A stretch of DNA of 64,000 bases from Eledone cirrhosa (taxonomy: Eukaryota). Shown here piece by piece: positions 1 to 64,000 of this stretch. A program made the position numbers and the translations under genes. Position 1 is the stretch's first letter; the number at the start of each line of letters is the position of its first letter. The notes below the pieces were generated by a model, which did not search any database, was not told where the DNA came from, and worked only from the letters and a program-made list of their open reading frames with translations. The DNA is taken from contig OZ024741.1 in the NCBI GenBank assembly GCA_964016885.1, positions 254,262,001-254,326,000 of the forward strand. Direction: 5' to 3'.

Positions 1-1878
1 ACAGAATGGGGTTGTTCCGAAGGACTGGCATAGCAGCATCATCGTTAACTGTTATAAGGGTAAAGGAGACGCCCTAGATAGGAGTAACTATAGAGGCATT
101 AAATTAATCGACCAGGTCATGAAGGTCACGGAAAAAGTAATAGCGCAACTAATCAGAGAGAGAATTGACCTAGATGAAATGCAGTTCGGGTTTGTGTCAG
201 GCAAAAGTACCACAGACGCTCTTTTCATAGTACGACAACTACAGGAGAAGTTCCTAGCTAAAGGTAAACCCCTCTACTTAGCTTTTGTCGACTTGGAGAA
301 AGCCTTCGACAGAGTCCCCCGCTCCATTATCTGGTGGGCTCTTAGAAAACTAGGCGTTGACGAATGGCTTGTGAGGGCTATACAAGCCATGTATAAAGAA
401 ACAGTCAGCAAGGTTAGAATTAACAACGAATATAGTGAAGAGTTTAGCGTAAAAGTTGGCGTCCATCAGGGCTCTGTTCTCAGCCCCCTACTATTTATTA
501 TTGCCCTTCAGGCTATAACAGAGGAGTTCAGGACAGGCTGCCCATGGGAACTCCTATACGCAGACGACCTGACACTCATAGCGGAATCAATGGCCGAGCT
601 AGAGAAGAAATTCCAAACATGGAAGCACGGCCTAGAGTCAAAAGGACTTAAAATTAACCTGGCTAAGACCAAAGTTCTAGTTTGTAGGAAAGAAAACAAG
701 GTGGCGGTCCCTTCTGGGAAATGGTCGTGCTCGGTGTGTAGGAAAGGCGTAGGTAGAAACTCCATTTTATGTCCTAAATGCAAAGTATGGGTGCATAAAA
801 GATGTAGTGGGATCACAGGTAAGCTAACTAAGAACATAGATTTTACATGTGGCCGGTGTTCTGGTGCAATAAGTAGCAGCAAGTGCCCACTAAATACTAG
901 CTCTTTCAATTGCGCAGAGGGTTCTATAGAAATAGTGGACAGCTTCCGTTACCCTGGGCGATAAAATCAGCAGTGGGGGAGGGTGCTCTGAAAGTACTGT
1001 AGCTAGAGTCAGAACTGGTTGGAAAAAGTTCAGAGAGCTTATACCACTATTAGCTGCTAAAGGGTTCTCCCTAAAAATGAAAGGCAGGTTGTACGATGCC
1101 TGCATACGAACAGCAATGTTGCATGGCAGTGAGACCTGGGCATTGTGTGCAGAGGATATACGCAGACTAGAGAGGAACGAAGCTTGCATGCTCCGCTGGA
1201 TGTGTAACAGTAATATAGGTGAACGGCAAAGCATAAACGAACTAAGGAAAAAATTAGAGATAAGAGGGATCAGATGTTGTTTACTCGAGAGAAGGCTACG
1301 TTGGTATGGACACGTGCTGCGCATGAAAGTCGATAGCTGTATAACAAAGTGCAGGGCAATAAAGATAGACGGTAGCCACGGAATAGGCAGACCTAGAAAA
1401 ACCTGGGATGAGCTGATAAACTCCGACCTCACACACTTACACCTCTCCAAGACAATGTCACTGGACCGAGACCTTTGGCGGTACTCAGTAACAGAGAAGA
1501 CCCGCCTTGCCAGTAGGCATCTCTAACAAAATACACCCCGTCCCGCCACCACCCCCACCCCATCCACACCACCCCGATCTATGTAAAGTTATGTTGGTGC
1601 CGCGCCATCCAGGCCGAAACAAATGAGATCGTGTAGGTGTCACGACAAAAAAACACACAGTCAACGCTGTAATGTGGCCGTGTAGGCAACACGGTAAAAA
1701 CCTCCCAGACCCACACTGTAAATGTGGTTGGTGTTAGGAAGGGCATCCAACTGTAGAAAACCTGCCAGACAGTCCTATGCGAGCAAGACAATCACTCTTG
1801 CCTCAAGTGGGACTACCCCCGTCCAAACCCATGCAAGCGTGGAACACGGACGTTAAACGTTGATGATGATGATGATGA
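1..1878 (+). mobile_element. RTE-clade non-LTR retrotransposon, family A; 3' half (cut by window start), frameshifted
   Basis: RT motifs QFGF, AFVDLEKAFD, GVHQGSVLSPLLF, LYADDL in ORF 119-964; C-terminal RRLRWYGHV and GRPRKTW in 1077-1526; +1 frameshift near 952 relative to the copy at 22912-26419; ~350-bp 3' UTR ending in (TGA)n at ~1861-1878. Confidence 0.93.
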
Positions 1879-1890
1879 TATATATATATG

Positions 1891-1921
<31 letters not shown>

Positions 1922-2020
1922 GTATATATATATATGTATATATATATATATGTATATATATATATGTATATATATATATGTATATATATATATGTATATA
2001 TATATATGTATATATATATG

Positions 2021-2077
<57 letters not shown>

Positions 2078-2552
2078 GTATATATATATGTATATATATA
2101 TATGTATATATATGTATATATATATGTATATATATATATATGTATATATATATGTATATATATATATGTATATATATGTATATATATATGTATATATATA
2201 TGTATATATATATATGTATATATATATGTATATGTATATATGTATATATATATGTATATATATATGTATATATATATATGTATATATATATGTATATGTA
2301 TATATGTATATATATATGTATATATATATGTATATATATATATGTATATATATAGGTATATATATATATGTATATATATATATGTATATATATAGGTATA
2401 TATATATATATGTATATATATATGTATATATATATATATATGTGTGTATGTATATATATATATATATGTGTGTATATATATATATATGTATATATATATG
2501 TGTGTGGATATACATATATGTATATATATATATGTGTGGATATACATATATG

Positions 2553-2607
<55 letters not shown>

Positions 2608-2620
2608 GTATATATATATG

Positions 2621-2701
<81 letters not shown>

Positions 2702-2706
2702 GTGTG

Positions 2707-2737
<31 letters not shown>

Positions 2738-2773
2738 GTGTGTATATATTTATATGTATATATATATATATAT
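1879..2773. repeat. (TA)n microsatellite array interrupted by TG
   Basis: Direct reading; source of the YI/IY ORFs. Confidence 0.97.
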
Positions 2774-2774
2774 C

Positions 2775-2829
2775 TGTTAGAACACGAAAAGTGTGAACCA
2801 ACAGAATGTTCACTTTTCGTGTTCTAACA
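2775..2829. repeat. Short inverted repeat (hairpin) at the edge of the TA array
   Basis: tgttagaacacgaaaagtg ... cacttttcgtgttctaaca. Confidence 0.85.
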
Positions 2830-3771
2830 TATATGCCTAGCTTCTCTAAAAATTTTTCGGGGATAGCCGTGGTGGTGATCGTATGTCATTGGCTAATTTT
2901 CAACCAATCAGAGTACCTCTCTCTATATCTCTTCCACTGTTACTTACGCCTGTTTCTCTCTATCTGTTCCGTTTCTATTTATATCTCTTACTCTTTCGCT
3001 TTGCACTCCTCCCCTTCAATACCCTCTCTCCCCCTCTCTATATATTTGTTACTCTATCGCTGCACGCTCCTCTCCTTCAATATATCAATTACACACGCTT
3101 TACACTCCTTTATCCCCAGCGCCCCTATATATACACCCCCCCCCTCTCCCGCATCTATATTTTAATGTACCGTTGCACCGTGAATATATGTGTCTATATA
3201 TATATATATACATATATATTGTATATACACATTCATGTATGTGTATACACACTCATGTATGTATATACACTGGTTTTATGTGTGTATTGTAAATTTGTAC
3301 TGTTAAAACACGAAACTAACATTCGATTGACACTTTGATTACCTGTACAGGCAATAGTTATTAGAATGCTGTTGAAGTGTGTATATATTTTTGGGGGGAC
3401 ATCCTGTATATACACACATTATATATAATACAATAAACAGATAAATACACACATATATATATGAGCTTATTTAATTATAAATATTGTGAATTTTTAACTC
3501 AGTTCAATTATATATATAAATGGCTTCTACAGGACTAGAACTGTTTCATTCGAAAGAAATCATCATAATATTGAGAGGGGGGACTAGATAAAATATTTCA
3601 AATCAAATGTGTATAAGTTATAAGTTAAAATGTATAAATAGAGACGATAGTGGAGGTATATCTGTTTAGTGGAACAGTAGACGATAGAATTAAATACAGA
3701 CGAGAATCTCCCTTTAATGAAACAGCAGACGATAGAATTAAGGCAATTTAAATTTTAAGCATTTGCATTTT

Positions 3772-3825
3772 TGCCTTTCATCGTTACGGGGTCGATAAAA
3801 TAAAGTACCAGTAATACACTGTCAC
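3772..3825 (+). mobile_element. SINE body fragment
   Basis: tgcctttcatc..ggtcgataaaataaagtaccagtaat matches the SINEs at 4731-5108. Confidence 0.65.
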
Positions 3826-4180
3826 TAGACGACTTTCAAATTGAATTGTTGGTTCCATTTCTTTAGTATTTTCAATTGTAGTTATCTACTTAAAAAGCGT
3901 TACACGGTTAGAGACATAATTCGTAAGTTATATCTTCCCTATTAAACCATTGCATTATTTCGCCTACAATAGAACAAAAATGAAATGTTCTTTAAAGAAA
4001 CAGGAATATAACTTTATAAAAAAAAAAGTTGCATCCGCTTCTTTTATCATTGATAATTTTTTCGTTTTAATATTAATTGTTTTTTGTAGTTGTTTATATT
4101 AAAAATCTTACTGTAATATTTACTTAAACGAAGGCAGACATCCAAACTTATAGATTAATCTTGAGCGAAGGACTAGATAA

Positions 4181-4182
<2 letters not shown>

Positions 4183-4242
<60 letters not shown>
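4183..4242. repeat. Compound (CT)n(AT)n microsatellite
   Basis: Direct reading. Confidence 0.9.
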
Positions 4243-4243
<1 letters not shown>

Positions 4244-4730
4244 AACGAAGAATGATAACATTTCAAGCAAAGAGTTTAATTAGGTAATGACTTACAAATT
4301 TGTTTCAGTATATAGACAAAGCCTGAAGCGCTAATTATAATAATTAGTTAATAATATTACAAAATATATTAATATTATATTAAATATATACTGAAACCAA
4401 TCAGTTTAGCAGAAAGTTTCCAGCCAAGAAACACGCATATTTTGCTATCCTCAAACACGTTTACACATGGCATGAAATATAACTAATCCGAGATGGCTAG
4501 GTTTCATCTTCTAACTGGATATACGAAATCCATTATGTCTTGACAACAACATGAGGTAACATTATGTTATTCACAGACACACTTTGTACACTGTTCCATA
4601 TCAGAATGTATTTCCTTCGTCACATTCACAAACAGTATTGAAAATATGTTCTTCGGCAAATAAAAATGTTTTGTTCATAATATTTCAACTAGCGATTGCT
4701 CTACTCCACGCACGACCACCATAAATTAAT

Positions 4731-4917
4731 TGTTTCTACTTTAGGCACAAGGCCAGCAATTACCCAGTACATTACTGGTACTTTATTTTATCGACCCTCG
4801 TAAGGATGAAAGGCAAAGTAAACCTCGGCGGGATTTGAACTCAGACCGTAAAGGGACGTAACTCTGCTGGAAAGCATGGCGTCCGACTCTCTACCGATAC
4901 TGCCAATCCACCACCCT
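4731..4917 (-). mobile_element. tRNA-derived SINE
   Basis: Minus strand has A-box-like TGGCAGTATCGG and B-box GAGTTCAAATCC, then the gtcgataaaataaagtaccagt body and a tagaaaca end. Confidence 0.8.
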
Positions 4918-4934
4918 AAATTAATGACCAGCTC

Positions 4935-5108
4935 AACACAAGTATTGGTAGAGCGTCAGACACCATGCTTTGCAGTATTGTTATGGTCCTTTGCATTCTA
5001 AGTTCAAATCCTGCCGAGGTTAACTTCGACTTTCATACTTACTAATTCGATAAAATAAAGTACCAGTAATGGACTGCCGTAATGGATTTGTGCCGAAAAA
5101 TAGAAACA
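4935..5108 (+). mobile_element. tRNA-derived SINE, diverged member of the same superfamily, head-to-head with the previous one
   Basis: B-box aagttcaaatcc followed by gccgaggt, tcgataaaataaagtaccagtaat and tagaaaca. Confidence 0.75.
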
Positions 5109-5664
5109 CTATTAATGTGCAATAAGAGCAAAATATAACGACATTGCTCAATTATTTTATCTAATGTTGTAATAACACAAGGAAATGTTGTTTGTGTATT
5201 TTTTTTTATATTTGCTCATAGGCTTTTACAATTTCGCTCAGCCAACAACTATTAAAAAGTGAGTTGCTTAAGATAACAATTTAATCACAAATTGTTGCTA
5301 TCTTTTAATACACTCCAACAAGTCATCAAATTATGTACAATAAAAACAAATCTTATTAATTTGCTCAGGGAATATAAAGAAAATGTATATACACTGATAA
5401 TTGCAATTGTATGTAAATATTTTGTTTTTGTATTGTATATTTTATGTTTTCTATTATGTATAATATATTGATTTAATATTGATTGTTTTTTGTAGTTGTT
5501 TATATTAAAAGTCTGAAAATATTTTTATACATCTTACACTAATATTTATAAGATAATTTATAATAACAATTACATAATCTAATTACATTACAACGATAAT
5601 TTATTATTAATATATATCCTGTTTAACTAGAGTTATTACAAGCGTTGCCTTAAAAAAATATTAA

Positions 5665-6621
5665 ACTAGACATGAAAAATGCGCAAGCTCAAAAGTGCCA
5701 CAGAATGTTATAATAAACCTTCAAAAGTGTGGGACTAGAGTTGTTGCTAAAAAATATTGTAATCATTATATATCGTACATTCTGTGGCATCCTTTATAAA
5801 AATAGCTTAAACCAACGAAGCCTTTATTTTTACGCTATTTCACTTAGTTAATTCTTAGAGTGTAACATATAAAAATAAATACATCTATGTTTAATGTAAT
5901 AACAGCTATAAATAATTACGTAATATTATTATCATATACTCATAGTAACAAAATAATTGTGTTGAAACTTAATATGATGCTTATATGAACGATCAAATCT
6001 ATAATGATAATTTCTTAAATATACTAATAGTAAACTAATTTAGTTATCTATTGTTACATTTTCATAGAACTATAATATTAACAATCGTATTGCATTATCA
6101 AATTTTTATCACTACAAACTTTCATATTGGAATTACCTTAAGCCACTTATTATTACTTCGCTTTCGTACTTTTACAGCTGTAGATATTGCGCTGTATCTT
6201 ATATCTAACATCAATATCTCGTGGTAATTTGCATGAAGTGTAAAATAGGTTTATTAATAACTTTAATATGAAATGTATTATACAGGGCTGCGGAGTCGGC
6301 CAAAAATTGACTGGCTCCAACTCAGGATCCGATACTCCATTATTTCCTAAATTTCAGCTCCGCAGCTCTGTTATTATATTAATTAATTTATTTTATAGTT
6401 GTAAATCATATTTTTATATGTTACACTCTAAGAATTAACTAAGTGAAATAGCGTAAAAATAAAGGCTTCGTTGGTTTAAGCTATTTTTATAAAGGATGCC
6501 ACAGAATGTACGATATATAATGATTACAATATTTTTTAGCAACAACTCTAGTCCCACACTTTTGAAGGTTTATTATAACATTCTGTGGCACTTTTGAGCT
6601 TGCGCATTTTTCATGTCTAGT
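5665..6621. repeat. 213-bp inverted repeat (arms 5665-5877 and 6409-6621; 531-bp spacer)
   Basis: Arms read as exact reverse complements by eye; right arm ends against a TA run. Confidence 0.92.
6283..6370. mobile_element. 88-bp hAT-like MITE
   Basis: TIRs cagggctgcggag / ctccgcagctctg (1 mismatch); 8-bp TSD gtattata (6275-6282) / ttattata (6371-6378), 7/8 match; an 8-bp TSD with CAG termini is typical of hAT. Confidence 0.7.
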
Positions 6622-6640
6622 ATATATATGTTTGTGTATA

Positions 6641-6701
6641 CAAACCCATGCAAGCGTGGAACACGGACGTTAAACGTTGATGATGATGATGATGATGATG
6701 A
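6641..6701 (+). mobile_element. Extreme 3' tip of RTE family A
   Basis: caaacccatgcaagcgtggaacacggacgttaaacgt(tga)n is identical to 1824-1878. Confidence 0.9.
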
Positions 6702-6781
6702 TATATATATATATAAATGAAGTAATTCCATCGGAAAAGTCCAGGAAAAAAGAGTGCTCTATGTAGACAACAGAGCTTAAT

Positions 6782-7739
6782 TATTATTATTATGTGATAA
6801 ACAACATAAGGCAATTATTCCATTTACCAGTGGTTTCTTAAAAGCAAAAGGTTTAATTTGTATACGTGTTTAATTTGTATACGTGTGCGTGTTTGTGTAT
6901 GTATGTGTATGTATGTGTTTTTGTATTTGTTTATGTATATTTATGTATGAGAGTGTGTGTATGTGTTTACTATTTTGTACGTATGTATACGTGCTTTTGT
7001 GTGTATTACTTACCACGCGTGTCTGTCCTGTTAGCTGGGTCATGTATCGGTGTCAAAAATTTTTAAAATATATATATATATATATTTTTTTCTTATATTT
7101 ATTTGCGTGCGTGAATATGTAGAGGAGTGCATTCATGTATGTGTATGTATGTACGTTTTGTATGTTTGTGTGAATGTATGTATGTGTATATATATGTGTG
7201 TGTGTATGGCTATATTTGTGTATGTGTATGCTTGTACACACACGTGTGTGTATGTGTGTGTATGTGTATGTGTGTATATGTATATATATGTATATATATA
7301 TATATATATGTACATATATATATGTGTGTGTGTATGCGTGTGTGTGTGTGTGTGTGCGTGCGTGTATATGTATTAATGTATGTATGTGTATATGTGTGTG
7401 TGTATGTGTATGTGAGTGTACGTTTTATATATATGTGTATATGTATATATGTATGCGTACATAAATATATGTATATATGTATGTGTGTGTAAGTATGCTT
7501 TTGGGTTTTTTTGTGTGTGTGTGTTTGCATGCGTAGTTTTATTTTATTTTATTTTTCCTTTCCTTCTCCCTTCTCCAGCCTCACTTTCATATAGATTGCA
7601 TTTTTGTTTTTGTAATCCAAATTCAATAAACAAACCAGAATTTTTTCGTTCTGAGGATTGAAAGCAAAACCTTTTGCTTTTAAGAAACCACTGGTAAATG
7701 GAATAATTGCCTTATGTTGTTTATCACATAATAATAATA
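6782..7739. repeat. 73-bp inverted repeat (arms 6782-6854 and 7667-7739) around a TG/TA low-complexity tract
   Basis: Arms are exact reverse complements; right arm ends in (TA)n. Confidence 0.9.
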
Positions 7740-7882
7740 TATATATATATATGCAAAAGTTTTATTTAAAATTGTTGGGATACAACAAGTAAATATTTTA
7801 TAACTGATATAAGGTACTCGACAAGTTTTTGGAGTAGATATACGATATTAATAAATGGAAACTATATTTATAAAACCATATT

Positions 7883-7947
7883 TATTTCATTATACATATT
7901 TCAGGGATACCAAATTAAAATATGGTATGCCTTCATCAGACAAAATA
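7883..7947 (-). ncRNA. Type I hammerhead ribozyme motif
   Basis: Minus strand: tattttgt-CTGATGA-aggcatacca[loop]tggtatccct-GAAA-tatgta-TA-atgaaata; stem I 8 bp (2 GU), stem II 9/10 bp, short quasi-palindromic stem III. Confidence 0.75.
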
Positions 7948-9367
7948 CAATATATAAACAGTTTTATAAATAATTTTGACGTACCCTATTAAATGCATCC
8001 ATTATTTTTGGAAGCTGTCTGGATAGTGAAATGTTTATATTATTTTATTAGTTATAGTGTTAAGCACAATTAGAAAAAGACGGAGAGAGAGAAGGAGAGA
8101 GAAAGAAGGAGAGAGAGAAAAAGAAAACCTGGAGAAATATCGGAGAGAGAAATGTATGTAGAAAAGAAAGAGATAAATAGATAGGAGGAAATAAAAAAGA
8201 AAGAAAAAAGGAAGAAATAAGAAAAACAAAGGAAAGCAACAGAGAGATAATAAGTCATCATACAGATAGAAAAACTCAAGAAAGAGAAAAAAGAGAGAGG
8301 GGGAGATAGTGACAACTTTACGTCATGTCATTAAGTTGAGTTAACAATTTATATGAAATGAATAATAAAAATATAAATATCAATATTCATGAATGGGACA
8401 TAGATATATAATATGAGAAAATAACATTGTTCAATAAGGACCATATGTTTAGTTTAAAAACTTGAGATCAATATACCAAAATCTGAGTTAATTCCTTCAA
8501 AAAGTACCCTATCTATAAAAATCAGGATACAAATATGTATATATATATATACACACATATGTACGTCCCGAAAATAGAAATTATGTCTACTCAAGCCAAT
8601 AATATAGACACACAAGGCGCAAATGATTTCACTTGATCACTGCTATACACTTGTGTTAGAAAAAGTTCACAGTATATATACATAAATATACGATTAATAT
8701 TCATGTCCTCATATATACGATTACCGTTCATGTATTTAATATTATGCATATCTGCAACATACATCACATATACACACACACATATATACACATACATATG
8801 TATAAATAAATATCTGCGTGAGTCTTCCAGCATCGTTCATGTATATATACAGACATATATACAAACACATAAATAGACCCTATAACACTTTTATATGCAT
8901 GTCAATACACACAAATGGCATTTGTATAGAGATAATCAAACATCAATATATTAATATAGAAATATCAAAGCATTAAATATCTTTAAAACACTATAGAGTA
9001 TCTCAAGTTAAAATAATATGTTTTATATATTTAGTATAGAAATTTATCCTACCTATATCTCAATCAAGATATTGAAAGGGTAGACATATGAAAGTTATTA
9101 GAAGCTATCAGAGTTAAAACAAATTAAAAAAATAAAAATAATTTAAAAGATTTAGAAGACCCAGTGATTCTACGGATAACCTTATATTTAGTATAGAAAT
9201 TTATCTTACGTATATTTTATTTAATACATTGGGATCATATACATTTTAGAGTAGTTTATTATATCCTTGTTTATATTTAGGAAGAAAGTTTAAAATGAAA
9301 AAGGTGAAGGAATCTAATGATTTATCGACAGGTTTCATATATTAACTAAATTTCTTAATTAATTATA

Positions 9368-9688
9368 CTACATTTTAAATTTATATTTAAACGTTGAGTT
9401 CAATCTATGTCTGCAGCAACTGAATAAATTGCTCCTTAAATTAAGGGAATTTTTGGACTTAAATATAAAGAATATTTCTTCTATACAAAGATCACAATGT
9501 TCTGAAGAGGAATTAAAAGGGGTACCTTTTGAGACAATATTCCAAAGCATTGAATATTTAATATTATCTCATTTAAGGTGCCAGAGAAGGCTAGATAGCG
9601 AAGTTGAAGATTTTTCGTTTGGATCTGTGAAATAATTCTTATGATTATTGAAGCGAAGTTTAAATTCTTTCGAGGTGGAACCAACATA
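9368..9688 (-). pseudogene. Penelope-type GIY-YIG endonuclease C-terminal remnant
   Basis: [61 protein letters not shown] in one frame, with one nonsense codon at 9569-9571; Y(I/V)G-T, R-x2-H, CxLC and CRH motifs are typical of PLE endonucleases. Confidence 0.85.
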
Positions 9689-9763
9689 GTTGAAAGAATT
9701 TAAATTAGTTTTAACATTAGTTTTAACAGAAGAATTTAAATTAGTTTTAACATTAGTTTTAAC

Positions 9764-13368
<3,605 letters not shown>

Positions 13369-15125
13369 GCTGTTTTCAGCAATCCTGATATGGCCGATCT
13401 GGGCTGTATCGGCGATGTTACTCCCCATTACACCTTATCGGACATAACGTTTGGCGCCCCTGATGTCTTGGCGGCAATAAAGGAAATCAAGCATAATTCA
13501 GCAGTAGGTCCCGATAGGTTCCCTGCTTGTGTCTTGAAGGCGTGTCAACACCAACTTGCATCTCCTCTTGCCAATCTGTGGCGGAACTCACTGGATGCTG
13601 GATATGTGCCAGAAAACCTTCTATCCCAGTCTGTTGTCCCAGTTTTCAAAAAGGGAAACAAATCCCTTGCCGTGAATTACCGTCCAATCTCACTCACCTC
13701 TCATATCATTAAGGTATTTGAGCGAGTGGTGAGATCGCGATTGACCCACTTCCTTGAGAGTAACAATATGCTGAACTCCAACCAGCATGGATTCCGTAAT
13801 GGAAGGGATTGCCTGACGCAGCTACTGCATCACTTTGATGACATTTTGAGAGCCTTGGAGAGGGTTCCAACACTGATGTTATCTACCTTGATTTCAGCAA
13901 GGCCTTTGACAGGGTTGATCATAACATTCTACTGAGAAAGCTGTCCAATATTGGTGTCACTGGAAAGCTGCTGCAGTGGATCAAGAGCTTCCTGTCAAAC
14001 AGAACCCAACATGTTGTAGTTGAGGGAGTCAAATCAAGCCCAGCCAAAGTCAGTAGTGGGGTCCCACAAGGCACTGTGTTGGGCCCACTTCTCTTCATCA
14101 TCTATATTAATGACATCACTGACATCATCAAACACAGCAACATTAAAATTTTCGCTGATGATTCCAAGCTCCAAAAGGTCATCAATGGCGTGGATGACCG
14201 GATAAGCCTTCAGTCAGACCTACTGGCTGTTACCCAATGGGCAGAAAAGAACAACATGTTACTGAACGAAGACAAATTCGAACTGATCCACTTTGGAAAA
14301 GAGGATGCTCTGAAACTCCCGTACTCCCTTCCCTCCGGGGAAACTCTCGTGGCATCTAACAACATCAGAGACTTGGGAGTAACCGTGGACAGCAACATAA
14401 GCTGGACCACGCATATAAGCAGCAAAGTTGACATGGCCCGCAGAATGTGTTCCTGGATCCTCAGAACCTTCCAGTCGAGAGATTCCCGCACCATTATCCT
14501 TCTCTTCTCTACTTTTGCCCGACCACACCTTGAATACTGTTGTCCACTGTGGTCTCCCCACACGAAACAAAGTATCATGAAACTTGAAGCTCCTCAAAGG
14601 GCAATCACGAAAAAGATAGATGGCATGTCAGATCTTGACTACTGGGGTCGATTAGAAAACCTGAAACTTTACTCACTCCAACGTCGCCGTGAGCGTTATA
14701 TTATCTGCATGATGTGGAAAATGTTCCATCATCACTGCCCAAATGATGTTGGCATCGCCTACAAGATACACCCAAGGCTTGGGCCTCGTGCTATCCGTCC
14801 CATTCAAAAATCTAAATCGTAACTCATAACAACAATACGGCACAATTATTTCACCTCAATCGGCCCTGCTCTCTTCAACATCACACCAGGACACGTCAAA
14901 ACAGAAACTGACCACACAAAATTCAAGAAGTCTTTGAACAAATTCCTCCAAGTAATCCCGGACAAACCACCCACACCCGGATATGTCTCCGCAAACAGTA
15001 ATTCTCTTCTCGAATGGGCCATGGTGCCCAAATCCTGAATTGAAAGACTTCGCCAGGTGGTGCTATTAAGTTAGACATGGCCTGGGCCAATACTGGCCAA
15101 AACATTTCAAAGTTATTCAAAGTTA
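13369..15125 (+). mobile_element. CR1-group LINE, 5'-truncated RT region
   Basis: [55 protein letters not shown]; frameshift near 13860; stop at 14820 where the sister copy has CAA; tail (ttcaaagtta)x2. Confidence 0.9.
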
Positions 15126-16946
<1,821 letters not shown>

Positions 16947-17765
16947 ATGCTCTGAAAATCCCGTACTCCCTTCCCTCCGGGGAAACTCTCGTGGCATCTA
17001 ACAACATCAGAGACTTGGGAGTAACCGTGGACAGCAACATAAGCTGGACCACGCATATAAGCAGCAAAGTTGACATGGCCCGCAGAATGTGTTCCTGGAT
17101 CCTCAGAACCTTCCAGTCGAGAGATTCCCACACCATTATCCTTCTCTTCTCTACTTTTGCCTGACCACACCTTGAATACTGTTGTCCACTGTGGTCTCCC
17201 CACACGAAGCAAAGTATCATGAAACTTGAAGCTCCTCAAAGGGCAATCACGAAAAAGATAGATGGCATGTCAGACCTTGACTACTGGGGTCGATTAGAAA
17301 ACCTAAAACTTTACTCACTCCAATGTCGCCATGAGCGTTATATTATCTGCATGATGTGGAAAATGTTCCATCATCACTGCCCAAATGATGTTGGCATCGC
17401 CTTCAAGATACACCCAAGGCTTCGGCCCCGTGCTATCCGTCCCATTCAAAAATCTAAATCGCAACTCATAACAACAATACGGCACAATTATTTCACCTCA
17501 ATCGGCCCTGCTCTCTTCAACATCACACCAGGACACGTCAAAACAGAAACTGACCACACAAAATTCAAGAAGTCTTTGGACAAATTCCTCCAAGTAATTC
17601 CGGACAAACCACCCACACCCGGATATGTCTCCACAAACAGTAATTCTCTTCTCGAATGGGCCATGGTGCCCAAATCTAATTGAAAGACTTCGCCAGGTGG
17701 TGCTATTAAGTTAGACATGGCCTGGGCCAATACTGGCCAAAACATTTCAAAGTTATTCAAAGTTA
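16947..17765 (+). mobile_element. Second, shorter copy of the same CR1-group LINE
   Basis: Near-identical to 14305-15125, with the same 3' tail; private stop at 17162. Confidence 0.92.
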
Positions 17766-17807
17766 TATGTATATATATATATATATATATGTACATATAT
17801 ATATGTA

Positions 17808-17859
<52 letters not shown>

Positions 17860-17872
17860 TATATATATATAT

Positions 17873-18222
17873 GGAGGCACATGGCTTAGTGGTTAGAGCA
17901 TTGGCCTTGCAATCGAAAGGTTGTGAGTTCAATTCTCAGACCGGGTGATGTGTTGTTTCCTTGAGCAAGAGACTTTATTTCACATTGCTCCAGTTTACTC
18001 AGCTGTAGAAATGAGATGATAGGGACTGGGGTCTCTATCATTCCACTGCAAAGTGGTCGTGGAGGTGCCACGGCAAAAAAAAGCACCCAGCACTCACTGT
18101 AAATGAGGTTGGTGTTAGGAAGGGCATCCAGCTGTAGAAATCAAGCCAGAATCAGTTCCCGTCCCACCCTTGCAAGCAGGGAAAAACGGACGTAAAATGA
18201 AATGATGATGATGATGATGATG
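17873..18222 (+). mobile_element. tRNA-derived SINE with RTE-derived 3' tail
   Basis: A box TGGCTTAGTGG (17882), B box GAGTTCAATTC (17926), tccttgagcaag core; tail matches RTE UTR ~30315-30465 and RTE tip 27034-27093; ends in (TGA)n. Confidence 0.88.
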
Positions 18223-18403
18223 TACATATATATATATATATATGTACATATATATATATATATATGTACATATATATATATATATATATGTACATATATA
18301 TATATATATATATATGTACATATATATATATATATATATATGTACATATATATATATATATATATAATATAAGATCAAAAGATGGTTAAAGGAGTTCCAT
18401 ATA

Positions 18404-18470
18404 TTTTATTATGCGCATTTCAAAAACAAACATCATCAAACAATAATATTTGTGTTTTCATCAGATAAAA
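18404..18470 (-). ncRNA. Mirror copy of the same hammerhead motif
   Basis: Reverse complement of 18593-18659 in the left palindrome arm. Confidence 0.78.
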
Positions 18471-18528
18471 CAGGAGAACATGATATGAAGGCTAAAAAAC
18501 ACTTGTTGATAGTGCAGTTTTAAATCAA

Positions 18529-18785
18529 CATATGTTGATTTAAAACTGCACTATCAACAAGTGTTTTTTAGCCTTCATATCATGTTCTTCTGTTTTATCT
18601 GATGAAAACACAAATATTATTGTTTGATGATGTTTGTTTTTGAAATGCGCATAATAAAATATATGGAACTCCTTTAACCATCTTTTGATCTTATATTATG
18701 CATACTCCAGTCCCACAAACTGTAGAGTGCTTCTTATCCGATATCTGCATTGCTTTATTGTACTACAATAAAACTCACCTCCTAC

Positions 18786-18788
<3 letters not shown>
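18529..18788 (+). mobile_element. Hammerhead-containing pLTR-like repeat (Penelope-type terminus) with an inverted partial copy upstream
   Basis: Second copy at 29023-29120 plus 30577-30699; ends ctcacctcctaca then (TA)n in both. Confidence 0.7.
18593..18659 (+). ncRNA. Type I hammerhead ribozyme motif
   Basis: ttttat-CTGATGA-[stem II acaaatatta/tgatgtttgt]-GAAA-tgcgca-TA-ataaaa; palindromic stem III; 6-bp stem I. Confidence 0.8.
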
Positions 18789-18839
<51 letters not shown>

Positions 18840-18857
18840 TATATATATATATATATG

Positions 18858-18888
<31 letters not shown>

Positions 18889-19242
18889 GTATGCATGTAT
18901 ACGTACATACATATATGTATACAGACGTACAGTAGCATGCACATATATATATATATATACATATATATATACATATGCATACAGGTACACATACATATAT
19001 GCACGTATCACATTTAAGTAAGTGCCATACTAAGAGTGAGAAATGAAATTTCGTTTTCATTTTGTTTCAATATATATATATACATTGGAATAAATGCTCT
19101 GAAATAGCGATATATATGTGAATATAGACATAGAATATTCGAAAATATTCTGTATGTTTATAATAAACATTTTGAAGACCTAATCGCTATAGAATAGAAT
19201 ACGTCACGTATTACAATTAGATTCTCGATAAAAGCAAGGGAA

Positions 19243-20835
19243 GTAATCTACGCGTTTCATTCTTGTTAGAAATCATCAGGACTACATATCCAGTGCTTTT
19301 ATCGAGAATGACACAGCTAGAGACTTATAGAATACTTAGCTGTGTACAGGAACTGGTTTGAAAGAGCGGTTGCCGGTCCGGCAGAAATTAGAAATTGGAA
19401 TAAATGCTCTGAAATAGCGATATATATGTGAATATAGACATAGAATATTCGAAAATATTCTGTATGTTTATAATAAACATTTTGAAGACCTAATCGCTAT
19501 AGAATAGAATACGTCACGTATTACAATTAGATTCTCGATAAAAGCAAGGGAAGTAATCTACGCGTTTCATTCTTGTTAGAAATCATCAGGACTACATATC
19601 CAGTGCTTTTATCGAGAATGACACAGCTAGAGACTTATAGAATACTTAGCTGTGTACAGGAACTGGTTTGAAAGAGCGGTTGCCGGTCCGGCAGAAATTA
19701 GAAATTGGAATAAATGCTCTGAAATAGCGATATATATGTGAATATAGACATAGAATATTCGAAAATATTCTGTATGTTTATAATAAACATTTTGAAGACC
19801 TAATCGCTATAGAATAGAATACGTCACGTATTACAATTAGATTCTCGATAAAAGCAAGGGAAGTAATCTACGCGTTTCATTCTTGTTAGAAATCATCAGG
19901 ACTACATATCCAGTGCTTTTATCGAGAATGACACAGCTAGAGACTTATAGAATACTTAGCTGTGTACAGGAACTGGTTTGAAAGAGCGGTTGCCGGTCCG
20001 GCAGAAATTAGAAATTGGAATAAATGCTCTGAAATAGCGATATATATGTGAATATAGACATAGAATATTCGAAAATATTCTGTATGTTTATAATAAACAT
20101 TTTGAAGACCTAATCGCTATAGAATAGAATACGTCACGTATTACAATTAGATTCTCGATAAAAGCAAGGGAAGTAATCTACGCGTTTCATTCTTGTTAGA
20201 AATCATCAGGACTACATATCCAGTGCTTTTATCGAGAATGACACAGCTAGAGACTTATAGAATACTTAGCTGTGTACAGGAACTGGTTTGAAAGAGCGGT
20301 TGCCGGTCCGGCAGAAATTAGAAATTGGAATAAATGCTCTGAAATAGCGATATATATGTGAATATAGACATAGAATATTCGAAAATATTCTGTATGTTTA
20401 TAATAAACATTTTGAAGACCTAATCGCTATAGAATAGAATACGTCACGTATTACAATTAGATTCTCGATAAAAGCAAGGGAAGTAATCTACGCGTTTCAT
20501 TCTTGTTAGAAATCATCAGGACTACATATCCAGTGCTTTTATCGAGAATGACACAGCTAGAGACTTATAGAATACTTAGCTGTGTACAGGAACTGGTTTG
20601 AAAGAGCGGTTGCCGGTCCGGCAGAAATTAGAAATTGGAATAAATGCTCTGAAATAGCGATATATATGTGAATATAGACATAGAATATTCGAAAATATTC
20701 TGTATGTTTATAATAAACATTTTGAAGACCTAATCGCTATAGAATAGAATACGTCACGTATTACAATTAGATTCTCGATAAAAGCAAGGGAAGTAATCTA
20801 CGCGTTTCATTCTTGTTAGAAATCATCAGGACTAC
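19243..20835 (-). ncRNA. Six 43-nt minimal hammerheads (19243-19285, 19553-19595, 19863-19905, 20173-20215, 20483-20525, 20793-20835)
   Basis: Minus strand: gtagtc-CTGATGA-tttctaacaagaat-GAAA-cgcg-TA-gattac. Confidence 0.9.
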
Positions 20836-21340
20836 ATATCCAGTGCTTTTATCGAGAATGACACAGCTAGAGACTTATAGAATACTTAGCTGTGTACAGG
20901 AACTGGTTTGAAAGAGCGGTTGCCGGTCCGGCAGAAATTAGAAATTGGAATAAATGCTCTGAAATAGCGATATATATGTGAATATAGACATAGAATATTC
21001 GAAAATATTCTGTATGTTTATAATAAACATTTTGAAGACCTAATCGCTATAGAATAGAATACGTCACGTATTACAATTAGATTCTCGATAAAAGCAAGGG
21101 AAGTAATCTACGCGTTTCATATGCTATAGCGATTAGGTCTTCAAAATGTTTATTATAAACATACAGAATATTTTCGAATATTCTATGTCTATATTCACAT
21201 ATATATCGCTATTTCAGAGCATTTATTCCAATTTCTAATTTCTGCCGGACCGGCAACCGCTCTTTCAAACCAGTTCCTGTACACAGCTAAGTATTCTATA
21301 AGTCTCTAGCTGTGTCATTCTCGATAAAAGCACTGGATAT

Positions 21341-22003
21341 GTAGTCCTGATGATTTCTAACAAGAATGAAACGCGTAGATTACTTCCCTTGCTTTTATCG
21401 AGAATCTAATTGTAATACGTGACGTATTCTATTCTATAGCGATTAGGTCTTCAAAATGTTTATTATAAACATACAGAATATTTTCGAATATTCTATGTCT
21501 ATATTCACATATATATCGCTATTTCAGAGCATTTATTCCAATTTCTAATTTCTGCCGGACCGGCAACCGCTCTTTCAAACCAGTTCCTGTACACAGCTAA
21601 GTATTCTATAAGTCTCTAGCTGTGTCATTCTCGATAAAAGCACTGGATATGTAGTCCTGATGATTTCTAACAAGAATGAAACGCGTAGATTACTTCCCTT
21701 GCTTTTATCGAGAATCTAATTGTAATACGTGACGTATTCTATTCTATAGCGACTAGGTCTTCAAAATGTTTATTATAAACATACAGAATATTTTCGAATA
21801 TTCTATGTCTATATTCACATATATATCGCTATTTCAGAGCATTTATTCCAATTTCTAATTTCTGCCGGACCGGCAACCGCTCTTTCAAACCAGTTCCTGT
21901 ACACAGCTAAGTATTCTATAAGTCTCTAGCTGTGTCATTCTCGATAAAAGCACTGGATATGTAGTCCTGATGATTTCTAACAAGAATGAAACGCGTAGAT
22001 TAC
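21341..22003 (+). ncRNA. Three 43-nt minimal hammerheads (21341-21383, 21651-21693, 21961-22003)
   Basis: gtagtc-CTGATGA-tttctaacaagaat-GAAA-cgcg-TA-gattac; predicted cleavage after GUA at 21377, 21687 and 21997. Confidence 0.9.
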
Positions 22004-22129
22004 TTCCCTTGCTTTTATCGAGAATCTAATTGTAATACGTGACGTATTCTATTCTATAGCGATTAGGTCTTCAAAATGTTTATTATAAACATACAGAATA
22101 TTTTCGAATATTCTATGTCTATATTCACA

Positions 22130-22161
<32 letters not shown>

Positions 22162-22181
22162 CATATATATATATATATATA

Positions 22182-22228
<47 letters not shown>

Positions 22229-22230
<2 letters not shown>

Positions 22231-22754
22231 CATCATCACCATCATCATCATCGTTTAACGTCCGTGTTCCACGTTTGCATGGGTTTGGACGGAGGGTTTT
22301 CCCACTTGAGGCAAGAGTGGTTATCTTGCTCGCATAGGACTATCTGGCGGGTTTTCTACAGCTGGATGCCCTTCCTAACACCAACCACATTTACAGTGTG
22401 GGGCTGGGAGGTTTTTACCATGTTGCCTACACGGCCACATTACAGCGTGAACTGTGTGTTTTTTTGACGTGACACCTACACGATCTCATTTGTTTCGGCC
22501 TGGATGTTGTGGCACCAACATAACTTTACATTGAAAGGGGCGGAGTGGATGGGGTGGGGGTGGTGGGAAGGGGGTGTATTTTGTTAGAGATGCCTACTGG
22601 CTGTAGTAGGTTTTACTTTGTATTTAGGTAAGGCGGGTCTTCTCTATTACTGAGTACCGCCAAAGGTCTCGGTCCAGTGACATTGTCTTGGTGAGGTGTA
22701 AGTGTGTGAGGTCGGAATTTATCAGCTCGTCCCAGGTTTTTCTGTGTCTGCCTA
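22229..22754 (-). mobile_element. RTE family A, 3' fragment
   Basis: Reverse complement of ~1385-1878, with a (CAT)n tail on the + strand. Confidence 0.9.
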
Positions 22755-22842
22755 TATATATATATATGTATATATATATGTACATATATATATATATATG
22801 TATATATATATGTACATATATATATATATATGTATATATATA

Positions 22843-22902
<60 letters not shown>

Positions 22903-22911
22903 TATATCTAT

Positions 22912-25900
22912 ATCATCATCAACGTTTAACGTCCGTGTTCCACGCTTGCATGGGTTTGGACGGGGGTATTCCCACTTGAGGCAAGAGTGATTGTCTTGCT
23001 CGCATAGGACTGTCTGGCAGGTTTTCTACAGTTGGATGCACTTCCTAACACCAACCACATTTACAGTGTGGGTCTGGGAGGTTTTTACCGTTTTGCCTAC
23101 ACGGCCACATTACAGCGTGGACTGTGTGTTTTTTGGTCGTGACACCTACACGATCTCATTTGTTTCGGCCTGGATGGTGTGGCACCAACATAACTTTACA
23201 TAGGAGGGGTTGGTGTGGATGGGGTGGAGTGGGTGGGACGGGGGTGTATTTTGTTATGGATGCCTACTGGCTGTAGTAGGTTTTACTATGTATTTAGGTA
23301 AGGCGGGTCTTCTCTATTACTGAGTACCGCCAAAGGTCTCGGTCCAGTGACATTGTCTTGGAGAGGTGTAAGTGTGTGAGGTCGGAGTTTATCAGCTCGT
23401 CCCAGGATTTTCTAGGTCTGCCTATTCCGTGGCTACCGTCTATCTTTATTGCCCTGCACTTTGTTATACAGCTATCGACTTTCATGCGCATCACATGTCC
23501 ATACCAACGTAGCCTTCTCTCGAGTAAACAACATCTGATCCCTCTTATTTCTAATTTTTTCCTTAGTTCGTTCATGCTTTGCCGTTCACGTATATTACTA
23601 TTACACATCCAGCGGAGCATGCAAGCTTCATTCCTCTCTAGTCTGCGTATATTATCTGCAAACAATGCCCAGGTCTCACTGCCATGCAACATTGCTGTTC
23701 GTATGCAGGCATCATACAACCTGCCTTTCATTTTTAGGGAGAACCCTCTAGCGGCTAATAGTGGTATAATCTATCTGAACTTTTTCCATCCCGTTCTGAC
23801 TCTAGCTACTGTACTTTCAGAGCACCCTCCCCCACTGCTGATTTTGTCACCCAGGTAACGGAAGCTGTCCACTATTTCTATAGAGCCCTCTGCGCAATTG
23901 TAAGAGCTAGTATTTTGTGGGCACTTGCTGCTACTTATTGCACCAGAGCAGCGCACACATGTAAAATCTATGTTCTTAGTTAGCTTACCTGTGATCCCAC
24001 TACATCTTTTATGCACCCATACTTTGCATTTGGGACATAAAATGGAGTTTCTACCTATGCCTTTCCTACACACTGAGCATGGCCATTTCCCGGAAGGGAC
24101 CGCCGCCTTATTTTCTTTCCTATAAACTAGAACTTTAGTCTTAGCCAGGTTAATTTTAAGGCCTTTTGATTCTAGGCAGTGCTTCCATGTTTGGAATTTC
24201 TTCTCTAGCTCGGCCATTGATTCAGCTATGAGTGTCAGGTCGTCTGCGTATAGGAGTTCCCATGGGCAGCCGGTCTTGAACTCCTCTGTTATAGCCTGAA
24301 GGGCAATAATAAATAGCAGGGGGCTGAGAACAGAGCCCTGATGGACGCCAACTTTTACCCTAAACTCTTCACTATATTCGTTGTTAATTCTAACCTTGCT
24401 GACTGTTTCTTTATACATGGCTTGTATAGCTCTCACAAGCCATTCGTCGACACCTAGTTTTCTAAGGGCTCACCAGATAATGGAACGGGGGGACTCTGTC
24501 AAAGGCTTTCTCCAAGTCGACAAAAGCTAAGTAGAGGGGTTTACCTTTAGCTAGGTACTTCTCCTGTAGTTGACGTAAAATGAAAAGAGCGTCTGTGGTA
24601 CTTTTTCCTGACACAAACCCGAACTGCATTTCATCTAGGTCAATTCTCTCTCTGATTAGTTGCGCTATTACTTTTTCCGTGACCTTCATGACCTGGTCGA
24701 TTAAATTAATGCCTCTATAGTTACTCCTGTCTAGGGCATCTCCTTTACCCTTATAACAGTTAACGATGATGCTGCTATGCCAGTCCTTCGGAACAACCCC
24801 ATTCTGTACGACTTGGTTAACTATCCGGGTGACCATGGTGTGTCCCACCGTGCCAGAGGCTTTCAGCATCTCAGCAACTATTTCCGAAGGCCCAGCCGCC
24901 TTACCCGTCTTCATATCCTTGATTGCCTTACTTATTATACTACCCTCGACTAACACTGCTGGTCCCTCTATTGGGTCGATGTGGGGGAGACTGTCTTTCT
25001 CCCATTTATTCTCCTCATTTAGTAGCCTTTCACAGTGACACTTCCAAGCTACCTTCTTATTAGTGTCGGTGATGGCAAGTACGCCGTCATCATTAAGTAC
25101 ACACTTCTCCCCGACAATATCACGGTTTTCCTTGACACATTGCCTAGCAATCCTGAACACCTCACGTTTTTGGTCCTCGCGTTGTAGAACATGCTTGAAC
25201 TTTCTTTCCTCTGCTTCCCTCCTGGCCACTTGATAGTCTTCTCTACTTCCCCCATCCCACCATACTTTCCAAGACTGCTTTTTGGCCTTAATTGACCCCT
25301 CCACCTTACTGTTCCACCACCATGTTACTCTCCTCCTGCCAACAGGCCTGCTCCAGCCACAGACTTCGTCTGTCGCCATCAGCAGGTTTGCTTTCAGAAA
25401 TTCCCACTGTCCCTCTATATTGTCCGACTCTAAATGCTCTTCCTTACTGTCGAAAGCATCAAGTAATATGCTTTGAAATTTATTTCTGGCTGTGGGGTCC
25501 TTTAGCTTCCATATTTTTCTCCTGAGGATAGTCCTCTTCTGCTGTCGAGTACGTCTCGTCCTGACTATGAGGTCGCTAATTATCAGTCTATGTTGGGAGG
25601 TGCATTCTTCATGAGGGAGGGATTTAGTGTTTACAACAGACACTCTGTCACGTCTTCTGGTAAGGATATAATCTACCTGGCTTGTGTGTTCCCCGGATCT
25701 ATAGGTGATCAGGTGATTGTCACGTTTTTTGAAGTTAGTGTTACAGATAGTTAGGTTATTTGCGTCACAGAATTCCAGGATTCTGGAGCCTTCCTCATTT
25801 CTAGTACCAAACCCATAGCCTCCATGGATTTCGTCGTAGCCATCACAATGTTGTCCAATGTGACAATTTAGGTCGCCTGCAATAATTATATAGTCACTGT

Positions 25901-26419
25901 CGGTTATTTGGGAGGTAGTGAGCATCAGTGTCTCATAGAATCTGTCTTTTATAGCGCCGGGCAGTCCGGATTGGGGTGCGTACGCAGATATTACTGTCAC
26001 CGTAGTTCTATTGAGGACAAGTCTTATTTTAATTATTCTGTCGTTCACTCTATTTACGTCTATTATCTTATCTGCCCACTTTTCTGCTACCATGATTCCT
26101 ACTCCACCCTGCCCATCGTCGTTTCCCACCCAGAAAAGCTTATAACATCGTTTTTTACCCTCAATGAATCTAGCAGACCCACCCCTCCTCCTGGTCTCTT
26201 GAATACAACAAACATCGACCTCCTTACGTTCAAGCATTTCTACAACCTCGTTAGCGCGACCCTTTAAGGTGCCTACATTTATGGTACCAACTCTGAAGTT
26301 TTGGATTGCGTTTGGAGGGTGGGGCGGGGGGGGCGGGGGGAGAAGGGGTTATGTTAGCCGTCCGCGGTCGAAACAAGGAGGAGTGCTCGCATTCTCGTCC
26401 ACAAGGTGAATTTGTCTTT
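22912..26419 (-). mobile_element. RTE family A, near full-length (APE endonuclease + RT), two frameshifts
   Basis: APE motifs CIQET, SAYAPQ, GDLN, VDYIL, SQHRL in 24462-26237; RT continues in 23771-24436 and 23294-23731; frameshifts near 24487 and 23771; both ends in (TA)n. Confidence 0.95.
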
Positions 26420-26432
26420 ATATATATATATA

Positions 26433-26510
<78 letters not shown>

Positions 26511-26520
26511 CATATATATA

Positions 26521-26560
<40 letters not shown>

Positions 26561-26585
26561 TATACATATATATATGTACATATGT

Positions 26586-27091
26586 ACGAAGAAGGGTTTC
26601 TCCCTGCGTACGAAAGGCCGGTTGTATGATGCCTGTGTGAGGAGCGCGATGCTGCATGGTAGTGAGACATGGGCAGCAACTGCAGAAGATATGCGACGGC
26701 TGGAGAGAAATGAGGCAAGCATGCTCCGTTGGATGTGCAATGTAAATGTGCATGAACGACCCAGCATAAATGTGTTGAGAGAGAAACTGTGTCTGAGAGG
26801 GATAGAATGTAGTGTACGGGAGAGGAGACTGAGGTGGTATGGACATGTGATGCGCATGGAGGATGACCGATGGGTGAAGAAGTGCCAGGAAATGGCAGTT
26901 GAAGGAAGACGTGGTAGAGGTAGACCACGAAAAACATGGGCGGAGGTGGTGAGAACAGACCTCAGATCATTGAAGCTCACGGTGGAGATGACGAGGGACC
27001 GTGACGAGTGGAGAGATGCTGTGCTGAATAAGACCCGTCCCACCCTTGCAAGCAGGGAAAAGCGGACGTAAAATGATGATGATGATGATGA

Positions 27092-27093
<2 letters not shown>
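26586..27093 (+). mobile_element. RTE family B, 3' fragment with almost no 3' UTR
   Basis: [36 protein letters not shown]; stop at 27069-27071 directly before (TGA)n. Confidence 0.9.
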
Positions 27094-28320
<1,227 letters not shown>

Positions 28321-29022
28321 GTAAAATTTCTCAAGTTACTCATTCTACATCGCTCCTCTTTATCACATCCCTTTCTTCTATTCTTCTTTTAATATCTAAC
28401 CCCTAATCTGTACCTTTTCTCACTCTTGCCTAACATAGAATCAATTATTACATAATACAATACATTCTTACTCTATATCACCTTGTAAAAAATCCTTCGG
28501 TAACATATACATATTTTTGACGTTAGATTATTCATCCTCAATTCATTATTCTTTTCTCCCTTTCATGGTCATCTCACAATATTTCCTTACTTAAATAACC
28601 TGCTGTTCCTTTAAATAATACATATCAACATTTTCTTAACATCGCACATATTATTAAACCCTTAAACATTATTCTCAATACATATTAACATTTTCTTTTT
28701 CATCGCACATATTATCAAACCCCTCAATATACAAACCTTAACTTTACATTTTTTTCTCTTCGTTAATTTTCAAATTCTTTTAATTTATACATTATCTTCC
28801 AACGGTTTTCAACCTCTCTATGTAAAACAATATATCTTTCTCAGTTATAAAAGCTATCTCTCTCTCTCTATCACCCATCTCTCCTCCTATCTCATCCTTC
28901 CTCATTATACTCCTCCTTCTCCACTTTTTACTCTCATCTCCTCCTCTTTTTCATCCTATTCCCCCCCCCCCTCTAAATAAAATATTTTTCCCAATATCAC
29001 ACATCAATCTAAAACTACTTCT

Positions 29023-29120
29023 CATATGTTGATTTAAAACTGAACTATCCACAAGTGTTTTTTAACCTTCATATCATGTCTTCCTGTTTTATCTGATGAA
29101 AACACAAATATTATTGCATG
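29023..29120 (+). mobile_element. 5' part of a second pLTR-like repeat (hammerhead broken by RTE insertion)
   Basis: Matches 18529-18628, including ttttatCTGATGAaaacacaaatattattg. Confidence 0.85.
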
Positions 29121-30575
29121 ATGGCTTGTGAAAGCGGTACAAGCCATGTATAGGGGAGCAGTCAGCAAAGTTAGGATTAGAAATGAGTATAGCGAGGAAT
29201 TTAGCGTACAGGTTGGGGTCCACCAGGGCTCTGTTCTTAGCCCTCTCCTGTTCATCATAGTCCTGCAGGCAATAACGGAGGAGTTTAAGACCGGATGCCC
29301 ATGGGAACTCCTGTATGCTGATGACCTCGCACTCATAGCTGAATCTATGGTAGAACTAGAGAATAAATTCCAAACCTGGAAGCAGGGACTAGAAAGAAAG
29401 GGTCTCAAAGTCAACATGACAAAGACTAAGGTCCTTGTAATTAGACGAGAAACAGAACCCAGATCCCCTCAGGGAAATGGCCTTGCTCAGTATGTAGGAA
29501 AGGTGTAGGTAGGAACTCCATTCTCTGCCCCAAATGCAAACAATGGGTACACAAGAGATGTAGCGGGATCTCAGGAAGCTTAATTAGAGATGTAGGATTC
29601 ACATGCAGCAGCTGTGCTGAAACAGCAAGCAGCAAACAGCCACAGGAAACAAGTACCACCAATCTCTGTGAGGGCCCTGTAGAAACAGTAGACAGCTTCT
29701 GCTACCTAGGTGACCGAATTAGCAACGGAGGTGGGTGTTCAGAAAGTACAATAACTAGAGTAAGAACGGGATGGAAGAAGTTTAGGGAACTAATACCACT
29801 GCTAGCTGCAAAAGGCTTCTCCCTCAGAATGAAAGGCAGACTGTATGATGCGTGTATCCGAACAGCGATGTTGCATGGTAGTTAAACCTGGGCGCTGAAG
29901 GTGGAAGACTTACGTAGATTAGAGAGAAACGAAGCCTGCATGCTCCGATGGATGTGTAACAGTAATATACGTGAACGACAAAGCATAAATGAATTGAGAG
30001 AGAGACTGAGCATAAGAGGAATCAAATGCTGCGTGCAGGAGAGGCGGTTACGCTGGTATGGACATGTGATGCGTATGAAGGATGACAGCTGCATAAAAAG
30101 GTGCAGAGCACTAGAAGTTGATGGAAACCGCGGAGTGGGGAGACCCAAGATGACTTGGGATGAGGTGATAAAAGCCGACCTTACCCAACTACACCTCTCA
30201 AAGTCAATGACACACGACCGTGACTTCTGGCGTCACGCAGTAATACAGGGTACCCGACCTCCCATGGGTACATGCTGAAGCATATAAACAATATGCCCCC
30301 CCCCCCACCGCAAGGTGGTCGTGGAGGTGCCACGGCAAAAAAGCACCCAGCCCACACTGTAAAGTGGACGTGTAGGCGCCACGAAAAAGCACCCAGCACT
30401 CACTGTAAATGAGGTTGGTGTTAGGAAGGGCATCCAGCTGTAGAAATCAAGCCAGATCAGTTCCTGTATGAGCAAGGCATGGTCAGCCGACCAGACACTG
30501 CCCACAACAGGACAACCCGTCTAACCCATGCTAGCGTGGAAGAACGGACGTAAAACGGTGATGATGATGATGATG
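29121..30575 (+). mobile_element. RTE family C, 5'-truncated and disrupted
   Basis: GVHQGSVLSPLLF, LYADDL, Cys finger, RRLRWYGHV; frameshift near 29450 and stop at 29883; 3' UTR with (TGA)n. Confidence 0.92.
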
Positions 30576-30576
30576 T

Positions 30577-30694
30577 AACTCTTTTAACCATCTTTTGTTC
30601 TTATATATTATGTATACTCCAGTCCTACAAATTGTAGAGTGCTTCTTATCCGATATCTGCATTGCTTTATTGTAGTACAATAAAACTCACCTCC

Positions 30695-30699
<5 letters not shown>
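30577..30699 (+). mobile_element. 3' part of the second pLTR-like repeat
   Basis: Matches 18667-18788, then (TA)n. Confidence 0.85.
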
Positions 30700-30726
<27 letters not shown>

Positions 30727-30735
<9 letters not shown>

Positions 30736-30866
30736 AAAAAGGGATGAAATCGAAAATGCAACTGAAGTCTTATTTTTTTAAAAATATATATATCGCTTCG
30801 ATATATATATTTTTAAAAAAAATAAGACTTCAGTTACATTTTCGATTTCATGCCTTTTTCTTTATA
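30727..30866. repeat. Hairpin with ~68-bp arms and a 3-nt loop (CTT)
   Basis: Arms differ by about 2 substitutions and 1 indel; left arm starts in (TA)n. Confidence 0.88.
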
Positions 30867-31095
30867 CTTCCACTCGTGTAGGACACCTCGGTTATTTTTC
30901 ATTTTGTAAAAAAAACCTCACTTTCTAATATATATATATATATCTATATATCTACATATATATATATATATGTACATATATATATGTACATATATATATA
31001 TGTACATATATATATATATATATATAACGAAGGAAATGTGGTAAGGAACCAGGTGGACCATAACGCACCAAAGTACTCAATACTTGAGGTAGTAG

Positions 31096-31295
31096 NNNNN
31101 NNNNNNNNNNNNNNNNNNNNNNNNNNNNNNNNNNNNNNNNNNNNNNNNNNNNNNNNNNNNNNNNNNNNNNNNNNNNNNNNNNNNNNNNNNNNNNNNNNNN
31201 NNNNNNNNNNNNNNNNNNNNNNNNNNNNNNNNNNNNNNNNNNNNNNNNNNNNNNNNNNNNNNNNNNNNNNNNNNNNNNNNNNNNNNNNNNNNNNN
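31096..31295. other. Assembly gap (200 N)
   Basis: Round-number N run, probably a scaffolding gap of unknown true size. Confidence 0.98.
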
Positions 31296-31809
31296 TTTTA
31301 TTTTATTTTATTTATTTATTTAGGTGAGATTTTAGCTCATATTTAGCTTAGATTTAGGTGAGAATTAGCTTAGATTTAGCTTACACTTATGTGAGATTTA
31401 GCTTTATATTTAGCTTAGATTTAGTTGAGATTTAGGCTATAATTCGCAGAGATTTAGGTGAGAATTAGCTCATATTTAGCTTAGATTTAGGTGAGATTTA
31501 GCTTAGATTTAGCTTAGATTTAGCTGAGATTTAAGGTTAGAGTTAGTTTATATTTAGCTTAGATTTAGATGGGAATTAGCTTATATTTAGGTTAGATTTA
31601 GGTGAGATTTAGATTATGTTTAGCTTAGATTTAGCTTAGATTTAGGTGAGATTTATCTTAGATTTAGCTTAGATTTAGGTGAGATTCAGCTTAGATTTAG
31701 CTTATATTTAAGTGAGATTTACATTAGATTTATCTTAGATTTAGCTGAGATTTAGCTTTCATTTAGCTTAAATTTAGGTAAGATTTAGCTTATATATAGT
31801 TCAGATTAG

Positions 31810-32035
31810 TGAAGGCGTGTGGGCTGAGTGGTTAGGACCAATTGGATTCGCAATCGTAAGGTTGTGAGTTCGATTCCTGGACCAGGCGATGCGTTATGTC
31901 CTTGAGCAAGGACACTTTATTTCACGTTGCTCCTTCTACCTGGAGTTGCGACCGATAGATAGTATTAGCAATTGGAAAGACCAACGGAAACATTGTTCCC
32001 TCGGTCCGATTTGACGAAAGTCGATCGTTGCTTTT
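31810..32035 (+). mobile_element. tRNA-derived SINE inserted in the satellite
   Basis: A box (g)GCTGAGTGG, B box GAGTTCGATTCC, tccttgagcaag core; flanked by the direct repeat tatagttcagatt (31795-31807, 32036-32048). Confidence 0.85.
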
Positions 32036-35020
32036 TATAGTTCAGATTTACGTGAGATTTAGCTTAGATTTTAGGTGAGATTTAGCTTAGATTTAGGGTC
32101 AGAATTAGCTTAGATTTAGGTGAGATTTAGTTTATATTTAGCTCAGATTTAGGTGAGATTTAGGTGAGAATCTGCCTTAGATTTAGTTTAGATTTATGTG
32201 AGATTTAGCTTAGATTTAGCTGAGATTTAGGTGAGAATCCGCTTAGCTTCAGCTTAGATTTAGGTGAGATTTAGCTAATATTTAGCTGAAATTTATGTGA
32301 GATTTAGGTTAGATTTAGCTTAAGTGATTATATTTTAAGTGAGATTTACATTAGATTTAGATTAGATTTTTGATGAGATTTAGCTTAGATTTAGGTGAGA
32401 TTTAGCTTAGATTTAGGTGAGATTTAGTTTATATTTAGCTCAGATTTAGGTGTGATTTAGGTGAGGTTTAGCTTAGATTTAGCTTAGATTTAGGTGAAAT
32501 TTAGCTTAGGACTTAGCTTAGATTTAGCTGAGATTTAGGTTAGATTTTAGTTTATATTTAGGTTAGATTTAGATGGGATTTTAGCTTATGTTTTAGCTTA
32601 GATTTTAGGTGAGATTTAGCGTATATTTAGCTTAGATTTAGGTGAGATTTAGCTTAGATTTAACTTAAATTTAGGGTGACATTTAGTCTATATTTAGCTT
32701 AGATTTAGGTGAGATTTAGCTTATATTTAGCTTAAATTTAGTTGAGATTTAGCTTATATTTAGCTTAGATTCAGGTTCGATTTAGCTTATATTTAGCTTT
32801 AGATTTATGTGTGATTTAGCTTAGATTTAGGTGAGATTTAGCTTATATTTAGCTTAGATTTAGGTGAGATTTACCTTAGATATAGCTTAGATTTAGGTGA
32901 GATTTTAGCTTATATTTACCTTAGATTTATGTGAGATTCAGTTAAGATTTAGCTTTAGATTTAAGTAAGATTTAGATTATATTTTAGCTTAGATATAAGT
33001 TAGATTTAGCTTATACTTAGCTTAGATTTAGGGGGAGATTCAGCTTATATTTAGCTTATATTTAGGTGAGATTTAGCTTATATTTAGCTGAGATTTAGGT
33101 GAGATGTAAACTTAGATTTAGCTTAGATTTATGTGGACATTTAGCTTATATTTAGCTTAGATTTAGGTGAGATTTAGCTTATATTTAACGTAGATTTAGG
33201 TGAAACTTAGCCTATATTTAGCTTAGATTCAGGTTTCGATTTAGCTTATATTTAGTTTAGATTTAGGTGAGATTTACCTTAGATATAGCTTAGATTTTAG
33301 GTGAGATTTAGCTTATATTTACCTTAGATTTATGTGAGATTCAGTGTAGATTTAACTTAGATTTAGGTAAGATTTAGATTATATTTAGCTTAGATATAAG
33401 TGAGATTTAGCTTATACTTAGCTTAGATTTAGCTGAGATTTAGCTTAGATTTATGTTAGATTTTGCTTAGATTTAGCTTTGATTTAGGTGAGATTGAGCT
33501 TATATTTAACTTAGATTTAGGTGAGATTTTAGCTTAGATTTAGCTTATATTTATGTGAGATTTACATTAGATTTATATTATATTATAGTGAGATTTAACT
33601 TAGATTTAGCTTAGATTTATGTGAGATTTATCTTAGATTTGCATAGATTTAGGTGAGACTAGCTTAGATTTAGCTTAGATTTAGGTGAGCTTTAGCTTAT
33701 ATTTAGCTTAGATTTAGCTGAGATCTAGCTTTGATTTCAGTTGAGATTTAGGTGAGATTTAGTTAAGATTTATATTAATATGAGATTTAGCTTATATTTA
33801 GCTTAGATTTAAGTGAGATTGATCTTATATTAGCTTAGAGTTAGGTGATATTTAGCTTAGATTTAGCTTAGATTTAGGTGAGATTTAACTTAGATTTAGA
33901 CTAGATTTATGTGACATGTAGCTTATATTTAGCTTAGATTTTAGGTGAGATTTAGCTTATATTTAACGTTAGATTTAGGGGAAATTTAGCCTATATTTAG
34001 CGTAGATTTAGGTGAGATTTAGCTTACATTTAACTTAGATTTAGGTGAGATTTAGGCTATATTTAGCTTAGATTTAGATTTACTTTTTCTTTAATTTATT
34101 TCTTTATTTCTTTATTTCTTTATTTCATTTCATTTCATTTCATTTCATTTTCATTTCATTTCATTTCATTTCATTTCATTTCATTTCATTTCATTTTCAT
34201 ATCATTTCATTTCATTTTCTTTTCTTTTACTTTATTTTATTTTATTTTTATTTTATTTTTATTTTATTTTATTTATTTATTTATTTAGGTGAGATTTAGC
34301 TTAGATTTAGGTGAGATTTAGTTTATATTTAGCTTAGATTTAGGTGAGAATTAGCTTAGATTTAGCTTACACTTATGTGAGATTTAGGCTTATATATAGC
34401 TTAGATTTAGGTGAGATTTACGCTATATTTCGCTCAGATTTAGGTGAGAATTAGCTCATATTTAGCTTAGATTTAGCTTTAGCTTAGATTAGTTTTAGCT
34501 TAGATTTAGCTGAGATTTAGGGTAGAGTTAGTTTTATATTTAGCTTAGATTTAGATGGGAATTAGCTTATATTTAGGTTAGATTTAGGTGAGATTTAGAT
34601 TATGTTTAGCCTTAGATTTAGCTTAGATTTAGGTGAGATTTTACGCTATATTTCGCTCAGATTTAGGTGAGAATTAGCTCATATTTAGCTTAGATTTAGC
34701 TTAGATTTAGCTTAGATTTAGCTTAGATTTAGCTGAGATTTTAGGGTAGAGTTAGTTTATATTTAGCTTAGATTTTAGATGGAATTAGCTTATATTTTAG
34801 GTTAGATTTAGGTGAGATTTAGATTATGTTTTAGCTTAGATTTAGCTTAGATTTAGGTGAGATTTATCTTAGATTTAGCTTAGATTTAGGTGAGATTCAG
34901 CTTAGATTTAGCTTATATTTAAGTGAGATTTACATTAGATTTATCTTAGATTTAGCTGAGATTTAGCTTTCATTTAGCTTAAAATTTAGGTAAGATTTAG
35001 CTTATATATAGTTCAGATTA

Positions 35021-35246
35021 GTGAAGGCGTGTGGCTGAGTGGTTAGAGAATTGGATTCGCAATCGTAAGGTTGTGAGTTCGATTCCTGGACCAGGCGATG
35101 CGTTATGTCCTTGAGCAAGACACTTTATTTCACGTTGCTCCTTCTACCTGGAGTTGCGGACCGATAGATAGTATTAGCAATTGGAAAGACCAACGGAAAC
35201 ATTGTTCCCTCGGTCCCGATTTGACGAAAGTCGATCGTTGCTTTTT
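35021..35246 (+). mobile_element. Duplicate of the satellite-embedded SINE
   Basis: Same sequence and same flanks, ~3.2 kb downstream. Confidence 0.85.
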
Positions 35247-38200
35247 ATAGTTTCAGATTTACGTGAGATTTAGCTTAGATTTAGGTGAGATTTTAGCTTA
35301 GATTTAGGGTTCAGAATTAGCTTAGGATTTAGGTGAGATTTAGTTTATAATTAGCTCAGATTTAGGTGAGATTTAGGTGAGAATCAGCTTAGATTTAGTT
35401 TAGATTTATGTGAGATTTAGCTTAGATTTAGCTGAGATTTAGGTGAGAATCCGCTTAGCTTCAGCTTAGATTTAGGTGAGATTTAGCTAATATTTAGCTG
35501 AAATTTATGTGAGATTTTAGGTTAGATTTAGCTTAAGTGACTATATTTAAGTGAGATTTTACATTAGATTTAGATTAGATTTTTGGTGAGATTTAGCTTA
35601 GATTTAGGTGAGATTTAGCTTAGATTTAGGTGAGATTTAGTTTATATTTAGCTCAGATTTAGGTGTGATTTAGGTGAGGTTTAGCTTAGATTTAGCTTAG
35701 ATTTAGGTGAAATTTAGCTTAGGACTTAGCTTAGATTTAGCTGAGATTTAGGTTAGATTTAGTTTTATATTTAGCTTAGATGTAGAATGGTATTTTAGCT
35801 TATTTTTAGCTTAGATTTAGGTGAGATTTAGCGTATATTTAGCTTAGATTTTAGGTGAGATTTTAGCTTAGATTTAACTTAAATTTAGGTGACATTTAGT
35901 CTATATTTAGCTTAGATTTAGGTGAGATTTAGCTTATATTTAGCTTAAATTTAGTTGAGATTTAGCTTATATTTAGCTTAGATTCAGGTTTCGATTTAGC
36001 TTATATTTAGCTTAGATTTATGTGTGATTTAGCTTAGATTTAGGTGAGATTTAGCTTATATTTAGCTTAGATTTAGGTGAGATTTACCTTAGATATAGCT
36101 TAGATTTTAGGTGAGATTTAGCTTATATTTACTTAGATTTATGTGAGATTCAGTTTTAGATTTAGCTTAGATTTAGGTAAGATTTAGATTATATTTAGCT
36201 TAGATATAAGTGAGATTTAGCTTATACTTAGCTTAGATTTAGGGGAGATTCAGCTTATATTTAGCTTAGATTTAGGTGAGATTTTGCTTATATTTAGCTT
36301 AGATTTAGGTGAGATGTAAACTTAGATTTAATTTTAGATTTAGGTAAATTGAGCTTATATTTAGCTTAGATTTATTTGAAATTTAGCTGAGGACTTAGCT
36401 TAGATTTAGGTTAGATTTATCTTGTATTTAGCTTAGATTTAGCTGAGATTTAGGTGAGATATCAGCTTAGCTTCAGCTTAGATTTAGGTTATATTTAGCT
36501 CAGATTTAGCTTATATTTAGGTGAGATTTAACTTAGATTTAGGTGAGATTTAGTTTATATTTAGCTCAGATTTAGGTGAGATTTAGGTGAAAAATCAGCT
36601 TAGATTTAGCTTAGATTTATGTGAGAATTAGCTTAGATTTAGCTTAGATTTAGGTGAGATTTAGCTTATATTTAACTTAGATTTAGGTGTGATTTATCTT
36701 AGATTTAGCTTATATTTATGTGAGATTTACATTAGATTTTATTTTATATTAAGGTGAGATTTAACTTAAATTTAGCTTTGATTTATTTGAGATTTATCTT
36801 AGATTTAGCTTAGATTAGCTTAGATTTTAGGTGAGATTTAGGCTATATTTAGCTTAGATTTAGATTTACTTTACTTTAATTTATTTCTTTATTTCTTATT
36901 TAATTTCATTTCATTTCATTTCATTTCATTTCATTTCATTTCATTTCATTTCATTTCATTTCATATCATTTCATTTCATTTTCTTTTCTTTTATTTTATT
37001 TTATTTTATTTTATTTTATTTTATTTTTATTTTATTTTATATTATATTTCATTTTTATTTTATTTTTATTTTATTTTATTTTAATTTTATTTTATTTATT
37101 TATTTAGGTGAGATTTAGCTCATATTTAGCTTAGATTTTAGGTGAGATTTAGCTTAGAATTAGCTTATATTTACGTGAGATTTACATTAGATTTAGCTTA
37201 GATTTAGCTGAGATTTAGCTTTCATTTAGCTTAAATTTAGGTAAGATTTAGCTTATATATAGTTCAGATTATTGAAGGCTTAAATGTAGATTATATTTAA
37301 GAGAGATTTACATTACATTTAGATTATATTTTGGTGAGATTTAGCTTAGATTTAGGTGAGATGTAGTTTATATTTAGCTCAGATTTAGGTGAGATTTAGG
37401 GGAAAATCAGCTTAGATTTAGGTGAGATTTAGCTTAAATTTAGCTTAGATTTAGGTTAGATTTAGCTTAGATTTAGGTGAGATTTAGATTAGATTTAGCT
37501 TATATTTAAGTGAGATTTACATTAGATTTAGCTTAGATTTAGCTGAGATTTATCTTACATTTAGCTTAGATTTAGGTAAGATATAGCTTATATTTAGTTT
37601 AGATTTAGGTGAGATTTAGCTTAGATTTAGCTTAGATTTAGGTGATATTTAGCTTAGATTTAGGTGAGATTTACTTTATATTTAGCTCAGATTTAGGTGA
37701 GATTTAGGTGAGAATCAGCTTAGATGTAGCTTAGATATAGCTTAGATTTATGTGAGATTTAGCTTAGATTTAGATGAGCTTTAGCTTATATTTAGCTTAG
37801 ATTTAGGTGATATTTAACTTAGATTTAGCTTAGATTTAGGTGAGATTTAGCTTAGATTTAGCTTAGATTTAGGTGAGATTGAGCTTTGATTTAGGTGAGA
37901 TTTAGCTTAGATTTCGGTGAGATTTAGTTTATATTTAGCTTAGATTTAGGTGAGAATTAGCTTAGATTTAGCTTATACTTATGTGAGATTTAGCTTATAT
38001 TTAGCTTAGATTTAGGTGAGATTTAGGCTATATTTAGCTTAGATTTAGATTTACTTTACTTTAATTTATTTCTTTATTTCTTAATTTCTTTATTTTATTT
38101 CATTTCATTTCATTTCATTTCATTTCATTTCATTTTCTTTTATTTTATTTTATTTTATTTTATTTTCTTTTCTTTTCTTTTCTTTTCTTTTCTTTTCTTT

Positions 38201-39832
38201 TCTTTTCTTTTCTTTTCTTTTCTTTTCTTTTCTTTTCTTTTCTTTTCTTTTCTTTTCTCTTCTTTTCTTTTCTTTTCTTTTCTTTTATTTTATTTTATTT
38301 TGTTTTAAATTTCATTTTATTTTCTATTATTTTATTTTATTTTATTTATTTATTTATTTATTTATTTAGGTGAGATTTAGCTTATATTTAGCTTAGATTT
38401 AGGTGAGATTTAGGTTAGCTTTAGTTTAGATTTAGGTGAGATTCAGATTAGATTTAGCTTATATTTAAGTGAGATTTACATTAGATTTAGCTTAGATTTA
38501 GCTGAGATTTAGCTTACGATTAGCTTAGATTTAGGTAAGATTTAGCTTATATATAGTTTAGATTAATGTGAGATTTAGCTTAGATTTAGGTGAGATTTAG
38601 CTTAGATTTAGCTTACAATTAGCTGAGATTCTGCTTAGAGTTAGCTTATATTTAAGTGAGATTTACATTAGATTTAGCTTAGATTTAGCTGAGATTTAGC
38701 TTACATTTAGCTTATATTTAGGTGAGATTTAGGTGAGATTTAGCTTATATATATAGTTTAGATTTATGTGAGATTTAGCTTAGATTTAGGTGAGATTTAG
38801 CTTAGATTAAGCTTAGATTTAGTTGAGATTTAGCTTAGATTTAGGTGAGATTTAGTTTATGTTTAGCTCAGATTTAGGTGAGATTTAGGGGAAAATCAGC
38901 TTAGATTTAGGTGAGATTTAGCTTAAATTTAGCTTAGATTTAGGTTAGATTTAGCTTAGATTTAGGTGAGATTTAGATTAGATTTAGCTTATATTTAAGT
39001 GAGATTTACATTAGATTTAGCTTAGATTTAGCTGAGATTTATCTTACATTTAGCTTAGATTTAGGTAAGATATAGCTTATATTTAGCTTAGATTTAGGTG
39101 AGATTTAGCTTAGATTTAGCTTAGATTTAGGTGATATTTAGCTTAGATTTAGGTGAGATTTAGTTTATATTTAGCTCAGATTTAGGTGAGATTTAGGTGA
39201 GAATCAGCTTAGATGTAGCTTAGATATAGCTTAGATTTATGTGAGATTTAGCTTAGATTTAGATGAGCTTTAGCTTATATTTAGCTTAGATTTAGGTGAG
39301 ATTTAACTTAGATTTAGCTTAGATTTAGGTGAGATTTAGCTTAGATTTAGCTAAGATTTAGGTGAGATTTAGCTTAGATTTAGCTTAGATTTAGGTGAGA
39401 TTGAGCTTTGATTTAGGTGAGATTTAGCTTAGATTTCGGTGAGATTTAGTTTATATTTAGGTGAGAATTAGCTTAGATTTAGCTTATACTTATGTGAGAT
39501 TTAGCTTATATTTAGCTTAGATTTAGGTGAGATTTAGGCTATATTTAGCTTAGATTTAGATTTACTTTACTTTAATTTATTTCTTTATTTCTTAATTTCT
39601 TTATTTTATTTCATTTCATTTCATTTCATTTCATTTTCTTTTATTTTATTTTCTTTTCTTTTCTTTTCTTTTCTTTTCTTTTCTTTTCTTTTCTTTTCTT
39701 TTCTTTTCTTTTCTTTTCTTTTCTTTTCTTTTCTTTTCTTTTCTTTTCTCTTCTTTTCTTTTCTTTTCTTTTCTTTTCTTTTATTTTATTTTGTTTTAAA
39801 TTTCATTTTATTTTCTATTATTTTATTTTATT

Positions 39833-39867
<35 letters not shown>

Positions 39868-42010
39868 GGTGAGATTTAGCTTATATTTAGCTTAGATTTA
39901 GGTGAGATTTAGGTTAGCTTTAGTTTAGATTTAGGTGAGATTCAGATTAGATTTAGCTTATATTTAAGTGAGATTTACATTAGATTTAGCTTAGATTTAG
40001 CTGAGATTTAGCTTACAATTAGCTTAGATTTAGGTAAGATTTAGCTTATATATAGTTTAGATTAATGTGAGATTTAGCTTAGATTTAGGTGAGATTTAGC
40101 TTAGATTTAGCTTAGATTTAGGTGAGATTCAGCTTAGAGTTAGCTTATATTTAAGTGAGATTTACATTAGATTTAGCTTAGATTTAGCTGAGATTTAGCT
40201 TACATTTAGCTTATATTCAGGTGAGATTTAGGTGAGATTTAGCTTATATATATAGTTTAGATTTATGTGAGATTTAGCTTAGATTTAGGTGAGATTTAGC
40301 TTAGATTAAGCTTAGATTTAGTTGAGATTTAGCTTAGATTTAGGTGAGATTTAGTTTATGTTTAGCTCAGATTTATGTGAGATTTAGGTGAGAATCAGCT
40401 TAGATTTAGCATAGATTTAGCTTAGATTTATGTGAGATTCAGCTTAGATTTAGCTTAGATTTAGGTAAGATTTAGCTTATATTTAGCTCATATTTAGCTA
40501 AAATATAGGTGAGATTTAGCTTATACTTAGCTTAGATTTAGGTGAGTTCAGCTTATATTTAGCTTAGATTTAGGTGAGATTTATCTTATATTTAGATTAG
40601 ATTTAGGTGAGATTTAGCTTAGATTTAATTTAGATTTAGATAAAATTGATCTTATATTTAGCTTAGATTTATTTAAGATTTAGCTGAGATTTAGCTTATA
40701 TTTAGCTTAGCTTTAGGTGAGATTTAACTTAGATTTAGGTGAAATTTAGTTTACATTTAGCTCAGATTTAGGTGAGATTTAGGTGAGAATCAGCTTAGAT
40801 GTAATTTAGATTTAGCTTAGATTTATGTGAGATTTAGCTTAGAGTTAGGTGAGATTTAGCTTATATTTAGCTTATATTTAGGTGAGATTTAACTTAGATT
40901 TAGCTTAGATTTATGTGATATTTAGCTTATATTTAGCTTAGATTTAGGTGAGATTTAGCTTATATTTAACTTAATTTTAGGTGAAATTTAGCCTATATTT
41001 AGCTTAGATTTAGGTGAGATTTTCCTTATATCTAACTTAGATTTAGGTGAGATTTAGGCTATATTTAGCTTAGATTTAGATTTACTTTACTTTAATTTAT
41101 TTCTTTATTTATTTATTTATTTATTTTATTTCATTTCATTTCATTTCATTTCATTTCATTTCATTTCATTTCATTTCATTTCATTTCATTTCATTTCATT
41201 TCATTTCATTTCATTTCATTTCATTTCATTTCATTTCATTTCATTTCATTTCATTTTCTTTTCTTTTATTTTATTTTATTTTATTTTATTTTATTTTATT
41301 TTATTTTATTTTATTTTATTTTATTTTATTTTATTTTATTTTATTTTATTTTATTTTATTTTATTTTATTTTATTTTATATTATATTTCATTTTATTTTA
41401 TTTTATTTTATTTTATTTTATTTATTTATTTATTTAGGTGAGATTTAGCTTATATTTAGCTTAGATTTAGGTGAGATTTAGCTTAGAATTAGCTTATATT
41501 TAGGTGAGATTTAGCTTAGATTTAGCTAAGATTTAGGTGAGATTTAGCTTAGATTTAGCTTAGATTTAGGTGAGATTGAGCTTTGATTTAGGTGAGATTT
41601 AGCTTAGATTTCGGTGAGATTTAGTTTATATTTAGGTGAGAATTAGCTTAGATTTAGCTTATACTTATGTGAGATTTAGCTTATATTTAGCTTAGATTTA
41701 GGTGAGATTTAGGCTATATTTAGCTTAGATTTAGATTTACTTTACTTTAATTTATTTCTTTATTTCTTAATTTCTTTATTTTATTTCATTTCATTTCATT
41801 TCATTTCATTTTCTTTTATTTTATTTTCTTTTCTTTTCTTTTCTTTTCTTTTCTTTTCTTTTCTTTTCTTTTCTTTTCTTTTCTTTTCTTTTCTTTTCTT
41901 TTCTTTTCTTTTCTTTTCTTTTCTTTTCTTCTTTTCTTTTCTTTTCTTTTCTTTTCTTTTATTTTATTTTGTTTTAAATTTCATTTTATTTTCTATTATT
42001 TTATTTTATT

Positions 42011-42045
<35 letters not shown>

Positions 42046-45000
42046 GGTGAGATTTAGCTTATATTTAGCTTAGATTTAGGTGAGATTTAGGTTAGCTTTA
42101 GTTTAGATTTAGGTGAGATTCAGATTAGATTTAGCTTATATTTAAGTGAGATTTACATTAGATTTAGCTTAGATTTAGCTGAGATTTAGCTTACAATTAG
42201 CTTAGATTTAGGTAAGATTTAGCTTATATATAGTTTAGATTAATGTGAGATTTAGCTTAGATTTAGGTGAGATTTAGCTTAGATTTAGCTTAGATTTAGG
42301 TGAGATTCAGCTTAGAGTTAGCTTATATTTAAGTGAGATTTACATTAGATTTAGCTTAGATTTAGCTGAGATTTAGCTTACATTTAGCTTATATTCAGGT
42401 GAGATTTAGGTGAGATTTAGCTTATATATATAGTTTAGATTTATGTGAGATTTAGCTTAGATTTAGGTGAGATTTAGCTTAGATTAAGCTTAGATTTAGT
42501 TGAGATTTAGCTTAGATTTAGGTGAGATTTAGTTTATGTTTAGCTCAGATTTATGTGAGATTTAGGTGAGAATCAGCTTAGATTTAGCATAGATTTAGCT
42601 TAGATTTATGTGAGATTCAGCTTAGATTTAGCTTAGATTTAGGTAAGATTTAGCTTATATTTAGCTCATATTTAGCTAAAATATAGGTGAGATTTAGCTT
42701 ATACTTAGCTTAGATTTAGGTGAGTTCAGCTTATATTTAGCTTAGATTTAGGTGAGATTTATCTTATATTTAGATTAGATTTAGGTGAGATTTAGCTTAG
42801 ATTTAATTTAGATTTAGATAAAATTGATCTTATATTTAGCTTAGATTTATTTAAGATTTAGCTGAGATTTAGCTTATATTTAGCTTAGCTTTAGGTGAGA
42901 TTTAACTTAGATTTAGGTGAAATTTAGTTTACATTTAGCTCAGATTTAGGTGAGATTTAGGTGAGAATCAGCTTAGATGTAATTTAGATTTAGCTTAGAT
43001 TTATGTGAGATTTAGCTTAGAGTTAGGTGAGATTTAGCTTATATTTAGCTTATATTTAGGTGAGATTTAACTTAGATTTAGCTTAGATTTATGTGATATT
43101 TAGCTTATATTTAGCTTAGATTTAGGTGAGATTTAGCTTATATTTAACTTAATTTTAGGTGAAATTTAGCCTATATTTAGCTTAGATTTAGGTGAGATTT
43201 TCCTTATATCTAACTTAGATTTAGGTGAGATTTAGGCTATATTTAGCTTAGATTTAGATTTACTTTACTTTAATTTATTTCTTTATTTATTTATTTATTT
43301 ATTTTATTTCATTTCATTTCATTTCATTTCATTTCATTTCATTTCATTTCATTTCATTTCATTTCATTTCATTTCATTTCATTTCATTTCATTTCATTTC
43401 ATTTCATTTCATTTCATTTCATTTCATTTCATTTTCTTTTCTTTTATTTTATTTTATTTTATTTTATTTTATTTTATTTTATTTTATTTTATTTTATTTT
43501 ATTTTATTTTATTTTATTTTATTTTATTTTATTTTATTTTATTTTATTTTATTTTATATTATATTTCATTTTATTTTATTTTATTTTATTTTATTTTATT
43601 TATTTATTTATTTAGGTGAGATTTAGCTTATATTTAGCTTAGATTTAGGTGAGATTTAGCTTAGAATTAGCTTATATTTAGGTGAGATTTACATTAGATT
43701 TAGCTTAGATTTAGCTGAGATTTAGCTTTCATTTAGCTTAAATTTAGGTAAGATTTAGCTTATATATAGTTCAGATTATTGAAGGCTTAAATGTAGATTA
43801 TATTTAAGAGAGATTTACATTACATTTAGATTATATTTTGGAGAGATTTAGCTTAGATTTAGGTGAGATGTAGTTTATATTTAACTCAGATTTAGGTGAG
43901 ATTTAGGGGAAAATCAGCTTAGATTTAGGTGAGATTTAGCTTAAATTTAGCTTAGATGTAGGTTAGATTTAGCTTAGATTTAGGTGAGATTTAGATTAGA
44001 TTTAGCTTATATTTAAGTGAGATTTACATTAGATTTAGCTTAGATTTAGCTGAGATTTATCTTACATTTAGCTTAGATTTAGGTAAGATATAGCTTATAT
44101 TTAGCTTAGATTTAGGTGAGATTTAGCTTAGATTTAGCTTAGATTTAGGTGATATTTAGCTTAGATTTAGGTGAGATTTAGTTTATATTTAGCTCAGATT
44201 TAGGTGAGATTTAGGTGAGAATCAGCTTAGATGTAGCTTAGATATAGCTTAGATTTATGTGAGATATAGCTTAGATTTAGATGAGCTTTAGCTTATATTT
44301 AGCTTAGATTTAGGTGAGATTTAACTTAGATTTAGCTTAGATTTAGGTGAGATTTAGCTTAGATTTAGCTAAGATTTAGCTAAGATTTAGGTTAGATTTA
44401 GCTTAGTTTTAGGTGAGATTTAGCTTAGATTTAGCTTAGATTTAGGTGAGATTGAGCTTTGATTTAGGTGAGATTTAGCTTAGATTTAGGTGAGATTTAG
44501 TTTATATTTAGCTTAGATTTAGGTGAGAATTAGCTTAGATTTAGCTTATACTTATGTGAGATTTAGCTTATATTTAGCTTAAATTTAGGTGAGATTTAAG
44601 CTATATTTAGCTTAGATTTAGATTTACTTTACTTTAATTTATTTCTTTATTTCTTAATTTCTTTATTTTATTTCATTTCATTTCATTTCATTTCATTTCA
44701 TTTCATTTCATTTCATTTCATTTCATTTTCTTTTCTTTTCCTTTCTTTTCTTTTCTTTTCTTTTCTTTTCTTTTCTTTTCTTTTCTTTTCTTTTCTTTTC
44801 TTTTCTTTTCTTTTCTTTTCTCTTCTTTTCTTTTATTTTATTTTATTTTATTTTATTTTATTTTGTTTTAAATTTCATTTTATTTTCTATTATTTTATTT
44901 TATTTTATTTATTTATTTATTTATTTATTTAGGTGAGATTTAGCTTATATTTAGCTTAGATTTAGGTGAGATTTAGGTTAGCTTTAGCTTAGATTTAGGT

Positions 45001-45445
45001 GAGATTCAGATTAGATTTAGCTTATATTTAAGTGAGATTTACATTAGATTTAGCTTAGATTTAGCTGAGATTTAGCTTACAATTAGCTTAGATTTAGGTA
45101 AGATTTAGCTTATATATAGTTTAGATTAATGTGAGATTTAGCTTAGATTTAGGTGAGATTTAGCTTAGATTTAGCTTAGATTTAGGTGAGATTAAGCTTA
45201 GAGTTAGCTTATATTTAAGTGTGATTTACATTAGATTTAGCTTAGATTTAGCTGAGATTTAGCTTACATTTAGCTTAGATTTAGGTGAGATTTAGGTGAG
45301 ATTTAGTTTATGTTTAGCTCAGATTTATGTGAGATTTAGGTGAGAATCAGCTTAGATTTAGCATAGATTTAGCTTAGATTTATGTGAAATTCAGCTTAGA
45401 TTTAGCTTAGATTTAGGTAAGATTTAGCTTATATTTAGCTCATAT

Positions 45446-48400
45446 AACAGCAACAACTACAACAACACTGGCACTGACAGAGAAAACAGCACCAACCACA
45501 CTGGCACTGACACAGAAAACAGCAACAACTACAACAACACTGGCACTGACAGAGAAAACAGCAACAACTACAACAACACTGGCACTGACAGAGAAAACAG
45601 CAACAACTACAACAACACTGGCACTGACACAGAAAACAGCAACAACTACAACAACACTGGCACTGACACAGAAAACAGCAACAACTACAACAACACTGGC
45701 ACTGACAGAGAAAACAACAACAACAACACTGGCACTGACACAGAAAACAGCAACAACTACAACAACACTGGCACTGACAGAGAAAACAGCAACAACTACA
45801 ACAACACTGGCACTGACAGAGAAAGCAGCAACAACTACAACAACACTGGCACTGACACAGAAAACAGCAACAACTACAACAACACTGGTACTGACACAGA
45901 AAACAGCAACAACTACAACAACACTGGCAGTGACAGAGAAAACAGCAACAACTACAACAACACTGGCACTGACAGAGAAAACAGCAACAACTACAACAAC
46001 ACTGGCACTGACACAGAAAACAGCAACAACTACAACAACACTGGCACTGACAGAGAAAACAGCAACAACTACAACAACACTGGCACTGACACAGAAAACA
46101 GCAACAACAACAACACTGGCACTGACAGAGAAAACAGCAACAACAACACTGGCACTGACAGAGAAAACAGCAACAAGAACAACACTGGCACTGACACAGA
46201 AAACAGCAACAACAACAGTGGCACTGACACAGAAAACAGCAACAACTACAACAACACTGGCACTGACAGAGAAAACAGCAACAACAACAACACTGGCACT
46301 GACACAGAAAACAGAAACAACTACAACAACACTGGCACTGACTGAGAAAACAGCAACAGCAACAACACTGGCACTGACACAGAAAACAGCAACAACTACA
46401 ACAACACTGGCACTAACACAGAAAACAGCAACAACTACAACAACACTGGCACTGACAGAGAAAACAGCAACAACTACAACAACACTGGCACTGACAGAGA
46501 AAACAGCAACAACTACAACAACACTGGCACTGACACAGAAAACAGCAACAACTACAACAACACTGGCACTGACACAGAAAACAGCAACAACTACAACCAC
46601 ACTGGCACTGACAGAGAAAGCAGCAACAACAACACTGGCACTGACACAGAAAACAGCAACAACTACAACAACACTGGCACTGACCGAGAAAACAGCAACA
46701 ACTACAACAACACTGGCACTGACAGAGAAAGCAGCAACAACTACAACAACACTGGCACTGACACAGAAAACAGCAACAACTACAACAACACTGGCACTGA
46801 CACAGAAAACAGCAACAACTACAACAACACTGGCACTGACAGAGAAAACAGCAACAACAACAACACTGGCACTGACACAGAAAACAGCAACAACTACAAC
46901 AACACTGGCACTGACAGAGAAAACAGCAACAACAACACTGGCACTGACACAGAAAACAGCAACAACTACAACAACACTGGCACTGACAGAGAAAACAGCA
47001 ACAACTACAACAACACTGGCACTGACAGAGAAAGCAGCAACAACTACAACAACACTGGCACTGACACAGAAAACAGCAACAACTACAACAACACTGGTAC
47101 TGACACAGAAAACAGCAACAACTACAACAACACTGGCACTGACAGAGAAAACAGCAACAACTACAACAACACTGGCACTGACAGAGAAAACAGCAACAAC
47201 TACAACAACACTGGCACTGACACAGAAAACAGCAACAACTACAACAACACTGGCACTGACAGAGAAAACAGCAACAACTACAACAACACTGGCACTGACA
47301 CAGAAAACAGCAACAACAACAACACTGGCACTGACAGAGAAAACAGCAACAGCAACAACACTGGCACTGACACAGAAAACAGCAACAACAGCAACAACAA
47401 CACTGGCACTGACACAGAAAACAGCAACAACAACACTGGCACTGACACAGAAAACAGCAACAACAACAACACTGGCACTGACAGAGAAAACAGCAACAAC
47501 AACACTGGCACTGACAGAGAAAACAGCAACAAGAACAACACTGGCACTGACACAGAAAACAGCAACAACAACAGTGGCACTGACACAGAAAACAGCAACA
47601 ACTACAACAACACTGGCACTGACAGAGAAAACAGCAACAACAACAACACTGGCACTGACACAGAAAACAGAAACAACTACAACAACACTGGCACTGACTG
47701 AGAAAGCAGCAACAACTACAACAACACTGGCACTGACAGAGAAAACAGCAACAGCAACAACACTGGCACTGACACAGAAAACAGCAACAACTACAACAAC
47801 ACTGGCACTAACACAGAAAACAGCAACAACTACAACAACACTGGCACTGACAGAGAAAACAGCAACAACTACAACAACACTGGCACTGACAGAGAAAACA
47901 GCAACAACTACAACAACACTGGCACTGACACAGAAAACAGCAACAACTACAACAACACTGGCACTGACACAGAAAACAGCAACAACTACAACCACACTGG
48001 CACTGACAGAGAAAGCAGCAACAACAACACTGGCACTGACACAGAAAACAGCAACAACTACAACAACACTGGCACTGACCGAGAAAACAGCAACAACTAC
48101 AACAACACTGGCACTGACAGAGAAAGCAGCAACAACTACAACAACACTGGCACTGACACAGAAAACAGCAACAACTACAACAACACTGGCACTGACACAG
48201 AAAACAGCAACAACTACAACAACACTGGCACTGACAGAGAAAACAGCAACAACAACAACACTGGCACTGACACAGAAAACAGCAACAACTACAACAACAC
48301 TGGCACTGACAGAGAAAACAGCAACAACAACACTGGCACTGACACAGAAAACAGCAACAACTACAACAACACTGGCACTGACAGAGAAAACAGCAACAAC

Positions 48401-51400
48401 TACAACAACACTGGCACTGACAGAGAAAGCAGCAACAACTACAACAACACTGGCACTGACACAGAAAACAGCAACAACTACAACAACACTGGTACTGACA
48501 CAGAAAACAGCAACAACTACAACAACACTGGCACTGACAGAGAAAACAGCAACAACTACAACAACACTGGCACTGACAGAGAAAACAGCAACAACTACAA
48601 CAACACTGGCACTGACACAGAAAACAGCAACAACTACAACAACACTGGCACTGACAGAGAAAACAGCAACAACTACAACAACACTGGCACTGACACAGAA
48701 AACAGCAACAACAACAACACTGGCACTGACAGAGAAAACAGCAACAGCAACAACACTGGCACTGACACAGAAAACAGCAACAACAGCAACAACAACACTG
48801 GCACTGACACAGAAAACAGCAACAACAACACTGGCACTGACACAGAAAACAGCAACAACAACAACACTGGCACTGACAGAGAAAACAGAAACAACAACAC
48901 TGGCACTGACAGAGAAAACAGCAACAAGAACAACACTGGCACTGACACAGAAAACAGCAACAACAACAGTGGCACTGACACAGAAAACAGCAACAACTAC
49001 AACAACACTGGCACTGACAGAGAAAACAGCAACAACAACAACACTGGCACTGACACAGAAAACAGAAACAACTACAACAACACTGGCACTGACTGAGAAA
49101 GCAGCAACAACTACAACAACACTGGCACTGACAGAGAAAACAGCAACAGCAACAACACTGGCACTGACACAGAAAACAGCAACAACTACAACAACACTGG
49201 CACTAACACAGAAAACAGCAACAACTACAACAACACTGGCACTGACAGAGAAAACAGCAACAACTACAACAACACTGGCACTGACAGAGAAAACAGCAAC
49301 AACTACAACAACACTGGCACTGACACAGAAAACAGCAACAACTACAACAACACTGGCACTGACACAGAAAACAGCAACAACTACAACCACACTGGCACTG
49401 ACAGAGAAAGCAGCAACAACAACACTGGCACTGACACAGAAAACAGCAACAACTACAACAACACTGGCACTGACCGAGAAAACAGCAACAACTACAACAA
49501 CACTGGCACTGACAGAGAAAGCAGCAACAACTACAACAACACTGGCACTGACACAGAAAACAGCAACAACTACAACAACACTGGCACTGACACAGAAAAC
49601 AGCAACAACTACAACAACACTGGCACTGACAGAGAAAACAGCAACAACAACAACACTGGCACTGACACAGAAAACAGCAACAACTACAACAACACTGGCA
49701 CTGACAGAGAAAACAGCAACAACAACACTGGCACTGACACAGAAAACAGCAACAACTACAACAACACTGGCACTGACAGAGAAAACAGCAACAACTACAA
49801 CAACACTGGCACTGACAGAGAAAGCAGCAACAACTACAACAACACTGGCACTGACACAGAAAACAGCAACAACTACAACAACACTGGTACTGACACAGAA
49901 AACAGCAACAACTACAACAACACTGGCACTGACAGAGAAAACAGCAACAACTACAACAACACTGGCACTGACAGAGAAAACAGCAACAACTACAACAACA
50001 CTGGCACTGACACAGAAAACAGCAACAACTACAACAACACTGGCACTGACAGAGAAAACAGCAACAACTACAACAACACTGGCACTGACACAGAAAACAG
50101 CAACAACAACAACACTGGCACTGACAGAGAAAACAGCAACAGCAACAACACTGGCACTGACACAGAAAACAGCAACAACAGCAACAACAACACTGGCACT
50201 GACACAGAAAACAGCAACAACAACACTGGCACTGACACAGAAAACAGCAACAACAACAACACTGGCACTGACAGAGAAAACAGCAACAACAACACTGGCA
50301 CTGACAGAGAAAACAGCAACAACAACAACACTGGCACTGACACAGAAAACAGCAACAACAACAGTGGCACTGACACAGAAAACAGCAACAACTACAACAA
50401 CACTGGCACTGACAGAGAAAACAGCAACAACAACAACACTGGCACTGACACAGAAAACAGAAACAACTACAACAACACTGGCACTGACTGAGAAAGCAGC
50501 AACAACTACAACAACACTGGCACTGACAGAGAAAACAGCAACAGCAACAACACTGGCACTGACACAGAAAACAGCAACAACTACAACAACACTGGCACTA
50601 ACACAGAAAACAGCAACAACTACAACAACACTGGCACTGACAGAGAAAACAGCAACAACTACAACAACACTGGCACTGACAGAGAAAACAGCAACAACTA
50701 CAACAACACTGGCACTGACACAGAAAACAGCAACAACTACAACAACACTGGCACTGACACAGAAAACAGCAACAACTACAACCACACTGGCACTGACAGA
50801 GAAAGCAGCAACAACAACACTGGCACTGACACAGAAAACAGCAACAACTACAACAACACTGGCACTGACCGAGAAAACAGCAACAACTACAACAACACTG
50901 GCACTGACAGAGAAAGCAGCAACAACTACAACAACACTGGCACTGACACAGAAAACAGCAACAACTACAACAACACTGGCACTGACACAGAAAACAGCAA
51001 CAACTACAACAACACTGGCACTGACAGAGAAAACAGCAACAACAACAACACTGGCACTGACACAGAAAACAGCAACAACTACAACAACACTGGCACTGAC
51101 AGAGAAAACAGCAACAACTACAACAACATTGGCACTGACAGAGAAAACAGCAACAACTACAACAACACTGGCACTGACACAGAAAACAGCAACAACTACA
51201 ACAACACTGGCACTGACACAGAAAACAGCAACAACTACAACAACACTGGCACTGACAGAGAAAACAGCAACAACAACACTGGCACTGACACAGAAAACAG
51301 CAACAACTACAACAACACTGGCACTGACAGAGAAAACAGCAACAACTACAACAACACTGGCACTGACAGAGAAAGCAGCAACAACTACAACAACACTGGC

Positions 51401-54400
51401 ACTGACACAGAAAACAGCAACAACTACAACAACACTGGCACTGACAGAGAAAACAGCAACAACAACAACACTGGCACTGACAGAGAAAACAGCAACAACA
51501 ACAACACCGGCACTGACACAGAAAACAGCAACAACTACAACAGCACTGGCACGGAAAACAGCAACAACAGCAACAACAACACTGGCACTGACACAGAAAA
51601 CAGCAACAACAACAACACTGGCACTGACAGAGAAAACAGCAACAGCAACAACACTGGCACTGACACAGAAAACAGCAACAACAGCAACAACAACACTGGC
51701 ACTGACACAGAAAACAGCAACAACAGCAACAACAACACTGGCACTGACACAGAAAACAGCAACAACAACAACACTGGCACTGACAGAGAAAACAGCAACA
51801 ACAACACTGGCACTGACAGAGAAAACAGCAACAACAACAACACTGGCACTGACACAGAAAACAGCAACAACAACAGTGGCACTGACACAGAAAACAGCAA
51901 CAACTACAACAACACTGGCACTGACAGAGAAAACAGCAACAACAACAACACTGGCACTGACACAGAAAACAGAAACAACTACAACAACACTGGCACTGAC
52001 TGAGAAAGCAGCAACAACTACAACAACACTGGCACTGACAGAGAAAACAGCAACAGCAAAAACACTGGCACTGACACAGAAAACAGCAACAACTACAACA
52101 ACACTGGCACTAACACAGAAAACAGCAACAACTACAACAACACTGGCACTGACAGAGAAAACAGCAACAACTACAACAACACTGGCACTGACAGAGAAAA
52201 CAGCAACAACTACAACAACACTGGCACTGACACAGAAAACAGCAACAACTACAACAACACTGGCACTGACACAGAAAACAGCAACAACTACAACCACACT
52301 GGCACTGACAGAGAAAGCAGCAACAACAACACTGGCACTGACACAGAAAACAGCAACAACTACAACAACACTGGCACTGACCGAGAAAACAGCAACAACT
52401 ACAACAACACTGGCACTGACAGAGAAAGCAGCAACAACTACAACAACACTGGCACTGACACAGAAAACAGCAACAACTACAACAACACTGGCACTGACAC
52501 AGAAAGCAGCAACAACTACAACAACACTGGCACTGACAGAGAAAACAGCAACAACAACAACACTGGCACTGACACAGAAAACAGCAACAACTACAACAAC
52601 ACTGGCACTGACAGAGAAAACAGCAACAACTACAACAACATTGGCACTGACAGAGAAAACAGCAACAACTACAACAACACTGGCACTGACACAGAAAACA
52701 GCAACAACTACAACAACACTGGCACTGACACAGAAAACAGCAACAACTACAACAACACTGGCACTGACAGAGAAAACAGCAACAACAACACTGGCACTGA
52801 CACAGAAAACAGCAACAACTACAACAACACTGGCACTGACAGAGAAAACAGCAACAACTACAACAACACTGGCACTGACAGAGAAAGCAGCAACAACTAC
52901 AACAACACTGGCACTGACACAGAAAACAGCAACAACTACAACAACACTGGCACTGACAGAGAAAACAGCAACAACAACAACACTGGCACTGACAGAGAAA
53001 ACAGCAACAACAACAACACCGGCACTGACACAGAAAACAGCAACAACTACAACAGCACTGGCACGGAAAACAGCAACAACAGCAACAACAACACTGGCAC
53101 TGACACAGAAAACAGCAACAACAACAACACTGGCACTGACAGAGAAAACAGCAACAGCAACAACACTGGCACTGACACAGAAAACAGCAACAACAGCAAC
53201 AACAACACTGGCACTGACACAGAAAACAGCAACAACAGCAACAACAACACTGGCACTGACACAGAAAACAGCAACAACAACAACACTGGCACTGACAGAG
53301 AAAACAGCAACAACAACACTGGCACTGACAGAGAAAACAGCAACAACAACAACACTGGCACTGACACAGAAAACAGCAACAACAACAGTGGCACTGACAC
53401 TGAAAACAGCAACAACTACAACAACACTGGCACTGACAGAGAAAACAGCAACAACAACAAAACTGGCACTGACACAGAAAACAGAAACAACTACAACAAC
53501 ACTGGCACTGACTGAGAAAGCAGCAACAACTACAACAACACTGGCACTGACAGAGAAAACAGCAACAGCAACAACACTGGCACTGACACAGAAAACAGCA
53601 ACAACTACAACAACACTGGCACTAACACAGAAAACAGCAACAACTACAACAACACTGGCACTGACAGAGAAAACAGCAACAACTACAACAACACTGGCAC
53701 TGACAGAGAAAGTAGCAACAACTACAACAACACTGGCACTGACACAGAAAACAGCAACAACTACAACAACACTGGCACTGACACAGAAAACAGCAACAAC
53801 TATAACAACACTGGCACTGACAGAGAAAACAGCAACAACAACAACACTGGCACTGACAGAGAAAACAGCAACAACAACAACACCGGCACTGACACAGAAA
53901 ACAGCAACAACTACAACAGCACTGTCACGGAAAACAGCAACAACAGCAACAACAACACTGGCACTGACAGAGAAAACAGCAACAACAACAACACTGGCAC
54001 TGACAGAGAAAACAGCAACATCAACAACACTGGCACTGACACAGAAAACAGCAACAACAGCAACAACAACACTGGCACTGACACAGAAAACAGCAACAAC
54101 AGCAACAACAACACTGGCACTGACACAGAAAACAGCAACAACAACAACACTGGCACTGACACAGAAAACAGCAACAACAACAGTGGCACTGACACAGAAA
54201 ACAGCAACAACTACAACAACACTGGCACTGACAGAGAAAACAGCAACAACATCAACACTGGCACTGACACAGAAAACAGAAACCACTACAACAACACTGG
54301 CACTGACTGAGAAAGCAGCAACAACTACAACAACACTGGCACTGACAGAGAAAACAGCAACAGCAACAACACTGGCACTGACACAGATAACAGCAACAAC

Positions 54401-57400
54401 TACAACAACACTGGCACTAACACAGAAAACAGCAACAACTACAACATCACTGGCACTGACAGAGAAAACAGCAACAGCAACAACACTGGCACTGACAGTG
54501 AAAATAGCAACAACAACAACACTGGCACTGACACAGAAAACAGCAACAACTACAACAACACTGGCACTGACAGAGAAAACAGCAACAACTACAACAACAC
54601 TGGCACTGACAGAGAAAACAGCAACAACAACACTGGCACTGACACAGAAAACAGCAACAACAACAACAACACTGGCACTGACAGAGAAAACAGCAACAAC
54701 TACAACAACACTGGCACTGACAGAGAAAACAGCAACAACTACAACAACACTGGCACTGACAGAGAAAGCAGCAACAACTACAACAACACTGGCACTGACA
54801 CAGAAAACAGCAACAACTACAACAACACTGGCACTGACACAGAAAACAGCAACAACTACAACAACACTGGCACTGACAGAGAAAACAGCAACAACAACAA
54901 CACTGGCACTGACAGAGAAAACAGCAACAACAACAACACCGGCACTGACACAGAAAACAGCAACAACTACAACAGCACTGTCACGGAAAACAGCAACAAC
55001 AGCAACAACAACACTGGCACTGACAGAGAAAACAGCAACAACAACAACACTGGCACTGACAGAGAAAACAGCAACAGCAACAACACTGGCACTGACACAG
55101 AAAACAGCAACAACAGCAACAACAACACTGGCACTGACACAGAAAACAGCAACAACAGCAACAACAACACTGGCACTGACACAGAAAACAGCAACAACAA
55201 CAACACTGGCACTGACACAGAAAACAGCAACAACAACAGTGGCACTGACACAGAAAACAGCAACAACTACAACAACACTGGCACTGACAGAGAAAACAGC
55301 AACAACATCAACACTGGCACTGACACAGAAAACAGAAACCACTACAACAACACTGGCACTGACTGAGAAAGCAGCAACAACTACAACAACACTGGCACTG
55401 ACAGAGAAAACAGCAACAGCAACAACACTGGCACTGACAGTGAAAATAGCAACAACAACAACACTGGCACTGACACAGAAAACAGCAACAACTACAACAA
55501 CACTGGCACTGACAGAGAAAACAGCAACAACTACAACAACACTGGCACTGACAGAGAAAACAGCAACAACAACACTGGCACTGACACAGAAAACAGCAAC
55601 AACAACAACAACACTGGCACTGACAGAGAAAACAGCAACAACTACAACAACACTGGCACTGACAGAGAAAACAGCAACAACTACAACAACACTGGCACTG
55701 ACAGAGAAAGCAGCAACAACTACAACAACACTGGCACTGACACAGAAAACAGCAACAACTACAACAACACTGGCACTGACACAGAAAACAGCAACAACTA
55801 CAACAACACTGGCACTGACAGAGAAAACAGCAACAACAACAACACTGGCACTGACAGAGAAAACAGCAACAACAACAACACCGGCACTGACACAGAAAAC
55901 AGCAACAACTACAACAGCACTGGCACGGAAAACAGCAACAACAGCAACAACAACAATGGCACTGACACAGAAAACAGCAACAACAGCAACAACAACACTG
56001 GCACTGACACAGAAAACAGCAACAACAGCAACAACAACACTGGCACTGACACAGAAAACAGCAACAACAGCAACAACCGTGGCACTGACAGAGAAAACAG
56101 CAACAACAACAACAATAACACTGGCACAGAAAACAGCAACACTGGAACTGAAACAGAAAACAGCAACAGTAACAACAACAACACTGGCACTGACACAGAA
56201 AACAGCAACAACAACAACACTGGCACTGACACAGAAAACAGCAACAACAACAACACTGGCACTGACAGTGAAAATAGCAACAGCAACAACACTGGCACTG
56301 ACAGAGAAAACAGCAACAACAACAACACTGGCACTGACAGAGAAAGAAGCAACAACAACAACGCTGGCACTCACAGAAAAAACAGCAACAACTACAACAA
56401 CACTGGCACTGACACAGAAAACAGCAACAACTACAACAACACTGGCACTGACAGAGAAAACAGCAACAACTACAACAACACTGGCACTGACAGAGAAAAC
56501 AGCAACAACAGCAACAACACTGGCACTGACACAGAAAACAGCAACAACTACAACAACACTGGCACTGGCAGAGAAAACAGCAACAACTACAACAACACTG
56601 GCACTGACAGAGAAAACAGTAACAACTACAACAACACTCGCACTGACACAGAAAACAGAAACAACTACAACAACACTGGCACTGACTGAGAAAGCAGCAA
56701 CAACTACAACAACACTGGCACTGACAGAGAAAACAGCAACAGCAACAACACTGGCACTGACACAGAAAACAGCAACAACTACAACAACACTGGCACTAAC
56801 ACAGAAAACAGCAACAACTACAACAACACTGGCACTGACAGAGAAAACAGCAACAACTACAACAACACTGGCACTGACAGAGAAAGTAGCAACAACTACA
56901 ACAACACTGGCACTGACACAGAAAACAGCAACAACTACAACAACACTGGCACTGACACAGAAAACAGCAACAACTATAACAACACTGGCACTGACAGAGA
57001 AAACAGCAACAACAACAACACTGGCACTGACAGAGAAAACAGCAACAACAACAACACCGGCACTGACACAGAAAACAGCAACAACTACAACAGCACTGTC
57101 ACGGAAAACAGCAACAACAGCAACAACAACACTGGCACTGACAGAGAAAACAGCAACAACAACAACACTGGCACTGACAGAGAAAACAGCAACAGCAACA
57201 ACACTGGCACTGACACAGAAAACAGCAACAACAGCAACAACAACACTGGCACTGACACAGAAAACAGCAACAACAGCAACAACAACACTGGCACTGACAC
57301 AGAAAACAGCAACAACAACAACACTAGCACTGACACAGAAAACAGCAACAACAACAGTGGCACTGACACAGAAAACAACAACAACTACAACAACACTGGC

Positions 57401-60400
57401 ACTGACAGAGAAAACAGCAACAACAACAACACTGGCACTGACACAGAAAACAGAAACCACTACAACAACACTGGCACTGACTGAGAAAGCAGCAACAACT
57501 ACAACAACACTGGCACTGACAGAGAAAACAGCAACAGCAACAACACTGGCACTGACACAGATAACAGCAACAACTACAACAACACTGGCACTAACACAGA
57601 AAACAGCAACAACTACAACATCACTGGCACTGACAGAGAAAACAGCAACAGCAACAACACTGGCACTGACAGTGAAAATAGCAACAACAACAACACTGGC
57701 ACTGACACAGAAAACAGCAACAACAACAACACTGGCACTGACAGAGAAAACAGCAACAACTACAACAACACTGGCACTGACACAGAAAACAGCAACAACT
57801 ACAACAACACTGGCACTGACAGTGAAAACAGCAACAACTACAACAACACTGGCACTGACAGAGAAAACAGCAACAACAACAACACTGGCACTGACACAGA
57901 AAACAGCAACAACTACAACAACACTGGCACTGACAGAGAAAACAGCAACAACTACAACAACACTGGCACTGACAGAGAAAACAGCAACAACAACACTGGC
58001 ACTGACACAGAAAACAGCAACAACAACAACAACACTGGCACTGACAGAGAAAACAGCAACAACTACAACAACACTGGCACTGACAGAGAAAACAGCAACA
58101 ACTACAACAACACTGGCACTGACAGAGAAAGCAGCAACAACTACAACAACACTGGCACTGACACAGAAAACAGCAACAACTACAACAACACTGGCACTGA
58201 CACAGAAAACAGCAACAACTACAACAACACTGGCACTGACAGAGAAAACAGCAACAACAACAACACTGGCACTGACAGAGAAAACAGCAACAACAACAAC
58301 ACCGGCACTGACACAGAAAACAGCAACAACTACAACAGCACTGGCACGGAAAACAGCAACAACAGCAACAACAACATTGGCACTGACACAGAAAACAGCA
58401 ACAACTACAACAACACTGGCACTGACACAGAAAACAGCAACAACTACAACAACACTGGCACTGACAGAGAAAACAGCAACAACTACAACAACACTCGCAC
58501 TGACACAGAAAACAGAAACAACTACAACAACACTGGCACTGACTGAGAAAGCAGCAACAACTACAACAACACTGGCACTGACAGAGAAAACAGCAACAGC
58601 AACAACACTGGCACTGACACAGAAAACAGCAACAACTACAACAACACTGGCACTAACACAGAAAACAGCAACAACTACAACAACACTGGCACTGACAGAG
58701 AAAACAGCAACAACTACAACAACACTGGCACTGACAGAGAAAGTAGCAACAACTACAACAACACTGGCACTGACACAGAAAACAGCAACAACTACAACAA
58801 CACTGGCACTGACACAGAAAACAGCAACAACTATAACAACACTGGCACTGACAGAGAAAACAGCAACAACAACAACACTGGCACTGACAGAGAAAACAGC
58901 AACAACAACAACACCGGCACTGACACAGAAAACAGCAACAACTACAACAGCACTGTCACGGAAAACAGCAACAACAGCAACAACAACACTGGCACTGACA
59001 CAGAAAACAGCAACAACAACAACACTGGCACTGACACAGAAAACAGCAACAACAACAGTGGCACTGACACAGAAAACAGCAACAACTACAACAACACTGG
59101 CACTGACAGAGAAAACAGCAACAACAACAACACTGGCACTGACACAGAAAACAGAAACCACTACAACAACACTGGCACTGACTGAGAAAGCAGCAACAAC
59201 TACAACAACACTGGCACTGACAGAGAAAACAGCAACAGCAACAACACTGGCACTGACACAGATAACAGCAACAACTACAACAACACTGGCACTAACACAG
59301 AAAACAGCAACAACTACAACATCACTGGCACTGACAGAGAAAACAGCAACAGCAACAACACTGGCACTGACAGTGAAAATAGCAACAACAACAACACTGG
59401 CACTGACACAGAAAACAGCAACAACAACAACACTGGCACTGACAGAGAAAACAGCAACAACTACAACAACACTGGCACTGACACAGAAAACAGCAACAAC
59501 TACAACAACACTGGCACTGACAGTGAAAACAGCAACAACTACAACAACACTGGCACTGACAGAGAAAACAGCAACAACAACAACACTGGCACTGACACAG
59601 AAAACAGCAACAACTACAACAACACTGGCACTGACAGAGAAAACAGCAACAACTACAACAACACTGGCACTGACAGAGAAAACAGCAACAACAACACTGG
59701 CACTGACACAGAAAACAGCAACAACAACAACAACACTGGCACTGACAGAGAAAACAGCAACAACTACAACAACACTGGCACTGACAGAGAAAACAGCAAC
59801 AACTACAACAACACTGGCACTGACAGAGAAAGCAGCAACAACTACAACAACACTAGCACTGACACAGAAAACAGCAACAACTACAACAACACTGGCACTG
59901 ACACAGAAAACAGCAACAACTACAACAACACTGGCACTGACAGAGAAAACAGCAACAACAACAACACTGGCACTGACAGAGAAAACAGCAACAACAACAA
60001 CACCGGCACTGACACAGAAAACAGCAACAACTACAACAGCACTGGCACGGAAAACAGCAACAACAGCAACAACAACACTGGCACTGACACAGAAAACAGC
60101 AACAACAGCAACAACAACACTGGCACTGACACAGAAAACAGCAACAACAGCAACAACAACACTGGCACTGACACAGAAAACAGCAACAACAGCAACAACC
60201 GTGGCACTGACAGAGAAAACAGCAACAACAGCAACAATAACACTGGCACAGAAAACAGCAACACTGGAACTGAAACAGAAAACAGCAACAGTAACAACAA
60301 CAACACTGGCACTGACACAGAAAACAGCAACAACAACAACACTGGCACTGACACAGAAAACAGCAACAACAACAACACTGGCACTGACAGTGAAAATAGC

Positions 60401-63400
60401 AACAGCAACAACACTGGCACTGACAGAGAAAACAGCAACAACAACAACACTGGCACTGACAGAGAAAGAAGCAACAACAACAACACTGGCACTCACAGAA
60501 AAAACAGCAACAACTACAACAACACTGGCACTGACACAGAAAACAGCAACAACTACAACAACACTGGCACTGACAGAGAAAACAGCAACAACTACAACAA
60601 CACTGGCACTGACAGAGAAAACAGCAACAACAGCAACAACACTGGCACTGACACAGAAAACAGCAACAACTACAACAACACTGGCACTGGCAGAGAAAAC
60701 AGCAACAACTACAACAACACTGGCACTGACAGAGAAAACAGCAACAACTACAACAACACTCGCACTGACACAGAAAACAGCAACAACTACAACAACACTG
60801 GCACTGACACAGAAAACAGCAACAACTTCAACAACACTGGCACTGACAGAGAAAACAGCAACAACAACACTGGCACTGACACAGAAAACAGCAACAACTA
60901 CAACAACACTGGCACTGACAGAGAAAACAGCAACAACTACAACAACACTGGCACTGACAGAGAAAACAGCAACAACTACACCAACACTGGCACTGACACA
61001 GAAAACAGCAACAACTACAACAACACTGGCACTGACACAGAAAACAGCAACAACAACAACGACACTGGTACTGACACAGAAAACAGCAACAACACCAACA
61101 CTGGCACTGACAGTGAAAATAGCAACAACAACAACACTGGCACTGACAGAGAAAACAGCAACAACAACAACACTGGCACTGACACAGAAAACAGCAACAA
61201 CAACACTGGCACTGACACAGAAAACAGCAACAACTACAACAACACTGGCACTGGCAAAGAAAACAGCAACAACTACAACACTGGCACTGACAGAGAAAAC
61301 AGCAACAACAACAACACTGGCACTGACAGAGAAAACAGCAACAACTACAACAACACTGCCACTGACACAGAAAACAGCAACAACTACAACAACACTGGCA
61401 CTGACAGTGAAAACAGCAACAACTACAACAACACTGGCACTGACAGAGAAAACAGCAACAACAACAACACTGGCACTGACACAGAAAACAGCAACAACTA
61501 CAACAACACTGGCACCGACAGAGAAAACAGCAACAACTACAACAACACTGGCACTGACAGAGAAAACAGCAACAACTACAACAACACTGGCACTGACACA
61601 GAAAACAGCAACAACTACAACACTGGCACTGACACAGAAAACAGCAACAACTACAACAACACTGGCACTGACACAGAAAACAGCAACAACAACAACACTG
61701 GCACTGACAGAGAAAACAGCAACAACAACAACACCGGCACTGGCACAGAAAACAGCAACAACTACAACAACACTGGCACTGACAGAGAAAACAGCAACAA
61801 CTACAACAACACTGGCACTGACAGAGAAAACAGCAACAACAACAACACTGGCACTGACACAGAAAACAGCAACAACTACAACAACACTGGCACTGACAGA
61901 GAAAACAGCAACAACTACAACAACACTGGCACTGACAGAGAAAACAGCAACAGCAACAACACTGGCACTGGCACAGAAAATAACAACAACAGCAACAACA
62001 ACACTGGCACTGACACAGAAAACAGCAACAACAGCAACAGCAACACTGGCACTGACACAGAAAACAGCAACAACAACAACAACAACACTGGCACTGACAG
62101 AGAAAACAGCAACAACAACACTGTCACTGACAGAGAAAACAGCAACAAAAAACAGTGGCACTGACACAGAAAACAGCAACAACAGCAAAAACAACAGTGG
62201 CACTGACACAGAAAACAGCAACAACAGCAACAATAACACAGGCACTGGCACAGAAAACAGCAACAGCAACAACAACAACAACACTGGCACTGACAGAGAA
62301 AACAGCAACAACTACAACACTGGCACTGACAGAGAAAACAGCAACAACAACACTGGCACTGACAGAGAAAACAGCAACAACTACAACAACACTGGCACTG
62401 ACACAGAAAACAGCATCAACTACAACAAAACTGGCACTGACAGAGAAAACAGCAACAACTACAACAACACTGGCACTGACAGAGAAAACAGCAACAACAA
62501 CAACACTGGCACTGACACAGAAAACAGCAACAACTACAACAACACTGGCACTGACAGAGAAAACAACAACGACTACAACAACACTGGCACTGACACAGAA
62601 AACAGCAACAACTACAACAACACTGGCACTGACAGAGAAAACAGCAACAACAACAACACTGGCACTGACACAGAAAACAGCAACAACTACAACAACACTG
62701 GCACTGACAGAGAAAACAGCAACAACTACAACAACACTGGCACTCAGAGAAAACAGCAACAACTACAACAACACTGGCACTGACACAGAAAACAGCAACA
62801 ACTACAACACTGGCACTGACAGAGAAAACAGCAACAACAACAACACTGGCTCTGACAGAGAAAACAGCAAAAACAACAACACCGGCACTGACACAGAAAA
62901 CAGCAACAACTACAACAACACTGGCACTGACAGAGAAAACAGCAACAACTACAACAACACTGGCACTGACAGAGAAAACAGCAACAACAACAACACTGGC
63001 ACTGACACAGAAAACAGCAACAACTACAACACTGGCACTGACAGAGAAAACAGCAACAACTACAACAACACTGTACTGACAGAGAAAACAGCAACAGCAA
63101 CAACACTGGCACTGACACAGAAAACAGCAACAACAGCAACAACAACACTGGCACTGACACAGAAAACAGCAACAACAGCAATAACAATGGCACTGACACA
63201 GAAAACAGCAACAACAACAACACTGGCACTGACAGAGAAAACAGCAACAACAACACTGGCACTGACAGAGAAAACAGCAACAACAACAGTGGCACTGACA
63301 CAAAAAACAGCAACAACTACAACAACACTGGCACTGACAGAGAAAACAGCAACAACAACAACACTGGCACTGACACAGAAAACAGCAACAACTACAACAA

Positions 63401-64000
63401 CACTGGCACTGGCAGAGAAAACAGCAACAACTACAACAACACTGGCACTGACAGAGAAAACAGCAACAACTACAACAACACTCGCACTGACACAGAAAAC
63501 AGCAACAACTACAACAACACTGGCACTGACACAGAAAACAGCAACAACTTCAACAACACTGGCACTGACAGAGAAAACAGCAACAACAACACTGGCACTG
63601 ACACAGAAAACAGCAACAACTACAACAACACTGGCACTGACAGAGAAAACAGCAACAACTACAACAACACTGGCACTGACAGAGAAAACAGCAACAACTA
63701 CACCAACACTGGCACTGACACAGAAAACAGCAACAACTACAACAACACTGGCACTGACACAGAAAACAGCAACAACAACAACGACACTGGTACTGACACA
63801 GAAAACAGCAACAACACCAACACTGGCACTGACAGTGAAAATAGCAACAACAACAACACTGGCACTGACAGAGAAAACAGCAACAACAACAACACTGGCA
63901 CTGACACAGAAAACAGCAACAACAACACTGGCACTGACACAGAAAACAGCAACAACTACAACAACACTGGCACTGGCAGAGAAAACAGCAACAACTACAA
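45446..64000. repeat. Minisatellite, consensus ACACTGGCACTGACA(C/G)AGAAAACAGCAACAACTACAACA (39 bp; 33/36/42-bp variants), with higher-order periods
   Basis: Rare variant ggtactgac recurs at ~47097, 48492, 49887 (1395-bp period); array runs off the window end. Confidence 0.96.

What the first reader, a model, noticed from the sequence alone, without database searches (positions are those of the whole stretch)
21378..21687. The 310-nt monomer is mostly hairpins, and its longest helix closes only across the cleavage site
Seen in the cut-to-cut monomer: aatacg/cgtatt; atagcgat...atcgctat enclosing agaatatt-TTCG-aatattct (UUCG loop, extended by imperfect pairing); tgccgg/ccggca; acacagcta/tagctgtgt; and a perfect 16-bp attctcgataaaagca/tgcttttatcgagaat flanking the ribozyme. 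That helix pairs sequence near the two ends of the linear monomer. Inference: it would hold the ends together for ligation into a branched, viroid-like circle.
Basis: partly seen in the sequence, partly recalled or inferred. Interest (0 to 1): 0.75.

Follow-up and report, generated by a model that had tools for sequence, protein, structure and literature searches.

The report
Ribozyme clamp of a two-armed retrozyme
This 310-base repeat is one unit of a very abundant non-coding jumping element with a predicted self-cutting RNA motif; its long helix is kept by paired mutations in a sister family, and the back-to-back way its copies are inserted likely records a Penelope-type enzyme copying a small RNA circle into DNA.

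Summary
The fold is real (z -4.4 linear, -4.8 circular), but 'mostly hairpins' overstates it: 57-60% paired against 54% in shuffles. The 16-bp helix is the distal part of helix I of a type I hammerhead. A diverged sister family keeps it: 7 of 13 aligned pairs change on both sides, 92% paired. The unit belongs to a known kind, animal non-LTR retrozymes, with about 18,900 cores in this genome. More telling is the insertion footprint. Arrays sit back to back (58 divergent, 0 convergent junction rows), in (TA)n, with one arm ending at unit position 130-139 and the other at 165: the Penelope 'inverted copy plus tail' signature. Inner junctions ignore the cut site, and private mutations are fixed on both arms, which points to one circular template. 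Cleavage, ligation, expression and the partner enzyme are not shown; published retrozymes are circularised mainly by RtcB. This scan already reported the two-arm footprint for this family on other DNA; the covariation test is what this report adds.

The parts
21378..21687 (+). Cut-to-cut 310-nt retrozyme unit (family A)
21347..21377 (+). Type I hammerhead core: CUGAUGA, 4-bp helix II with a U.U pair at its base, GAAA, minimal helix III, GUA cut site; repeated at 21657-21687 and 21967-21997, and six times on the minus arm
   Evidence: weak Rfam Hammerhead_HH9 match, 19.2 bits, E 0.054, below gathering score
21371..21376 (+). Palindromic ACGCGT helix III/loop 3; predicted to pair between two hammerheads (dimer cleavage)
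   Evidence: duplex -7.5 kcal/mol; PMC4209133 passage; inference
21378..21383 (+). Proximal helix I, strand that begins the monomer (pairs with 21651-21656 in the monomer, with 21341-21346 in the precursor)
21390..21405 (+). 16-bp distal helix I, arm near the monomer 5' end
21627..21642 (+). 16-bp distal helix I, arm near the monomer 3' end
21414..21428 (+). Small hairpin; register not kept in family B (29% of cells paired), which has a shifted 5-bp hairpin here
21436..21522 (+). Long branched hairpin; outer 6 bp near-invariant, inner 8-bp stem 21475-21494 covaries (2 of 8 pairs two-sided)
21507..21542 (+). 'Tail': the 26-35 nt between the two fixed insertion ends (unit positions 130-139 and 165), inferred reverse-transcription start sites; contains the motif shared with family B
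21526..21573 (+). 5-bp helix (21526-21530/21569-21573) enclosing the 21553-21565 hairpin; both kept in family B (97% and 90% paired), no two-sided changes
21591..21625 (+). 9-bp hairpin specific to family A (51% of cells paired across A+B)
19084..21120 (-). Left arm, 6.6 identical units, outer end at unit position 165 (long end)
21120..22136 (+). Right arm, 3.3 units, outer end at unit position 139 (short end); head-to-head junction at 21120
19070..19083 (.). (TA)n target, left side
22137..22230 (.). (TA)n target, right side

Best explanation
The stretch is one unit of a young, very abundant animal non-LTR retrozyme, and its 16-bp helix is a covarying extension of hammerhead helix I that likely clamps the ribozyme in the multimeric transcript and likely keeps the two ends of the cut monomer together until a host ligase closes it. 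Steps. Shown: tandem units with a complete type I hammerhead core; the helix and its conservation; back-to-back arrays in (TA)n with two fixed outer ends; whole insertions carrying one haplotype. Inferred: arrays are transcribed as multimers; hammerheads with the weak palindromic helix III cut as dimers; the monomer refolds with helix I closed on itself; an RtcB-type ligase seals it; a Penelope-like RT/GIY-YIG protein cuts both strands of (TA)n and primes from both DNA 3' ends at two fixed internal sites of one RNA circle (positions 130-139 and 165), rolls round it several times, and the two cDNAs are joined by short microhomology.
For: Fold z -4.4/-4.8. Distal helix I on 14 aligned units (2 family A, 12 family B): 13 pairs, 7 with changes on both sides, 92.3% cells paired; whole-structure covariation 0.220 against 0.151 shuffled (0 of 500) and at most 0.087 when slid; RNAalifold finds the same helix unprompted. 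Within family A, 7 of 9 locus-wide substitutions at paired sites keep the pair (17% expected for all substitutions, 51% for transitions), the two breaks being single loci; the only core position that varies locus-wide is N7. 18,874 cores against 29 in the reversed control. 58 divergent and 0 convergent junction rows in 85 stretches, one locus counted twice. 19 of 19 two-armed insertions with both ends resolved have one short and one long end. Genome-wide: 1,306 long ends and 524 short ends (pattern misses about two thirds) run into TA, against 1 for a control position. An RT-type ORF family in the same genome has the same geometry, 6 of 7 two-armed copies with one short and one long end, as described for PLEs (PMC8557442; PMC11167929). 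Only 2 of 116 inner-junction positions lie within 5 nt of the cut site (3.7 expected if uniform), so the template had no 5' end there. 39 of 57 two-armed stretches carry a variant fixed on both arms, 8 of them private to one locus, such as one change in 25 of 25 units.
Against: No cleavage, ligation or RNA was observed. Rfam gives no match at gathering score. In the 2026 preprint only 1 of 9 tested frog retrozyme dimers cleaved in vitro. In the precursor the helix forms between what become two different monomers, which could favour re-joining multimers over circles. The covariation rests on about three subfamilies of one genome, on a sequence-only alignment and on a structure taken from one of its rows, so it is not a significance test. 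Covariation shows that the helix is selected, not what for. No partner PLE sharing sequence with the unit was found. 18 of 44 short ends had no long end within 16 kb by the exact pattern, 4 of 26 insertions were one-armed, and one array is a mosaic of two haplotypes (L199). Purified Poseidon protein uses uncleaved linear RNA and does not need hammerhead cleavage (PMC11167929).
Confidence: 0.75

Rival explanations
1. The 16-bp helix is selected only to nucleate and stabilise the ribozyme for cleavage in the precursor (weak core: U.U at helix II, 1-2 bp helix III); it plays no part in ligation. The rest of the model stands.
For: Local register wins with p 0.95 in the multimer. The helix does not touch the ends. 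Family B, with a longer helix III, also keeps it, so it is a general part of this ribozyme.
Against: The same helix is the outermost stem of the linear monomer's MFE (p 0.95 in the circular ensemble); 6 bp of A-U/G-U-rich proximal helix I alone would hold the ends weakly (inference).
Confidence: 0.3
2. The template is a long, uncut linear transcript of a parent array; no circle is needed, and the hammerhead is largely idle.
For: Explains read-through of the cut site and uniform inner junctions. Poseidon RT uses uncleaved RNA in vitro. One mosaic array exists.
Against: Variants private to one locus are fixed in all units of both arms (8 cases, up to 25 units), which needs a one-unit template read repeatedly; the core is conserved across locus-wide variants and U3-A8 replaces C3-G8 in part of family B.
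Confidence: 0.15
3. An extra-genomic, viroid-like RNA that replicates or spreads on its own and was written into this genome.
For: 20 public runs under 17 organism labels in 16 studies hold most of its words; six of the seven runs laid give a 280-340-nt contig 99-100% like the unit.
Against: All four runs tested with a host-type SINE control also hold that SINE (42, 251, 19,547 and 3 contigs, the last figure including the unit's own contig), as expected for relatives or carry-over. No hammerhead on the antisense strand. A 340-nt cyclic contig arises from tandem DNA as well as from a circle. An older sister family shows long residence in this lineage.
Confidence: 0.05
4. A satellite DNA amplified at the DNA level; the RNA fold is incidental.
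For: Tandem, homogeneous arrays.
Against: More than 1,300 dispersed insertions with two fixed ends and an inverted join, an intact ribozyme core and two-sided pair changes including G-U wobbles.
Confidence: 0.03

Closest known systems
Metazoan non-LTR retrozymes (Cervera and de la Pena 2020, PMC7229834, parts 2-4 of 6 read; review PMC7761336, passages; Li, Clavereau and Pollet, bioRxiv 10.64898/2026.07.22.740005, parts 1-3 of 5 read)
   Same: Tandem non-coding units of 150-450 bp, GC under 50% (34% here), one type I hammerhead per unit, thousands of copies, self-paired predicted fold, PLEs in the same genome.
   Different: The parts read do not describe head-to-head arrays, two fixed ends or a (TA)n target, and name no cephalopod. 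Expression, cleavage and circles were shown there and not here.
Axolotl HHR_Amex1 / HHR_Amex2 and newt satellite hammerheads (PMC7229834)
   Same: One-base-pair helix III with a palindromic tetraloop (as Amex1) and a U.U mismatch at the base of helix II (as Amex2); both cut well only as dimers.
   Different: Both weak features sit in one motif here; loop 1-loop 2 contacts were not tested.
Penelope-like elements with C-terminal GIY-YIG endonuclease (PMC8557442, passages; PMC11167929, parts 1-2 of 4 read)
   Same: Inverted 5'-truncated copy, a 30-40-bp tail on one end only, (TA)n target, hammerhead upstream of the ends; the tail equals the stretch between two RT start sites.
   Different: No ORF; the whole element is one repeating unit read many times round; no sequence match to the one PLE family examined, whose tail is about 90 nt.
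[quoted passage not shown]
   Same: Size, branched fold, hammerhead processing of multimers.
   Different: Genome-encoded with a DNA phase; a hammerhead in one polarity only; the ribozyme is not locked by an alternative pairing in the predicted circle.

Membership tests
Metazoan non-LTR retrozyme | Tandem units of about 150-450 bp, at least two consecutive, each with a type I hammerhead | tested here: met
   310-bp units, 6.6 + 3.3 copies, 9 cores
Metazoan non-LTR retrozyme | Complete hammerhead core with helices I-III | tested here: met
   Pattern scan; Rfam HH9 only E 0.054, below gathering
Metazoan non-LTR retrozyme | No protein, no LTR/PBS/PPT, GC under 50% | tested here: met
   No frame of 120 aa within the array; GC 34%; no LTR structure at array ends; PBS/PPT not searched specifically
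Metazoan non-LTR retrozyme | Many dispersed copies | tested here: met
   18,874 cores, 1,306 long ends
Metazoan non-LTR retrozyme | Stable self-paired monomer | tested here: met
   z -4.4/-4.8; covariation
Metazoan non-LTR retrozyme | Self-cleavage and accumulation as circular RNA | not testable with these tools
   Only indirect genomic signs
Metazoan non-LTR retrozyme | Target-site duplication, when present longer than 4 bp | tested here: inconclusive
   Both flanks are (TA)n, so a duplication cannot be read
Non-autonomous partner of a Penelope-like element | Inverted 5' copy, one-sided tail, (TA)n target | tested here: met
Non-autonomous partner of a Penelope-like element | Sequence similarity to the pLTR of an autonomous PLE | tested here: inconclusive
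   One PLE family of very many compared, no match at its ends; 90 motif hits with another continuation showed no recurring partner
Viroid / viroid-like replicon | No DNA phase; RNA-to-RNA replication with ribozymes usually in both polarities | tested here: not met
   Thousands of genomic copies; no antisense hammerhead by the pattern used; RNA replication itself not testable

The most novel reading that the evidence does not exclude
The 310-nt circle is not confined to this genome's life cycle: it moves between species as RNA, so that a sequence identical to this unit turns up in other organisms, and this genome caught it in a burst of Penelope-driven rolling-circle insertion. The 16-bp clamp would then be the closing stem of a transmissible animal circular RNA.
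Probability: 0.05. Interest if true: 0.9.

Novelty: new member of a known kind. Interest (0 to 1): 0.5.

Why it matters
How animal retrozymes are mobilised, and whether the circle is the template, has been proposed but not shown in the papers read. This family gives fixed, mappable start sites, a covarying structure around them and hundreds of young insertions, so both questions become direct experiments: a defined RNA, defined ends, a defined target and helix mutants with compensatory rescue. The hairpin-rich fold on its own is ordinary for the class.

Tried and rejected
Rfam at gathering score over the window: 0 matches. DNA search of the genome with the whole unit returned nothing because common words are skipped; patterns were used instead. 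Sequencing runs: no RNA holder listed; this says nothing on expression. Run X24 laid 0 reads, which the tool marks as no test. A 49-nt, 75% AT-rich likeness between the unit and a PLE 3' region (E 0.11) was rejected: it lies about 600 nt before that element's ends. Search for an autonomous partner through the shared tail motif: 90 hits, no recurring new continuation. A-to-I editing as the source of fixed variants: 9 A>G against 5 T>C of 32, not telling. The 678-aa PLE frame hit no Pfam family, no meaningful NCBIfam family and no PDB chain; its RT nature rests on homologues (one at 37% identity has RVT_1, E 9e-6, below cut-off) and on RT and GIY-YIG motifs read by eye (recalled); its clade was not determined. 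Lunse et al. 2017 is not held, and the supplement of PMC7229834 could not be read: it may show extended helix I or inverted copies in other retrozymes. Literature searches for octopus/cephalopod retrozymes and for inverted, tailed retrozyme insertions (listings only unless stated) gave no paper describing them; subscription journals are not covered.

Full report
Observation. The unit 21378-21687 runs from one predicted hammerhead cut to the next (core 21347-21377). It folds at -72.5 kcal/mol linear and -67.8 circular, z -4.4 and -4.8, with 0 of 150 shuffles as low in each case. The 16-bp perfect repeat exceeds all 500 shuffles (maximum 14). The paired fraction, 0.57-0.60, is close to the shuffled 0.54, and the interior alone gives z -2.5. 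The antisense strand folds equally well. So the fold is real, but it is dominated by helix I.

What the long helix is. It continues hammerhead helix I: 6 bp proximal, 3 bp, then 16 bp. In the natural 3.3-unit stretch it forms only in the local register round each uncut ribozyme (p 0.95 for all three, 0.0 for the six other arm pairings). In the cut monomer it is the outermost stem. After a multimer is cut, the arms would lie on neighbouring monomers and must exchange to close one monomer (inference). The ribozyme has a U.U pair at the base of helix II and a palindromic, 1-2-bp helix III, features that in axolotl go with dimer-dependent cleavage (PMC7229834; PMC4209133). Rfam sees it only weakly.

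Covariation. Family A copies are about 99% alike. A diverged copy beside one locus led to an older sister family B of 313-320 nt (5,787 hits of a shared motif; 385 hits of one core pattern). I aligned 2 A and 12 B units, chosen as those of the 31 stretches examined that ran about a full unit from the shared motif. RNAalifold recovers distal helix I without being told. With the family-A structure imposed: distal helix I, 13 pairs, 7 two-sided, 92% paired; the other three pairs of the 16 fall at a gapped edge and are 33-71% paired; inner stem 21475-21494, 2 of 8 two-sided; helix II, 2 of 4; the outer 6 bp of the long hairpin and the 21526-21573 helices are kept without two-sided change; the 9-bp hairpin (51%) and the aatacg hairpin (29%) are not kept in register. 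The score beats 500 shuffles and all slid versions, but related sequences and a structure taken from one row inflate such tests; 'further pair types' did not exceed the shuffles (57 against 60). Within family A, 7 of 9 locus-wide changes at paired sites keep the pair.

The element. The window holds 6.6 units on the minus strand and 3.3 on the plus strand, head to head at 21120, between TA runs. The genome holds 4,203 exact and 18,874 loose cores (controls 0 and 29). This meets the sequence criteria for animal non-LTR retrozymes. The host looks cephalopod: the named homologues of a neighbouring PLE family are from Argonauta and Octopus.

Insertion footprint. Of 26 insertions read in the first batch, 19 had two arms with both outer ends resolved, and all 19 had one end at unit position 130-139 and one at 165; 2 two-armed ones were unresolved, 4 were one-armed, 1 ran into a gap. 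Of 23 short ends, 16 join TA at about position 130 and 7 at 132-139, so the tail is 26-35 nt. Genome-wide, 1,306 long ends and 524 short ends (the pattern sees only the second kind) meet TA, against 1 at a control position. On the first 231.6 Mb of C1, 26 of 44 listed short ends have a divergent long end within 16 kb; long-long and short-short divergent pairs number 0. Over 85 stretches (60 of them picked by the long-end pattern), 58 junction rows are divergent and none convergent; 43 of 58 overlap by 1-31 nt. Family B ends at the homologous two places. A protein-coding family in the same genome, with a 678-aa frame, shows the same design with ends about 50 and 140 nt after its hammerhead, 6 of 7 two-armed copies having one of each. 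This is the inverted copy and one-sided tail described for Penelope-like elements, where the tail is the stretch between two RT start sites.

Why a circle. Inner junction positions are spread evenly, 2 of 116 within 5 nt of the cut: the RT did not fall off at a cleaved 5' end, and arrays read through the cut site many times. 39 of 57 two-armed stretches have a variant fixed on both arms and I saw none with different fixed haplotypes on the two arms of one insertion; 8 variants are private to one locus yet fill all covering units. A one-unit template read repeatedly explains this; a long linear multimer does so poorly. One single-arm array is a mosaic of two haplotypes (L199), which suggests occasional template switching. 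This is indirect: no RNA was seen.

Other organisms. 20 runs under 17 organism labels hold the unit. Of seven runs laid, six gave one contig of 280-340 nt with 0-1 difference from known variants. All four tested against a host-type SINE also hold it, so relatives or carry-over are the plain reading; depths of contigs are not copy numbers, and the question stays open only at low odds.

Known and new. The class, its circles and RtcB ligation are published; a PLE link was argued from co-occurrence and pLTR similarity. The two-arm, two-end footprint was not in the parts of these papers that I read nor in seven literature searches. Earlier agents of this scan reported it for this same 310-nt family and for others, seen after my own analysis; these are unchecked notes, not support. 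What this report adds is the test of the fold: the clamp and the hairpin next to the inferred RT start are conserved, two other hairpins are not.

Verdict. Observation largely right, interpretation partly supported. A new member of a known kind with a useful mechanistic footprint. Interest 0.5.

Noticed in passing
window 18365-18788: Second hammerhead element as a near-perfect palindrome (centre 18531/18532; cores 18599-18653 + and 18464-18410 -, palindromic TGCGCA helix III); arms end about 44 and 135 nt after the cut, in (TA)n: another Penelope-type end.
   Followed up: partly
window 7750-9760 (-): 3' part of a broken PLE: GIY-YIG-like frame at about 9390-9700 with one stop, hammerhead 7939-7891, long end in TA; intact relatives with 575-678-aa frames elsewhere.
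   Followed up: partly
window 7651-7740 (+): A further type I hammerhead (CUGAGGA, 11-bp helix II) ending at the same TA run from the other side.
   Followed up: no
L056, L068, L070, L073, L080, L081, L083: Part of family B has U3-A8 in place of C3-G8 in the hammerhead core, a core covariation also reported for Schistosoma PLE hammerheads; B has a longer helix III than A.
   Followed up: partly
L199: Array that switches between two family-A haplotypes (3 and 2 units), a possible template switch between circles.
   Followed up: no
L036:3598-3871: 272 nt of foreign sequence captured between the two arms at the inner junction.
   Followed up: no
L038:5490-6890: Another tandem family with a period of about 615 bp ending in TA with a similar '...CTAAT' end; a GC-rich PLE-like end with a hammerhead-like core lies on the other side of the same retrozyme insertion.
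   Followed up: no
window 31318-45440 and 45446-64000: Large 11-bp and 39-bp satellites filling half of the window.
   Followed up: no
window 936-1526, 13380-14820, 23294-26348, 29122-30278: Fragments of non-LTR retrotransposon ORFs (endonuclease and RT motifs read by eye; family names recalled as RTE-like and CR1/L2-like), several interrupted by TA runs.
   Followed up: no
window 17873-18225: tRNA-like SINE copy between TA runs (read by eye).
   Followed up: no
whole array 19084-22136: Read-through transcription across a head-to-head array would give a kilobase-long double-stranded hairpin, a possible substrate for silencing or editing (inference).
   Followed up: no
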